Of a stretch of 64,000 nucleotides of DNA, positions 1-64,000 are shown one piece after another. Each line of letters opens with the position of its first letter. Position 1 is the stretch's first letter. Source of the DNA: an uncultured Acidimicrobiales bacterium. Lineage in GTDB: Bacteria; Actinomycetota; Geothermincolia; Fen-727; Anoxymicrobiaceae. Location of the stretch: the NCBI GenBank assembly GCA_964512645.1, contig CAZEJS010000005.1, positions 18,309 through 82,308 of the forward strand, written 5' to 3'. Below the pieces are notes generated by a model. The model saw only the letters and a program-made list of their open reading frames with translations, ran no database searches and had not been told where the DNA came from. Both the position numbers and the translations under genes were made by a program.

Positions 1-106
1 TCCCGGACCGTCTTTCCGTTCGGAGAGTAATATAGCCGAAAACCCCCGGGAGTCCAAATGGCCGCCGGGCGGCCGGGGGCCGGTTCTGGCCGGGTCGTGC
101 CTCCTC

Positions 107-112
107 TATAAT
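107..112 (+). promoter_or_regulatory. TATAAT -10 element abutting the annotated ATG
   Basis: TATAAT at 107-112 directly precedes ATG 113; a second in-frame ATG is at 122. Confidence 0.5.
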
Positions 113-2812
113 ATGGAGAACATGGAAGACGTACACGTTGGTGCCCACGAACCCGTAACGCCCCAGGGCGACGCGCAGGCTCTCGCGCTCAGGCGCGATG
201 TCGCCGAGTTCCTGCGCGAGAACATGGAGAGCATGGTAGCCCGCATCGACGAGGTCGTCGAGAAGACGATGCCCGGATACGACTCGCTGCCCCCTGACGT
301 CCTTTCGGACGTACGGCAGTCGTTCAGGGACTTCTACCAGTTGTACCTGGATTACTTCGAGGCCCGGGAGCTGCCTCCCCGGCTGATCAAGAGCCTCGCC
401 ACCGACATTGGCAGGAAGAGGGCGGGGCAGGGCATCAGGCTGACCACGGTGATCGGCAGCTTCGACGCCGGCGAGACCTACATATGGGACAGGCTCGCCG
501 GGACGCTGCTGCCCGAAGGCCATCCGCCCTCCGCGTGGGTTGCCCTGGCGAACATGAGGGACGGCTTCACCAAGCGCGTGCGGCACTACATAAGGCGCGC
601 CTACCGGGCCGAGGAGCGCTCCACCGTGGAGCGACAGCTCGAGGAGTTCAAGGCCCTCGCCCAGCTCGGGCAGGTGATGGTGTCCACCGTCGACCTGGAG
701 AAGGTGCTGAGCCAGATACTGGAGGTCGCCACCAGCCTGGTACAGGCGGGGATGGGCGCGATAATGCTGCTGGACGAGAGCGGCTCGCGCCTTGACGTGG
801 CCGCGGACATGGGGTTGTCGAGGACCTGGCTGTCCAGGGAGAAGATCCCGCTGGAGAAGAGCCTGGCATGGGTGTCGATCAAGCGGAACGAGTACGTGCT
901 GGCCCGCGACGACGAGCTTGCCGCGTTCGTACTGCCTAAGCCGGCGGCCGGCCGCAGGATACTGTCGGCGCTGTCGATACCCATCACCCTGGACGAGAAG
1001 CCTATCGGGGTGGTCGAGCTGTACGAGACGACTCCCAGGGGATACACCGACCTCGACGTGACCATGCTCACCACCCTGGGCGCGCAGGCGGGGGTGGCCA
1101 TCAAGAACGCGAAACTCTTCAGGGAAGAGCGCAGGCAGAGGCGGCAGGCGGCAATGCTCACCGAGTTCGCTCAGGCGGTCAGCGAGGCCCGCGACCTCGA
1201 CGAACTGCTGGAGACTATCGGGGCGACGGCCGCCCGGGCGCTGAGCGCCGACCGGTGCTCGATCTTCTTCTACGAGCCCGAGGCGGACGCGCTGACCTTC
1301 ATGGCCGGGTACGGCAGGAGCACGCTGCAGGTATGGCTGTTGAACCAGTTCCACGTCCCCATGAACGAGCTCGGCCGGGCCACCGCTAGAGCGCTCCGCG
1401 AAAAGGAGCCGGTCGTGGTGGAGGAGGTCGCCGACGAGACGAGCCTCGAGTCGCGCATTTTCAGGGGGCCCGGGGTCCGCTCCTACCTGCAGGTGCCCAT
1501 GGTGGTCAAGGACGAGCTCATCGGCCTGATGAGCCTCGAGCTCACCAGCGAGGACGTGAGCTTCACCGACGAGTCGGTAACCATGGCCGACGCGCTGGGA
1601 AAGCAGGCGGCGGTGGCGGTGCAGAACAGGAGGCTGCAGGAGCGCCTTTTCGATCAGCAGATGACCATCAGGAACGCCGAGATAAACGAGCGCCTGTACC
1701 GCGAGAGGGAGCGAAGCGAGGCCGTGCTGCGGGCCACCCCGGACGCGGTGCTGGTCATCGACAGGGACAACAAGGTCGTGCTGGTGAACCCCGCGGCGGA
1801 GTTCCTCACCGGCTGGGAGCAGGAGGACGCCCGCGGCAGGAACTGCCACGAGGTCCTCTACGGGTCGGAGTCCGTGCCCGGCGTCTGCCCCGGGCCCGAA
1901 TGCGCGATCAGCAGGATGTTCTCCGGGGAACACGTCGCCTACAGCGAGGACGAGATAGTTACGCGATCGGGCAGGAGGATCCCCGTGGGAGGCACTTTCG
2001 CCCCGATCGTCGCCCCGGACGGCCGGATCGACAACGTGGTGGCGATCTACCGGGATATCAGCGAGCAGAAAGAGCTGGAGAAGTACGCCCTGATACAGCG
2101 GGAGATGGAGATAGCCTCGGGCATACAGACCAGCCTGCTGCCGAGGGAGAAACTCACCGCGGGGTATGTGAGCGTGCAGGCGCGCCAGCAGCAGGCCCGC
2201 ATGGTGGGAGGCGACTGGTTCGACTACTGGCACAACGGCGACAAGGTCATAATCGTGGTCGGGGACGCATCCGGCCAGGGGATTGGCGCGGCCCTGTTCG
2301 CGACCATGGCCATGAGCGCGCTCAGGGTCGAGGCCCGGGAACACGGCGGTTTGCTCGAGGTCATGGAGCACGCGAACAGGAGCCTTTTCCTTGGCAACCG
2401 CACCGACAGCTTCGTGACGGTCTTTTTCAGCGTGATTGACCTGCCCTCGATGACAGTGTCGTACACCAACGCCGGTCACGAGGAGCCGTTGAGGTTGTCC
2501 GCCGACAAGTCGGTGGAGCCGCTGACCTCGACCAGCAGGTCGCTGCTGGGGATATTCTCGCGGGCCAACCTCGACGTGCAGACTCACAAACTGGAGCCGG
2601 GGGACAGGATCGTGATGTTCACCGACGGGGTAATTGACGCCCAGAACCAGAGGGGGAAGCTCTACGGCCTCAGGCGGCTGAACAGGTTCGTGGTCGCCAA
2701 CAGGGACGCCCCCGCCGAGGAGTTCATAGACGCCCTCATAGACAACGTCATGGAGTTCTGCGGCGGAGAGCCCAAGGACGATATGACCGTGCTGGTCTGC
2801 GACATCGAATGA
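113..2812 (+). CDS. SpoIIE/PP2C-type serine phosphatase with N-terminal helical domain, two GAF domains and a PAS domain
   Basis: 899-aa ORF. C-terminal PP2C motifs VGGDWFD, VGDASGQG, FTDG and DDMT; two GAF-like segments and a PAS segment (VNPAAEFLTGW). The true start may be ATG 122. Confidence 0.88.
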   Translation: MENMEDVHVGAHEPVTPQGDAQALALRRDVAEFLRENMESMVARIDEVVEKTMPGYDSLPPDVLSDVRQSFRDFYQLYLDYFEARELPPRLIKSLATDIGRKRAGQGIRLTTVIGSFDAGETYIWDRLAGTLLPEGHPPSAWVALANMRDGFTKRVRHYIRRAYRAEERSTVERQLEEFKALAQLGQVMVSTVDLEKVLSQILEVATSLVQAGMGAIMLLDESGSRLDVAADMGLSRTWLSREKIPLEKSLAWVSIKRNEYVLARDDELAAFVLPKPAAGRRILSALSIPITLDEKPIGVVELYETTPRGYTDLDVTMLTTLGAQAGVAIKNAKLFREERRQRRQAAMLTEFAQAVSEARDLDELLETIGATAARALSADRCSIFFYEPEADALTFMAGYGRSTLQVWLLNQFHVPMNELGRATARALREKEPVVVEEVADETSLESRIFRGPGVRSYLQVPMVVKDELIGLMSLELTSEDVSFTDESVTMADALGKQAAVAVQNRRLQERLFDQQMTIRNAEINERLYRERERSEAVLRATPDAVLVIDRDNKVVLVNPAAEFLTGWEQEDARGRNCHEVLYGSESVPGVCPGPECAISRMFSGEHVAYSEDEIVTRSGRRIPVGGTFAPIVAPDGRIDNVVAIYRDISEQKELEKYALIQREMEIASGIQTSLLPREKLTAGYVSVQARQQQARMVGGDWFDYWHNGDKVIIVVGDASGQGIGAALFATMAMSALRVEAREHGGLLEVMEHANRSLFLGNRTDSFVTVFFSVIDLPSMTVSYTNAGHEEPLRLSADKSVEPLTSTSRSLLGIFSRANLDVQTHKLEPGDRIVMFTDGVIDAQNQRGKLYGLRRLNRFVVANRDAPAEEFIDALIDNVMEFCGGEPKDDMTVLVCDIE

Positions 2813-2884
2813 GCCGGGCGGGGCAACCGCGCCGGCGGCCCTCGCGCGCCGGGTCCAGTCAGGTCCCCGCCGCCCCGTCCGCCC

Positions 2885-3517
2885 TTACGCGTCCTTGAGC
2901 CTGTCCTCGAGTTCGCGGATGGTCCGCTCGAGGCTCTGGCGGCGTATGGCGGTGGTGAGATCGCCCCTGGTGCGCTCGAGGACCCCCCGCACCATGTCAT
3001 TGGTCCGCTTCAGCCCCGAGGTTATCGCGTTGGGGTAGTCCACCGACGCGAGCAGGTAGTACACGTCGTCCATCACGCCGAGGATGTACTCGCCCCTGTC
3101 GAGGTCGTTCTCCCTGATAAGGTCCAGTACGTGGCGCCTCATCTCGCCGATAGCCTCCCCGAGGCCGTTGAGGTAGGGCGCGGTTCCGACGTCGAGGTCG
3201 CCCGGAAGGGGCAGCGGCTTCCCTTCCACGAGGGCGAAAGTGGCGGAGGCCTCGGCGAACTCCTTCTCGGCATCCTGCAGGAAGCCGGCGTGGTAGATCC
3301 GCGGTACGGGCTCCAGCAGTTCATGGGCCGCTTCGAGGTTGCGTTTCGCGGCCTCGAGGAGCTCTACGGCCTGCTCCCGGTCGCCCCTGTGCGCGGCCCT
3401 TATGGAGTTCGCGCAGTACTGGATGGCGTCACGCGACAGCGCGAGGCCTCCCTCGCGGGCCTCGTTCTCGCGGTCGAACGTCTTCTTCACCTCGTCGAAG
3501 ATGTGCTTGAGTTCCAT
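2885..3517 (-). CDS. Translin/TRAX family protein
   Basis: Motifs EKEFAEA, YLNGLGEAIGEMRR and ERTRGDL. Start placed at ATG 3517, preceded by AGGAGAGG. Confidence 0.85.
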   Translation of the reverse strand: MELKHIFDEVKKTFDRENEAREGGLALSRDAIQYCANSIRAAHRGDREQAVELLEAAKRNLEAAHELLEPVPRIYHAGFLQDAEKEFAEASATFALVEGKPLPLPGDLDVGTAPYLNGLGEAIGEMRRHVLDLIRENDLDRGEYILGVMDDVYYLLASVDYPNAITSGLKRTNDMVRGVLERTRGDLTTAIRRQSLERTIRELEDRLKDA

Positions 3518-3525
3518 GCCCTCTC

Positions 3526-4293
3526 CTATGTTCCGACAATCGCCACGGGCCTGCACCATCCCGCGCTGGCCCCGGTTATCTTAACCGGGAAACAGGCTAC
3601 CTTGAACCCGTGCGGGGGCAGCCGGTCCAGGTTGGCGAGCTTTTCCAGGTGGCAGTAAGGCTCTTCGATCCCGGCGTAGTGGGCCTCCCATATGATGGAG
3701 GTGTCGCCCGTGGCCTTCACCTGCTCGACGATGCTCTTGAACGGACGGTCGAACCCCCATGAATCGATCCCCATCACGCGCACGCCCCGCTCGATGAGCC
3801 AGAGGGTGGACGCCCGGGTCATGCCGGCTCCCTTGTTGATGTAGTCGGGGCTCCCCCAGTACCTGTCGGCGCCGGTCATCACCAGTACTATGTCCAGCGG
3901 CTTGACCTCGCAGGATATCCTCTCCAGCTCGGCGCGGACGTCGTCGACCTCGATGGGCTCCCCGTCCGCCTTGCCCCTCATGTCCAGCACCACCCCGTCG
4001 GAGAAGCACCATTCGAGCGGTACCTCGTCGATTGTCATCGCGCGCTCGCCGCCCGCCGTCGGTGCGTAGTGCCAGGGGGCGTCGAGGTGCGTCCCGGCGT
4101 GGGTGATCAGGGTGACCCTGTCGTTGGCCCATCCCAGCCCTCCGGGCAGGCTCTCGGGGGGCACCCCGAATATCTGTGCCATCACCGCCGCGCCGGCCGC
4201 GTGGTCCTGGTGCTCGACCTCCGGCTTGAACGGCTCGCTCTCCGACTCCTCGATGGGAACGCTGAGATCTACCAGCCTCGTGGATTCACCCAT
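3526..4293 (-). CDS. Cyclase family metal-dependent hydrolase (kynurenine formamidase-like)
   Basis: HAGTHLDAPWH matches HxGTHxDxPxH; also the LEKLANLDRLP and PVKITGASAGWCR C-terminal motifs. Confidence 0.9.
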   Translation of the reverse strand: MGESTRLVDLSVPIEESESEPFKPEVEHQDHAAGAAVMAQIFGVPPESLPGGLGWANDRVTLITHAGTHLDAPWHYAPTAGGERAMTIDEVPLEWCFSDGVVLDMRGKADGEPIEVDDVRAELERISCEVKPLDIVLVMTGADRYWGSPDYINKGAGMTRASTLWLIERGVRVMGIDSWGFDRPFKSIVEQVKATGDTSIIWEAHYAGIEEPYCHLEKLANLDRLPPHGFKVACFPVKITGASAGWCRPVAIVGT

Positions 4294-5452
4294 CCTGCCT
4301 CTCCCCTCGTTCGTACAGGTACTTCTCCAGCCTCGCGGTGCCTTCCCTGATGTTCTCCAGGGAGTTCGCGTACGAGAACCGCACGTACCCCTCGCCGCCG
4401 CTCCCGAAATCCGTCCCCGGCGCGATCGCCACGCGCGCTTTCTCGAGCACGTCGAGGCAGAAAGCGTACGACTCGCCGGTGAACCGCTTCGCGTTGGCCA
4501 GGACGTAGAAGGCCCCCGTCGGCTCCACGGTTATCCCGAAGCCCATCCCGCGGAGCCTCCCCAGCAGGAACCGCCTGCGCTCGTCGTACGTGGCGACCAT
4601 CCGCGCGGTGTCCCCGGCGGTCTCTTCCAGGGCGGCGACTCCGGCCCACTGGACGAACGAGTTGGCGCAGATGAGCAGGTTCTGCTGGATCTTCTGGATC
4701 GGTCGCACGAATTCCGGCGGGCAGATTACGTATCCGAGGCGCCAACCGGTCATCGCGTACAGCTTGGAGAACCCGTTGAGGACGAAGCAGCGGTCGGTAA
4801 ACTCCAGTGCCGAGTGCTCGCGGCCCTCGTAGACGAGGCCGTGGTAGATCTCGTCTGAGATCACAAAAGCGCGCCCGCGCGCGGCCTCCACGACCCGGCG
4901 CGTCTCCTCTTCCGTCATCACTATGCCTGTGGGATTGGAAGGGGAGTTGATTATCACGCCTTTCACCCCGGTCCCCAGCAGGCGTTCGATGTCCTCCGGG
5001 CGGTAGTTGAAGCCGTCCTCCTCGAACACGTCGACGTATTTCGGGATTCCCCCCACGAACTCCAGGATATTGGGGTAGCAAGCGTAGCACGGGTTGGAGA
5101 GCACCAGCTCCTCCCCGGGGTTCAGCAGCGCCGAGAAGACGAGGACCATCGCCAGCGAGGTCCCGCTGGTCACCACGACGTTGCCGGGGGAGACGTCCAC
5201 GCCGTAGCGCTCGCGGTAATGCCGGGCGATGGCTTCGCGCAGCCTGGGAATGCCCAGGCTGTGCGTGTAGTGGGTCATCCCCTCGTCGAGCGCCCGGGAG
5301 GCGGCGGCCTTCACCGCTTCGGGCGTGTCGAAGTCGGGCTCTCCCACCTCCAGGTGCACGACGTCGAGCCCCCGCGCCTCCATGGCGTGGGCCTTTTCGA
5401 GTATCTCCATCACGTAGAACGGCGGGAGACTGGAGGACCTGTCCGATATCAA
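4286..5452 (-). CDS. PLP-dependent aminotransferase class I/II (aspartate aminotransferase-like)
   Basis: VGEPDF, NSPSNPTG, SDEIY and NGFSKLYAMTGWRLG (PLP lysine). TTG start. Confidence 0.92.
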   Translation of the reverse strand: MISDRSSSLPPFYVMEILEKAHAMEARGLDVVHLEVGEPDFDTPEAVKAAASRALDEGMTHYTHSLGIPRLREAIARHYRERYGVDVSPGNVVVTSGTSLAMVLVFSALLNPGEELVLSNPCYACYPNILEFVGGIPKYVDVFEEDGFNYRPEDIERLLGTGVKGVIINSPSNPTGIVMTEEETRRVVEAARGRAFVISDEIYHGLVYEGREHSALEFTDRCFVLNGFSKLYAMTGWRLGYVICPPEFVRPIQKIQQNLLICANSFVQWAGVAALEETAGDTARMVATYDERRRFLLGRLRGMGFGITVEPTGAFYVLANAKRFTGESYAFCLDVLEKARVAIAPGTDFGSGGEGYVRFSYANSLENIREGTARLEKYLYERGERQDG

Positions 5453-5491
5453 GAAAACCTCCGCGGCGACCTCGGGCCCGTCACATGGTCG

Positions 5492-5500
5492 AGTCTAACA
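5492..5500 (-). promoter_or_regulatory. Extended -10 element (TG-T-TAGACT) for the aminotransferase operon
   Basis: Reverse complement reads TGTTAGACT about 40 nt upstream of the TTG start. Confidence 0.4.
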
Positions 5501-5640
5501 AAAGAGGTGCCGCGCTCACAGGCCGGCGGTAACGCCGGCGCGGCCGCCGGCGGGTGTTTCCACGCCAGGACGGCCGCGCTGCAGGCCCCCCCCGGTCACG
5601 GCGAGGACGCGCGTTTTTTCCATCCCCGCGCGGCGGTCCC

Positions 5641-5669
5641 TTGCGGGCCGAAACACTCGACAATATAAT
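5641..5669 (+). promoter_or_regulatory. Housekeeping-sigma promoter of hppA
   Basis: TTGCGG (5641-5646), 17-nt spacer, TATAAT (5664-5669). Confidence 0.55.
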
Positions 5670-5748
5670 GTGCACTGCTTTACGCGCGCAGGATTGCCGC
5701 AGGGGCACGTCGTAGACAAATCACCTATCGCGTTGGAAGGAGCATGGG

Positions 5749-7800
5749 ATGGCAACATGGATTCCGGTAGCCGTAGTCGGGATTTCCGCGTTATGCCTGC
5801 TTGTCGCCGCAGTGCTGGCGAAGCTGGTCCTCAAGGCCGACCCCGGCAACGAGAGAATGCAGGAGATCTCCAGGGCCGTTCAGGAAGGGGCCAGGGCTTT
5901 CATCAAGCGCGAATACGGTTACGTGGCGGTCTTCATCGCCATGATGGTCGTGCTGTTGAGCGTGGCGCTGCGCAGCGAGAACGGCTGGCAGATAGCCGTG
6001 TGCTACGTGTTCGGCGCCCTTTGTTCGCTCGGGGCGGGCTTTGTCGGCCTCCAGATAGCGACCCGCGCTAACTCTCGAACCACCGAGGCCGCCAGGGAAG
6101 GCGTCTCGGGGGCGCTCACCATAGCTTTCCGCAGCGGGGCGGTCATGGGCCTGTGCGTCGCCGGCCTCGGTCTCCTCGGGCTTACCGTCTGCTACATCGT
6201 CTTCGAGGTTGTGCTGGGGCTGTGGAATTCCACCAACATCATCCTCGGCTTCTCGCTGGGGGCGTCCAGCGTCGCGCTGTTCGCCCGCGTGGGAGGGGGG
6301 ATCTTCACCAAGGCGGCCGACGTCGGGGCCGACCTGGTCGGCAAGGTCGAGGCCGGGATCCCCGAGGACGACCCGCGCAACCCCGCGGTCATCGCCGACA
6401 ACGTCGGTGATAACGTCGGCGACGTAGCGGGGATGGGGGCGGACCTCTACGAGTCGTACGTGGCCGCCATCGTGGCCCCGATAGCGATCGCCTCATCCGG
6501 CCTGGTGTTCCAGAAACTGGGGACGAAAGCGATGATCCTGCCGCTGGCCATCACCGGCGCGGGGGTCCTGTGCTCGATACTGGGCACTTTCCTGGTCCGC
6601 ACCAAGGCCGGGGGAAGGGCCGCTCAGAGGGCGCTGACGTGGTCTTCTTACGCCACGGCCGGCCTGGCGACCATCAGCGCTTTCTTCCTTATCTGGTGGA
6701 TAGCTGGCTGGAAGCACATCGGGCTCTTCTACTCCGTACTGATGGGGATAGTGTCCGGGATAGTCATCGGGCTGACCAGCGAGTATTTCACCTCGGACCA
6801 CTACAAGCCGGTCAAAGAGGTGGCCAAGAGCGCCCAGACCGGAGCGGCGACCACCATCATCAGGGGGCTGGCCGTAGGGATGCTCTCGACGGTGATACCA
6901 ATCGTCATGGTGGCGCTGGCCATGGGCGTCTCCTTCTGGACCGGCAACCGCGCCCTCGCCGGCGGGGGGATATTCGGCATCGGACTGGCCGCCCTGGGGA
7001 TGCTCTGCACCACCGGCATGGTAGTGGCGGTGGACGCCTACGGACCGGTCGCGGACAACGCCGGCGGTATCGCCGAGATGGCCGGGCTCGAGCCGGAGGT
7101 CCGGGAGATCACCGACAGCCTCGACTCCGTGGGAAACACTACCGCCGCGATCGGGAAGGGCTTCGCGATAGGCTCCGCCGCCCTCGCCGCTCTGGCCCTG
7201 TTCGCGGCATACGCGCAGGCCACCGGCCTGGCGGCGGTGGACGTGGTGGGCGACTACAAGTTCTTCGTAGGCCTCCTGCTGGGGGGCATGCTGCCGTTCC
7301 TGTTCAGCGCGCTGACGCTGAACGCGGTGGGCCGGGCCGCTTTCGCGGTGGTGGAGGAAGTCAGGCGGCAGTTCCGCGAGATCCCCGGCCTCAAGGAAGG
7401 GCTGGAGGGGGTCAGGCCCGATTACGCCAGGTGCGTGGACATGACAACGAAAACGGCGATCTACGAGATGCTGCTGCCCGGCGCGCTGGCGATAATATCC
7501 CCGCTGTTGATCGGGCGTTTCCTGGGAAAGGAATCGCTCGCGGGTTTCCTGGCGGGAGCCCTTGTGGCCGGGTTCATCCTGGCCATCATGATGGCCAACG
7601 CGGGCGGCGCGTGGGACAACGCGAAGAAGCTCATCGAGTCCGGGGAGTACGGCGGCAAGGGGACGGAGACCCACGCCGCGGCGGTCTGCGGGGATACCGT
7701 GGGCGACCCGTTCAAGGACACCAGCGGGCCCGCCATGAACATACTCATCAAGGTCATGACGGTCGTCTCGCTGATATTCGTGCCCCTGTTCATCAAGTGA
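5749..7800 (+). CDS. hppA: Membrane-bound pyrophosphatase, K+-dependent, probably Na+-translocating
   Basis: GGGIFTKAADVGADLVGKVEAGIPEDDPRNPAVIADNVGDNVGD signature. GNTTAA (Ala466, K+-dependent type) and ADLYESY (Glu235). Confidence 0.95.
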   Translation: MATWIPVAVVGISALCLLVAAVLAKLVLKADPGNERMQEISRAVQEGARAFIKREYGYVAVFIAMMVVLLSVALRSENGWQIAVCYVFGALCSLGAGFVGLQIATRANSRTTEAAREGVSGALTIAFRSGAVMGLCVAGLGLLGLTVCYIVFEVVLGLWNSTNIILGFSLGASSVALFARVGGGIFTKAADVGADLVGKVEAGIPEDDPRNPAVIADNVGDNVGDVAGMGADLYESYVAAIVAPIAIASSGLVFQKLGTKAMILPLAITGAGVLCSILGTFLVRTKAGGRAAQRALTWSSYATAGLATISAFFLIWWIAGWKHIGLFYSVLMGIVSGIVIGLTSEYFTSDHYKPVKEVAKSAQTGAATTIIRGLAVGMLSTVIPIVMVALAMGVSFWTGNRALAGGGIFGIGLAALGMLCTTGMVVAVDAYGPVADNAGGIAEMAGLEPEVREITDSLDSVGNTTAAIGKGFAIGSAALAALALFAAYAQATGLAAVDVVGDYKFFVGLLLGGMLPFLFSALTLNAVGRAAFAVVEEVRRQFREIPGLKEGLEGVRPDYARCVDMTTKTAIYEMLLPGALAIISPLLIGRFLGKESLAGFLAGALVAGFILAIMMANAGGAWDNAKKLIESGEYGGKGTETHAAAVCGDTVGDPFKDTSGPAMNILIKVMTVVSLIFVPLFIK

Positions 7801-7887
7801 CCGTTCCCGGCCTATCCGGCGCTCCCGGGCGGCTGTTGGCGTGAAGGCGCAGGGCCGCCGGGGAGCGTCCTGTTCAAGGGAGCCAAA

Positions 7888-7917
7888 TTGACCCGCCCGC
7901 CCGGGCGAATGTAAACT
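7888..7917 (+). promoter_or_regulatory. Promoter of topA, probably leaderless
   Basis: TTGACC, 18-nt spacer, TAAACT ending 8 nt before ATG 7926; no clear Shine-Dalgarno. Confidence 0.5.
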
Positions 7918-7925
7918 CACAGGCT

Positions 7926-10007
7926 ATGAAACTAATCGTCACTGAAAAAAACCAGACCGCCAGGCGGATCGCGGAGATCCTCTCCGGAGGGAAGGCGACG
8001 CGCGAGGGCGGCCCCCGGAGCACCGTCTACGCCTTCGGACAGGACGCCGGGGAGGTGCGCACACTGGGCATGCGGGGCCACGTCCTGCAGGTGGACTTCC
8101 CCGAGGAGTACCGGCAGTGGCGCGAGGTGGAGCCGCGCAGGCTGGTTGACGCCGAGATAATCAAGACCCCCAAGGAGAAGACGCTCGTCTCTTCCCTGAA
8201 GAAGTTCGCGAAACAGGCCGAGTCGATAGTGATCGCCACCGACTACGACCGCGAGGGGGAGCTCATAGGCTCGGACATCGTCGATATCATCAGGGAGGTC
8301 AACCGGGACGCGCCGATAAGCCGTGCACGGTTCTCGGCCCTCACGGACAAAGAGATAAACGAGGCGTTCGAACACCTCGATACCGTGGACGAGAACCTGG
8401 CGAAGGCGGGAGAGGCCAGGCAGGATATCGATCTCATCTGGGGCGCCGCGCTCACCCGGTTCATCTCGCTGGCGACCAACCGTCTGTGGCAGAAGTTCCT
8501 GTCGGCGGGCAGGGTGCAGAGCCCCACCCTCGCCATCGTTGTGGACCGGGAAGCCGAGATCAGGGCTTTCGTTCCGGAGGATTTCTGGCAGGTCAAGGTG
8601 GTGCTCGATCACGGCGGCGATCGGTTCACCGCCAGGCACAAGACCGAGCGTTTCGGCGAAGAGGCGGCCGCCCGCGGCGCGTACGACGCGATCGGCGCCG
8701 AAGGGACCGTTGCGGGGGTCAAGACACGACAGAGGACCATCAACCCCCCGGCGCCGTTCAACACCACCTCGTTTCTCGCCGCGGCTTCGAGCGTGAAGGT
8801 GCCACCGGCGCGGGCGATGGACGTGGCGGAGTCCCTGTACTCCCGCGGCTTCATCAGTTATCCACGGGTGGACAACACCGTCTACCCCGAGTCACTCGAC
8901 CTCGCCGAAGTGCTGGGGGCCATAAGGGGCTCCGAGGTGGTAGGGCCCCTGGCCGAGGAGCTGCTCGAGAAAGGCGAACTCAAGCCCACGCGGGGCAAGA
9001 AGTTCTCCACCGACCATCCCCCGATATATCCCACAGGGGCCGCGGACCGCTCCGCCATGTCGGCCCAGGAGTGGAAGGTGTACGAGCTGGTGGCCAGGCG
9101 TTTCATGGCCACGCTCTCCGGGCCGGCCCTGGCGCGCTCGACGCGCGTGGACGTGGAGATCTCCTCCGAGCCTTTCGTGGCCCGCGGCGACGTGATCGTC
9201 GAGGAAGGTTTCCTCCGTTACTACCCGTACAGCAGGAAAAAAGACGACGAACTTCCGGACCTGCATGAAGGCGACGTCGTTACGGTCGTCGACAGGGAGC
9301 TCGAGGCCAGACAGACGCAGCCCCCTCCCCGTTACTCCGAGGGCGCGCTCATCCAGAAGATGGAAGAGCTGGGGCTGGGCACGAAATCGACCCGGCACAA
9401 CATCATCCAGAGCCTGGTCGAACGCGGGTACGTGTACGGGACTCCGCTGAAGCCCAGCGAGACCGGCATCGCGGTATCGCGGGCGCTGGAACGGCACGCC
9501 ACCATGGTGACCAGCCCGGAGATGACCGGCGAACTCGAGAGCGACATGGACGCCATCGCCGAAGGCAGGAAGACGCTCGGGGACGTGGTGGACAGGTCGC
9601 GCAACGTGCTTGGCGGCATCCTCGACATCATGGAGAAGGAGAAGGAGGAGATCTCCCGGGAGATCAAGGAAGGGATGCGCGGCGACACCGTGCTCGGCGA
9701 ATGCCCGGGATGCCACGCGGAGCTTACCATCAAGACGGCACGCAAGTCCGGCAAGCGCTTCGCCGGCTGCGCCGGATACCCCGACTGCACCAACACCTAC
9801 CCTCTGCCCCAGAAAGGCAGCGTCATGGCGATGGGAGAGAGTTGCGAAGAGTGCGGGACGCCCCGTATTCGCGTCCTGACCAAGGGACGCAAGCCATGGG
9901 AGCTGTGCCTCGACCCGGAGTGCCCCACCAAGCCGAAGCGCCAGGTTCCCACGGAAGGTGCCGCCGGGCCGGAGGAAGAAAAGACCTCGGGGGAGTCAGC
10001 CGACTGA
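7926..10007 (+). CDS. topA: Type IA DNA topoisomerase, archaeal-type, with C-terminal Cys4 zinc ribbons
   Basis: TOPRIM motifs TEK and ATDYDREGE; SAGRVQSPTL; catalytic ISYPR; GLGTKSTR; C-terminal CPGC, CAGYPDC and CEECG cysteine motifs. Confidence 0.93.
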   Translation: MKLIVTEKNQTARRIAEILSGGKATREGGPRSTVYAFGQDAGEVRTLGMRGHVLQVDFPEEYRQWREVEPRRLVDAEIIKTPKEKTLVSSLKKFAKQAESIVIATDYDREGELIGSDIVDIIREVNRDAPISRARFSALTDKEINEAFEHLDTVDENLAKAGEARQDIDLIWGAALTRFISLATNRLWQKFLSAGRVQSPTLAIVVDREAEIRAFVPEDFWQVKVVLDHGGDRFTARHKTERFGEEAAARGAYDAIGAEGTVAGVKTRQRTINPPAPFNTTSFLAAASSVKVPPARAMDVAESLYSRGFISYPRVDNTVYPESLDLAEVLGAIRGSEVVGPLAEELLEKGELKPTRGKKFSTDHPPIYPTGAADRSAMSAQEWKVYELVARRFMATLSGPALARSTRVDVEISSEPFVARGDVIVEEGFLRYYPYSRKKDDELPDLHEGDVVTVVDRELEARQTQPPPRYSEGALIQKMEELGLGTKSTRHNIIQSLVERGYVYGTPLKPSETGIAVSRALERHATMVTSPEMTGELESDMDAIAEGRKTLGDVVDRSRNVLGGILDIMEKEKEEISREIKEGMRGDTVLGECPGCHAELTIKTARKSGKRFAGCAGYPDCTNTYPLPQKGSVMAMGESCEECGTPRIRVLTKGRKPWELCLDPECPTKPKRQVPTEGAAGPEEEKTSGESAD

Positions 10008-10029
10008 GCCCCCGGGAGGGGAGATGGCC

Positions 10030-10965
10030 ATGGACAAAGTCACCGTTTTCGGCGCGGGACACGTCGGCGCCACTACGGCGTTCTACCTGGCCCTGTCCGC
10101 GACGCTGGAGATCGCCCTGGTCGACATAGACGCGGGCAAGGCTGCCGGCCTCGCGATGGATATCGAGGAATCGCTGCCGTACTCGGGCTCTTCATCGAAA
10201 CTGGAGGGAGGAGGAGACGCGGCGCTGGCGGAGGGGTCAGACCTCGTTGTGATAACCGCGGGATATCCTCGCACGCCCGGTATGTCCCGCCTGGACCTCA
10301 CCGAACGCAACGCCCCGGTGGTCAGAGAGGTGGCGTCCTCCGTCGCGGAGCGTGCTCCTGGAGCGGTGGTGATCAACGTCACCAACCCGGTGGACGAGAT
10401 GACTTTCCTCGCCTGGAGGTCGTGCGGCTTCGAGCCCCGCCGGGTGATGGGGATGGCGGGGGTGCTGGACACGTCGAGGTTCCTTTACTTCCTGAACAGG
10501 ATGGCCTCCGTCCGGACGCGGGACACCAGCGCGCTGGTGCTGGGTTCGCACGGGGACGACATGGCGCCCCTGGTGGATACGTCGACCGTTGGCGGCGAGC
10601 CGTTGAGCGAAGTCGTGGAGGCCGGGCTCCTCGACGAGGTGGTCGGGCGCACCAGGGAGGGGGGCGCGGAGATCGTTGGTCAAATCAAGACGGGCAGCGC
10701 CTACTTCGCGCCGGCGGTGAGCGTCGGGGCGATGGCCCTGGCGATACTCGCCGATACCGGCCGTGTGCTGCCGGCCTCCGCTTACCTGACGGGTGAATAC
10801 GGGATCGAGGGCGTGTTCCTGGGGGTCCCCGCGAAACTGGGACGCGGAGGTGTGCTGCAGGTCGTGGAACTGCCGCTCTCCGGCCGCGAGCGGGGGTACC
10901 TCCACCGGGCCGCGGCGGGGGTGAGAGGTCGCGTCGAGGAAGCCGAGAGGTTCCTTGGTGAGTGA
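10030..10965 (+). CDS. mdh: Malate dehydrogenase (LDH-like)
   Basis: GAGHVG, ITAGYPRTPGMSR (Arg specificity residue), VTNPVD, LDTSRF and GSHGD. Start is ATG 10024 or 10030. Confidence 0.88.
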   Translation: MDKVTVFGAGHVGATTAFYLALSATLEIALVDIDAGKAAGLAMDIEESLPYSGSSSKLEGGGDAALAEGSDLVVITAGYPRTPGMSRLDLTERNAPVVREVASSVAERAPGAVVINVTNPVDEMTFLAWRSCGFEPRRVMGMAGVLDTSRFLYFLNRMASVRTRDTSALVLGSHGDDMAPLVDTSTVGGEPLSEVVEAGLLDEVVGRTREGGAEIVGQIKTGSAYFAPAVSVGAMALAILADTGRVLPASAYLTGEYGIEGVFLGVPAKLGRGGVLQVVELPLSGRERGYLHRAAAGVRGRVEEAERFLGE

Positions 10966-12463
10966 GGACGGCCCCGGCCCCGCCGGCGAGGAAGAAGAGC
11001 CGGCGGCCGGCCTTCGCGAGGGCGCGGCCCCGGGCACGCGCGACGCCCGGGCGGATCCGGACCCCGGCGCGCAGGTCACCCTCGAGATATCGGCGTTCCG
11101 CAGGGTCCTCAAGAACCGCGACTTCATGGCGCTGTGGATAGGCCTGGGCATCTCCAGCATAGGGGACTGGGTCATAGTCGGCATCCTGCTGGACCAGGTC
11201 AACAGGCTGGGAGGCCCGTCGGGCCTCTTCTTCATGATGGCTTTCAGGTTCCTTCCGGCCTTCCTCTTTGGACTGGTGGCCGGCGCTGTGGTCGATCGGG
11301 TCGAGCGGAAGGCGCTGATGATCATATGCGAGCTGGCCCGCGCCGTCATGGTCATCGCCCTGGCGTTCGCCAATTCGCTGGCCATGATATGCGGACTGGT
11401 CTTCGGGATCGAGTGCTTCACCCTGCTCTTCAATCCCGCGACGGACTCCAGCATCCCCGACCTGGTCGAGAAGGAAGAAGTGATGACCGCGAACTCCATG
11501 ATGTCGACGAGCATGTACCTGACGATGGCGCTGGGCACCCTCATAGCCACAGTAATCCTCGGGATCGCTGGGCTCGTCTACAGGTTCCCGTTCGTCCACT
11601 ACATCGCCAGGGAACAGGCCGCTTTCCAGCACCAGTTCGCGTTCATCGTCGATGCCTTCAGCTTCCTCGTCTCCGCCATGCTGCTTTTCACCATCGCTTT
11701 CCCCAGGGGCGACGCCCGGGCAAGGGAGAAGTTCTCGGCGCGCTCGATCTTCGGCGACCTGAAGGAGGGCCTGGGTTTCATGAGGACCGATCCGTTGACC
11801 CGGGGCATCCTGGGCCTGATGATCGTGGGGTTCATCGGCGGCGGTTCCCTGTACATCCTCGGCGCGCCTTTCGCCCAGCAGGTGATGAACGCGGTGGGGG
11901 CGAAATTCACCCTGCTCCTCTCGATGCTGATGATCGGGATAGTGGCCGGGGCGGCTTCCACCCCCTGGCTGAGCAAGAGGTTTCCCTCCTCGCTGTGGTT
12001 CACCAGGGCGGTGGTAATGTTCGGCGCGGCCGTGGTCACGTTCGCCCTGATCGACTTCTACCCGCTGTCGATGCTGGTCATCTTCTTTGGCGGTTGCACG
12101 CTGGGCTACCTGCTGGTGTCGGCCTATACCCTCCTGCACCAGAACCTGGCCGAAGAGATCAGAGGCAGGGTCTTCGCGGCCATGCAGACGATCATGCGCA
12201 CCTGCATGCTGCTCTCGATGGGCATATTCGCCGGCCTGGCCTGGCTGCTGGGCAGGTGGATTCCCTGGACGGCGGACAAGCCTGTGAGCAGGGTGTTAGA
12301 CCTGGGAGTTCTCCACAAGAGCTTCTATCCATCGATGATCGCGCTGCTGATAGGGGGCGCGGTGGTAATATTCGCCGGGGTGGCTTTCACCCACTCGCTT
12401 CACAGCTTCTTCAGGGACAAGGAATCCTCCGGCGAGGCCGCCCGGGCCGCCGGACGGGCATGA
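10958..12463 (+). CDS. MFS transporter
   Basis: About 12 hydrophobic segments, GAVVDRVERK MFS motif A and RGRVFA. Start overlaps the mdh stop. Confidence 0.88.
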   Translation: MSEDGPGPAGEEEEPAAGLREGAAPGTRDARADPDPGAQVTLEISAFRRVLKNRDFMALWIGLGISSIGDWVIVGILLDQVNRLGGPSGLFFMMAFRFLPAFLFGLVAGAVVDRVERKALMIICELARAVMVIALAFANSLAMICGLVFGIECFTLLFNPATDSSIPDLVEKEEVMTANSMMSTSMYLTMALGTLIATVILGIAGLVYRFPFVHYIAREQAAFQHQFAFIVDAFSFLVSAMLLFTIAFPRGDARAREKFSARSIFGDLKEGLGFMRTDPLTRGILGLMIVGFIGGGSLYILGAPFAQQVMNAVGAKFTLLLSMLMIGIVAGAASTPWLSKRFPSSLWFTRAVVMFGAAVVTFALIDFYPLSMLVIFFGGCTLGYLLVSAYTLLHQNLAEEIRGRVFAAMQTIMRTCMLLSMGIFAGLAWLLGRWIPWTADKPVSRVLDLGVLHKSFYPSMIALLIGGAVVIFAGVAFTHSLHSFFRDKESSGEAARAAGRA

Positions 12464-12569
12464 CAGGAATCCGGGGAAGCCCCCGCCGCGCGCGGGGGAT
12501 CGCCTGTCCCGGGGTGATCGTCCTCGTGGACAGGCCGGACCGCCCTTCATGCGCTTGACCAGGATGGTA

Positions 12570-12962
12570 GTCAGATTCCCCTTCCGACTCGATGGAGAGC
12601 GGGCAGCGGTCCGCTACCCTGGCCATCTCACGCCGCAACACGGTGAAGCCGCCTTCGTGGTCGAAGAAGTAGCCAACGCTGAACACGAGGTGGAACTCGC
12701 CGTCCGAGAATCCCTGCACGAGGGCCGTAACGTCACCCGCGGACGTGTTCGCCGCCTCTCAGGCTTCCTGGTGGAGCTGCCTGAACTCGACAAGGCGCTT
12801 CGGGCTCCCATCGACGCCGGTCAGCCTGGTGAAACCGGCGCGATGCAGTGTCGCCGGGTTGGCGCCCGACCTGCAACCTATCTCCGGTGTCGCGTCAGTC
12901 TCTTTCGCGTATCTCGAAACGAGGTCCGAGAGGAAGGCGTCTCTGGTTCTTTCTACATCCAT
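12570..12962 (-). pseudogene. Degraded class I SAM-dependent methyltransferase
   Basis: One frame reads FLSDLVSRY..EIGCRSG..LHRAGFTRLTGVD..QEA*EAA..FSDGEFHLVFSV..REMARV, with an in-frame TGA at 12761-12759 and eroded motif I. Ends are approximate. Confidence 0.6.
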
Positions 12963-13069
12963 CGGCGGCTTCGCTCCCCCTGCAAGGCTAGTAGCTGGCG
13001 TCTGGCGGTATCCAGTTGCGGCCATTCCATTCCCAGCCCTGGTCGATAAGGGACTGGCGTGTCACCCAG

Positions 13070-13560
13070 CCTGTCGAGGTCCGAGATCATGTCGCTGAGA
13101 GCGTCCACCGTGTTCTGGTCTAAGAGGTTGGCCCAGGAGAGCGCGGCGAACAGTTCGCCCATCTTCTCCACGTACGCCCTGTAGGCGGCCAGGGCCTTCG
13201 ACAGCTGGCCCGCCCTGGCGCTCTGTGTGGTGCCGACTGCCTTCTCGAGGTCCCCCTCGAGCTCCTCCACGTTCTCGATGGTCTTCCCTATCTCCTTGAC
13301 GGTGTTGGCCAGGTAGGCGAAGTCGGTGGTTATCTGTGGGAAAGCCTCGCTGTTCTCTTCCAAGAGCTTCTCGTAGTCGTCCCACACCTTGACAATGGCG
13401 GCGTTGACGGCCTCGTCATCGCCGCCTCCCAAGCCCTTCACCGCGAAGATTATCCCCAGGGTGATCCCGCCCAGAACAGCGACACCGATTATCACCACCA
13501 GGGCTATCCCCGCCGGTGTGGAGAAGAAGCCCGATGAGGCCTTCTTCAGCCCGGCTTTCC
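13070..13560 (-). pseudogene. Fragment of a single-pass membrane protein with a helical extracytoplasmic domain
   Basis: Protein-like segment KKASSGFFSTPAGIALVVIIGVAVLGGITLGIIFAV followed by amphipathic helices, within ORF 12953..13732. No credible start remains next to the IS end. Confidence 0.45.
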
Positions 13561-13630
13561 GTGAAGTTGCCCGCTTCAGAACCGCGCTCTTTGTAAACCG
13601 TCGCCGCTGACGGTCCGGCGAGACGGTTGA

Positions 13631-14091
13631 CCAGGGTTTTCCCTTCCATATGGGTCGTCTCCCTGTCAGGTCACCTCGGGACGGCGGCGAGACACCGGAT
13701 ACGCTCCGGGAGGTCCGAGAACAAGCCCCCATGGGCCGGGTCGCGGGCGAGCACCTCCTGGTCGTTCACGTCCTCGTATCCGGCGAGGCGGGCGTAGACC
13801 GATTGCTTGAGGAGGCCGGCAAGCTCTTGCCGGACGTTCCTCCAGGTCCTCAGTTCGGATAGTCCTTCGCCCGCCATTTCCGTGAGCCGGAGCGCTTCGT
13901 CGAGCTCTCTCACCGCGAGAAGTCCGGCATCGGTCGTCACCTTCGCGCATTAGGATTCCAGCCTCAAATGACCGTCGAAATGGAACTTCAGAGCGGAGTG
14001 TTCGCTTTCACCCGCCGGGTTTCACCTCGTGGAGATCCCGGGATGCCGATAAATCCCTTTCTAATCGACAATTCACCGATACAAGCCCGGG
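13631..14091 (-). mobile_element. Internally deleted IS1380-family remnant
   Basis: Frame 14012-13671 reads GESEHSALKFHFDGHLRLES*CAKVTTDAGLLAVRELDEAL..LLKQSVYARLAGYEDVND..DPA (IS1380 N-terminus), joined directly to LFSDLPERIRCLAAVPR* (C-terminus-like). Imperfect ends CCCGGGCTT and CCAGGGTTT; no target duplication seen. Confidence 0.75.
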
Positions 14092-14157
14092 TTTCTTACC
14101 GTTTGATATGATAAATGCGGGCTTGAGCATCGTTTCACCGACGAGACGGGGGGAGCA

Positions 14158-14820
14158 GTGGAAGAAATCGAGGCCCCGGCTTTCGTCACAAGACACCACG
14201 GCCTCGCGGGTAAGTTCATCACGTTCGAAGGGTGCGAGGGCAGCGGCAAGACCACCCAGGCAAGGTTGCTGCACGAGCACCTTCTGGAACAGGGCAGGGA
14301 CGCGATCCTCTGCCACGAGCCCGGGGGCACCCCTCTCGGCGAGCGCATAAGAGAGGTCCTGCTGGACCCCGCCCGGTCGGACATGGTGCCGGCCGCCGAG
14401 GCGCTGCTCTTCACCGCAGACCGGGCCCAGGAAGTTGCCCAGGTGATAAGGCCCGCGCTGGCCAGGGGGTGGATAGTGATCGCCGACAGGTTCATCGACA
14501 GCTCGCTGGCGTACCAGGGGGTGGGCAGGGGCTGCGGGCTGGAGGCCGTCAAGAACCTGAACGACTGGGCCTGCGGCAACATCGAGCCGGACCTGACGGT
14601 CTTCCTGGACCTCAAGGTGCCCAAAGGGCTGGACCGGGCGGCCGGGCCGGGGGGGCACGATCGTATAGAGCGTGAGTCGATCGAGTTCCACGAGAACGTG
14701 AGGCACGCCTACGGCATGCTCATGAAGATTTTCCAGGCCCGCTACAGGGTCGTCGACGCCGGGGGAACCCCGGAGGCGGTCCGCGCCCGCGTGCTGGACG
14801 AGGTCATGAAGGTCATCTGA
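14158..14820 (+). CDS. tmk: Thymidylate kinase
   Basis: FITFEGCEGSGKTTQ, EPGG, DRF, AYQG and DRIE motifs. Confidence 0.95.
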   Translation: MEEIEAPAFVTRHHGLAGKFITFEGCEGSGKTTQARLLHEHLLEQGRDAILCHEPGGTPLGERIREVLLDPARSDMVPAAEALLFTADRAQEVAQVIRPALARGWIVIADRFIDSSLAYQGVGRGCGLEAVKNLNDWACGNIEPDLTVFLDLKVPKGLDRAAGPGGHDRIERESIEFHENVRHAYGMLMKIFQARYRVVDAGGTPEAVRARVLDEVMKVI

Positions 14821-14833
14821 CGGAGGTGTTTTC

Positions 14834-15958
14834 TTGCTCTGGGACGAGGTCGTAGGCCACTCGGCCGTCTGCGCGAGCCTGCGGAGGGCGGTAGAGCGGG
14901 ACCGCGTGAACCACGCGTACCTGTTCACCGGGCCGAGCGGGGTCGGCAAGTTCATCGTGGCCAGGACGCTGGCGGCAGCACTTCTATGTCCCGACGGCGG
15001 CTGCGGCGTGTGCAACACATGCAGGCGGGTCATGGAGGAGAAGCATCCCGACGTGACGGTGGTGAGGCCGGCCGGCAAGAACATCCCGGTGGAGACCGTC
15101 CGGGCCTTGAGGCTGGACGCCTTCAGCAAGCCCTCGGAGTCCGACCGCAAGATATACCTGATAAAGAACGCGGACCGCCTGTGGGAGGAGGGGGCGTCAA
15201 CCCTCCTGAAAGTGCTCGAGGAACCGCCGGGCAACGTGGTGTTCATCCTGGTCACGGCGTTGGGAGGGGGGGTTCTTCCCACAATAAGGTCACGCTGCCA
15301 GGAGATCCGGTTCTCCAATGTGCCGCTCGACGAACTCCGGGCGTACCTGGTCGAGAACAGGGACGTCGATCCGGGGAGGGCGGACCTCATCGTGAGGCTC
15401 ACGGGGGGTGTGCTGGGGCGTGCCCTGGACTGGTGCGACGAGCCGTGGCGGCTTACCCGGCGCGACAACGTCATCAAGACGGCCATGGCGCTTCGCCGGG
15501 CAGACCTCGACCACACACTGGAGATGGCCCAGGAGTTGTACCGGGAGGTCCGCGCCCCGCTGGAGGAGGTCGCCGCGGCCTGCCAGGACCGTAAGAGCGC
15601 GGTGGCGGACGGGACGCTGGACGACGCCACGTTGAAACGGATCCACAAGGAATACGACGAGGAGTGCAGGCGCGAACAGCTCAAGGAGGAGATACGCGGG
15701 ACCCGGGAGGTCCTGTCGACCCTCGCCTGGTGGTATCGTGATATCCTCATATACGGCGAAGGGGCCGAAGGCTCACTGCTGGTGAACCACGACCTCGAGC
15801 AGGAGGTCGCGCGCGAGGCCGGGGCACTCTCCCCGGCGAACCTCCTCAGATGCATAGACGTACTGGGTGAAGGCATGGAAGCCGCTGAACAGAATGTGCC
15901 GTCGCAGTTGAACATCGAAAGCGCTCTCTTCGGGATCCAGGAGGCGCTGTATGCCTAA
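14834..15958 (+). CDS. holB: DNA polymerase III subunit delta-prime
   Basis: HAYLFTGPSGVGK, CGVCNTC zinc motif, HPD, LLKVLEEP and TIRSRC. Confidence 0.93.
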   Translation: MLWDEVVGHSAVCASLRRAVERDRVNHAYLFTGPSGVGKFIVARTLAAALLCPDGGCGVCNTCRRVMEEKHPDVTVVRPAGKNIPVETVRALRLDAFSKPSESDRKIYLIKNADRLWEEGASTLLKVLEEPPGNVVFILVTALGGGVLPTIRSRCQEIRFSNVPLDELRAYLVENRDVDPGRADLIVRLTGGVLGRALDWCDEPWRLTRRDNVIKTAMALRRADLDHTLEMAQELYREVRAPLEEVAAACQDRKSAVADGTLDDATLKRIHKEYDEECRREQLKEEIRGTREVLSTLAWWYRDILIYGEGAEGSLLVNHDLEQEVAREAGALSPANLLRCIDVLGEGMEAAEQNVPSQLNIESALFGIQEALYA

Positions 15959-16778
15959 AACGGTAGGCATCACCTTCCGGCCCGGCGGCAAGGTCTACCT
16001 GTACGACCCCGAAGACCTGCCCCTGGTCCCGGGGGACGAGGTGGTGGTCCCCGCCGCGCGGGGCGTGGGTTTCGGCAGGGTTGTAACCCCGGTGAAAGAC
16101 GTGCCCGACGAAGAGCTGGAAGGACCTCTCAAGAAGGTGATGAGGCGGGCCGGCGACCGCGACAGGGCGCGGCAGGAGGAGAACGCCCGGAAGAAGGAGG
16201 AGGCGTACCGGACGGCCCGCCGCCTGGTCCAGAAGCACCGGCTCGCGATGAAGCTGGTGGACGTGGATTACGTCTTCGACGGGTCGAGCGTGGTCTTCTA
16301 CTTCACCGCCGAAGGGAGGGTGGACTTCCGCGAACTGGTCAAGGACCTCGCCGCCGCGCTCAAGGCCCGCATCGAACTGAGGCAGGTGGGGGTGCGCGAT
16401 GAAGCGAAGATGGTCGGGGGGCTGGGGCCGTGCGGCAGGGACCTGTGCTGCAGTCTCTTCCTCTCCGATTTCAACCCGGTGTCCATCAAGATGGCCAAGG
16501 AACAGAACCTGCCGCTGAACCCCGGGAAGATAAGCGGCGCATGCGGCAGGCTGATGTGCTGCCTGAAGTACGAGGTCGCCGCCTACGAGGAGTTCAACAG
16601 GAGGGCGCCGGCGTTCGGCAGCGAGGTGGACACCGAGCACGGCAGGGGCAGGGTGGTCGGATACCACGTGCCTTGCAACGTCGTCGTGGTGGAGGTGGAA
16701 CAGGGACGCCGCGTCGACGTCCGGCTCGATGACCTCAAGGCGCGCAAGGACCAGCGCCCCAGGAAGCGCAGGCGATGA
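15951..16778 (+). CDS. PSP1-domain protein (YaaT/RicT family)
   Basis: VDFRELVKDLA, RIELRQVGVRDEAK, GPCGRDLCC and SGACGRLMCCLKYE. Confidence 0.92.
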   Translation: MPKTVGITFRPGGKVYLYDPEDLPLVPGDEVVVPAARGVGFGRVVTPVKDVPDEELEGPLKKVMRRAGDRDRARQEENARKKEEAYRTARRLVQKHRLAMKLVDVDYVFDGSSVVFYFTAEGRVDFRELVKDLAAALKARIELRQVGVRDEAKMVGGLGPCGRDLCCSLFLSDFNPVSIKMAKEQNLPLNPGKISGACGRLMCCLKYEVAAYEEFNRRAPAFGSEVDTEHGRGRVVGYHVPCNVVVVEVEQGRRVDVRLDDLKARKDQRPRKRRR

Positions 16779-16817
16779 CCGGAAAACTCGTCGCGCGAAG
16801 GTCCTTTTTTCATTTCG

Positions 16818-16872
16818 TGCTAATATAGTTATAGGGCTGCCGCCGGGTTGGTCAGGGCGGCGGTTCTGTTTT
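16818..16872 (+). promoter_or_regulatory. Extended -10 element followed by a 9-bp hairpin and U-rich tract in the por leader
   Basis: TG-C-TAATAT (or TATAGT) at 16818-16829; stem 16836-16844 pairs with 16856-16864; followed by TCTGTTTT. Confidence 0.45.
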
Positions 16873-16901
16873 CTCGGGTTCATGAAAGGGAGGCCGCTGA
16901 T

Positions 16902-17483
16902 TTGTTCGAGATGAGAGTGCACGGCCTTGGCGGCCAGGGCGCGGTTACCCTCGTCAACTGGCTGGCGCAGGCCGCCTACAACGGCGGCAGGCACGTTCAG
17001 GCGTTTCCGTTCTTCGGGGCCGAGCGCCGCGGGGCCCCGGTGAAGGCGTTCGTGCGCGTCGACGACGAGGCGATCGACCTCCGGAGCCAGGTCTACCTCC
17101 CCGACCTGCTGGTGGTGATGAGCCCCGACCTGACGGGCCAGGCGATCGAGGAAGGCATCAAGGAGGACGCGAAGGTCCTCCTGAACGCGGGCGCCGAGCT
17201 GGCCGCCCGGCTGGCGGGGAAGTTCGGCCGCGGCTTCGATTACGTTGACGCGACCGGCATCGCGATCGAGCACGGGCTCGAGGTGGACGGAATGCCCATG
17301 GTGAACCTGCCGCTTTTCGGAGCGATCGCCGCCGATTCGGGTGTGACGGACCTGGAAGGAGTCCTTGGCGTGGTCGCCGAGGTGGCCGCGAGGCGCGGCA
17401 ACCCCGACGCTTACAAGGCCGCGGCAACCGGTGGTTTCGAGAGCGTGTTTTTCGCAGCGAAGGAGGGTGCGGGCGTCGGCTGA
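16902..17483 (+). CDS. porG: 2-oxoacid:ferredoxin oxidoreductase gamma subunit
   Basis: EMRVHGLGGQGAVT and FFGAERRGAPV. TTG 16902 follows the RBS AAAGGGAGG. Confidence 0.92.
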   Translation: MFEMRVHGLGGQGAVTLVNWLAQAAYNGGRHVQAFPFFGAERRGAPVKAFVRVDDEAIDLRSQVYLPDLLVVMSPDLTGQAIEEGIKEDAKVLLNAGAELAARLAGKFGRGFDYVDATGIAIEHGLEVDGMPMVNLPLFGAIAADSGVTDLEGVLGVVAEVAARRGNPDAYKAAATGGFESVFFAAKEGAGVG

Positions 17484-17506
17484 CCGGTGTCCGTCCGGTG
17501 GGAGCG

Positions 17507-17776
17507 ATGGAAGAAAAAGAGGAAGTCGGCTACATGACGTCCGTGTCCAGGCCGGTCAAGGGCTGCGCCGGGGACACCGGGGAGTGGCGGGTGTTCAAGC
17601 CCGTCAAAGACGACGAGAAGTGCAACAAGTGCCTCCTGTGCTGGGTGTACTGCCCGGAGGCGACCATTTCCAAGGACGAACTCCAGATCGATTACCAGTA
17701 CTGCAAAGGGTGCGGGATCTGCGCGGTCGAGTGCCCGACGGGCGCGATCGTGATGGTCAAGGAGGATAAGCAGTGA
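17507..17776 (+). CDS. porD: 2-oxoacid:ferredoxin oxidoreductase delta subunit (2x[4Fe-4S])
   Basis: CNKCLLCWVYCP and CKGCGICAVECP. Confidence 0.93.
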   Translation: MEEKEEVGYMTSVSRPVKGCAGDTGEWRVFKPVKDDEKCNKCLLCWVYCPEATISKDELQIDYQYCKGCGICAVECPTGAIVMVKEDKQ

Positions 17777-18987
17777 AGGTGCTCGAGTCGGGAAACCATA
17801 TGGTGGCCCTCGCAGCCAACGCCGCGGCGGTCGAGGTCGTGCCGGCTTACCCGATAACACCCCAGACCCAGATCATCGAGAAGGTGGCCGACCTCATCGC
17901 GGATGGTGAGATGGACGCCGAGTACATCCCGGTGGAGTCGGAGCACAGCGCCTGCGCGGCGCTGGTATCCGCGAGCCTGACCGGCATCAGGGCGTTTTCG
18001 GCCACCAGCGCCCACGGCCTTGCCTACATGCACGAGATGCTGCACTACGCGGCCGGCATCAGGGTCCCGGTAGTGATGGCGAACGTGAACCGCGCCCTCG
18101 GTCCGGGCTGGAACATCTGGTGCGACCACCAGGACTCCATAAGCCAGAGGGACACCGGGTGGCTGCAGGTGTACGTGGCGAGCCACCAGGAAGCGGTCGA
18201 TACGGTGATACAGGCGTTCAGGATAACCGAGGACCACTCGGTGCTGCTCCCCCTGATGCTCAACCTCGACGCGTTCGTGTTGTCGCACACCTACATGGAC
18301 GCCGACATACCAGCTCGGGAAGAGGTCGCCGGGTTCCTGCCCCGCTACCGGCCGCTGTGGAAGCTGGATCCGCGCAAGCCGGTCACCCACGGTTCGGTCG
18401 TCTACCCGGTCGATTTCAGCGAGACCAGGGAGTCCATGGCCATCGGCCAGGAGAATGCCCGGGAGGTTATAAGGCGCGCCGTCTCCGAGTTCGAGGAGGT
18501 CTTCGGGCGCAACCACGGCGACCTGATCGAGACTTACCGCCTCGACGGGGCGAAGGTCGTTGTCGTCGCGATGGGCAGCATGGCCGCCGAGAGCAGGGTC
18601 GCGGTCGATGCCCTGCGGGACCGCGGCGAAGACGTCGGGCTGCTGCGGGTGAGGTTCTTCCGCCCGTTTCCCACCGGCGAGTTGAGAGAACTGCTGGCCG
18701 GGCGGGACCGGATCGTGGTGCTGGACAGGGACTTCTCCTACGGGAACGAGGGTGCTCTTTACACCGAGGTGAAAAGCGCCCTTTACCGCTACGCGGACGT
18801 ACCCGCGAACAACATCATTCTCGGGATAGGGGGGAGGGACGTTACCCACACCGGGATCGAAGAGCTGGTGCTGCGCTCGGCGGACGGCGGACTTCCGGAG
18901 GTCACCTGGGGCGATTCGCGCATCAGCGACGGCCACCTGGTGACGCGGGACCTCCTCAGGGAGTTCGACGAGCTGATGGATGAATGA
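17773..18987 (+). CDS. porA: 2-oxoacid:ferredoxin oxidoreductase alpha subunit (pyruvate or 2-ketoisovalerate)
   Basis: AYPITPQT, ESEHSA, ATSAHGL and RVRFFRPFP. Confidence 0.93.
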   Translation: MKVLESGNHMVALAANAAAVEVVPAYPITPQTQIIEKVADLIADGEMDAEYIPVESEHSACAALVSASLTGIRAFSATSAHGLAYMHEMLHYAAGIRVPVVMANVNRALGPGWNIWCDHQDSISQRDTGWLQVYVASHQEAVDTVIQAFRITEDHSVLLPLMLNLDAFVLSHTYMDADIPAREEVAGFLPRYRPLWKLDPRKPVTHGSVVYPVDFSETRESMAIGQENAREVIRRAVSEFEEVFGRNHGDLIETYRLDGAKVVVVAMGSMAAESRVAVDALRDRGEDVGLLRVRFFRPFPTGELRELLAGRDRIVVLDRDFSYGNEGALYTEVKSALYRYADVPANNIILGIGGRDVTHTGIEELVLRSADGGLPEVTWGDSRISDGHLVTRDLLREFDELMDE

Positions 18988-19023
18988 GACGTTGCCGCCG
19001 GTGAGAGGCCGGCCGCGGGAGGG

Positions 19024-19965
19024 ATGCCGACGATGGTCAGTTTGAAGGACCTGCCCGAAGAGGAGCTGTTCCTGGCCGGCAGCACTGCGTGCCAGGGGTG
19101 CCCCTCGAGCCTGGCGCTCAGGATAGCGTTCAAGGCCCTGGGCAAGAATACGGTCCTGGTGGTGGTAGCCTCGTGCACGTCGGTGCTGCAGGGGTCCTAT
19201 CCGCTGTCGGCCATCGACCTGCCGCTGATGAACGTGGCGTTCGCGACCGGCGGGGCGAGCGCGTCGGGGGTAGTGGCCGGCCTGCGGGCGCTGCACAAGC
19301 GGGGGGACCTCGACGAGGAGCCGACCGTCCTGGTGTGGGCCGGAGACGGCGGCACCTACGACATCGGGATACAGTCCCTGTCGGGCGCCGCGGAGCGGGA
19401 GACCAACTTCATCTATGTCTGCTACAACAACGAGATGTACTCGAACACCGGCACGCAGAGGAGCGGGGCTACGCCCCTGGGCGCCTGGACCACCACCACG
19501 CCTGGAGGCAAAGCGCAGCAGCGCAAGGACATCGCCCAGGTAATGATCGCCCACCGGATACCTTACGTTGCCACCGCGTCGCTGGCTTACCCGCTGGACT
19601 TCTACCAGAAGATGGAGAAGGCCAAGGCCATGGAGGGCACCAAGTACATCGAGCTCATGGCCCCGTGTCCACCGGGCTGGAAGTTCCCCTCGAGCCAGAC
19701 GATCGAGGTCAGCCGCCTGGCGGTTCAGAGCGGCATGTGGCTGTTGTACGAGCACGAGAACGGGGAGACCAGGTTCACCGCGGCGACAAAGAGGATCATC
19801 GAGGGCAAGGTCAAGAAGAAGCCGGTGAAGGATTACCTGGAGATGCAGGGGCGCTTCAAGCAGGTGCTCTCCTCCCCGGAGGGCCAGGCAGCGGAGGACG
19901 CGCTCGAGCAGGAGGTCACCGAATCGATCAGGCGCCTGCACGGGTGGGTTCCAGAGTACATCTGA
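19024..19965 (+). CDS. porB: 2-oxoacid:ferredoxin oxidoreductase beta subunit (TPP-binding)
   Basis: ACQGC, AGDGGTYDIG..YNNEMYSNTG and APCPPGW. Confidence 0.93.
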   Translation: MPTMVSLKDLPEEELFLAGSTACQGCPSSLALRIAFKALGKNTVLVVVASCTSVLQGSYPLSAIDLPLMNVAFATGGASASGVVAGLRALHKRGDLDEEPTVLVWAGDGGTYDIGIQSLSGAAERETNFIYVCYNNEMYSNTGTQRSGATPLGAWTTTTPGGKAQQRKDIAQVMIAHRIPYVATASLAYPLDFYQKMEKAKAMEGTKYIELMAPCPPGWKFPSSQTIEVSRLAVQSGMWLLYEHENGETRFTAATKRIIEGKVKKKPVKDYLEMQGRFKQVLSSPEGQAAEDALEQEVTESIRRLHGWVPEYI

Positions 19966-19970
19966 CCCGC

Positions 19971-19986
19971 CGGGGCCGCGGCCCCG
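19971..19986 (+). terminator. GC-rich palindrome after porB
   Basis: CGGGGCCGCGGCCCCG is a perfect 16-bp palindrome 5 nt after the stop; no U-tract. Confidence 0.4.
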
Positions 19987-20018
19987 CGGCAACCACGGTT
20001 CGCCCCCCGCCGCTCCGG

Positions 20019-20027
20019 TGGTAGAAT
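20019..20027 (+). promoter_or_regulatory. Extended -10 element for the tRNA
   Basis: TG-G-TAGAAT 18 nt upstream of the tRNA. Confidence 0.55.
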
Positions 20028-20045
20028 GTCTGGCGCAGGACGGAA

Positions 20046-20121
20046 GCCGGTGTAGCTCAGTCGGTAGAGCGGCTCACTCGTAATGAGCAGGTCAGCGGTT
20101 CGAATCCGCTCGCCGGCTCCA
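20046..20121 (+). tRNA. tRNA-Thr(CGT)
   Basis: Cloverleaf: acceptor GCCGGTG/CGCCGGC, anticodon arm GCTCA-CTCGTAA-TGAGC, TTCGAAT loop and encoded CCA. Confidence 0.97.
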
Positions 20122-20260
20122 CCTCCCGCCCCGGGGATGGCCCCGCCCCGGGCACGAAGCGGAGACGGGCACCCGATCACTATCAAGAAGCCGTCCCGCC
20201 CGTGCCGAAACAAAGAGTGCCAACGAAACGGGAAGCGGCGGGCGCGCCCCGTGCGCCCCG

Positions 20261-22774
20261 GTGGAAATACACCCGCACGACAGGGAAGCTGATTTGCCTT
20301 ACGACGATATCGAACCGGCCCCGCCGACAGGGCCCGGGCGGCAGGACCCCGGGTCTTCCGCGGCAGGCGCCGGGACGGACGAGCCCGGCCGGACGCGCAA
20401 CAAGCTCGAGAGGCTGGAGAAGTTGTACCGCGCCCTGAGCGCGGGGAGCGAGGCCGCGCTGAGGTCGCGGGACCCCCGGGACCTCTACGAGGGGGTCTGC
20501 CGGGTGCTCGCGGAAAGCGGGCTTGTCGTCATGGCCTGGGTGGGGATGACGGTCCCCGGCAGCCAGGTCGTCCTCCCCGTTGGACACGGCGGACGGGACG
20601 AGGGATTCCTCAAGGACACCAGGCACTCCGCCCTGGAGGTGCCGGACGGGCTCGGGCCCACCGGGACGGCCATCCGCGAAGAACGGGCCGATCTCTGCGG
20701 GGACATCGCGGGGGACCTGCGCATGTCACCCTGGCGCAACGAAGCCCTTGCCCGCGGTTACGGGTCCTGCGCGGCGTTCCCGTTGCGGCTCGAAGACCAG
20801 GTCGTGGGAGCGCTGACCCTGTACTGCGCCGGCGGCGGGGCGTCCGACGCGGACCTGCTGGAGCTGGCCTCTTCGCTCGCGGAAGAGATCTCCTTCGTCA
20901 TCCGTTCGATAGAGAGGGAAGGCCGGCGCAAGCGGGCCGAGGAGTCGCTGCGACGTAGCGAGCAGTATTACCGGGCCCTGATTGAGAACACCCAGGACGT
21001 CATCACGCTCATGAGTTCGACCGGGGAGATGCTGTACGTCAGCCCTTCGGTGGAGCGCGCGCTCGGCTTCAAGCGCTCCGACATGAGAGAAAAGGTCATC
21101 TTCGATTTCGTCCACCCGGACGACGCGTCCGCGCTCGCCGGGTTCATGCGGGGCATTACCGGCGCCCCCGAGTCGAGCGCGACCGTGGAGGTACGCCTCA
21201 GGCACAGCGGCGGCGCCTACAGGGATCTCGACGTGGTCGGAAAGAGCTTCCGGGACGAGGCGGGGGGCGTCGGGGTCATCGTGAGCGCGAGGGACGTAAC
21301 CGACCGGAAGGCCGTCGAGGCGGCTCAGCGGAAGGACCGCGACTTCATATCGACGGTCATCGACACGGCCGCCGCGGTTGTGGTCGTCTTCGACCTGGAC
21401 AGGCGCATCATCCTGTTCAACAGCACCGCCGAGGAGATCTCCGGCTATTCCGCCCCGGAGGTCAGGGGCCGCAAGGCCAATTTCCTGTTGCCGAGCGACC
21501 AGGCGCGAAAGGCGCAGGAGGCGTTCGACGGGATTGTCGCGGGGGACCATGCCTACAAGACACTGGAGCTCGAATGGCTGACGAGGCACGGGGCCCGCAA
21601 GCTCATATCGTGGACCAGCACGCTGATGGACGAGGAGGACGGAGGCGGGTTCGTCATCTGTACCGGAATCGACATCACCGAGCGGAGGCAGGCCGAGGCC
21701 GCGCTGAGGGAATCAGAGGAACAGTACCGGACCGTGTTCGAGTCGACCGGCACCGCCATGTGCATCATCGGCGAGAAGACGGTGGTGACGTTCATGAACC
21801 AGGAGTTCGGCAGGATGACCGGCTACGGCACTGCGGAGGTGGAGGGAGTGCGCCCGTTCACCGATTTCCTCCAGCCGTCCGACGCCGACAGCTTCAGGAG
21901 CTACCACCGGGAGACGCTGAGGGGATCGCGCGGGGTTCCCATACACTTCGAGTGCAACGTCGTCGACAAGGCGGGTAATGCCCTGAACGTACTGGCCAAC
22001 CTGGGGCTGCTCCCGGGAAGGCCGGCCTGCGTCCTTTCCCTCATCGATATCACCCGCGAGCGCATGTACGAGCGGAACCTGGCCGAGACCGCGGAGAGGC
22101 TGAAGCACTTCCTCAGTGTCGCGTCGCACGAGCTCAGGCATCCGATTACCGTCGTCAAGGGCTACGCCAACACCCTCAGCGGTTTCATGGAGGAGATGCC
22201 CAAAGAGCACATCATGGAGATACTGGACGACATCGACGGCTCCGCGGATCGCCTGACGCGTTACGTCGAGGACCTGATGGACGTTTCACGCGTCGAGGAA
22301 GGCCGCTTTCCCATCCAGAAGAAGCCGACCGAGGTCGGAGAGCTGGTCAATATGACCCTGGAGGACATGCGGGCGATCGGTATCGAGAACGATTTCACCG
22401 CCACTGTGTCGCCCGATATCGGCACTATCCAGGTAGACCCCGAGAAGTTCGTCCAGCTACTGGTGATACTGCTCGAGAACGCCGTAAGGTTCGGGCCTCC
22501 CCGCTCCCCCGTGGAGATACTGCTGACCCGGGTGAAAGGAACCCTGGAGTGCGCCGTTCTCGACCGCGGGCGGGGCATAGAAGAAGAGGACCGGGAGAGG
22601 GTGTTCGACCGGTTCTACCAGGTCGAGGACATGATGCATCACTCCACGCCCGGGATGGGCCTGGGCCTGTACATCGCCCGCGAGATCGTTACCGCGCACG
22701 GCGGCTCGATATGGTGCGAACCGCGGGAGGGCGGGGGCAGCGTGTTTCGCTTCACCTTGCTCCTGGACGATTGA
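20261..22774 (+). CDS. Cytoplasmic sensor histidine kinase (GAF, three PAS, HisKA, HATPase)
   Basis: ASHELRHPIT H-box, LLENAVRF, DRGRGI, FDRFYQ and GMGLGL. No transmembrane segment. Start uncertain (GTG 20261 or TTG 20294). Confidence 0.9.
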   Translation: MEIHPHDREADLPYDDIEPAPPTGPGRQDPGSSAAGAGTDEPGRTRNKLERLEKLYRALSAGSEAALRSRDPRDLYEGVCRVLAESGLVVMAWVGMTVPGSQVVLPVGHGGRDEGFLKDTRHSALEVPDGLGPTGTAIREERADLCGDIAGDLRMSPWRNEALARGYGSCAAFPLRLEDQVVGALTLYCAGGGASDADLLELASSLAEEISFVIRSIEREGRRKRAEESLRRSEQYYRALIENTQDVITLMSSTGEMLYVSPSVERALGFKRSDMREKVIFDFVHPDDASALAGFMRGITGAPESSATVEVRLRHSGGAYRDLDVVGKSFRDEAGGVGVIVSARDVTDRKAVEAAQRKDRDFISTVIDTAAAVVVVFDLDRRIILFNSTAEEISGYSAPEVRGRKANFLLPSDQARKAQEAFDGIVAGDHAYKTLELEWLTRHGARKLISWTSTLMDEEDGGGFVICTGIDITERRQAEAALRESEEQYRTVFESTGTAMCIIGEKTVVTFMNQEFGRMTGYGTAEVEGVRPFTDFLQPSDADSFRSYHRETLRGSRGVPIHFECNVVDKAGNALNVLANLGLLPGRPACVLSLIDITRERMYERNLAETAERLKHFLSVASHELRHPITVVKGYANTLSGFMEEMPKEHIMEILDDIDGSADRLTRYVEDLMDVSRVEEGRFPIQKKPTEVGELVNMTLEDMRAIGIENDFTATVSPDIGTIQVDPEKFVQLLVILLENAVRFGPPRSPVEILLTRVKGTLECAVLDRGRGIEEEDRERVFDRFYQVEDMMHHSTPGMGLGLYIAREIVTAHGGSIWCEPREGGGSVFRFTLLLDD

Positions 22775-22881
22775 CCGTGCCCCCTCCGCCGGGGAGTCCG
22801 CTCCGTTCCAGCCCGCCATCGAACCGGCTTCCCGCTCTCGAGGTTCCCGTTGTCCCGCGGCGGGTCCGGAGGCGGGCGACC

Positions 22882-22890
22882 TGCTATAGT
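22882..22890 (+). promoter_or_regulatory. Extended -10 element upstream of the CapA-family gene
   Basis: TG-C-TATAGT. Confidence 0.45.
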
Positions 22891-22925
22891 TTAGCCTGGA
22901 CGACGAAGGAAGGCGGGACTGCCCG

Positions 22926-24092
22926 ATGATCCGCGAGCGAAAGACGAAAGTCGCGCTGGCCCTGCTCCTGGCAGGGGCGGCGGCCCTGTCCGTCGCGGGT
23001 TGTTCCCCCGGGGGGGCCGGCGACGCGTCCGGCCTCGAGCTATCGGGCGCGTGGCGTAAGGTCGCCGATTCCGCGGGCGCCGCGGGGGGCCTGGTGTCGG
23101 TAAGCGCGGGGGGCGACGTCAACTTCGGTGACGGCGTGACGCCCTCGCTTGTCTCCGGCGGGCTCGACTACCCGTTCTCGGGGGTCAGGGAGGCCTTCGC
23201 CACCACGGACCTCTCGTTCGTCAACCTGGAATGCTGCATCGCGTCATGCGGCGCGCCCGTAGCCGGCAAGCAGTTCACGTTCAGGGGCCCCGCGGATTCC
23301 GCGGACGCGCTGCGCAGCGGCAACGTGGACGTGGTGTCGCTCGCCAACAACCACTCGCTGGACTATGGAGCGGCCGCCCTGGTGGAGACCCTCGCTCACC
23401 TGGACGAGAACGGCATAGCGTGGTGCGGGGCGGGCCGCAACCGCGATGAGGCGTACGCCCCGAGGGTCCTGGAGACTCGCGGCGGGAGGGTGGCGTTCCT
23501 GGCTTTCAACGGGATAGTGCCGGACGGCTGGTCCGCGACGGCTACCGCCCCCGGGTGCGCGACCACCTGGGATGCGAAAAAAGTGGCCTCGGCGATAAGA
23601 GACGCCAAACGGGGTGCGGACTACCTGGTGGCGTCATTCCACTGGGGGATAGAACTGGCTACGTCGCCCGGCGCCGAACAGAGGAACCTGGCGCATCTGG
23701 CGGTGGACAGCGGCGCCGACCTGGTGCTGGGGCACCACCCGCACGTTGTCCAGGGTTTTGAGCTTTACCGCAACCGTCTTATCGCGTACAGCCTTGGAAA
23801 TTTCGTGTTCAGCCCTCCACGCCCTGAGTCGGCGAAGTCGGTAATGCTCATCGCCGTGCTGGGACCCGGCGGGCTCGTCCAGGCGAAGGTGGTGCCCGCT
23901 TCGATATCGGGATGCCGCCCGGTGATCCTGGACGGCGCCCCGGCCGACGCCTGGGTGGGCACGATGTCGAGATACAGCAGCGCACTGGGAACGACGGTGA
24001 CGGTCCGTTCCGGGCGCGGTTACATCGACGGGAACGCCGCGGCGTCCGGCGGGCGGGGGGTTCCATCGAGCCGGTCCGCCGGGTCCCGATGA
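22926..24092 (+). CDS. CapA-family metallophosphoesterase, predicted lipoprotein
   Basis: GDVNFG, NLEC, LANNHSLDYG, SFHWGIE, GHHPHV and YSLGNF; lipobox VAGC. Confidence 0.88.
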   Translation: MIRERKTKVALALLLAGAAALSVAGCSPGGAGDASGLELSGAWRKVADSAGAAGGLVSVSAGGDVNFGDGVTPSLVSGGLDYPFSGVREAFATTDLSFVNLECCIASCGAPVAGKQFTFRGPADSADALRSGNVDVVSLANNHSLDYGAAALVETLAHLDENGIAWCGAGRNRDEAYAPRVLETRGGRVAFLAFNGIVPDGWSATATAPGCATTWDAKKVASAIRDAKRGADYLVASFHWGIELATSPGAEQRNLAHLAVDSGADLVLGHHPHVVQGFELYRNRLIAYSLGNFVFSPPRPESAKSVMLIAVLGPGGLVQAKVVPASISGCRPVILDGAPADAWVGTMSRYSSALGTTVTVRSGRGYIDGNAAASGGRGVPSSRSAGSR

Positions 24093-24129
24093 CCGGGGCG
24101 GCCGGGCGGTCCCGGGGCGGAGGGCCGTG

Positions 24130-25530
24130 ATGTCGCATACGGGCGGTGGAGACCTCTCCGGAAAAGCACGGGCGACGGTGGCGCGGTACTCGATGCTGGA
24201 GGAGGGGCAGCGTGTCGTAGTGAGCGTCTCCGGCGGGCCTGACTCGGTGGCCCTGCTGCTGTTCCTCGCGGACCTCGCGCCCGGGATGAGCCTGACCCTG
24301 TCGGTTTTTCACCTCGACCACATGCTGCGCGGGACGGAGTCGGCCGCCGACGCCGAGTTCGTTCGACTGCTGGCGGAAAACCTGGGGTTGCCGGCAGAGG
24401 TGACCTCCGCCGAGGCGGGTGCGGCGGCCGGGGGGAGCCGGAGGTCGCCGCAGGACGCGTACAGGGAGATCAGGACGGGAAAGCTGCTCGCATGGGCGGA
24501 TCGCTGGGGCGCCGACCGGGTGGCAGTGGGCCACACCGCCGACGACCAGGTGGAGACGTTCCTGATGAGGATGGTGCAGGGCGCCGGCCTGACCGGGCTG
24601 GCGGGGATACCGCCGGTCGCCGGGCCGCTTATCAGGCCGCTGATCGAGGTCTGGCGGCACGAGGTGGAAGCTTTCCTGCGTCTCAAGGGGGTGACCGCCA
24701 GGACTGACCGGACGAACCTCGAGGACGACTACCTCAGGAACAGGATCCGGCACCAGCTCCTCCCGTGCATCGTCTCCGGGTTCGGCGAGGCGACGAAGGC
24801 CGTAATACTTCGAGAGGTGGAGTCGCTCGCCTGGGACCGCGAGATGTTCTTCGCGTTGGCCCGCCGGGCGTTCGAGGAAGTGGCGCGGCTCGAAGGCGGA
24901 ACGTGCCGGATAGACCTCCGGGCGCTCTCTGCGGTGTCACTCTCGATGCGGAGGGGGGTCGTGAGGGAGGCCTGGGCGCGGCTGCGGCCGGGCGAGCCCA
25001 TGCTCTCCTGGCGGCACGTCCGGGATATCCTGACGAAGGTCGCCGGCGGCGCGAGCGGCGCCTCCATCGACCTGCCGGGTGGGATGCGCGCCGAGCGTGA
25101 ATACGGCGATCTGCTGGTCGGGCCGGCGCCGGCGCCGGCGCTCCTCGAGCCGCGGCGTCTCGAGGTCCCCGGACGGCTGCGACTTGACGGCCGGACGGTC
25201 CTGGAGGCGGAGAGGGTCCCCCCTTCCGAAGTCGTGTACGGCGGCGACCCCGACACGGAGTACGCGAGACCGGACCTCTCTACGACGCTGGAAGTGCGGG
25301 GGACAAGGCCGGGGGACCGGTTCCGGCCCCTGGGCTCACCGTACCAGAAGAAGCTCAAGGACTTCTTCATCGACGAGAAAGTGCCCCGGCGCGAGAGGCC
25401 AACGGTGCCGCTGGTGCTGGAGGCCGGACGGATCGTCTGGGTAGCCGGATACCGCCTCGACGACAGGTTCAAGCTGCGACCGGGCGACGACGGCGCCGTA
25501 AGGTTGCGCCTCAGGAGGGAACGTGCGTAG
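24130..25530 (+). CDS. tilS: tRNA(Ile)-lysidine synthetase
   Basis: SGGPDS, HLDHMLRG, GHTADDQVET, RPL, RNRIR and a C-terminal KKLKDFFIDEKVP..R. Confidence 0.95.
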   Translation: MSHTGGGDLSGKARATVARYSMLEEGQRVVVSVSGGPDSVALLLFLADLAPGMSLTLSVFHLDHMLRGTESAADAEFVRLLAENLGLPAEVTSAEAGAAAGGSRRSPQDAYREIRTGKLLAWADRWGADRVAVGHTADDQVETFLMRMVQGAGLTGLAGIPPVAGPLIRPLIEVWRHEVEAFLRLKGVTARTDRTNLEDDYLRNRIRHQLLPCIVSGFGEATKAVILREVESLAWDREMFFALARRAFEEVARLEGGTCRIDLRALSAVSLSMRRGVVREAWARLRPGEPMLSWRHVRDILTKVAGGASGASIDLPGGMRAEREYGDLLVGPAPAPALLEPRRLEVPGRLRLDGRTVLEAERVPPSEVVYGGDPDTEYARPDLSTTLEVRGTRPGDRFRPLGSPYQKKLKDFFIDEKVPRRERPTVPLVLEAGRIVWVAGYRLDDRFKLRPGDDGAVRLRLRRERA

Positions 25531-25575
25531 AATGCGCGTGGCACAGCGGCCGCGGCGCGTGAAAGCGGGTGGGAC

Positions 25576-26106
25576 TTGACCAGGCACGAGATCGAGGAGA
25601 CCGTCTTCACCGTGGAGGAGGTCCAGCAGCGGGTCGGGGAGCTGGCCGGCGAGATAAACCGGGACTACGAGGGCACCGACCTGCTCCTGATCGGCATTCT
25701 CAAAGGGGCTTTCATCTTCCTGGCCGACCTGGCCCGCCGCCTCACGGTGCCTGTCAGGTTCGATTTCATAGCCTGCTCCTCGTACGGTTCGTCCACCAGG
25801 ACATCCGGGGTCGTGAGGATACTCAAGGACCTCGACAGCGACATATCGGGAAAACACGTGTTGCTGGTAGAGGATATCGTGGACACGGGACTTACCTTGA
25901 GCTACCTGGTCAGGAGCCTCGAAGCCAGGGGCCCCGCCTCTCTGCACATATGCGCCCTGCTCAACAAGTCGAGCCCGGAGAGGAAGGCCGACCTCCCTAT
26001 CAGGTACCAGGGGTTCTCCATACCCGACGACTTCGTTATCGGGTACGGCCTGGACTGCGCCGAGGAGTACCGGAACCTGCCCTACATAGCGAAAATCAGG
26101 AGATGA
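25576..26106 (+). CDS. hpt: Hypoxanthine phosphoribosyltransferase
   Basis: ILKGAFIFLADL, VLLVEDIVDTGLT, FVIGYGLD and YRNLP. TTG start. Confidence 0.95.
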   Translation: MTRHEIEETVFTVEEVQQRVGELAGEINRDYEGTDLLLIGILKGAFIFLADLARRLTVPVRFDFIACSSYGSSTRTSGVVRILKDLDSDISGKHVLLVEDIVDTGLTLSYLVRSLEARGPASLHICALLNKSSPERKADLPIRYQGFSIPDDFVIGYGLDCAEEYRNLPYIAKIRR

Positions 26107-26222
26107 ACCCCCCGCCGCGGGAACGCTCCGACGCCTGTCGCCGGCACGAACCGGCAGCCGCCCCACGGCGTCTTATCCGGTGGTCCGGCGCGACGGCGGC
26201 CCGGAGCGCCGCTCCCGGAATA

Positions 26223-26291
26223 TGGTAGTATATAAGCGGAAAAAGACAGTCAAGGAAACTGCCGACCCCATGCCTGTCGGCGGTTTTGTTT
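26223..26291 (+). promoter_or_regulatory. Extended -10 element followed by a 9-bp hairpin and U-rich tract in the ftsH leader
   Basis: TG-G-TAGTAT at 26223-26231; stem 26258-26266 pairs with 26276-26284; followed by TTTGTTT. Confidence 0.5.
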
Positions 26292-26296
26292 AAGGA

Positions 26297-28252
<1,956 letters not shown>

Positions 28253-28363
28253 AGGCCCGCTCCGGTCCGCCCGATTGACCCGCCCACGCGGGCTCTGGTA
28301 CAACAATCATCTCAGGACAGGTCGGGGAAGACGCCTGTCCGCACGGATTTCGGGAGGCTTCAC

Positions 28364-28930
28364 TTGGACCGTAACAAGATCGAAGAAGCGGTAAGGATGA
28401 TCCTGGAGGGCATCGGGGAAGACCTGGAGCGGGAAGGCCTGCGCCTGACACCTTCGAGGGTCGCCAGCATGTACGAGGAGATATTCTCCGGCCTGACGGC
28501 GGACCCGTCGGAAGTGCTCCAGGCACAGTTCGCCGAGGCGCACGAGGAGATGGTGATAGTCAAGGACATCCCGCTGTACTCCGTCTGCGAGCACCACCTG
28601 ATGCCGTTCACCGGCAAGGCCCACGTCGCATACGTGCCCGGCGAATCAGGCCAGGTCAGCGGCATAAGCAAGCTGGCCCGGGTGGTGGACGTCCTCTCCA
28701 AGAGGCTGCAGGTCCAGGAGAGGCTGACCACGCAGGTCGCGGAAACCCTGATGGACGGGCTGGACGCGCAGGGAGTGCTCGTGGTGATAGAAGCGGAGCA
28801 CCTGTGCATGTCGATGAGAGGGGTCAAGAAACCCGGTACGGTCACCGTCACCTCCGCCGTCAGGGGATTGTTCTACAGGAGCCCGGCCGCCCGGGCGGAG
28901 GCGATGGCGCTGATAAAGAGGAACGGTTGA
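28364..28930 (+). CDS. folE: GTP cyclohydrolase I
   Basis: [23 protein letters not shown] and [11 protein letters not shown] start. Confidence 0.96.
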
Positions 28931-30174
28931 TGGAGAAGGTCCCGCGGGCGCCGGGAAGCAGGTACCGGCCGAGGCTGCTCAGGGTCGAGGGAGAGCGGAG
29001 CGCACGCGACATCCTCGAGGAGCTCGGAACCGATTCCGCCGGGGCCGTCATAATGTCCTCGAAGATGGTGCACGCCGCCATCCGGGTGGACAACGTCCAG
29101 GCCCGCGCCTCCAACGTGGTCAAGCAGGTGATGCTCTCCAAGGGGGGTGAGTGCGCCACCCCCAGGGACGCCCTCCTCAAGACGACCGAGCCGGTCTCGA
29201 TAATCCTGATGGGCACCGTCAAGCAGCTCCGGGCCGCCGCCAAGAACCTCTCGGTCCAGCCGTTCGGCCTGAGGGAGCTGTCGCTCGAGCTGAAGCGGTT
29301 CATGGAGGACTCCTTCGGACGGGAGGCCGACCCTCGCACGATGCGGGCGGGCCGCCACCAGTTGTCGGTGGGCGGCAGGACCCTGGTCATGGGCGTGGTG
29401 AACGTCACGCCCGACTCGTTCTCCGACGGCGGCGAGTCGTTCGGCTTCGACGACGCCCGGAGGCGGGCGCTGGAGATGGCGGAGGCCGGCGCCGACGTGA
29501 TAGACGTCGGCGGAGAATCCACGAGGCCCGGCGCGGAGCCGGTGAGTTTCGAGGAGGAGGAGAGGCGCACCATACCGCTGGTGGAGGCGCTCGCCGGCGA
29601 GCTTGACGTCCCCGTGTCCATCGATACTTACAAAGCCCCGATTGCCCGCATGGCACTCGATGCGGGAGCGTCCATAGTGAACGATATCAGCGCACTGAGG
29701 ATGGACGGAGAACTCGCGCCGCTGGTGGCCGCGCGAGGAGTCCCGCTCGTACTGATGCACATGCAGGGCGAGCCCAGGAACATGCAGGAGGATCCGAGGT
29801 ACGACGACGTGGTCGGGGAGATAGCCGCATTCTTGCGCGAGCGCGCGGAGTACGCGATCGAAAGCGGGGTCGACGAAGACCTGATAATGGTCGACCCGGG
29901 CATCGGGTTCGGGAAGACGGTCGATCACAACCTGGAGATTCTTCGCCGCCTCGAGGAGTTCAAGGCGCTGGGCTATCCCCTGGTGCTTGGCACGTCGCGC
30001 AAGCGGTTCATCGGGTCGGTCCTGGACCGTGGTGTCACCGAACGGCTGATGGGCACCGCCGCGACGGTGGCTTTCGCGATAGCGAGGGGCGTGGACATGG
30101 TGAGGGTTCACGACGTGGCCCGAATGGTGGAAGTGGTCCGGATGGCCGACGCCGTGGCCGGAAAGGCGGGGTGA
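28930..30174 (+). CDS. folP: Dihydropteroate synthase with N-terminal extension
   Basis: MGVVNVTPDSFSDGG, GGESTRPGA, SIDTYK, DPGIGFGK, SRKRF and RVHDV. ATG overlaps the folE stop. Confidence 0.95.
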   Translation: MEKVPRAPGSRYRPRLLRVEGERSARDILEELGTDSAGAVIMSSKMVHAAIRVDNVQARASNVVKQVMLSKGGECATPRDALLKTTEPVSIILMGTVKQLRAAAKNLSVQPFGLRELSLELKRFMEDSFGREADPRTMRAGRHQLSVGGRTLVMGVVNVTPDSFSDGGESFGFDDARRRALEMAEAGADVIDVGGESTRPGAEPVSFEEEERRTIPLVEALAGELDVPVSIDTYKAPIARMALDAGASIVNDISALRMDGELAPLVAARGVPLVLMHMQGEPRNMQEDPRYDDVVGEIAAFLRERAEYAIESGVDEDLIMVDPGIGFGKTVDHNLEILRRLEEFKALGYPLVLGTSRKRFIGSVLDRGVTERLMGTAATVAFAIARGVDMVRVHDVARMVEVVRMADAVAGKAG

Positions 30175-30178
30175 CGGC

Positions 30179-30571
30179 TTGCCCGGAAGGACCTGCGCGA
30201 TCGCCGTAGAGGGCATAGAGGTGTTCGCTTACCACGGCGTCCTGCCCGAGGAAAAGGAGCGTGGGCAGCGGTTTCTGATCGACGTGCGGCTCGAGCTCGC
30301 GGGGGTCCCCGACCGTGACGAGCTCGAGGATACCGTCGACTACGCCCGCGTTGCCGGGGACGCCGCGCGCCTGGCGGCCGACACCAGGTTCGACCTGATC
30401 GAAACGCTGGCGGGCAGGATAGCGGACCGCGTCATGGAAGACCCGCGAATACTGCACGCCTCCATAACGGTTTGCAAGCCGGACGCGCCGATGCCCGTGC
30501 GGGCGGCTGGCGTCCGGGTGACCGTGCGCGCCGGGCGGCGCGCCGACGGCCGGGAGGAAGGTGGCGTATGA
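30179..30571 (+). CDS. folB: Dihydroneopterin aldolase
   Basis: AYHGVLPEEKERGQRF, DTVDY and LIETLA. Confidence 0.92.
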   Translation: MPGRTCAIAVEGIEVFAYHGVLPEEKERGQRFLIDVRLELAGVPDRDELEDTVDYARVAGDAARLAADTRFDLIETLAGRIADRVMEDPRILHASITVCKPDAPMPVRAAGVRVTVRAGRRADGREEGGV

Positions 30572-31059
30572 GCAGGGCGTATATCGGCATGGGCTCGAAC
30601 ATCGGCGACAGGATGGAATATTTGCGGGCGGGCCTCAAGGCACTGCTCGCCGCGGCGCCGGAGCTGATCGTCGTGGGCACCTCCAGCGTTTACGAATCCG
30701 AGCCCGTGGGCATGACCGACCAGGACGATTTCTACAACGCAGCCGTCGCCGTAGAGACGACCCTGTCTCCCCACGAACTGCTGCGACTGCTGCACGAAAT
30801 AGAGGTCGACAACGGGCGCCAGCGCCTCACCAGGTGGGGCCCCAGGACCCTGGACCTCGACATCCTGCTGTTCTCCGGCGTGGCGATGGACGACCCGGGC
30901 CTGACCATCCCCCACCCACGCATGGCCGACAGGCGGTTCGCGCTCGAGCCGATAGTCGAAATCGACCCCGGGGCCGAGCTTCCCGACGGCAGGTCGGTCT
31001 CCGGCCTCCTCGAGGCCCTCGGTGACGAACAGGTGATCTGGCGCATCGGCGAGCTGTAG
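30568..31059 (+). CDS. folK: 2-amino-4-hydroxy-6-hydroxymethyldihydropteridine diphosphokinase
   Basis: YIGMGSNIGDR, FYNA, WGPRTLDLDIL and IPHPRM. Confidence 0.95.
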   Translation: MSRAYIGMGSNIGDRMEYLRAGLKALLAAAPELIVVGTSSVYESEPVGMTDQDDFYNAAVAVETTLSPHELLRLLHEIEVDNGRQRLTRWGPRTLDLDILLFSGVAMDDPGLTIPHPRMADRRFALEPIVEIDPGAELPDGRSVSGLLEALGDEQVIWRIGEL

Positions 31060-31070
31060 GAGGTCCGGGG

Positions 31071-31955
31071 TTGAACGCATCCGGCAGGGACCGGGAGACG
31101 GTCGCCGTAATAGGCACGGGCCGCGTCGGGACGGCGATGGCCAGGCTGTTGCCGGGCAGGGGATACGGCCTGGCGGCGGTCTTCGATACCGACCGCGGGG
31201 CCGTGTCGCGGGCCGCGGAGCTCAGCGGAGCGCCCTCGGCGGAAACCGCGGCCGGTGCCTCGGCCGGTGCCGATATCGTCCTGATAACGGTCCCCGACGG
31301 CCGGATAGAGGAAGCCTGCCTGGCGGTCGCTCGCACCCCCGGCGCCCTCGCCGGCAAGAAGGTGATTCACATGAGCGGGGCGCTCACCCTGGCGGCACTG
31401 GCTCCCGCCGCCGCCGCCGGGGCCGACATTCTGGTCGTGCATCCGCTGCAGACTTTCGCCGACACGGAGGGAGCGACGGCCTCGCTCCCGGGCAGCACCT
31501 TCGGGGTGACCTGCGCGGAGAGCCTCCGGGAATGGGCGGAGGGTTTCGTGAGCTCCCTGTCGGGCCGGGCGCTGTTCATCCCCGACGAGGACAAGGCGCT
31601 GTACCACGCCGCCGCGGCGATGGCGTGCAACCTGATGGTCATGGTGGAGTACGGCGCCCAGGTCGCCTGCCGCCGTCTCGGCATCGCCGACGAGGCCTCG
31701 ACGGAAGCCCTGGAACCGCTGGTGCGGGCGACGGCGGGGAACGTGGCCAGGCTGGGGCCGGCCTGCGCCCTGACCGGGCCGCTGGCGCGGGGTGACGTGG
31801 AGACGCTCGAGGCGCACCTGGAGGCGCTGGACGGATGCGACCCGGAGCTCGCGCGGATGTACCGGGCGGTGTCTTCGTGGGGCCTGCGCCTGGTGGAAGA
31901 GAAAGGCGAGGTCGACCGGCGGGTCGTCGATGCGATGAGGAGCGTGCTCGGCTGA
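31071..31955 (+). CDS. Rossmann-like plus DUF2520 protein, candidate ketopantoate reductase (PanG-type)
   Basis: VIGTGRVG, HMSGA, HPLQTF, YHAAA and LTGPLARGD; sits immediately before panC. Confidence 0.85.
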   Translation: MNASGRDRETVAVIGTGRVGTAMARLLPGRGYGLAAVFDTDRGAVSRAAELSGAPSAETAAGASAGADIVLITVPDGRIEEACLAVARTPGALAGKKVIHMSGALTLAALAPAAAAGADILVVHPLQTFADTEGATASLPGSTFGVTCAESLREWAEGFVSSLSGRALFIPDEDKALYHAAAAMACNLMVMVEYGAQVACRRLGIADEASTEALEPLVRATAGNVARLGPACALTGPLARGDVETLEAHLEALDGCDPELARMYRAVSSWGLRLVEEKGEVDRRVVDAMRSVLG

Positions 31956-31956
31956 A

Positions 31957-32823
31957 ATGGAGATCGTCAGAGAGAAGAAGGTGATGCGGGCCATCGTCGA
32001 GGAGGCGAAGCGAAGCGGCCTGGTTGTCGGCCTTGTCCCCACCATGGGCTACTTCCACCAGGGTCACCTGGAGCTCATGCGCCGGGCGGCCGCCGACTGC
32101 GACGTCGTGGTGGTGTCCCTCTTCGTAAACCCGACCCAGTTCGTGCCCGGAGAGGATTTCGAGGAGTACCCCCGGGACCTCGAGCGCGACTGCGCGCTGG
32201 CGCGAGGGGCAGGGGTGGACTACGTCTTCAACCCCGAGGTACGGGAGATGTATCCCGGTGGCGATCGCACTCACGTGGAGGTGGAGGGGTTGTCCGACGT
32301 GATGTGCGGCGCGGCGCGCCCGGGCCACTTCCGGGGCGTCGCCACGGTCGTGGCCAAGCTGTTCAATATAGTCCCGGCGCAGAGAGCTTACTTCGGACAG
32401 AAGGACGGGCAGCAACTGGCCGTGCTGCGGCGCATGGCGCTCGACCTCGATTTCGACATCGAGATAACGGGGGTGCCGACGGTGCGCGAAGAGGGGGGCC
32501 TGGCCATGAGCAGCCGAAACGCCTACCTCACCGACGAGCAGGCTTCACGGGCCCGTTGTCTCAGCAGCGCGCTCGCCAGGGCCTCCGACCTCGTGGAGTC
32601 GGGGGAGCGCCGCGCGGAAGCCGTCGCGCGTGCGGTGGAGGAGGAGGTCGCCGCTTCGCCGGGCGTGGACCTAGAATACGTTGCCATCTGTGATAAAATC
32701 TTCCTGCAACCGCTCGAGGAGCTCCATGGGACGGTGATGGTAGCCGTTGCCGCCCGTGTGGGAAAAGCGCGGTTGATCGACAACGTCATTATCGAGATAG
32801 AGCAGGGTGATGCAGCAGATTAA
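31957..32823 (+). CDS. panC: Pantoate--beta-alanine ligase
   Basis: [38 protein letters not shown] and RLIDN. Confidence 0.97.
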
Positions 32824-33202
32824 TCGGTTCATGCTCAAGTGCAAGATCCACAGGGCCGTGGTAACGGACGCCGACATACACTACGAGGGCAGCGTCACCA
32901 TAGACAGGCGCCTGATGGACCTGGCCGACCTCGTGCCCTACGAGCAGGTCCAGGTCTGGGACCTCGATAACGGCAACCGGCTCGCGACATACGTGATCGA
33001 GGGTGAGCGGGACTCCGGGGAGATATGCATGAACGGTGCCGCCGCGAGGCTCATCCACAAAGGGGACAGGGTCATAATCGCTTCGTTTGTAACCGTTCCC
33101 GACCCCCAGGCCACCGACTACCACCCGAAGATTGTCTTCGTCGACGAGGCCAACCGTCCGGAGATCATCGAGGACCACCTGACGGTGGACGATTTCTGCT
33201 AA
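32810..33202 (+). CDS. panD: Aspartate 1-decarboxylase
   Basis: [17 protein letters not shown] autocleavage site, NGNRLATY and NGAAAR. Confidence 0.96.
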
Positions 33203-33229
33203 CGGTCGTCCCTCGACGCGCGAGGCGCC

Positions 33230-34192
33230 ATGACGCACAACGATACCGAACTCGGCAACCTCGAGATCATCGACGAGTTGTTGTTCGACGACGCCGCGGT
33301 CGCCGAGCAGGTGCTCAAGGTCAAAGACGAGCGCAACGCGGTGATCCTGGCGCACAACTACCAGCGCCCGGAGGTCCAGGAGATAGCCGACTTCGCCGGT
33401 GACTCCCTGGGCCTGTCGCGCGAGGCCGCCCGCACCGACGCGGAGGTCATCGTATTCTGCGGGGTGCATTTCATGGCCGAGACCGCCTTCATCCTCAGTC
33501 CCGACAAGACAGTGCTGCTCCCGGAGATGTCCGCCGGGTGCCCCATGGCCGATATGGCCGACGCGGCCGCGGTTGTGAGAGCCCGCCGGGAGCACCCCGA
33601 CGCGGTGGTTGTCTCTTACGTCAACACCACGGCCGCCGTCAAGGCCGTGAGCGACTACTGCTGCACCTCCGCGAACGCCCCCGAGGTCGTCGCGAGTGTC
33701 GAGGGCGACAGGGTGCTCTTCGTCCCCGACAGGAACCTCGCGGCCTATGTCGCTTCCAGGGTCGACAAAGAGATCATCGCCTGGGACGGTTACTGCCCGA
33801 CCCACGAGAACATCACCGTCGAGCATGTCCTCGCCGCGAAACGGGAGCACCCCGGGGCGCAGGTCATTGCCCACCCGGAGTGCAGGCCGGACGTGCTCGC
33901 GCTGGCGGACCACGTGCGAAGCACCTCGGGGATGCTTTCCGCGGCGCTGGGGTCGGACGCCTCGGAGTTCATAGTGGCCACGGAGTCGGGGATGCTCTAT
34001 CCGCTCGGCAAGGCGGCCCCGGAAAAACGGTTCTTCAGCCTCCCTGTCGAGCCCCTGTGTCCCAACATGAAGCTCACAACACTTTCCAGGGTGTTGTGGG
34101 CCCTCCAGACCATGGAGCCGCGGGTCACCGTGCCCGAGGAGATACGCGTCCGGGCCCTCGGGTCCGTGGAAAGGATGCTGGCACTGGGATGA
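33230..34192 (+). CDS. nadA: Quinolinate synthase
   Basis: LAHNYQ, VFCGVHFMAET, AGCPMA, YVNT, CTS and HPEC. Confidence 0.96.
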   Translation: MTHNDTELGNLEIIDELLFDDAAVAEQVLKVKDERNAVILAHNYQRPEVQEIADFAGDSLGLSREAARTDAEVIVFCGVHFMAETAFILSPDKTVLLPEMSAGCPMADMADAAAVVRARREHPDAVVVSYVNTTAAVKAVSDYCCTSANAPEVVASVEGDRVLFVPDRNLAAYVASRVDKEIIAWDGYCPTHENITVEHVLAAKREHPGAQVIAHPECRPDVLALADHVRSTSGMLSAALGSDASEFIVATESGMLYPLGKAAPEKRFFSLPVEPLCPNMKLTTLSRVLWALQTMEPRVTVPEEIRVRALGSVERMLALG

Positions 34193-35862
34193 TCCCGCGC
34201 TACCTGCGCTCCTTCAATACCGAAGCCCTCGATTCCCTGGAGCCCGATGTCGTGGTCGCGGGCAGCGGGGTGGCGGGGCTTTCCGCCGCGCTGCATCTCA
34301 GCCGCTTCTGCGACGTCCTCCTGCTCACCAAGTCCGATCTGCAGGTGTGCAGCACCAGGCACGCCCAGGGCGGAATCGCCGCGGTCATGGACGAGCACGA
34401 TTCGAAGGAAGCCCACGTTCGGGACACGTTCGTGGCCGGCGCGGGCCTCTGCGACCCCGCGGCGACGGCCGTGCTTGTCGACGAAGGGCCGGACCGCGTG
34501 CGTGAACTCCTGGACGTTTATCACGCCGACTTCGACATGGTGGACGGAAGGCTGGACCTCGCGAAGGAGGGGGGACACTCCGCCCGCCGGGTGGTGCACG
34601 CCCGGGGCGACGCCACCGGGTCCGAAGTCGAGAACGCGCTGGGCCGGGCGCTCCGGCAGCACCCGAGGGTCAAGGTCATCGAACACGCCTTCGTCGTCGA
34701 CGCTCTTCTCGCGGACGGGGAATGCAGGGGAGTTCTGATGGTGGACACGAGGCGAAACGCCATGATGACCGTCCGGTCGAGGGCGACAGTGCTGGCCTCC
34801 GGCGGCATGGGCGAAGTCTACCTGGTGACCACCAACCCGCCCGTGTGCACCGGTGACGGCCTGGCCATCGCACTGCGGGCGGGCGCGCGGGTGGCCGACG
34901 TCGAGTTCGTCCAGTTTCATCCCACCGCGCTGCATATCCCCGAGGAGCCCAAGTTCCTGGTGAGCGAAGCGCTGCGCGGTGAGGGCGCCCATCTGGTGGA
35001 CCTCGAGGGCAACAGGATCATGGAGGGCGTGCACCCGCTCCTCGAGCTGGCCCCCCGCGACATCGTCGTCGCCAGGATGGTCGAGGTGATGAAGGAGACG
35101 GGGAGGAACCACCTGTTCCTTGACGTAGGCCACCTCGATACGGAACATCTGGTGCTCCGTTTTCCCACGATATTCGAGCACTGCCTGGCGGCGGGCATAG
35201 ATTTCAGGCGGAAGCGCATACCGGTGTCCCCGGCGGCTCACTACATGAGCGGCGGGGTGGTGACGGACCTCGACGGGGCCACGGACGTGCCCGGCCTGTT
35301 CGCGTGCGGGGAGGTGGCGTGCACGGGGGTGCACGGCGCCAACAGGCTGGCCTCGAACTCGCTCCTGGAGGGGCTGGTGTTCGCCCACCGGATCGCGCGG
35401 TCGCTCGAGGGCTCGATCGGCCTGGAGAAGAGGCCGGCGCCGGTCCGGGCGTCGTACTCGCAGAGGGCCACCGGGCCCCGGGTCAGCTCGGCGCTCCTGC
35501 GGGGAAACCTGCGCGAGATCATGCTCGACTCGGTGGGCATGGTCAGGTGCGAGCGTGGCCTGAGGGAGGCGCGGGAGTTCCTGGAGGAGAACGTGGACGT
35601 GCTCAACACCGAGTATCTCGGCGTGGAGGGCATGGAGCTGAAGAACCTGTACACCGTGGCCTGCCTGATAACCACGGCCGCCGACCTCCGCCAGGAGAGC
35701 AGGGGCTGCCACCGCAGGCGCGATTACCCCGAGGTGGACGACTGGAGCTGGAAGAACCACATTGACATGAAGCTCACGGGTGGCCGGATAGTGGCGGCGA
35801 AGAGGCCGCAGCCCTCCAGGACGGCAGCCGCGCTCAGGATCCCCGCGCTCAAGGAGGTTTGA
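34189..35862 (+). CDS. nadB: L-aspartate oxidase
   Basis: GSGVAG, AQGGIA, EGGHS, QFHPT, SEALRGEG, AAHYMSGG and GVHGANRLASNSL. ATG 34189 overlaps the nadA stop. Confidence 0.96.
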   Translation: MIPRYLRSFNTEALDSLEPDVVVAGSGVAGLSAALHLSRFCDVLLLTKSDLQVCSTRHAQGGIAAVMDEHDSKEAHVRDTFVAGAGLCDPAATAVLVDEGPDRVRELLDVYHADFDMVDGRLDLAKEGGHSARRVVHARGDATGSEVENALGRALRQHPRVKVIEHAFVVDALLADGECRGVLMVDTRRNAMMTVRSRATVLASGGMGEVYLVTTNPPVCTGDGLAIALRAGARVADVEFVQFHPTALHIPEEPKFLVSEALRGEGAHLVDLEGNRIMEGVHPLLELAPRDIVVARMVEVMKETGRNHLFLDVGHLDTEHLVLRFPTIFEHCLAAGIDFRRKRIPVSPAAHYMSGGVVTDLDGATDVPGLFACGEVACTGVHGANRLASNSLLEGLVFAHRIARSLEGSIGLEKRPAPVRASYSQRATGPRVSSALLRGNLREIMLDSVGMVRCERGLREAREFLEENVDVLNTEYLGVEGMELKNLYTVACLITTAADLRQESRGCHRRRDYPEVDDWSWKNHIDMKLTGGRIVAAKRPQPSRTAAALRIPALKEV

Positions 35863-35866
35863 CCGG

Positions 35867-36709
35867 ATGGACATCGCCGCCAAGGCACAGGAGATTATCA
35901 GGCTCGCCCTGGGGGAGGACCTGGGGGCGGAGGGGGACATCACCACCGAGGCGACATGCCCCGCCGGCGCGAAGGGGCGCGCGACGATCGTCAGCAGGGG
36001 GGCCTGCCGCGTGGCCGGCGGGCCGGTCGCCGCCAGGGTCTTCGAGCTCGCGGGCGAAGGCGCCGCCTACCGCGCGCTCCTGTCCGACGGAGCGACTTCG
36101 AAGCCCGGCCAGGCGATAGGCAGGGTGGACGGAGAACTGGCGACGATCCTCTCGGGCGAGCGCACCGCGCTCAACTTCCTGGGCAGGATGTGCGGCGTTG
36201 CCACACTGACCTCGCGCCTGGTGGACGTCGCCCGCCCGCACGGCGTTCTCATCCTCGATACCCGCAAGACCGGCCCGGGGATGCGGGCACTGGACAAATA
36301 CGCCGTAGCCATGGGTGGAGGGACCAACCACCGTGAAGGGCTCTTCGACGGTATCATCATCAAGGACAACCACATCGCCGCGGCCGGAGGCATCGCTATC
36401 GCGGTGAGGAGGGTGCGGGAGCGCTACGGCGACCGTTACCCGGTGGAGGTCGAAGCGGCGACGATGGAGGAAGTTCGCGAGGCCCTTCGCTCGGGCGCGG
36501 ACACCATCATGCTCGACAACATGGGGCCGGAAATGGTGAAGGACGCCGTGGCGATCGTGGACGGGAGGGCGCGCACCGAGGTATCCGGCGGGGTGAACCC
36601 GGAGAACCTCGCCTCCTACGTGGAGCTGGGGATCGACGCGATATCCCTGGGATTCCTCACGCACTCCGCCCCGGCCGCCGACCTGTCGCTGGAGCTCGAG
36701 GTGGGATAA
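35867..36709 (+). CDS. nadC: Nicotinate-nucleotide pyrophosphorylase (carboxylating)
   Basis: EDLG..GDIT, ERTALNFL, LDTRKT, KDNH, EVE and MLDN. Confidence 0.96.
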   Translation: MDIAAKAQEIIRLALGEDLGAEGDITTEATCPAGAKGRATIVSRGACRVAGGPVAARVFELAGEGAAYRALLSDGATSKPGQAIGRVDGELATILSGERTALNFLGRMCGVATLTSRLVDVARPHGVLILDTRKTGPGMRALDKYAVAMGGGTNHREGLFDGIIIKDNHIAAAGGIAIAVRRVRERYGDRYPVEVEAATMEEVREALRSGADTIMLDNMGPEMVKDAVAIVDGRARTEVSGGVNPENLASYVELGIDAISLGFLTHSAPAADLSLELEVG

Positions 36710-36733
36710 TATCCGTTTCGGAGGTTTGAACGC

Positions 36734-37534
36734 ATGTTGCTGGGGATAGACGTCGGAAACACGCAGACGATGGTAGGGGTATTCAAGGGGGGCCTGCTTC
36801 GCAACCACTGGCGGATCTCCACCGCGAGGGACCGTACCGCCGACGAGATAGCCCTGTCCCTGGGCGGCTTCCTGGCCTTCGAGGGCTGGAGCCTGGACAT
36901 GATCGACGGGATGATCATTTCCAGCGTGGTCCCGGAGATGACCCGGGCGCTCACCCAGATGTCCGAGCGGATACTGCACCTGGAACCCCTGGTAGTGGAC
37001 AGCGCTACCGACACCGGCATGACCGTCCGCTACGAGGACCCCAGGCAGGTCGGGGCGGACAGGCTGGTGAACGCGGTCGCCGCGGTGTTCAAGTACGGGA
37101 CCCCGTGCATCGTCGTCGATTTCGGCACCGCGACTACCTGGGACGCCATCAACAGGGAGGGCGAGTACCTCGGTGGAACGATCGCCCCCGGGGTCGAGAT
37201 TTCCGCCGACGCCCTCTTCCGCCACGCGGCGCGGCTGTCCAGGGTCGAGCTGGAGGCGCCGGACAATCCGGTGGGGCGCAACACGGTGGAGTCGATTCAG
37301 TCCGGCATCATCTACGGAACGGCGGGCCAGGTTGACCGCCTGGTGGAGATGTTCAAGGAAGAGCTCGGGGAGGACGCGCGAGTGGTGGCCACCGGGGGCC
37401 TGGCCGAGGTCGTGGCCGGGCAGTGCCGGACGGTGGAAGTGGCCGACCCGCTTTTGACACTTGACGGACTCAGGCTAATATATGAGAGAAATGTTGAGGC
37501 CCTTCGGCCTGAACAGGAGAAAGGGGGACGATGA
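36734..37534 (+). CDS. coaX: Type III pantothenate kinase
   Basis: IDVGNT, SSVVP, GADR, VDFGTAT, GGTIAPG and ATGG. Confidence 0.95.
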   Translation: MLLGIDVGNTQTMVGVFKGGLLRNHWRISTARDRTADEIALSLGGFLAFEGWSLDMIDGMIISSVVPEMTRALTQMSERILHLEPLVVDSATDTGMTVRYEDPRQVGADRLVNAVAAVFKYGTPCIVVDFGTATTWDAINREGEYLGGTIAPGVEISADALFRHAARLSRVELEAPDNPVGRNTVESIQSGIIYGTAGQVDRLVEMFKEELGEDARVVATGGLAEVVAGQCRTVEVADPLLTLDGLRLIYERNVEALRPEQEKGGR

Positions 37535-37962
37535 TGGGCGTGTTCAAGGACGCGGACCAGGTGTACGAACTCCTGGGAGGGCTGTTCAACGACCTTACCG
37601 GGGATCCCGTGATCGCCGAGAAGTTCGCCGCGAGCGGCCTGGTAATACGTTTCACCTACACGGATCCCGATTCCGAGATATGGCTCGACGCCAGCAAGAA
37701 GGACCCGAAGAACCTGGGTGTCATCTGCGGGCCTGCCGAGGGGCTAACCGCCGAGGTGGAGATGTCGATGAAGGCCGACGTGGCGCACCAGTTCTGGCTC
37801 GGCAACGTGAACCTCATGGTGGCGCTCACCCGCAAGCAGATAACCGCCAAGGGCCCCATACCCAAGATCATGAAGCTGCTGCCGGTCATCAAGCCGGCGT
37901 TCGCGAAGTACCAGCAGTTTTTGAAGGACCAGGGCCTGGAGCACATGATCACCAAGAAGTAG
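37531..37962 (+). CDS. SCP2 sterol/lipid-binding domain protein
   Basis: EVEMSMKADVAHQFWLGNVNLMVALTRKQITAKGPIPKIMKL resembles the SCP2 pattern. Confidence 0.8.
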   Translation: MMGVFKDADQVYELLGGLFNDLTGDPVIAEKFAASGLVIRFTYTDPDSEIWLDASKKDPKNLGVICGPAEGLTAEVEMSMKADVAHQFWLGNVNLMVALTRKQITAKGPIPKIMKLLPVIKPAFAKYQQFLKDQGLEHMITKK

Positions 37963-37968
37963 GAATCG

Positions 37969-37994
37969 CCCCGCGGCGGCTCCGGCCGACGGGG
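37969..37994 (+). terminator. GC-rich hairpin after the SCP2 gene
   Basis: CCCCG/CGGGG plus CGGC/GCCG stem 6 nt after the stop; no U-tract. Confidence 0.4.
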
Positions 37995-38047
37995 AGGAAT
38001 TGGCAGTTTTTGGCGCCGGATGTCGGTTGACAAAATCGGCATACCTG

Positions 38048-38098
38048 TGTGATATACTTCGACAAACGGTGCCATTGGGAAAGATGGCACTTTTTATT
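38048..38098 (+). promoter_or_regulatory. TRTGn extended -10 element followed by a hairpin and U-tract in the ATPase leader
   Basis: TGTG-A-TATACT (38048-38058); GTGCCAT (38069-38075) pairs with ATGGCAC (38084-38090); followed by TTTTTATT. Confidence 0.55.
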
Positions 38099-38135
38099 GT
38101 GGCCGTTTTCTTTAGGGCAATAGAGGAGATGGATC

Positions 38136-38495
38136 ATGGCCGATGCCGCCCGGGGTGCTGAAGAGCCGAAAGCCGAGCTGTCTTCCGCCGAGGAGATGCT
38201 GGAGCTCATCGTGATCAAGGAGGACGAGATCAAGGCGCGTATCCAGCGCGCCGAGGACGACGCCCAGCGCCAGATTGAGGAGGCCAAGCTCGACGCCGCC
38301 ACCAGGAAGCGCGAGGCGGCGGCGATCGAGGTGGGCCAGGACATCAGGGAGAAGACCCTGGCCGACGCCCGGACCGAGGCCGAGAAGATCACCGCGGAAA
38401 TCACCGCCCAGGCCGACGAGTTGAGGAAACGCGGGATGGAACGCGTCGACGATGCTGTCAAGATGGTCATCGAAGGAGTATTGCCGTCGAGCTAG
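38136..38495 (+). CDS. atpH: A/V-type ATPase subunit H (G), peripheral stalk
   Basis: 119-aa charged coiled-coil (IKEDEIKARIQRAEDDAQRQIEEAK), first gene of the operon. Confidence 0.78.
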   Translation: MADAARGAEEPKAELSSAEEMLELIVIKEDEIKARIQRAEDDAQRQIEEAKLDAATRKREAAAIEVGQDIREKTLADARTEAEKITAEITAQADELRKRGMERVDDAVKMVIEGVLPSS

Positions 38496-38536
38496 GCTGT
38501 GAAGCCGACGGGATACCCAGGGGGGATGGGTCTTAG

Positions 38537-40546
38537 ATGATCGAAAAAATGGCCAAGGTGGAGATCCTGGGGCTCAAGGACATCTCCATAGACGCGATAG
38601 ACGTGATCCACGACCAGGGCACGCTCCATATCGAGGACCTGAGCGAGCGCATCGGAAGCATGGAGACCAAGCGCGTTACGCGCATGGAGATGGACCCCAA
38701 GTACGCCGAGAACGAATCCGCGCTCAACAACCTCCGGGCCAAGGTCGGCGACATGATAAGGGAGCTCCAGCCCGACACCGACTCGATGTCGCAGGCGGAC
38801 GTCCAGCGGGAATACCGGGCGCTCTGGAGCGACAACATCGAGGTCCTGGTCTCCCGGATCGAGAAGCTCTTCAGGGAGATCGAGAGGGACACCAAGGACC
38901 CGGTGGAGCGCAAGGCGGACCTGCTGGTGGAGCTCTCGAGGCTGGAGAAGTACGCCCCCATCATGGCCAAGGTCCAGCCACTGGCCGAGCGCGTGTCCCG
39001 CATGTCCGACATGGCCTCGATCGCCCTGATCATCGAACGCAAGTACAAGGCGATACTCAACTACCTCAACGAGGAGATAAGCAAGATCACCAACGGTGAG
39101 TGCGAGATCATCGCCCAGGACGTCGACGACGAGTCGACCGCCGCCCTCATCGTCTTCAACCGCCGTTACCTCAAGCAGGTGCACGAGTTCCTCGCCGTCC
39201 AGGACGTCAACCAGGTGCGCCTGCCCAGCGACATAGCCAAGAAGCCCATCGACGAGGCGGTCGCGGAGGTGCGGGCCCGAATCGCCCAGATACCCGGGGA
39301 GATCGACGAGATCGACCGGAAGCTGGAAAGCGTCTCCGGGAAGTATTCGGTCAAGCTCATATCAGCCCGCAACGTGATCCACGACAGGCTCGAAGCGATG
39401 GACGCGGTCCCCAAGTTCGCCCAGACGGATCAGATCTTCATCATCAGCGGCTGGCTGCCGGAGGCGGCTGTCGAGGACATGGAGAAGGCGCTGGCCGAGA
39501 AGTTCGGCAACAAGGTCGTTCTCAGCGTGGTCGACATCCGCGAGGAGCACGGCGAGGACGACACCCCGGTCTCGCTGCACAACAACCCGTTCACCAGGTA
39601 CTTCGAGATTATCTACATGCTCTCCAAGTACCCCCGGTACGGCACGGTCGACCCCACGGTGATCTTCGCGGTGTTCTTCCCGATCCTCGTGGGGATGATG
39701 GTGGGCGACATCGGATACGGCCTGATAGTCATGGTGGCGGGGTGGATAGTCCACCGGAAGTACAGCCAGAAGCCCATGCTGAACATGATCGGCTTCGTCC
39801 TCACCATCAGCGGCGCCTGGGTTACGTTCTTCGGGGTGATCTACCTGGAGTTCTTCGGGGACTGGCTCTATCGCTGGCTGGGCCTGCTCAACGAGGACGG
39901 CGACCTGGTGAAATATCTCGCCGGCAGCGAGCACTCGATATTCAAGTACCCCCTGGACCGCATCGAGGGGTTCACGTTCATGCTCGCGGTCAGCCTCATC
40001 ATCGGCTGGGTCCACATGGGCATCGGGCTCGTCATAGGCGTAATCAACGGACACAGAGAGAAGAACTACAAGCACGCCATGGAGAAGGGCGGCATGCTCC
40101 TGGTCCTCACCGGCGTCCTGGCGATACTGGGGAACTTCGCATTCCCGACCTGGCCGAAGTTCATCACCATCGGGCTGGGGGTCATCTTCAGCATCGGCGG
40201 GCTGGTGCTCTGCGGGGTCGGGGCAGGCATGGGCGGGTTCATCGAGGGAATCGTCAGCGCGGGCAATATCTTCTCCTACGCCCGACTCATCGCGATCGGC
40301 CTCGCCTCGGTCATCATGGCCAACGTGGCGAACAAGCTGGCGCTTGAGCAGGCGAAGAGCGGCTGGGTGGGCGTGATCGTCGGGGTAGTGGTGTTCATAC
40401 TCCTTCAGAGTTTGAACCTGGTGATCGGCGTCTTCAGCCCGTCCATCCACTCCCTCCGTCTGCATCTCGTGGAGAGTTTCGGCAAGTTCTTCGAACCTGC
40501 CAGGATCAAATACGAACCGTTCAGGAAAACTGGGGGTGAAGAGTAG
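38537..40546 (+). CDS. atpI: A/V-type ATPase subunit I
   Basis: MIEKMAKVEI, ISGWLP, TPV.L.N, PRYGTVDP, GDIGYG, SYARLIAIGLA, SLRLHLVE.FGKFF. Confidence 0.95.
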   Translation: MIEKMAKVEILGLKDISIDAIDVIHDQGTLHIEDLSERIGSMETKRVTRMEMDPKYAENESALNNLRAKVGDMIRELQPDTDSMSQADVQREYRALWSDNIEVLVSRIEKLFREIERDTKDPVERKADLLVELSRLEKYAPIMAKVQPLAERVSRMSDMASIALIIERKYKAILNYLNEEISKITNGECEIIAQDVDDESTAALIVFNRRYLKQVHEFLAVQDVNQVRLPSDIAKKPIDEAVAEVRARIAQIPGEIDEIDRKLESVSGKYSVKLISARNVIHDRLEAMDAVPKFAQTDQIFIISGWLPEAAVEDMEKALAEKFGNKVVLSVVDIREEHGEDDTPVSLHNNPFTRYFEIIYMLSKYPRYGTVDPTVIFAVFFPILVGMMVGDIGYGLIVMVAGWIVHRKYSQKPMLNMIGFVLTISGAWVTFFGVIYLEFFGDWLYRWLGLLNEDGDLVKYLAGSEHSIFKYPLDRIEGFTFMLAVSLIIGWVHMGIGLVIGVINGHREKNYKHAMEKGGMLLVLTGVLAILGNFAFPTWPKFITIGLGVIFSIGGLVLCGVGAGMGGFIEGIVSAGNIFSYARLIAIGLASVIMANVANKLALEQAKSGWVGVIVGVVVFILLQSLNLVIGVFSPSIHSLRLHLVESFGKFFEPARIKYEPFRKTGGEE

Positions 40547-40785
40547 TGGAAGTGGGCATCAAAGTAGGTCTCATTGCAATCGGTGCAGCTCTGGCGATCG
40601 GTCTTTCCGCTATTGCGACTGGGCTCGCTCAGTCGAGGATCGGAGCCGCGATGGCCGGTGCGATCGCAGAGAGGCCGGAGCTGGTGGGTAGCGCGATCAT
40701 CCTCGTCGCTATCCCCGAAACCATGGTCATCCTGGGATTCGTCGTCGCGTTCCTTATCACCGCCCTGAAGAGCACAGTGAAGTAA
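40546..40785 (+). CDS. atpK: A/V-type ATPase subunit K (c), single hairpin
   Basis: Two TM helices; TGLAQSRIG (Gln29) and IPET (Glu58, Thr59). Confidence 0.95.
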   Translation: MEVGIKVGLIAIGAALAIGLSAIATGLAQSRIGAAMAGAIAERPELVGSAIILVAIPETMVILGFVVAFLITALKSTVK

Positions 40786-40808
40786 GCTGACCAAGGGAGT
40801 GAAAAGGA

Positions 40809-41402
40809 TTGGCGCTAGAAGACATCCTCAGGGCGCTTGAGGAGAAAGCCGACACCCGCGTGGAGGTTATCGAAAACGAGGCCGAACAGCGGGTCCAGGA
40901 GATCCTAGCGGAGGTCGAAAAAGAGACCGAGCGAACGAAACGGCAGCGCCTCAAGAAGGTGGAGGACCAGATGCGGAGCGAGGCGACTGCCATCGTCTAC
41001 TCGGCGTCGCTCAGGTCCAAGAACCTCATCATCAAGGCGCAGGAAGACGCGGTGGAGTACGCTTTCAACAGCGCGAAGGATAAACTGGCCAGGCTCCGTG
41101 AGCGGCCGGACTACCCCAAGGTGATGGAAGCGCTGCTGGGCGAATGCCTGGAGTACTTCCCTGAGGGCGAGGTGCTCGTCCGGGTCCGTGAAGACGACAG
41201 GGACCTGGTCGGGAGGCTCCTGGAGGCGCGGCGGAAGCCGTTCGCGTTCGCACAGGCGCCGCTCGAGACGTCGGGCGGGTTGGTCATGAGCAACCCTGAC
41301 GGTTCGATCTCCGTCTCGAACACGTTCGAGTCGCGGCTCGCCAGGGCACAGGACCACCTGAAGCTTCAGATCTCCAAAGCGCTTTTCGGCGCCGGGAACT
41401 GA
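40809..41402 (+). CDS. atpE: A/V-type ATPase subunit E
   Basis: MALEDIL N-terminal coiled-coil, SGGLVM and SNTFESRL. Confidence 0.9.
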   Translation: MALEDILRALEEKADTRVEVIENEAEQRVQEILAEVEKETERTKRQRLKKVEDQMRSEATAIVYSASLRSKNLIIKAQEDAVEYAFNSAKDKLARLRERPDYPKVMEALLGECLEYFPEGEVLVRVREDDRDLVGRLLEARRKPFAFAQAPLETSGGLVMSNPDGSISVSNTFESRLARAQDHLKLQISKALFGAGN

Positions 41403-41427
41403 ACCGACAACTCTGCGGGGTAACACA

Positions 41428-42510
41428 GTGGCCAGAGTCGACCTCTCCGATTACGGATACGTGAACGCGCGTGTGCGCGGCATGCGCTCCTACCTGTTGA
41501 CCAGGGATTTTACCCTGCGCATGGTGGAGACCGAGAACTTCGAGGCCCTGCACTCGATGCTCGAGCAGACCGTTTACAGGCGCGAGATCAACGAGGCCAT
41601 CCTCACGAACCCCGAGCGGCCGGACTACGACCAGGCTCTCTCGCTGAACCAGATCGCGGCCTTCAGGAAGGTCCTGGACTCGACGGGCGGCGAGGCCCAC
41701 AACCTCTGCGTGATCCTGATGTCACGCTACGACGTGCAGAACGTCAAGACGGTCCTGCGGGGCAAGAAAGGCAACGCGACGCCGTCGGAGGTGCTGGCCC
41801 TGATGGTCCCGGTGGGCGTCATCAAGATGGACACGCTGGAGCAGATGGCCCAGGCCCGGGAGGTGCGGGACGCCATCAACGTACTGGTTTCCCAGCAGAA
41901 CAAATACGGGCAGGCCCTGGCCTCCGCGTACGGCGCCTACCAGAAGAAGATGCAGGACCTGGCCGTTCTCGAACTTGCGCTCGACAAGTTCAACTACCGC
42001 GACTGCATCAACCAGTTGACGGGGCACGACCGCAACGTGGAGATGGTGCGGCAGATGATAACCGCCGAAATCGACATGAGGAACGTGTCGACGCTGGTGA
42101 GGGTCCGGGGCCTGAAGCTCGACGACGACGAGGTCGAGGGCCTCAGGATCGACGGGGGGACCCTGGCCAGGGACCAGTTCCTGGGGCTTCACCGCCTGGG
42201 CGACGTCGTCCAGATCGTCAGCGAATACCCCGATCCGCGATTCCGCAAGCCGCTGGAGAAGGCCCTCGCCGAGTACCAGGAGATAGACGTCGTCGCCTTC
42301 GACAAGGAACTCGAGAGGGAGATCATCCGGCGCGGCGCGGCGATGTCCAACATAGACGTGCTGGGCATCGGCGTCGTCATCGGCTTCATGTTCAGCAAGC
42401 AGAACGAGATCATCAACCTTCGCATCATCCTACGGGGAAAGATGATGGAGCGCCCTCAGGGCGACATCAAGAAAGACCTGTTCTTCTTCGGGCAGGAGAG
42501 CGAGGGATAA
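41428..42510 (+). CDS. atpC: A/V-type ATPase subunit C
   Basis: YGYVNARVRGM, YDVQNVKTVLRG, EIDMRN and KQNEIINLRIILRGK. Confidence 0.92.
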   Translation: MARVDLSDYGYVNARVRGMRSYLLTRDFTLRMVETENFEALHSMLEQTVYRREINEAILTNPERPDYDQALSLNQIAAFRKVLDSTGGEAHNLCVILMSRYDVQNVKTVLRGKKGNATPSEVLALMVPVGVIKMDTLEQMAQAREVRDAINVLVSQQNKYGQALASAYGAYQKKMQDLAVLELALDKFNYRDCINQLTGHDRNVEMVRQMITAEIDMRNVSTLVRVRGLKLDDDEVEGLRIDGGTLARDQFLGLHRLGDVVQIVSEYPDPRFRKPLEKALAEYQEIDVVAFDKELEREIIRRGAAMSNIDVLGIGVVIGFMFSKQNEIINLRIILRGKMMERPQGDIKKDLFFFGQESEG

Positions 42511-42528
42511 AGCGATCGGACGTATGAC

Positions 42529-42861
42529 ATGTACAAGGTAATCGTGCTGACCGACCCGGAGACCGCGGACGGGTTCAGGCTGGCGGGGGTGGACGTCTTC
42601 CAGGTGGAGACGGCCGACGAGGCCACCCGGGAGATATCAAGGCTCCTCGAGGACCCGAAAAGCGGGATCCTGGCGGTCAACGAGTCGTTCCTGACCGGGC
42701 TGGACGAAAGGATACAGAAGCGCATCGAGGCGACATACCGACCGATAGTGGTGTCGCTCCCTGTCAAGGAGAAGCTGGGCGCGGCCGGTGAGCGGAGGGC
42801 GTTCCTCGCCCGCCTGGTGCACCGCGCGGTGGGCTTCGATGTGACGCTGAAGAACCAATAG
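42529..42861 (+). CDS. atpF: A/V-type ATPase subunit F
   Basis: [16 protein letters not shown] and RAVGFD. Confidence 0.93.
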
Positions 42862-42893
42862 GCCGAAAGGCCGAGAGCTTAAGGAGTCGTGTC

Positions 42894-44648
42894 TTGATCG
42901 AAGGCGAGATAACCAAGGTTTCGGGGCCGGTCGTCGAGGCCATGGGCATGAACGGGGCACGGATGTACGACGTGACCTTCGTGGGCAAGCTCAAGCTCAT
43001 CGGGGAGGTCATCCGTCTCGCCGGGCAGAACGCGGTCATCCAGGTCTACGAGGACACCAGCGGCCTGGAGGTCGGAGAGGCGGTGGTGTGCACCGAGCAG
43101 CCGCTGCTGCTGGAGCTGGGGCCGGGGATGCTCTCGTCGATCTACGACGGCGTCCAGAGGAGGCTGCCGGACCTGGCCGACGTGTACGGCGACTACATCA
43201 CCCGGGGCACCGTGGCCGATCCTCTCGACCACGAGCGCGACTGGGAGTTCGTCGCCACCGCCGCGCCGGGCGACGAGGTCTCCGAGGGAGACGTGCTTGG
43301 CGAGGTGCAGGAGACCGAGGTCATCAAGCACCTGATCATGGTGCCGCCGGGCAGGAGCGGGACGATCGCCGAGATCGAGTCGGGCGTCTTCAAGGTCACC
43401 GACGTCATCGCCCGCACCCGTGACGGCCAGGAGTTCAAGATGGTCCAGGAGTGGCCCGCCCGGATTCCCAGGCCGGTCATCAGCAAGATGGACCCGAACC
43501 TGCCGTTCATCACCGGGACGCGGATACTCGACACGTTCTTTCCGGTGGCGCAGGGGGGCTACAGCATCATTCCCGGCGGCTTCGGCACCGGGAAGACCGT
43601 CACCGAGCAGACGCTCGCCAAGTGGGCCCAGGCCGATATCGTGATCTACGTAGGGTGCGGCGAGCGCGGGAACGAGATGACCGACGTGCTCTCGGAGTTC
43701 CCCGCCCTCGAGGACGTGAGGACCGGTCAGCCCCTGATGAAGCGCACCATCCTCATCGCCAATACCTCCAACATGCCCGTGGCGGCCCGCGAGGCCTCCA
43801 TCTACACCGGGATCACGATGGCGGAATACTACCGGGACATGGGTTACGACGTGGCGATGATGGCGGACTCCACCTCCAGGTGGGGCGAAGCCCTGCGCGA
43901 GGTTTCCGGCCGGCTCGAGGAGATGCCCGGAGAGGAGGGCTACCCGGCGTACCTGGCGACCAGGATCGCCGATTTCTACGAGCGTGCCGGCAGGTCGGTG
44001 TGTCTCGGGAGCAACGGCGAAGAGCGCATCGGTTCGATCACCGTGGTCGGGGCGGTCTCGCCCCCCGGCGGCGACTTCTCCGAGCCCATGACCCAGAACT
44101 CGCTGCGCATATCGGGCGCCTTCTGGGCTCTGGACACCTCCCTGGCCCACCGGCGCCACTTCCCCGCCATATCGTGGCTGGGCAGCTATTCGCTGTACCT
44201 CGACCAGGTCGAGGACTGGTACTCCAACAACGTCTCGTCCGACTGGAAGCCGCTGCGCGACAAGGCCATGAGCATCCTCCAGAAGGAGGCGGAACTGCAG
44301 GAGATCGTCCAGCTCGTAGGCCCGGACGCCCTGCCGGAGTTCGCCCGGGCCACGTTGGAAGTCGCCCGCATGCTCAGGGAGGATTACCTCCAGCAGTTCG
44401 CCTTCAGCGACATCGACGCTTTCTGCAGCCCGCACAAGCAGTACCACATGCTCAAGGTCATCGTCGCCTACTACGACCTGCTGCAGGAGGTCCTGGTCAA
44501 GGGAGTAACGCTTAAGGAGGCCATGGACGTGCCGTTCCGCACGCGCATAGGGCGCATGAAGGATATCCCCAACGAGGAGGCGGTCGAACAGCTCGAGACC
44601 CTCGAGGCCGAGATGTCCGCGGAGCTGCGCAGGCTTATCAGGTACTAG
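42894..44648 (+). CDS. atpA: A/V-type ATPase catalytic subunit A
   Basis: [34 protein letters not shown] and EEGYPAYL. Confidence 0.97.
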
Positions 44649-44685
44649 GATCAAGTAGAGTTCACTCTGGACAGGAGAGAGGAAA

Positions 44686-46209
<1,524 letters not shown>

Positions 46210-46218
46210 GGAAAACCG

Positions 46219-46872
46219 ATGGCTGAAAAAGTCAACCCGACGCGCAGCGAGCTCCTCTACAGGAGGCAGCAGATAAGGCTGGCGGAGCAGGGCATGGAGC
46301 TCCTCAAGAAGAAGCGGGACGCGCTGCTCAGGGAGTTCCTCCCGATCATCGACGAGACCATGAAGCTGTCGATGAGGCTCGAGAGGGCCACCGCGGACGC
46401 CCAGCAATCGCTGGCCCTCGCCAAGGCGGTGGAGGGCAAGTCGGTCGTCAAATCGGTCTCGTTCGCCACCAAGGGCGAGATCCTGGTGGACATCTTCGGG
46501 ACCCACGTGATGGGTGTTCCCATTCCCGTCATCAAGAAGTCCGACACCGCGCTCAAGAACGAGCTGAGCCGGGGCTACTCCATAACCGGCGTGAGCGCCC
46601 GGATCGACTCCACGGCAGGCAAGTTCGAGGAGATCATCGATATCATGATCCAGAGCGCCGACATCGAGACGCGGCTGCGCCGGTTGGGGGAGGAGCTCCA
46701 GAAGACCAACAGGCGCGTGAACGCCCTGGAGAACGTGGTCGTCCCCGAGCTCCAGGTACAGGTCAAGTTCATCTTCAGCTCCCTCGACGAGAGGGCCCGC
46801 GAGGACCACTTCCGCCTCAAGAAGGTCAAGAAGAAGATAATGGAGCGGCAGCAGGCCGCCACCCGGTCCTGA
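46219..46872 (+). CDS. atpD: A/V-type ATPase subunit D
   Basis: [16 protein letters not shown] and [10 protein letters not shown]. Confidence 0.96.
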
Positions 46873-46918
46873 GGCCGCCCCCGGCGCACCCGGAACCGGT
46901 CCACACTCCCCCGCGCCC

Positions 46919-46927
46919 TGTTACAAT
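46919..46927 (+). promoter_or_regulatory. Extended -10 element for murA
   Basis: TG-T-TACAAT. Confidence 0.5.
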
Positions 46928-46985
46928 TGAGCCCGGGCGAAACGGCCCGGCGGTCCGGGCGGCCGCGGGCCTGGCGGGAGGCTTC

Positions 46986-48248
46986 ATGGACAAGCTGGTC
47001 ATCGAGGGCGGCGGCGAAGCGCTGCGCGGCACGGTGCGCGTGGGCGGCGCCAAGAACTCGGTGCTGAAGCTGATGGCCGCGGTGGTGATGGCCGAAGGGC
47101 CGTCGCTCATCACCAACGTCCCCGACATCTCCGACGTGCACATCATGTCCGAGGTGCTCCGCCGGCTGGGGCTCGGTGTGGAGATGGAGCGGGGAACGCT
47201 CAGGATAACCCCGGCGGCCGAGCCGCGCTTCGAGACACCTTACCACCTGGTACAGAAGATGCGCGCGGCCGTCGACGTGCTGGGGGCGCTGCTGGCCCGC
47301 TACGGGCGGGCCAGGGTCGCGATGCCGGGGGGCGACAACATTGGCTCGCGCCAGATAGACATGCACTTGAAAGGGTTCGCCCAGATGGGCGCGGACCTCA
47401 CGGTCTCCCACGGCTACATCGAAGCACGTGCCCCGGGGCTCAAAGGAACCCACCTCTTCCTCGACTTCGCGAGCGTGGGCGCCACGGAGAACCTCCTGAT
47501 CGCCGCCTGCCTGGCACGGGGACGCACGGTAATCGAGAACGCGGCGAAGGAACCGGAGATAGTCGACCTCGCGGACTTCCTGAGCCGCATGGGAGCCCGC
47601 GTGGAAGGCGCGGGTACCTCGACCCTGACAATCGAGGGCGTGAGCTCGCTGTCCGGCGTGGAGCACGAGGTGATAGGGGACAGGATTGAGGCGGGCACTT
47701 TCCTCCTTGCCGGGGTGGTGACCGGCGGGGAGGTGAGGGTCGAAGGGGCCGACCCCGCGCACCTCGAGATCGTGCGCGAGAAGATGGTCGAGGCGGGATG
47801 CGAGGTTGCGGTGGACGGATCGGCTTTGACGGCCAGGCTGGACGGAAGGGCCCGCGGCGTGGAGATATCCACCCTGCCCTACCCGGGCTTTCCCACCGAC
47901 CTGCAGCCGATGATGCTGGCGTTGCTTGCGACGGCGGACGGCATCTCGTTCGTAACCGAGAACATTTTCGACAACAGGTTCATGGTGGTGGACGAGTTCA
48001 ACAGGCTCGGCGCGGACATGAAGACCAGGGAGCACCACGCGATAGTCAGGGGAGTGGAACGCCTGTCGGGCGCCCCCGTGACCGCCACGGACGTGCGGGC
48101 GGGCGCCGGCCTGGTCCTTGCGGGGCTGGCCGCGGAAGGAGTCACCGAGGTGTACGAGATCCGGCATATCGACCGCGGTTACGAGGATTTCGTGGGCAAG
48201 CTCTCGAGGCTGGGGGCCCGGATCGAGCGGCGACCGGCGGACGGCTGA
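46986..48248 (+). CDS. murA: UDP-N-acetylglucosamine 1-carboxyvinyltransferase
   Basis: [43 protein letters not shown] and IDRGY. Confidence 0.97.
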
Positions 48249-48261
48249 GGCGGGTGACGGG

Positions 48262-50577
48262 ATGAGATGCGAGGCGGGCGCACGGTGCCGCCGGGCGCTC
48301 CTGGCGCGGGCGGCGGCCGTCCTGGCCCTGCTGGTCCTGGCGGGGGCGTTCACCTGTCCCTTCGCCCGCTCGGCGGACCTGCGGGGGAAGGTCGTCATCC
48401 TGGTCATCGACAGGACCGGGCCCGGGGACATCACGCCGGGCGGCACGCCGTTCCTCGCCAGGCTTGCCAACAGGTGGTCGTCGGGGATCATGGTGACCCG
48501 CACCGGGGAGAGGGACACCGGGCGGGAGCCGGACAACGGCGCCGGTTGCGTGACCCTGGCGGCGGGAACGCGTGCCAGGGGCGCGGCGGGCGCGGAGCTG
48601 TCGTTCGAACGGGGTGAACTGCTCGCCGGGGCCGGCCACGAGACATCCGCCGGTTCTTACGCGCGCCTGGCCTCAGGGACCGCGACGCCGCCCGGCGGGT
48701 CGGCATGCCTCGGCATGGCCGCCGTTGTCGCCGGCAACGCGGAGGGTGGCACGTCGGACAGCGTGGGCCTCCTCGGCAGGGAGCTCGCGCGGGCCGGAAA
48801 GGTCGCCGCCGTGGCCGGCAACCAGGATTCTCTGACGGGGCCGGTCCGGTGCTCCGCGCTCATCGTCTCCGGTCCCGGTGGGAAGGTGCCGCAGGCTCGC
48901 CTTGCGGGATTGACCAGGCGCGCGCCGCCGCGGCCGGGAGGAATGGTCACTGATATGGAAGGGCTCCTCGCGGCCTCCCGGGAGCTACTGTCCCGCAGCG
49001 ACCTGCTGGTTATCGACACCGGGGATACCGGGCGGGCCGATCGCGAGCGTCTGCTCACAGGCGCCGGCGCGTTCGCGACGGCGCGGGCGGGTGCCCTGCG
49101 CCGGGCAGACTCTTTCGCCTCGCGCCTGGCGCGGGAGATGGACCTCGGCAGTTCGCTCTTGCTGGTGGTCTCTCCCGCGGCCCCGAGCGAGGCGCGCATG
49201 AAGGGGAACTTCGCGACGCCTTTTATAGCCGCGGGCAAAGGCTTCTCCCGGGGCCTCATTTCATCTCCTTCCACGAGGAGGGCGGGTTTCGTCAACAACA
49301 CCGACCTGGCGGCGACGGTGCTTCGCTTCTACGGCCTCCCGGCCCCCCCGCAGCCCGTGGGGGCCGCGATGAACACGGCGGGGAAGGCTCCAGGCGGGGC
49401 GACAAACCTGGAGCACACCGCTGAGCTCGACAGGCAGTACATGGTTACCAGGGAGGCGCGCTGGCCGGTGGTGCTCGCCTACCTCGCGTGCGTCGGCGTG
49501 TTCCTGGTCCTTTCGCTGGCCTGCATACCGTCGGTGGGCGCCCGGATCGGGATAGAGCGCCGCCTGCCCGTCCTGATGCGCGTTCTCCGGCCTGCCGCGG
49601 TGGTGCTCCTGGCCGCTCCCGCGTCTTTCCTTCTGGTGTCGGCGTTCTCCTTCGATGGCTGGACGTTTCCCCTCGTCTTTTGTGCCGCCTACGCCCTGGC
49701 CGTCGGCCTCGCCGCGTACTTCGCCGCCGGGCCCGCGGGCCGGCCGGACGCTGTGACGCTGGTGTGTCTCCTCTCCGCCGGGGTCATGATGGTCGACCTG
49801 CTCTTCGGCGGCAGGCTCCTGGTGTTCCCGCTGCTGGGGAGCAGCGTCCAGGACGGCATGAGGTTCTTCGGGATCAGCAACGCCGTCTCGGGAATGCTGA
49901 TAGCTTACGGCGTGTTCGGAGCGGTCGGCATCGCGCGCGACTCAGTCTGCGCCGGGGGCCCCGCGAGACGGGGCGTCTTCGCCGGCCTCGCGGTCCTGGC
50001 TTTCTTCGTCGGCTTTGGACTGCTGGGTGGTGATTTCGGGGGTTTTGTCACCACCGTGGTCACGTGCCTGGTCCTCTTCTTCGCGACAGGTGGCGGGCGA
50101 TTCGATCGCCGGAGGATGTTGGTCGTGGTCGGCGGCGCCATCGGGGCGGCGGCCGCCCTGGTGGTGGCCGACGCCGTCTTCGTGCACACCCATACCAGCC
50201 AGGCCCTGTCGGCCGGCTCGCAACAGGTGTTCGGCCTGGTCGGCAGGAAGGCCGTCATACTGCTGGCCCAGATCAGGAGCGTGCTGGTCCTGGCCCTGGT
50301 GATGGTCGCGTCGGTAGTCGCCATTGTCCTGTGGATGAGACGGCCCGGCTCGTTCTGGGAGGCGCGCTGGAGATCCGACAGGGCGTTCACCAGCTCGCTT
50401 TTCGCTCTGCTCTCCGGGAGCATTGTCGCCCTGCTGCTGAACGACACCGGGATCGGGATGATGGGCACCATGGTCATGGTGGCGATCCCGGTCACCGGGT
50501 TTCACTTCATGATGGAGGCTCCGGGCGGCGCCCCGGGGGCCCGGCGTAACGGGTGCGGATTCAGGTCTGCCGGCTGA
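48262..50577 (+). CDS. Hypothetical membrane protein: alkaline-phosphatase-like extracytoplasmic region followed by about 11 TM helices
   Basis: Signal-like N-terminus, then VVILVIDR, LLLVVSP, TPFIAAG and STRRAGFVNNTDLAATVL, then a polytopic C-terminal half. Start placed at ATG 48262. Confidence 0.65.
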   Translation: MRCEAGARCRRALLARAAAVLALLVLAGAFTCPFARSADLRGKVVILVIDRTGPGDITPGGTPFLARLANRWSSGIMVTRTGERDTGREPDNGAGCVTLAAGTRARGAAGAELSFERGELLAGAGHETSAGSYARLASGTATPPGGSACLGMAAVVAGNAEGGTSDSVGLLGRELARAGKVAAVAGNQDSLTGPVRCSALIVSGPGGKVPQARLAGLTRRAPPRPGGMVTDMEGLLAASRELLSRSDLLVIDTGDTGRADRERLLTGAGAFATARAGALRRADSFASRLAREMDLGSSLLLVVSPAAPSEARMKGNFATPFIAAGKGFSRGLISSPSTRRAGFVNNTDLAATVLRFYGLPAPPQPVGAAMNTAGKAPGGATNLEHTAELDRQYMVTREARWPVVLAYLACVGVFLVLSLACIPSVGARIGIERRLPVLMRVLRPAAVVLLAAPASFLLVSAFSFDGWTFPLVFCAAYALAVGLAAYFAAGPAGRPDAVTLVCLLSAGVMMVDLLFGGRLLVFPLLGSSVQDGMRFFGISNAVSGMLIAYGVFGAVGIARDSVCAGGPARRGVFAGLAVLAFFVGFGLLGGDFGGFVTTVVTCLVLFFATGGGRFDRRRMLVVVGGAIGAAAALVVADAVFVHTHTSQALSAGSQQVFGLVGRKAVILLAQIRSVLVLALVMVASVVAIVLWMRRPGSFWEARWRSDRAFTSSLFALLSGSIVALLLNDTGIGMMGTMVMVAIPVTGFHFMMEAPGGAPGARRNGCGFRSAG

Positions 50578-51550
50578 ACTGCCAAATGGCTATGACGAGC
50601 ATGACCAGGGCGAAGCACGATACCACCGTGATGTCCAGCCACAGCGGGTACCTCTGGGTCTGCAGGGACATGCTCGAGCCGGCCCTGGTGAGGGCCGCTT
50701 TAACTTCGGCGGGCATCCGGTTCAGGGCCTGCTGGGGGATCTTGTTCAGCAGGGCCGCAGGTCCCCCGGTCACCTCGACGCCCCTCAGGCTGATCCCCCT
50801 CAGCATGTCTACCCCGTAGGACAGCGGGTTGAGCTTGGTGAGCACGTTCATCCAGCCGGGCAGTCCCTGCAGCGGGAACATCGCCCCGGAGAGGAAGAAG
50901 AGCGGCAGCAGCAGGAAGTTCATCACCATCGGGAACCCCTCCATCGATTTCATATTGGCCGCTATGGCGACGCCCATCGCGGTCATCCCGATGGCCAGCA
51001 GCAGGGTCAGGGGTATCAGGGCCAGTGCCTTGAGAGCGGTCTCGACGCTGAATCCGTACATGAACGGGAAGAACATCAGGGCCAGGAGTATGGTCCCCTG
51101 GATCATCGCCTGGGTGGCACCGCCGATTATCTTGCCGAAGGCGACGCTCGAACGCGGCACCGGGGAGACCAGTACCTCTTTGAGAAAGCCGAACTCCCGG
51201 TCCCAGAGGATCGAAATGGCGGAGAAGACCGAGGTGAAGAGCACGGTCATCCCCAGGATCCCCGGGAACATGAAAAGGATGTACCTGGTGTTTCCGCCGC
51301 CGAACACCTTGAAGGCGGCCTGGAGACCGGTCCCCAGGAGGAACAGGTAGATCATCGGCTGGACGAAGGCGCCCACCCGCCTGGGGGTGTCGCGCCAGAA
51401 CCGCTTGATATCGCGGAGCCACACGATGTAAGCCCCCGTGAAGGCCCTCCGGACGTTCGTCCTGCGGAGATACTCCTCGGTGGACTCGCCCGGCCCTTTT
51501 TCCGCCCGGTCGCCCCCCGTGCCGGTGTTGGTGCGCTCCCTGTCGTCCAT
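50561..51550 (-). CDS. ABC-2 type transporter permease (DrrB/NodJ-like)
   Basis: WLRDIKRF, MFPGILGM, WDREFGFLKE, FFLSGAMFP and NPLSYGVD. Confidence 0.92.
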   Translation of the reverse strand: MDDRERTNTGTGGDRAEKGPGESTEEYLRRTNVRRAFTGAYIVWLRDIKRFWRDTPRRVGAFVQPMIYLFLLGTGLQAAFKVFGGGNTRYILFMFPGILGMTVLFTSVFSAISILWDREFGFLKEVLVSPVPRSSVAFGKIIGGATQAMIQGTILLALMFFPFMYGFSVETALKALALIPLTLLLAIGMTAMGVAIAANMKSMEGFPMVMNFLLLPLFFLSGAMFPLQGLPGWMNVLTKLNPLSYGVDMLRGISLRGVEVTGGPAALLNKIPQQALNRMPAEVKAALTRAGSSMSLQTQRYPLWLDITVVSCFALVMLVIAIWQFSRQT

Positions 51551-51555
51551 TCCGG

Positions 51556-52542
<987 letters not shown>

Positions 52543-52729
52543 TTCCGGCTTCTCTCCCGGTCCCCGCCCCCGGGGCCTCCCGCCCGTGCTCGCGGGCTCC
52601 GCCTCCGGTCCACGGCAGGAGCCGATTTCCGTCCCGCTGCAGCCGCCGTTATCTCGAGTTCGGGATCAGCGTGCCCGCTGCGGGCCGGGCCATCGACGGC
52701 GCGTTGGATGCCTTGCGTGTCGCTAAGCA

Positions 52730-52758
52730 ATACTAGGCACGGGCGTAATCGCTGTCAA
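52730..52758 (-). promoter_or_regulatory. Housekeeping-sigma promoter of the ABC operon
   Basis: Minus strand TTGACA (52758-52753), 17-nt spacer, TAGTAT (52735-52730). Confidence 0.7.
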
Positions 52759-52862
52759 TGAAGAAACGGCCCGCCCGGTGTCCCGTCCGGCCGCTCTGCC
52801 GCCGGGGCATGACGGGACACCGGGTGTGGTTCACCGGCGAGTTCCCGGCGGCGGTGGCGGAG

Positions 52863-54068
52863 CTAGGGCCGCACCACTTCGTCCAGGACCCCCTCCAGGA
52901 TCTCCACGCCTTTCTGCCACGAGAAGTTCTCCTCCATCAGCCGCCTCGCGTTGCCGGCGAGTTCGTCCCTCGCCGCGGCGTCACCGAGCAGTCTCGCCGT
53001 TTCGCGCGCCATCACGGCCGGGTCGTCCGCCAGGATTATGTTCAGGCCGTTCTCCGCCGGAAGCCCTTCGGCGCCCAGCCTGGTGGATACCACCGGGACT
53101 CCGGCGGCCATCGCCTCCAGGACCTTGCCCCTGAAGCCCCCGCCCATACGCACCGGGCAGACAAAGACGTCCGCCTGGAGCATGTAGGGCATGACCGATT
53201 CGACTTCGCCGGTGATCTCGATCGAGGGGTCGAGCCGGGCAAGCTCCAGCATGTCCGGCGTGGGTCCCCTGCCGACGACGAGGAACCTGGCGTCCGGCAC
53301 ATTCTCCTTCACCATGGGCCAGGAGCTGTGGACGAAGTGCACGGCCGCGTCCCTGTTCGGGTCGTGGGGGAAGTTACCCAGGAACATGACGGTGGGCGGA
53401 TGAGGCGGCCTGTCCGCGGCGGGCCGGAAGCCCTCGACGTCGACGCCGTGAGGGACCACCGCGATGTCGAGGTCGTCCCTGATGGCCAGGAGTTCGTCCC
53501 TTCCCTCCGGGGTGAGGGTCAGGACCTTGTCTGCGTCCGCGTACATGTCGAACTCGAAACGCTTCAAGCCTTTGAGCTGCATCAACGCCTGGAGCCCGGC
53601 TTTTCCCCACCCCTGGACCGACAGCACCTTCCTGCGGGCCAGGTAGTAGCATTCGTGCACCGACATGACCCGTTTCATCCCTGCCAGGTCGCCGTTGCGG
53701 TACAGGTACTGGGCCACCATCGAGTATTCGGATATGGCTACGTCGTATCGGCAAGACCTCGTCATCTCGCCCAGCTCCCGGTACATCTCGGGGGAGTAGT
53801 TGAGCATGAAATACGGAGGAACCGGACCGGCTACCCAGTCTTTCGCGCGTCGCACGGCGCCTCTGGCGGCGGGAGGCGGTACGAGCCTGAGCTCTTTGCA
53901 ATACCGGCCGAGAGACTCGACCTGCTCGGTCGTGGGCTTGTGAGGGGCGAATGCGATACAGGAAACCGTGTGGTCGCGCGAGAGGTACTTGATACGGTTG
54001 TAGATGATTATCGGCCCCCCGATCACGCGGCTGTGGGGGAACTCCTTGACAACGAAGAGGATGTTCAT
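52863..54068 (-). CDS. Glycosyltransferase family 4
   Basis: VPHGVD, FLGNFPHDPN, GFRGKVLEAMAAGVPVVST (EX7E-type region). Confidence 0.9.
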   Translation of the reverse strand: MNILFVVKEFPHSRVIGGPIIIYNRIKYLSRDHTVSCIAFAPHKPTTEQVESLGRYCKELRLVPPPAARGAVRRAKDWVAGPVPPYFMLNYSPEMYRELGEMTRSCRYDVAISEYSMVAQYLYRNGDLAGMKRVMSVHECYYLARRKVLSVQGWGKAGLQALMQLKGLKRFEFDMYADADKVLTLTPEGRDELLAIRDDLDIAVVPHGVDVEGFRPAADRPPHPPTVMFLGNFPHDPNRDAAVHFVHSSWPMVKENVPDARFLVVGRGPTPDMLELARLDPSIEITGEVESVMPYMLQADVFVCPVRMGGGFRGKVLEAMAAGVPVVSTRLGAEGLPAENGLNIILADDPAVMARETARLLGDAAARDELAGNARRLMEENFSWQKGVEILEGVLDEVVRP

Positions 54069-54096
54069 GAAAAGCCTTTCGCCGGTGGACGGCCGA

Positions 54097-54107
54097 ATGA
54101 TATCACA
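54097..54107 (-). promoter_or_regulatory. TRTGn extended -10 element for the glycosyltransferase
   Basis: Minus strand TGTG-A-TATCAT, ending about 28 nt before ATG 54068. Confidence 0.5.
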
Positions 54108-54243
54108 ACGGTCGGAACTCCGGCCGCGTCCGCGGCGTCCCAGCAGGGCGTGCGATACCGCGCGGCACCGGCCCCCACCGGGGTCCCGCCGGTTGGTTGC
54201 TCTCGTGGTCTCGCGGAAGGAATTGGGGTAAGGTCAACGTGTC

Positions 54244-57200
54244 ATGGATGTAACACGTGCCAGGATAGCGGCCATCGCGGGGTTGGTTCTGTTCGCGGCG
54301 GCGGTCTTGCTGCTCCTGTCGGCGGCAGGCGCGGCGGCGGGAGCCGGCCAGCCCGTGGTGGAGCTCCAGCAGAACGCCACCAACGACGTCACGTGGCCGA
54401 GTGTTTTCACTTCCACGAGGATCGCGGGCACCGACGGGGCAAACAAGAAGGAGTACAAGTTCCAGCGCCAGCGTGAGGGGAAGTATTTCTCCTACGCGGT
54501 GGGCAACCTGCCGGCGTCGACGAGCTACTCGGTGGAACTGAGCTTCGTCGAGCACGACTACTCCGCGGCGGGCAAGCGCGTTTTCAACGTCTACGTCCAG
54601 GGCGGCAAGGTGCTCTCCAGGCTCGACGTCTGCGCCGCCGCCGGTGGCAGGAACAGGGCGCTGCAGAGGACCTTCCAGGCGAAAACGAGCGCTTCCGGGG
54701 TCCTCACCGTAACCTTCAGGTCGGACCAGGCCGGCTGCAAGGACTACGCCACCGTCAGCACGGTGCGGCTGTACAGGGGTGGCTCCAGCGCGGTGGAGAT
54801 AGACGCGTTCGCCAGCCGCCTGAACATGACCACCCCGACCAGGTTCGTCAACTCGTCCGGCCAGGACACTTTCGAGGCGATCCTGGGGCGCATGGGCGCC
54901 CGCGCGAGCCTCGACCTGATGCCCCAGAAGCGCGCCGCCAGGTTCGCCCCCCTTGGTGACGGCACGGGGGACGTGCACGACCTGGTCATGGCGCTGTCGG
55001 ACGGGGTGGACATCCGCGCCCTGCCTTTCACCGACAGGTTCCCGGTATGGGAGAACCTCACTCAGAAGCAGACCATGACCACGCAGACGTTCGAGGGGTC
55101 TTCGCCCCGGATCCCCTTCAAGGCGACGGTCAGGTTCAAAGCGCCTTTCTACCCGGGTCACGACAAGGCCAGCGGCGCGCCGTTCTTCTACATCGACGTG
55201 ACGGTGCGGAACACCGGTTCGGCGGCCGCCTCGCCCACCTTCGTTATCGCCCGTTCGCACAAGCTCGACTTCGCCTCCAGCGAAGTCGCCGAGTACTCCG
55301 AGCCCACCGAGGCGGGAATCGCGAACTCCACGACCTGCAACTACTACGACGAGACGCGCAACCCCTTCAAGGCGAAGAAGGCCACCGAGTCGCTGGCCGT
55401 GGCGGCCGGCGAATCGTCGGACGTCGACTTCAGGGGCTCGACGCCCCTGGAGTTCTCCGACTTCACCGGCGACAGCATCTGGTCGTACGTCTCCCCGGCC
55501 GGGTACCCGGCTACCTACGACGACTACAAGAGGCCGGTCTACAGTTACTACCCCAGGGGGTACACCGGGGCGGTGTGGACGATAGACGGCCTTGCCCCCG
55601 GGGATTCCCGTACCAAGCGGTTCGTGCTGGCCGGTTACGTTTCCGACCGGGTGTTGAGCGTGTCTAACACCGCCTACAGCGATTCCACCTTCCGCTTCCG
55701 CTACACCAGGCAGTTCGCGGATGTGCGCAAGGTGGTGAATTACGCGATCACCTCGCGTTCCGCGGGGGACGGGATCGAGACCCTGTCCGATTTCTTCGAC
55801 GCCACGGTGAACTCGGATGCCTATCTTGCCCTGCCTTCCGCTTACCGGGACCAGGTCCGCGATCTTATGAGCTACGGGTTTCAGAGCTTCCTGGCGAACA
55901 CCTGGTGGGCGCGATCGGACTCCGGCAGAGACTGGTTCAGCGTGTGGGAGGGCTCGAGCTGCCGCTACCACTCCACTGTGGACGTGGAGTACAACCAGGC
56001 GTGGTTCTACCTGTACTTCTGGCCGGACCTCCTGAAACAGGTGATGACGGAGTGGACCTTCTACACCAACGCGAGCCCGCAGGGTACTTACATCTCGCAC
56101 GACATGGGCGTCGGCGACACCGCGGCAGGGCAGTCGTATCCGCTCAGCATGGCCGTGGAGGAGAACGCCAACTTCATACTGCTCCTGTACAAGTACTGGA
56201 AGACCACGGGTGACCTGGCCTTCATGCAGCAGCAATTCCCGCTGGTGCGCGAGCTGCTCGACTTCAACATCAACTGCGACACCAACGGGAACGGGCTGCC
56301 GGACCTCCACGCCCAGAACACCATCGACCAGGGGTCGTACGGCATCCAGAAATCGAGAGACCAGGTGTACCTGGGGGTCAAGTGCCTGGCCTCGTGCCAG
56401 GCCGCCCGCGAGATGGCGTTGAACCAGTCGCGGGCGGACCTTTCCTCCGCCTCGAAGTGCCGCGGGCAGGTCGAGCTCATCAACCAGACGCTGGAGTACG
56501 ACATGTGGCTCTCGGACCACTTCGCGGTCTGCTCGGACCAGGACGCGAAGCAGGAGGACGCCGAGGCGTACAGCATCTACGCGGCGAACGGGTTGCTCTA
56601 CCTGCTGGGGGGTACCAGGACCGTCGGGGTGACCGGCACCAACCACGAGCGCTTCCGCCTGGACGCGTCGAACGCGGTGGAGAAGACGCTGAAGACTTAC
56701 GGCTGCCCGCACTCGTCTTACGACCAGTACAACCAGTGGGTGTCGCAGAACCTCTGGAGGGACCAGGCGGCGTGCTACCTGGGGGCACAGCTCCGCGGGG
56801 CAAACCCCCTGTCGCTTTCGACCCGGTACTGGAGCCTTCAGAAGTACTTCGGGAAGAACCTGTACGGCACGTTCTGGGACGTGCTGGTTTACCCCGGGGG
56901 CGCCGGTGTCCGGAACGCCTCCACGGGATTGACCCCTTACGTCGCTCCCGTGGGCGCCGGAGCGGGAAAACGGGCCGCCGGAGCCTTCCTCGAGGCATCC
57001 TCGGGCTACTCGCAGAGCCTCGGTTACTACCCGAGGGGCGCTTCGGCACTGGGGCTCATCGACGCGGTGGCCGGCCTGACGCTGGACGGCGCCGCCGATT
57101 CGCTCTACTACCAGCAGACGGCTTATCCCCTGCGCGTGCCGGTGTTCGCCAGGGCCGACTGGGGCAACGCCGACCCCGCGGCGAGGGTGCCTACGTTGTA

Positions 57201-58836
57201 CTTTTCGACCGCCCGTTCGGCCCCGACTGCCACCAACCGGGCGCTGTTGCCGGCCAGGGTCGCGGGGCGCTCGGTGAAGGACATCACCGGCGTGAGGGCG
57301 GGAACCCACGCCGTAAGCCCGAACGGCGACGGGGTCAACGACACCGTCAGGGTCGATTACACCCTCCCGGTGGCCGCGAAGGTAACGGTTTCGGTGTGGT
57401 CCGGTTCCCGCCTGGTGCGCTCCTGGCCGGAGGCGGTCTGCCCGGCCGGCTCCAGGAGCTTCACCTGGGACGGGCGAGACACCCGGGGCGTGGCCGTCGG
57501 CGACGGCACCTACACGGCGAAGATAGACGCCAGGGCGACCAGCGCCGCGCACGAGCTGCGGCCGGCCTCGGTGCCCGTCTACGTGAATTCCTCGATACCC
57601 GACCTGTCCAGGACCTGGTACCTGGCTGAAGGGTTCACCGGCAGGAACGCCACCGGGGGCGAGTTCGAGGAGTACGTCCTGATACAGAACCCCAACCCCC
57701 GGGCGGCGTCCCTGGGCGTGCGATTCATGCTGCCGGGGGGGGCGACGCTCGACAGGGCGTACACCGTAGCGCCAAACAGCCGCTTCACCATCACCGTTGA
57801 CGACATCCTCCCCGACGCGGAGGTGAGCACTTTTGTCAGCTCCGACGTACCGGTGGGAGTCGAGAGGTCGATGTACTTCAACGGAAGGCGGGCGGGGCAC
57901 GACTCCATCGGTGTGTCCCGGCCGTCGAAGACCTGGTACCTGGCCGAAGGATACACCGCGGAAAGCTTCGACGAGTACGTCCTGATACAGAACCCCGGTG
58001 ACACCGACGCATCCGTCAAGGCCACCTTCATGACACCGGGTGCGGGGAACGTCGAGAGGCGGTACGTTGTCGGCGCCCACTCGCGGTTCACCATCCACGT
58101 GGACGAGATAATACCCGCCCAGTCGATTTCCACGCTGATCCAGAGCAGCGCCGACGTGGTCGTGGAGAGGGCGCAGTACCTGAACAACATGACCGCGGGG
58201 ACGTGCTCGATAGGCGCCTGCTCGCCTTCGAACGCCTGGTACCTGGCCGAGGGTTACACCGACCAGGGGTTCGAGGAGTGGGTACTGATACAGAACCCCC
58301 AGAGCACCTACAACGACGTGACGGTCACGTTCATGGAGAGCACCGGGAAGAACACGGTGAAGCGGTTCACCCTGCCGCCGGCGTGCAGGTTCACCATACA
58401 GGTGGACGGCTACCTGCCCGCGAGCGAGGTCTCGGTGAAGGTGCGCTCGGAGCACCCGGTGCTGGTGGAGAGGGCGATGTACTGGAACGACCGCAGCGAC
58501 GGGCACGCCTGCATCGGGACACCCACGCCGGACACCACCTGGTACCTGCCGGAGGGTTACACCGACCAGGGGTTCGAGACCTGGGTGCTGATACAGAACC
58601 CGGGCGACGACGCCAGGAATGTCGAGGTGACCTTCATGCAGGCGGACGGGACCAACACTACCCGGAGCTACAGGGTCCCCCCGCGAAGCAGGTTCACGGT
58701 CTCCATGGACGAATCGCTGCCCGCGACGGAGGCCAGCACCAGGGTTGTCGCCGACGGTCCGGTCATCGTGGAACGCGCGGTGTACTTCAACAACCGCAGC
58801 GGGGGCACCGATTCCATAGGAGTGCGCGGGTTCTAG
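54244..58836 (+). CDS. Large secreted protein: malectin, DUF4965/glutaminase-A-like six-hairpin domain, FlgD-type Ig domain, four WxxAEG repeats
   Basis: Signal peptide; malectin-like YSVELSFVE..AGKRVFNV; STVDV, HDMG and MAVEENANFILL motifs; SPNGDG..FTWDGRD..GDGTY; repeats starting at 57616, 57934, 58237 and 58540. Confidence 0.75.
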   Translation: MDVTRARIAAIAGLVLFAAAVLLLLSAAGAAAGAGQPVVELQQNATNDVTWPSVFTSTRIAGTDGANKKEYKFQRQREGKYFSYAVGNLPASTSYSVELSFVEHDYSAAGKRVFNVYVQGGKVLSRLDVCAAAGGRNRALQRTFQAKTSASGVLTVTFRSDQAGCKDYATVSTVRLYRGGSSAVEIDAFASRLNMTTPTRFVNSSGQDTFEAILGRMGARASLDLMPQKRAARFAPLGDGTGDVHDLVMALSDGVDIRALPFTDRFPVWENLTQKQTMTTQTFEGSSPRIPFKATVRFKAPFYPGHDKASGAPFFYIDVTVRNTGSAAASPTFVIARSHKLDFASSEVAEYSEPTEAGIANSTTCNYYDETRNPFKAKKATESLAVAAGESSDVDFRGSTPLEFSDFTGDSIWSYVSPAGYPATYDDYKRPVYSYYPRGYTGAVWTIDGLAPGDSRTKRFVLAGYVSDRVLSVSNTAYSDSTFRFRYTRQFADVRKVVNYAITSRSAGDGIETLSDFFDATVNSDAYLALPSAYRDQVRDLMSYGFQSFLANTWWARSDSGRDWFSVWEGSSCRYHSTVDVEYNQAWFYLYFWPDLLKQVMTEWTFYTNASPQGTYISHDMGVGDTAAGQSYPLSMAVEENANFILLLYKYWKTTGDLAFMQQQFPLVRELLDFNINCDTNGNGLPDLHAQNTIDQGSYGIQKSRDQVYLGVKCLASCQAAREMALNQSRADLSSASKCRGQVELINQTLEYDMWLSDHFAVCSDQDAKQEDAEAYSIYAANGLLYLLGGTRTVGVTGTNHERFRLDASNAVEKTLKTYGCPHSSYDQYNQWVSQNLWRDQAACYLGAQLRGANPLSLSTRYWSLQKYFGKNLYGTFWDVLVYPGGAGVRNASTGLTPYVAPVGAGAGKRAAGAFLEASSGYSQSLGYYPRGASALGLIDAVAGLTLDGAADSLYYQQTAYPLRVPVFARADWGNADPAARVPTLYFSTARSAPTATNRALLPARVAGRSVKDITGVRAGTHAVSPNGDGVNDTVRVDYTLPVAAKVTVSVWSGSRLVRSWPEAVCPAGSRSFTWDGRDTRGVAVGDGTYTAKIDARATSAAHELRPASVPVYVNSSIPDLSRTWYLAEGFTGRNATGGEFEEYVLIQNPNPRAASLGVRFMLPGGATLDRAYTVAPNSRFTITVDDILPDAEVSTFVSSDVPVGVERSMYFNGRRAGHDSIGVSRPSKTWYLAEGYTAESFDEYVLIQNPGDTDASVKATFMTPGAGNVERRYVVGAHSRFTIHVDEIIPAQSISTLIQSSADVVVERAQYLNNMTAGTCSIGACSPSNAWYLAEGYTDQGFEEWVLIQNPQSTYNDVTVTFMESTGKNTVKRFTLPPACRFTIQVDGYLPASEVSVKVRSEHPVLVERAMYWNDRSDGHACIGTPTPDTTWYLPEGYTDQGFETWVLIQNPGDDARNVEVTFMQADGTNTTRSYRVPPRSRFTVSMDESLPATEASTRVVADGPVIVERAVYFNNRSGGTDSIGVRGF
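57616..58833 (+). repeat. Four-unit WxxAEG repeat module, unpermuted register
   Basis: Units of 303-318 bp with consensus WYLAEGYT..F..YVLIQNP..SRFT..VERxMYF..GHDSIG. Confidence 0.92.
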
Positions 58837-58902
58837 CGACGGCGGCGCCATCCCGGCGGAGGCCGGGTGGAGGACGCCGGGCACCGACCAGAGAAATACA
58901 AG

Positions 58903-58983
58903 TGTGATACAATTCTGAGGCCAACCGAATACAGATCCTTTTGCCAGGGAGCCGGAGATTACTCCGGTCGTGCCTGGTTTTTT
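58903..58983 (+). promoter_or_regulatory. TRTGn extended -10 element followed by a long hairpin and U6 in the amidase leader
   Basis: TGTG-A-TACAAT (58903-58913); CCAGG/CCTGG outer stem and CCGGAG/CTCCGG inner stem (58944-58977); then TTTTTT. Confidence 0.55.
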
Positions 58984-59001
58984 GTTGGGAGCGCATGCGG
59001 G

Positions 59002-60909
59002 ATGAAAAAGGCGGGTTCCGGGATAGTAGCCGCGGTGATAATGGCGCTGCTGGCCGCGCCGGGCGGGCCGGCGGGCCTCGCGCGCGCCGACGCGCCGCCG
59101 GGCTCGGGCCTGGTCCTGGTCTGCCTGGACCCCGGTCACGGCGGCAACGACTCCGGGGCCAATTACAACGGCGTACAGGAGAAGCTGGTCAACCTGGATA
59201 TCGCCCTACGGGCGAAGCCGATCATCGAGGGTATGGGGTACAGGGTGTTGATGACGCGCACCGACGACTCCACCCTGTCGCTGCAGGAGCGCTGTGACAT
59301 CGCCAACAGGGCCAACGCCACGATCTTCGTTTCGATACACAACAACGCCTACCTGACGGACTCCGAAGGCACGGAGACGTTCTGCTACTACAACTCCGAG
59401 GAAGGAAGACGCCTGGCGACCGCGGTGCACCGGCAGGTGGTAAGGCGGATCAAGCTCCCGGACCGGGGCGTGAAGGAGGCCGGCTTCTACGTCCTCAAGC
59501 ACACCGACATGACCTCCGCGCTGGTGGAGGGCGCTTTCCTCACCAACCCGGCCGAGGCCCTGCTCCTCCAGGACCCCAGGTTCAGGCAGAAGATCGCCGA
59601 GGGGGTGGCGGCGGGGATAAACGACTTCCTGATGGACCCCGGACGGTTCGACGAGTACATACTGGTGATGAACCCCGACCCCGCCCGTGTTGCCGAGGTC
59701 GAGTTCACCTACATGAACGCCAGCGGCCGCGAGTCCTCCAGGCGGCTCGAGGTCCCGCCCCTGTCCAGGGCCACCGTCCACGTCGACGAGGACGAACCGA
59801 ACACCGATCTCTCCACCCTGGTGACCAGCGTGAACGGGGTGCCCGTCGTCGCCGAACGGGCGATGTACTTCGGCTTCGAGCGTGGCATTGGCGGACACGA
59901 TTCGCCGGGGGTGACGGAGCCTTCCACCCGCTGGTACATGGCGGAGGGTTCGACGGATTGGGGCTTCAGCACCTACCTGCTCATCCAGAACCCTCTGGAG
60001 GTGGAGAACCCCGTGGCGGTCCGCTTCATGCGTTCGGACGGCGAGACCGTCGACTACCGGTGCACCATGGCGCCCCATACCCGGTTCACCCTGGACTGCT
60101 CGACGGTCCCCGGCGTGGAGAAGGCGGACTTCTCGATCAGGGTTACCGCGGAGTCCCCGGTGGTGGCCGAGCGGGCCATGTACTTCAAGGACCGCGAGGG
60201 GCGTTCCGGGGGCCACGACTCCCTGGGGGTGACGGCGCCCTCGAAGCGATGGCTGCTGGCCGAAGGCTACACCGGCAGGGGCTTCGACACGTACCTCCTG
60301 CTTCAGAACCCATCGAGCTCGACGGCTTCCGCGCGGGTGCGCTACATGCTTCCGGGGGGGAAGGTCGTAAGCGCCACCGAGGAGATCGCGCCTCACAGCC
60401 GCAAGACGGTGCATGTGGACGAGGTCCCCGGCCTCGAGTCGACCGACGTGTCCATCGAGGTCGTCTCGACGGTCGGGGTGATCGCCGAACGCTCTATGTA
60501 TTTCGACTACTTCGGGATCAGGGAAGGAAACAACGCCCCCGGCGCCAATTCCCCTTCCCGGATCTGGTACCTGGCGGAGGGATGCACGCGCGTCGGCTTC
60601 GACACGTACATCCTGCTCCAGAACCCCTCGGGAAAGGACACCGGGGCGATCCTGGAGTTCCTGCTGGCCGACGGCACTGTGAAGAAGATGGGCGTTCACC
60701 TCGAGGCCCGCTCGCGCCGTACGGTCAAGGTGAACGAGGTCGGCGGCATGGGAGCGGCCGAATTCTCCACCAGGGTTACGTGCGGCGAGCCGATAGTGGT
60801 GGAAAGGGCTTCGTACTTCAACTACGGGCCCAAGCCGGGCGGGACCAACGACATGGGCGTCACCGGCCCGGCCCTGCAGTGGTACTTCGCCGAGGGGTGC
60901 ACGAGGTAG
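59002..60909 (+). CDS. Secreted N-acetylmuramoyl-L-alanine amidase (Amidase_3) with four WxxAEG repeats
   Basis: Signal peptide; zinc and catalytic motifs DPGHGG, EK, SIHNNA and LVEGAF; start placed at ATG 59002. Confidence 0.92.
   Translation: MKKAGSGIVAAVIMALLAAPGGPAGLARADAPPGSGLVLVCLDPGHGGNDSGANYNGVQEKLVNLDIALRAKPIIEGMGYRVLMTRTDDSTLSLQERCDIANRANATIFVSIHNNAYLTDSEGTETFCYYNSEEGRRLATAVHRQVVRRIKLPDRGVKEAGFYVLKHTDMTSALVEGAFLTNPAEALLLQDPRFRQKIAEGVAAGINDFLMDPGRFDEYILVMNPDPARVAEVEFTYMNASGRESSRRLEVPPLSRATVHVDEDEPNTDLSTLVTSVNGVPVVAERAMYFGFERGIGGHDSPGVTEPSTRWYMAEGSTDWGFSTYLLIQNPLEVENPVAVRFMRSDGETVDYRCTMAPHTRFTLDCSTVPGVEKADFSIRVTAESPVVAERAMYFKDREGRSGGHDSLGVTAPSKRWLLAEGYTGRGFDTYLLLQNPSSSTASARVRYMLPGGKVVSATEEIAPHSRKTVHVDEVPGLESTDVSIEVVSTVGVIAERSMYFDYFGIREGNNAPGANSPSRIWYLAEGCTRVGFDTYILLQNPSGKDTGAILEFLLADGTVKKMGVHLEARSRRTVKVNEVGGMGAAEFSTRVTCGEPIVVERASYFNYGPKPGGTNDMGVTGPALQWYFAEGCTR
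59647..60906 (+). repeat. Four-unit WxxAEG repeat module, permuted register
   Basis: Begins at FDEYILVMNP; W motifs at 59932, 60250, 60565 and a terminal WYFAEGCTR at 60880. Confidence 0.9.
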
Positions 60910-60912
60910 CCG

Positions 60913-63282
60913 ATGGGAGTTGGAGCACGACCGGCAGGAGCGTTGAGAGCCCTCCTCGCCGTCGCGGTTGCGGCGGCGCTGTATGCCGCCGCCCTCGCGC
61001 CCTCGCCGCCCGGCGCCGCCGCGCAGACGTTCCCGGACACGGCCGGCTGCCCGGCGGAGATACAACAGGCCATCGAAGCCGTGACCGCCAGGGGCTACAT
61101 GAACGGCGGGCCGGACGGGAACTTCCACCCTTACGACCCGGTGACCCGGATTGATTACGCCTGCGCCCTGGTTAAGCTGTTCGGCAGGGCACAGGAGGCC
61201 CCCGACCCGGCGATACGTTTCAGCGACATGCCGGCCACCGACCCGCTGTTCAGGTTCGCCAACGTCGCCGTCGGACACGGGTACATGAGCGCCTATCCCG
61301 ACGGCGCCTTCAGAAAGAGCGAGCCCCAGACGTGCGCCGCGGCGATGGCGGGCCTGGTGTCGGGCCTGGGGCTGGGCGATCCGGCCGCATACGCCAGGGT
61401 CCTCTGGCCCGCCGGACCGGCTTACCAGGGCTCCTCCATCGTCTCCAGCGACCTGAGGCTCAAGTACCGCGACACGCGCGCCCGGCCGTCGGAGGGATAT
61501 CCGCGCGGGGAGATGGCTTACAGCCTGCAGAGGGCGGCGCGGCCGGACTCCTGGAGGGTCGAATACGTCCGGCAGACGTTCCAGTGGCTCAACTGCCAGC
61601 GTCCGCTCGTAGGAAACGCGCGCGAGCGGGCGCTGGACGCCGCGTTCTCCAAGATCGGTTACCCCTACGTCTGGGGCGGGGAGTCGGACGCCGAGGGCGG
61701 CTACGACTGCTCGGGGCTGACCTACTACGTGCTGAACACGGTCCTGGGGCGCCCGATGATGAGAGTGGCCGACGACCAGGCCAGGGACGGCCGCTACCCG
61801 TCCGTCGCGATGTCGGACCTGCTCCCGGGAGACCCGGTCCTCTTCTACAAGGACCCGGGCGTTTCCGACTACGTGGGACACGCCGGGCTGTACGTCGGCA
61901 GGGGCCTTTTCATCCATTCGACCGGGGGCAACGCCGGCGTGAGCGTCGACAGCCTCTCGGGGTATTACGGGGAGCACTTCTGCTGCGGGAAGCGCGTTAT
62001 AGCCGAGCCCGAGCCGGAGTCTTTCGACACCTACATACTGCTGGCGAACCCCGGCGACGCGCCGGCCAGGGGGGCTTTGACCTACATGCTCCGGGACGGC
62101 AGGCGCATACAGCAGGAGGTCTCGCTCGACGCGCGCAGCCGCAAGACCGTGAAGGTCGACGACACCCTGGTCAACGAGGAGTTCTCCACCAGGGTGGACG
62201 CGCTCCAGGGTCCGCTGGTGGCGGAGCGCTCGATGTACTTCCGTTACCGCGACGCCATTCCCGGGGGGCACGTCAGCGCCGGAACGACAGAGCCGTCCAC
62301 CGAATGGTTTCTCGCCGAAGGCTGCACGGCGTGGGGCTTCGATACGTTCATTCTCGTGCAGAACCCCAACCCGGAACCGGCCCGGGTCACACTCACTTTT
62401 CTCGAGGCCGGTGGCGCGACCCGGGAAGTGACGTTCGAGGTGGCCGGGCTGGCCAGGTACACGGTACCCGTGGACGCCGTCGAGGGCATGGAGCAGGTCG
62501 AATTCTCCACCGTGGTGAAGGCCTCCATACCGGTAGTGGTCGAGCGTTCGATGTACTTCGATTACGGCGGCATCAAAGAGGGTTCCTGCGCGGCGGGCGT
62601 CACCGGCCTCTCCGACGAATGGTTCTTCGCTGAAGGTTACACCGCAGGCGACTTCGACACTTACATACTGCTGGCCAACCCGGGCGGGCGGACCGCGCAC
62701 GCGACCCTGTCGCTCGAGTCCGAAAAGGGAAAGCGGTCCGACGTTTACGTGGAGGTGAAACCCCGCTCAAGGAGGACTGTAGCCGTCGACGGGATCAAGG
62801 GATGGGAGGCGAAGGCCTTTTCCGCCAGGGTCAGGGCGGACGCGCCGATCGCCGCCGAGAGGGCGATGTACTTCCGGTACAATCGCATAGCCGGCGGCCA
62901 CGCTTCGTTCGGCTCCCCGGTGCTGTCCGACAGGTGGTTCCTGGCCGAGGGGTACACCGCCGAGTCGTTCGACACCTACGTTCTGGTCTTCAACCCGAAC
63001 AGGAGGGCGGCCCGGCTCTCGGTCCGGTTCCTGCTGAAGGGAGGACGATTCCTGGACAGGGCCTGCACCGTCGGCCCGGAGTCGCGTTACACTATCGCGG
63101 TGGACAAGGTGAAGGGGCTGGAGGCCGAGGAGGTCTCCGTCTCGATAACCAGCGACCTGCCGGTGGTGGCGGAGAGGTCTGTGTACTTCGATTACCGGGG
63201 CAGGACGGGAGGCTCCTGCGAGCGCGGCGCGACCGGGCCCGCAGGCCGCTGGTATTTCGCCGAGGGGTACACCGGAAGATAA
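60913..63282 (+). CDS. Secreted SLH-domain NlpC/P60 peptidase with four WxxAEG repeats
   Basis: Signal peptide; SLH-like FPDT..GYMNGGPDGNFHPYDPVTR and FSDM..GYMSAYPDGAF; NlpC/P60 triad DCSGL, HAGLY and FIHS. Confidence 0.9.
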   Translation: MGVGARPAGALRALLAVAVAAALYAAALAPSPPGAAAQTFPDTAGCPAEIQQAIEAVTARGYMNGGPDGNFHPYDPVTRIDYACALVKLFGRAQEAPDPAIRFSDMPATDPLFRFANVAVGHGYMSAYPDGAFRKSEPQTCAAAMAGLVSGLGLGDPAAYARVLWPAGPAYQGSSIVSSDLRLKYRDTRARPSEGYPRGEMAYSLQRAARPDSWRVEYVRQTFQWLNCQRPLVGNARERALDAAFSKIGYPYVWGGESDAEGGYDCSGLTYYVLNTVLGRPMMRVADDQARDGRYPSVAMSDLLPGDPVLFYKDPGVSDYVGHAGLYVGRGLFIHSTGGNAGVSVDSLSGYYGEHFCCGKRVIAEPEPESFDTYILLANPGDAPARGALTYMLRDGRRIQQEVSLDARSRKTVKVDDTLVNEEFSTRVDALQGPLVAERSMYFRYRDAIPGGHVSAGTTEPSTEWFLAEGCTAWGFDTFILVQNPNPEPARVTLTFLEAGGATREVTFEVAGLARYTVPVDAVEGMEQVEFSTVVKASIPVVVERSMYFDYGGIKEGSCAAGVTGLSDEWFFAEGYTAGDFDTYILLANPGGRTAHATLSLESEKGKRSDVYVEVKPRSRRTVAVDGIKGWEAKAFSARVRADAPIAAERAMYFRYNRIAGGHASFGSPVLSDRWFLAEGYTAESFDTYVLVFNPNRRAARLSVRFLLKGGRFLDRACTVGPESRYTIAVDKVKGLEAEEVSVSITSDLPVVAERSVYFDYRGRTGGSCERGATGPAGRWYFAEGYTGR
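62023..63279 (+). repeat. Four-unit WxxAEG repeat module, permuted register
   Basis: Begins at FDTYILLANP; W motifs at 62305, 62620, 62935 and a terminal WYFAEGYTGR at 63250, spaced exactly 315 bp. Confidence 0.9.
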
Positions 63283-63332
63283 CAATATCAACGATAAAAT
63301 ACACTAATAGTCAAAACCAACAGAGAGGGACG

Positions 63333-64000
63333 ATGGCTTCCAACTTGAAGAACTCCGGTTCGCGTGACAGGTCTCTGGGACGCAAGCGGCGCCGCTTCTC
63401 GGCAGCGGCCCGTGTGCTCGTGGCGGTGGCCCTTTGCGCCGCGCCGGCGCTGGTCCGGGCGGCGCCTCCGTCGGGCGGCGCCGCAACCGTTTTTCATTTC
63501 CAGGGATACGGGCGCGCCCACGGCGTGGGCATGTGCATGGACGGGGTGTACTACCGCGCCATGGAAGGCCAGGACTACCGCACCATACTCACCTACTACT
63601 ACACCGGGGTCAATTTCTCGACCACCGACGATAACCGCCCGATAAGGGTGAAGGGCCGGGACGGCCAGGTCCGGGTCCTTTCCATGCGCGACTACCTTTA
63701 TCGCCTGCAGGAGGAACCGGACAGCTACCCCCTGGAGGAGCTGAAGGCGCTGTACGTCGCCGCCCGGACCTATACCCTTTCGTGCATAGCCCGCAACAAG
63801 CATACGGCGCAGGGCTTCGACATCTGCTCCAGCGGCGAGTGCTGCCAGGCCTTCGACGAGAACAAGAACGTGGCCGCCTACCCCAACTGCAACGCGGCCG
63901 TCGACGCCACAGCCGGGCAGATACTCACCTACAACGGGCAGCCGATCACCGCGGCTTACTGCGGGTCCTGCGGGGGGCACACCGAGAACAACGAGGACGT
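63333..64000 (+). CDS. SpoIID/LytB-domain protein (partial, runs off the window)
   Basis: Open frame translated by hand, absent from the ORF track: GYGRAHGVGMC, ILTYYYTG, EELKALYVAARTY, FDICSSGECCQ, AVDATAGQILTY and CGGHTEN. Confidence 0.88.
   Translation, partial: MASNLKNSGSRDRSLGRKRRRFSAAARVLVAVALCAAPALVRAAPPSGGAATVFHFQGYGRAHGVGMCMDGVYYRAMEGQDYRTILTYYYTGVNFSTTDDNRPIRVKGRDGQVRVLSMRDYLYRLQEEPDSYPLEELKALYVAARTYTLSCIARNKHTAQGFDICSSGECCQAFDENKNVAAYPNCNAAVDATAGQILTYNGQPITAAYCGSCGGHTENNED

Follow-up and report, generated by a model that had tools for sequence, protein, structure and literature searches.

Secreted amidases carrying tetrads of ASRAH domains were described in 2009 from Roseiflexus, Chloroflexus and Herpetosiphon as ASRAH family 2, a family reported to be "always fused to an amidase" (PMC2739507). 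These tetrads were predicted to bind the sugars of peptidoglycan and to assemble like the homotetramer of TM1070 (PMC2739507). ASRAH family 3 of the same study comprises lipoproteins of the actinobacterial cell surface, in which two ASRAH domains are combined with a lipobox cysteine and with extensions at both the N- and the C-terminus; the family shows tight linkage to WhiB, to a glycosyltransferase and to an inactive zincin (PMC2739507). Work on ASRT, which has the same fold, has treated it as a partner of rhodopsin and as a DNA-looping protein (PMC2739507, PMC8660804). In the literature searched the term ASRAH was found in the 2009 paper alone (PMC2739507). Among papers on Geothermincolia, nothing on the tetrad was found by title or abstract. 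Outside this superfamily, SLH and CWB2 are built of three tandem repeats that fold into one pseudo-symmetric body binding a secondary wall polymer. A dockerin is a duplicated calcium-binding segment of about 70 aa with cohesin-bearing scaffoldins as partners, and the T9SS C-terminal domain is one beta-sandwich, about 80-100 aa long, that forms the very C-terminal end of proteins from T9SS-bearing Bacteroidota hosts.

The window analysed here comprises 64,000 nt of contig CAZEJS010000005.1 (assembly GCA_964512645.1, contig positions 18,309-82,308, forward strand). Three consecutive ORFs, P1, P2 and P3, all on the plus strand, encode secreted proteins with exactly four tandem units of 98-106 aa each at the C-terminal end (Table 1), and the arrangement claimed in the original prediction was thereby confirmed with ORFs, motifs and HMM. 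Pfam also agreed with it that the catalytic domains are unrelated. P1 matched Malectin, the GH116 N-terminal domain, DUF608, GtaA_6_Hairpin and FlgD_ig, where GtaA_6_Hairpin (PF16335) is the former DUF4965. The amidase of P2 was CwlD/AmiA-like in NCBIfam, under the equivalog cut-offs, and P3 combines SLH with NlpC/P60. The start of P2 was placed at 59002 by the gene caller (protein beginning MKKAGSG) and at 58867 in the mechanical ORF. The fourth gene, P4, is of the SpoIID type and cut by the window end, as predicted; its full-length product on the same contig has 753 aa, with four units of its own and a spare terminal stretch. Beyond the window end the same contig encodes P5, an FG-GAP protein with four units too, and five tetrad genes lie within 18 kb. 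A signal-peptide-like N-terminal region was found in all of P1-P4 with a simple hydrophobicity test, and cysteine is absent from the signal peptides of P1-P3.

Table 1. Features of the tetrad cluster and its upstream neighbours (window positions).
Feature	Position	Strand	Details
MurA-type gene	46986-48248		Envelope-glycan neighbourhood
ABC-2 exporter	50561-52542	-	Envelope-glycan neighbourhood
GT4 glycosyltransferase	52863-54068	-	Divergent, adjoins cluster
P1 gene, 1530 aa	54244-58836	+	Signal peptide, catalytic region, FlgD_ig, C-terminal tetrad
P1 Malectin	54454-54723	+	Pfam
P1 GH116-like six-hairpin glycosidase region	55102-56544	+	Pfam
P1 FlgD_ig	57340-57534	+	Pfam
P1 tetrad, canonical register	57616-58833	+	Opens with WYLAEG strand; E 2e-38 to 5e-41 per unit
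P1 units 1-4	57616-57933, 57934-58236, 58237-58539, 58540-58833	+	
P2 gene, 635 aa	59002-60909	+	Signal peptide, Amidase_3, tetrad
P2 Amidase_3	59119-59622	+	Pfam
P2 tetrad, shifted register	59617-60906	+	Motif positions, 12-unit HMM
P2 units 1-4	59617-59931 (without strand 1), 59932-60249, 60250-60564, 60565-60879	+	
P2 spare strand 1, WYFAEGCTR	60880-60906	+	
P3 gene, 789 aa	60913-63282	+	Signal peptide, SLH, NlpC/P60, tetrad
P3 SLH	61027-61161	+	Pfam
P3 NlpC/P60	61657-61983	+	Pfam
P3 tetrad, shifted register	61990-63279	+	Motif positions, 12-unit HMM, AlphaFold2 model
P3 units 1-4	61990-62304 (without strand 1), 62305-62619, 62620-62934, 62935-63249	+	
P3 spare strand 1, WYFAEGYTGR	63250-63279	+	
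P4 gene, SpoIID/LytB type	63333-64000, runs past window end	+	SpoIID E 1.5e-16
P4 SpoIID domain	63663-63932	+	

Units were delimited by the positions of the WxxAEG and ERxMYF motifs. The unit consensus of the original prediction held, with seven positions (F12, N20, P21, R51, E78, R79 and Y82 in profile numbering) invariant in all 12 units. Run against the six-frame translation of the window, an HMM built from these units recovered every one of them (E 1e-34 to 5e-41) and found nothing further, the next best match being at E 0.68. Over 1028 units from relatives, R51, E78 and Y82 were conserved in 100%, N20 in 99% and P21 in 96%. W1 was present in 84%, the exceptions being chiefly units without strand 1, with Y/F in its place in some first units. 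The cleft-side positions of strand 2 in the same set were acidic in 86%, aromatic in 99% and L/C in 93%. The units were about 40% identical to one another whatever their position or protein, and positional orthology of units 1-4 was therefore rejected. Recent DNA duplication was rejected as well, since no repeat was detected at the DNA level, indicating that the units are old and diverged. The tetrads were found to be acidic (pI 4.8-5.6 at this locus, median 4.6 over 257 tetrads), whereas many wall anchors for anionic polymers are basic, which speaks against a wall anchor. The DUF5719 label, suggested as a possibility in the original prediction, turned out to be right: P1-P3 scored 51.1, 58.6 and 55.7 bits, P5 60.7 and P4 34.4, against a gathering threshold of 26.2 bits for Pfam DUF5719 (PF18986). 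The units aligned to two domain-like regions of this profile, at positions 48-133 and 173-243. No NCBIfam model covers the tetrad, and no paper naming DUF5719 or PF18986 was found.

Judged from structural models, each unit has the ASRT/TM1070 beta-sandwich fold and is the domain described as "ASRAH" by De Souza, Iyer and Aravind (2009). The AlphaFold2 model of the P3 tetrad reached a pLDDT of 94.3 and a pTM of 0.91, with a pLDDT of 98 for the terminal strand, and DSSP gave about eight strands per unit. In Foldseek, single units matched TM1070 (1nc7) with a TM of 0.82, an rmsd of 1.8 A and a probability of 1.0, and ASRT (2ii7/2ii8/2ii9) with a TM of about 0.8, the range over ASRT and TM1070 being 0.76-0.82. 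The profile of the 12 units also had 1nc7 as its top sequence match in the PDB (E 0.006), and a single-sequence PDB search found nothing. In the alignment, FDTYxLxQN of the units corresponds to the TM1070 cleft strand SHESLCIMN, and the W of strand 1 and the N at the end of strand 2 correspond to W and N of TM1070. Of 100 representative relatives 16 matched Pfam ASRT, the best at E 1e-20, and none of P1-P3 did so at E 0.01. The eight-stranded sandwich topology, the strand-1 Trp with the strand-2 Asn and the ungapped tight turn that follows it, and a sequence relationship, which mark the ASRAH/ASRT superfamily, were all found. Both the repeats and their fold are direct results of these analyses. 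A fungal fucose lectin resembles TM1070 in structure (PMC9191617), but so weakly that the resemblance was not used as evidence.

The number of units was quantised at four or eight. Four units were present in 119 of the 120 closest homologues, the sole exception being a truncated fragment, and in 133 of 148 representatives, seven others having eight units, i.e. two tetrads. In genomic loci 102 ORFs had four units, and the 11 ORFs with fewer were in short or contig-end-cut loci. The units abut without a linker. In P2 and P3 the arrays are offset by one strand, with unit 1 lacking WxxAEG and a spare WYFAEG strand at the extreme C-terminus. This was a general pattern: arrays with strand 1 in the first unit had a spare terminal strand in 0 of about 159 cases, and those missing it had the spare strand in 104 of 104 complete arrays. 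A third register opens at position 65 of the profile and closes at 59, giving again a total of four units; in the model of such a protein both terminal half-domains had a pLDDT of 90-98, with 3 + 5 strands making up one eight-strand sandwich. Such complementary circular permutations argue for a closed four-domain ring. The rule of four and the permutation pattern were observed directly, and from pTM, pLDDT, the DSSP strand list and the permutation statistics we infer that the four domains form a compact closed ring, with the spare strand inserted into unit 1, and its probable atomic-level geometry. The permutations would also offer a neat case from nature of a ring closed through strand exchange.

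In Candidatus Geothermincolia the tetrad is very common, with 7,818 clusters at 50% identity, and was present in at least 520 genomic stretches; the named relatives all came from Geothermincolia or Actinomycetota MAGs. Among 120 close homologues the commonest partner was SpoIID (46), followed by L,D-transpeptidase (28), CAP (23), Amidase_3 (10), NlpC/P60 (3), GH18 (2), M23 (1) and M28 (1), with no partner recognised in 6. More distant relatives carried subtilases, TIG, FG-GAP, GDSL lipases, 5'-nucleotidase and others. In total the tetrad was fused to at least 30 different partner families, covering dozens of extracellular domains and not amidases alone, and it was found at many loci per genome on many unrelated exoproteins. 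The idea of one multi-enzyme system was therefore overstated. In the 133 four-unit representatives the tetrad was C-terminal in 120, N-terminal in 7 and internal in 6. A strict test found a signal-peptide-like N-terminus in 183 of 235 proteins starting with M, many of the failures being truncated gene calls. The partner range and the taxonomic spread were likewise read directly from these sequences. There was no tetrad match in 50,697 phage records or 72,556 plasmids, and the one locus in IMG/VR (L082) encodes a secreted tetrad protein and no lysin. Phage endolysins with the tetrad module were thus not found in the phage records or IMG/VR, an observation that speaks against wall binding.

Compared by published description with ASRAH family 2, the proteins at this locus are likewise secreted and have four tandem ASRT-fold domains, in which the W of strand 1 and the N that ends strand 2 are conserved, and P2, with its Amidase_3, has exactly the family 2 architecture. 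Family 2 is described as always amidase-fused, whereas here this holds only for P2 among P1-P5, and the relatives have mostly other partners. The host here belongs to Actinomycetota, class Candidatus Geothermincolia, in contrast to Roseiflexus, Chloroflexus and Herpetosiphon, and the circular permutations with a spare closing strand are absent from the 2009 description. Pfam DUF5719 appears to correspond to ASRAH family 3, and the proteins resemble it in being extracellular and actinobacterial, in addition to scoring above its threshold. However, family 3 has a dyad and not a tetrad, its extensions and lipobox were not seen here, and Pfam scans of the window ORFs gave no WhiB and no zincin. 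ASRT (2II7-2II9) and TM1070 (1NC7) share the fold, four domains per functional body and the strand-2 cleft, but they are intracellular, stand-alone proteins forming homotetramers of four separate chains, and their cleft signature is SHEshChhN (H25, C29) as compared to F-D/E-T-Y/W-x-L-x-Q-N here. The tetrad is a real and tidy feature of an already described family, not a new kind of system. The original prediction knew the module merely as a DUF, whereas it had been reported as an ASRAH/ASRT-superfamily tetrad on secreted amidases (PMC2739507). New relative to that paper are the abundance in Geothermincolia, the broad partners, the quantisation at four or eight and the complementary permutations. 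No general principle is changed, since the family and its likely role had already been proposed.

As the main explanation we propose, with a probability of roughly 0.6, that the closed ring of four ASRAH domains is a lectin-like anchor for cell-wall glycan. Each protein would be exported via an ordinary N-terminal signal peptide, and in addition to its catalytic domain it has a block of four ASRAH eight-stranded beta-sandwich domains. These abut without linkers and may assemble into a single compact and closed body of pseudo-four-fold symmetry, the one-chain counterpart of the TM1070/ASRT homotetramer. In P2, P3, P4 and P5 the closure would be velcro-like, the last 9-11 residues (WYFAEG...) supplying the missing strand 1 of the first domain. 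The body itself would be a non-catalytic, multivalent lectin-like module with up to four clefts, probably lined by the strand-2 residues D/E13, Y/W15, L17 and Q19, and the putative ligand is a repeating cell-wall glycan, i.e. peptidoglycan strands or wall polysaccharide. Binding would retain the enzyme in the wall, and in Candidatus Geothermincolia the tetrad may be a general means of retaining many exoproteins at the surface. Glycan binding is predicted from the domain context and from homology to a cleft that holds only ethanediol in 1NC7, and the identity of the ligand is a prediction as well.

The tetrad is predicted to anchor proteins to cell-wall glycan as a multivalent, non-catalytic module comparable in its working to SLH or CWB2. 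In both cases a fixed small number of repeats gives one body common to many unrelated surface proteins of a lineage, although the folds are unrelated, the repeats number three as compared to four, and the ligands of SLH and CWB2 are known. The original prediction stood in so far as a common non-catalytic module is found on secreted envelope enzymes, with CWB2-like anchoring as its best reading, whereas its likening to dockerins and T9SS domains did not. P3 has SLH besides the tetrad, which suggests that the tetrad may be insufficient for anchoring or have another job. Studies of ASRT have dealt with it as a factor that binds protein and DNA (PMC8660804), which speaks against a glycan ligand.

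The dockerin reading was rejected: instead of a calcium-binding segment of about 70 aa the module has about 420 aa in four 100-aa beta-sandwiches, it occurs N-terminally and internally too, and Pfam gave no dockerin or cohesin match in P1-P5 or their neighbours. In line with the dockerin-like idea of the original prediction, the tetrads could still bind one another or a scaffold and so build a lattice on the surface or a complex of several peptidoglycan-remodelling enzymes, as ASRT-family proteins oligomerise, ASRT has been reported to bind a protein partner, and five tetrad proteins are encoded so close together; in addition, three proteins (P0128, P0134 and P0150) appear to be little beyond a signal peptide and two tetrads and could be structural. 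We consider this unlikely, as the proposed closed ring would use up the homotetramer interfaces inside one chain, a cohesin-like partner gene was not apparent at the locus, and the tetrad is spread over dozens of unrelated exoproteins at many loci. Moreover, the acidic/aromatic face of strand 2, kept in more than 1000 units, is typical of sugar sites.

It is also rather improbable that the tetrad is a substrate-presenting or regulatory module of peptidoglycan enzymes, CBM-like or autoinhibitory, that positions or gates catalysis and is not a general anchor. Peptidoglycan-active domains (SpoIID, YkuD, Amidase_3, NlpC/P60, M23) or GH18 were present in 91 of the 120 closest homologues, and the 2009 paper tied the tetrad to amidases alone (PMC2739507), but partners in more distant relatives include subtilases, lipases, nucleotidases, TIG/FG-GAP adhesin-like arrays and a GH116-like glycosidase, enzymes that do not act on peptidoglycan. 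The predominantly C-terminal position would fit a sorting or secretion signal resembling the T9SS C-terminal domain. This reading was rejected as highly improbable, given the size of about 420 aa in four domains, the N-terminal and internal examples, the ordinary signal-peptide-like N-termini and the Actinomycetota lineage, T9SS being a Bacteroidota system; the only CHU_C match in Pfam was sub-threshold and on the FlgD_ig region, outside the units.

Extending the preferred wall-glycan anchor, the tetrad could be the main lineage-wide surface-holding system of Geothermincolia, a closed, single-chain, strand-swapped lectin ring whose four sites would recognise a wall glycan particular to the lineage, such as de-N-acetylated peptidoglycan or a polymer with rhamnose made by the flanking genes. 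We put this forward tentatively, at somewhat less than even odds. If true, the tetrad would take the place that SLH, CWB2, LysM or sortase anchoring has elsewhere, and the sugar binding long predicted for the ASRT superfamily would for the first time become tractable to testing. That prediction dates from 2009, and no test of it was found in the literature searched. As the tetrads are abundant, have models of very high confidence and lie beside enzymes with known substrates, they provide a practical route to the ligand of the fold. Geothermincolia had no cultured member among the sequences retrieved, and since much of the surface proteome is marked by the tetrad, the latter gives a simple handle for exoprotein annotation and for cell-labelling probes.

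The surroundings of the cluster were also related to the envelope. Upstream lies an envelope-glycan neighbourhood consisting of the GT4, ABC-2 exporter and MurA-type genes, and downstream a polysaccharide deacetylase, dTDP-sugar genes, P5 and a GT-C-like gene. A promoter and terminator scan gave counts no higher than expected by chance. The window probably holds one operon-like run of peptidoglycan-remodelling enzymes using the tetrad as a surface-retention module. Judged by the tetrads alone, 11 other MAGs likewise have three neighbouring tetrad genes in a run about their P3 orthologue.

The four consecutive genes at the end of the window, P1 to P4, gave reading frames with a GC3 of 0.87-0.90 in a genome of 65% GC, and thus behaved like genuine genes. 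Pfam assigned Malectin, the GH116 N-terminal and catalytic domains with GtaA_6_Hairpin (a six-hairpin domain that we take to be the former DUF4965) and FlgD_ig to P1, Amidase_3 to P2, SLH and NlpC/P60 to P3, and SpoIID to P4. All four N-termini were signal-peptide-like, with a charged and then a hydrophobic stretch. The signal region of P4 (GRKRRRFSAAA) was twin-arginine-like and those of P1-P3 looked Sec-type.

Positions of the tetrad genes and of other features of the locus
Feature	Position	Strand	Remark
P1	54244-58836	+	ORF scan, 1530 aa
P2	58867-60909	+	ORF scan; public-contig gene call starts at 59002, giving 635 aa
P3	60913-63282	+	ORF scan, 789 aa
P3 module, as modelled	61972-63282
P4	start 63333	+	fourth gene in the row, continues past the window edge
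P4 signal region	63333-63480
Cluster continuation	L001:10926-19922		past the window end; SpoIID + tetrad, Polysacc_deac_1, nucleotide-sugar genes, P5, GT-C-like
Deacetylase	L001:13206-14210
819-aa membrane protein	48118-50577	+
V/A-type ATPase operon	38537-46872	+	subunits I, E, C, A, B, D
Membrane H+-pyrophosphatase	5749-7800
GAF-PAS-SpoIIE (PP2C) phosphatase	113-2812

An array of four units shared by three adjacent plus-strand genes had been predicted from the sequence, and motif positions indeed bounded four units, each 98-106 aa long, in every one of P1-P3. An HMM built from these 12 units, on which the proposed consensus was correct, recovered all of them (E 1e-34 to 5e-41) and no further copy when the window was searched in six-frame translation. 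No DNA-level repeat was found among the units. Pairwise unit identity was ~40%, independent of protein or position. In the window genome identity was higher within than between proteins in P1 only (50% vs about 40%); in 268 relatives (P0001-P0268) it was 46-52% within and 38-41% between proteins, which could reflect concerted evolution or shared lineage. The fourth gene, predicted to be SpoIID-type and to run off the window, was completed on an overlapping contig (L001, logan:ERR13624444_441). This contig encodes P3 identically, its ends agreed with the window exactly at the points compared, and it extends 9.3 kb beyond the window end. At full length P4 is a SpoIID protein of 753 aa that likewise carries four units, with 11 more residues after them. 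The original prediction had overlooked a register shift: the P1 array begins with its WYLAEG strand and stops after unit 4, whereas in P2 and P3 unit 1 is without the WxxAEG strand and a spare WYFAEG strand stands at the protein end.

The suggested label DUF5719 proved right: the Pfam matches scored 51-59 bits, where the threshold is 26.2. The P3 module was modelled by AlphaFold2 with 47 homologues (mean pLDDT 94.3, pTM 0.91). [quoted passage not shown] The top PDB sequence match of the 12-unit profile was also 1nc7 (E 0.006), with the conserved W and N in register and FDTYxLxQN over the cleft strand SHESLCIMN. The unit is the 'ASRAH' domain that De Souza, Iyer and Aravind defined in 2009 in three families, namely intracellular stand-alone tetramers, Chloroflexi secreted amidases bearing tetrads, and an actinobacterial lipoprotein with a dyad (PMC2739507). 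The last family, described before the Pfam family existed, is by our inference what DUF5719 models. The same authors proposed that ASRAH binds sugar, that the amidase family binds peptidoglycan, and that dyads and tetrads recreate the tetramer (PMC2739507). The module and its likely role were therefore already published, as a computational prediction, and the tetrad is a kind of module known since 2009 and not a new one. No later paper using the term 'ASRAH' was found in the literature search. New are the host lineage, the wide range of partner domains, the strict restriction of unit counts to four or eight, and the complementary permutations, which point to ring closure. In BFVD the top viral match of the P3 model was FirrV-1-C4 of Feldmannia irregularis virus a (Q6XLX4, 525 aa; E 1e-16, probability 1.0, TM 0.50 over 471 columns), a likeness spanning much of the multi-domain body and more than one unit.

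The units of P1-P3 abut without linkers, and the pTM of the P3 model means that the relative placement of the four domains is confidently predicted. In this model unit 1 has seven strands, so the spare C-terminal strand, a paired beta strand at pLDDT 98, would supply the eighth. Among the 268 relatives, a spare terminal strand 1 was present in 104/104 complete cases in which the first unit had none, and in 0 of ~159 arrays whose first unit kept it; the five leftover arrays were truncated sequences. Arrays in a third register run from profile position 65 to position 59, and these too total four units. For one protein of this register (P0240), the part-domains at the two termini were modelled at pLDDT 90-98, with 3 and 5 strands, the count required for one sandwich. 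Such part-domains fold only if the array ends meet, and we conclude that the four ASRAH domains would form a ring, a single-chain TM1070-like tetramer whose contacts we infer. We put at about 0.9 the probability that the module is an ASRAH tetrad and that it folds into one pseudo-tetrameric body.

The tetrad query retrieved 1,432 proteins (90% clustering), and the unit profile 7,818 clusters at 50% identity at E <= 1e-3 (3,492 at E <= 1e-30). Exactly four units were present in 119 of the 120 best homologues of the 1,432, the remaining one being a fragment on a 1.3-kb contig. Four units were also found in 133/148 representatives and eight, i.e. two tetrads, in 7/148; seeming counts of five and nine were permuted arrays. 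The tetrad stood at the C-terminus of 120 representatives, at the N-terminus of 7 and in the interior of 6. One 701-aa fragment cut at both ends (P0133), with at least seven contiguous units, was the lone case without a demonstrated fit to four or eight, and probably derives from two tetrads set back to back. At least 520 stretches of GTDB species-representative genomes encode the tetrad. The named sources were all Candidatus Geothermincolia (Solincola, Geothermincola, Geohydrothermomicrobium, Anoxymicrobiaceae) or doubtfully labelled Actinomycetota MAGs, and the nearest among the GTDB matches listed had 68-73% identity. Several MAGs each accounted for three or four distinct loci within the best 80 of these stretches. 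In 11 MAGs the P3 orthologue again sits within a row of three neighbouring tetrad genes, where the flanking genes, judged from position alone, would be the amidase and SpoIID. The only 'viral' match was a 676-aa protein (L082:3851-5881) on a 193-kb IMG/VR contig (UViG_3300027896_000010) whose protein composition looks low-GC and which may be host DNA. In this protein a signal peptide, an N-terminal tetrad and a proline run precede what by eye are two similar C-terminal domains of ~100 aa; it is not a lysin.

Partner domains among the 120 best of the 1,432 homologues were led by SpoIID (46), L,D-transpeptidase (28), CAP (23) and Amidase_3 (10), followed by NlpC/P60 (3), GH18 (2), M23 (1) and M28 (1), with 6 unrecognised. 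Distant representatives added subtilases, TIG and FG-GAP arrays, GDSL lipases, beta-helix proteins, 5'-nucleotidase, metallophosphoesterases and alpha-2-macroglobulin-like domains. The published ASRAH amidase family, in contrast, is 'always amidase' (PMC2739507). So wide a range of partners is more in keeping with a general surface-retention module than with a helper tied to one substrate. Of the predicted sorting, anchoring or docking function, a shared module of probable anchoring type, working like SLH or CWB2, was supported, but not a dockerin or a sorting system. Over 1028 units N20, R51, E78, R79 and Y82 were 98-100% conserved, and the strand-2 positions lining the TM1070 cleft were acidic (86%), aromatic (99%) and L/C (93%), a composition typical of sugar sites. 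The tetrads are acidic (pI 4.8-5.6 in this locus, median 4.6 over 257 tetrads), which makes it less likely that they bind anionic polymers by simple electrostatics. Speculatively, a glycan that is neutral or partly de-N-acetylated would be a suitable ligand for so acidic a module, and the gene run includes a deacetylase gene. On balance we favor, with some reserve, the tetrad as a wall-glycan anchor.

Past the window, P4 is followed by the polysaccharide deacetylase gene and by genes for an NTP transferase, a dTDP-sugar isomerase and a dehydratase/epimerase. These nucleotide-sugar genes are possible makers of the ligand glycan; after them come P5 (FG-GAP, 940 aa), which carries the fifth tetrad, and then the GT-C-like gene. 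Upstream of P1 lie genes for a GT4 glycosyltransferase, an ABC-2 exporter, an 819-aa membrane protein and a MurA-type enzyme; the remaining window genes are housekeeping, and the locus is thus a chromosomal envelope-biogenesis region. The 819-aa protein, encoded between the MurA-type gene and the exporter, had no family match in Pfam or NCBIfam; its N-terminal half is apparently extracytoplasmic and its C-terminal half a polytopic membrane domain. The window of this actinobacterial genome also holds a V/A-type ATPase operon, a membrane H+-pyrophosphatase gene and a GAF-PAS-SpoIIE phosphatase gene. The top NCBIfam matches of the P2 amidase, P4 and the deacetylase were CwlD, SpoIID and PdaB/PdaA, all below equivalog cut-offs; these are spore-cortex and engulfment enzymes.
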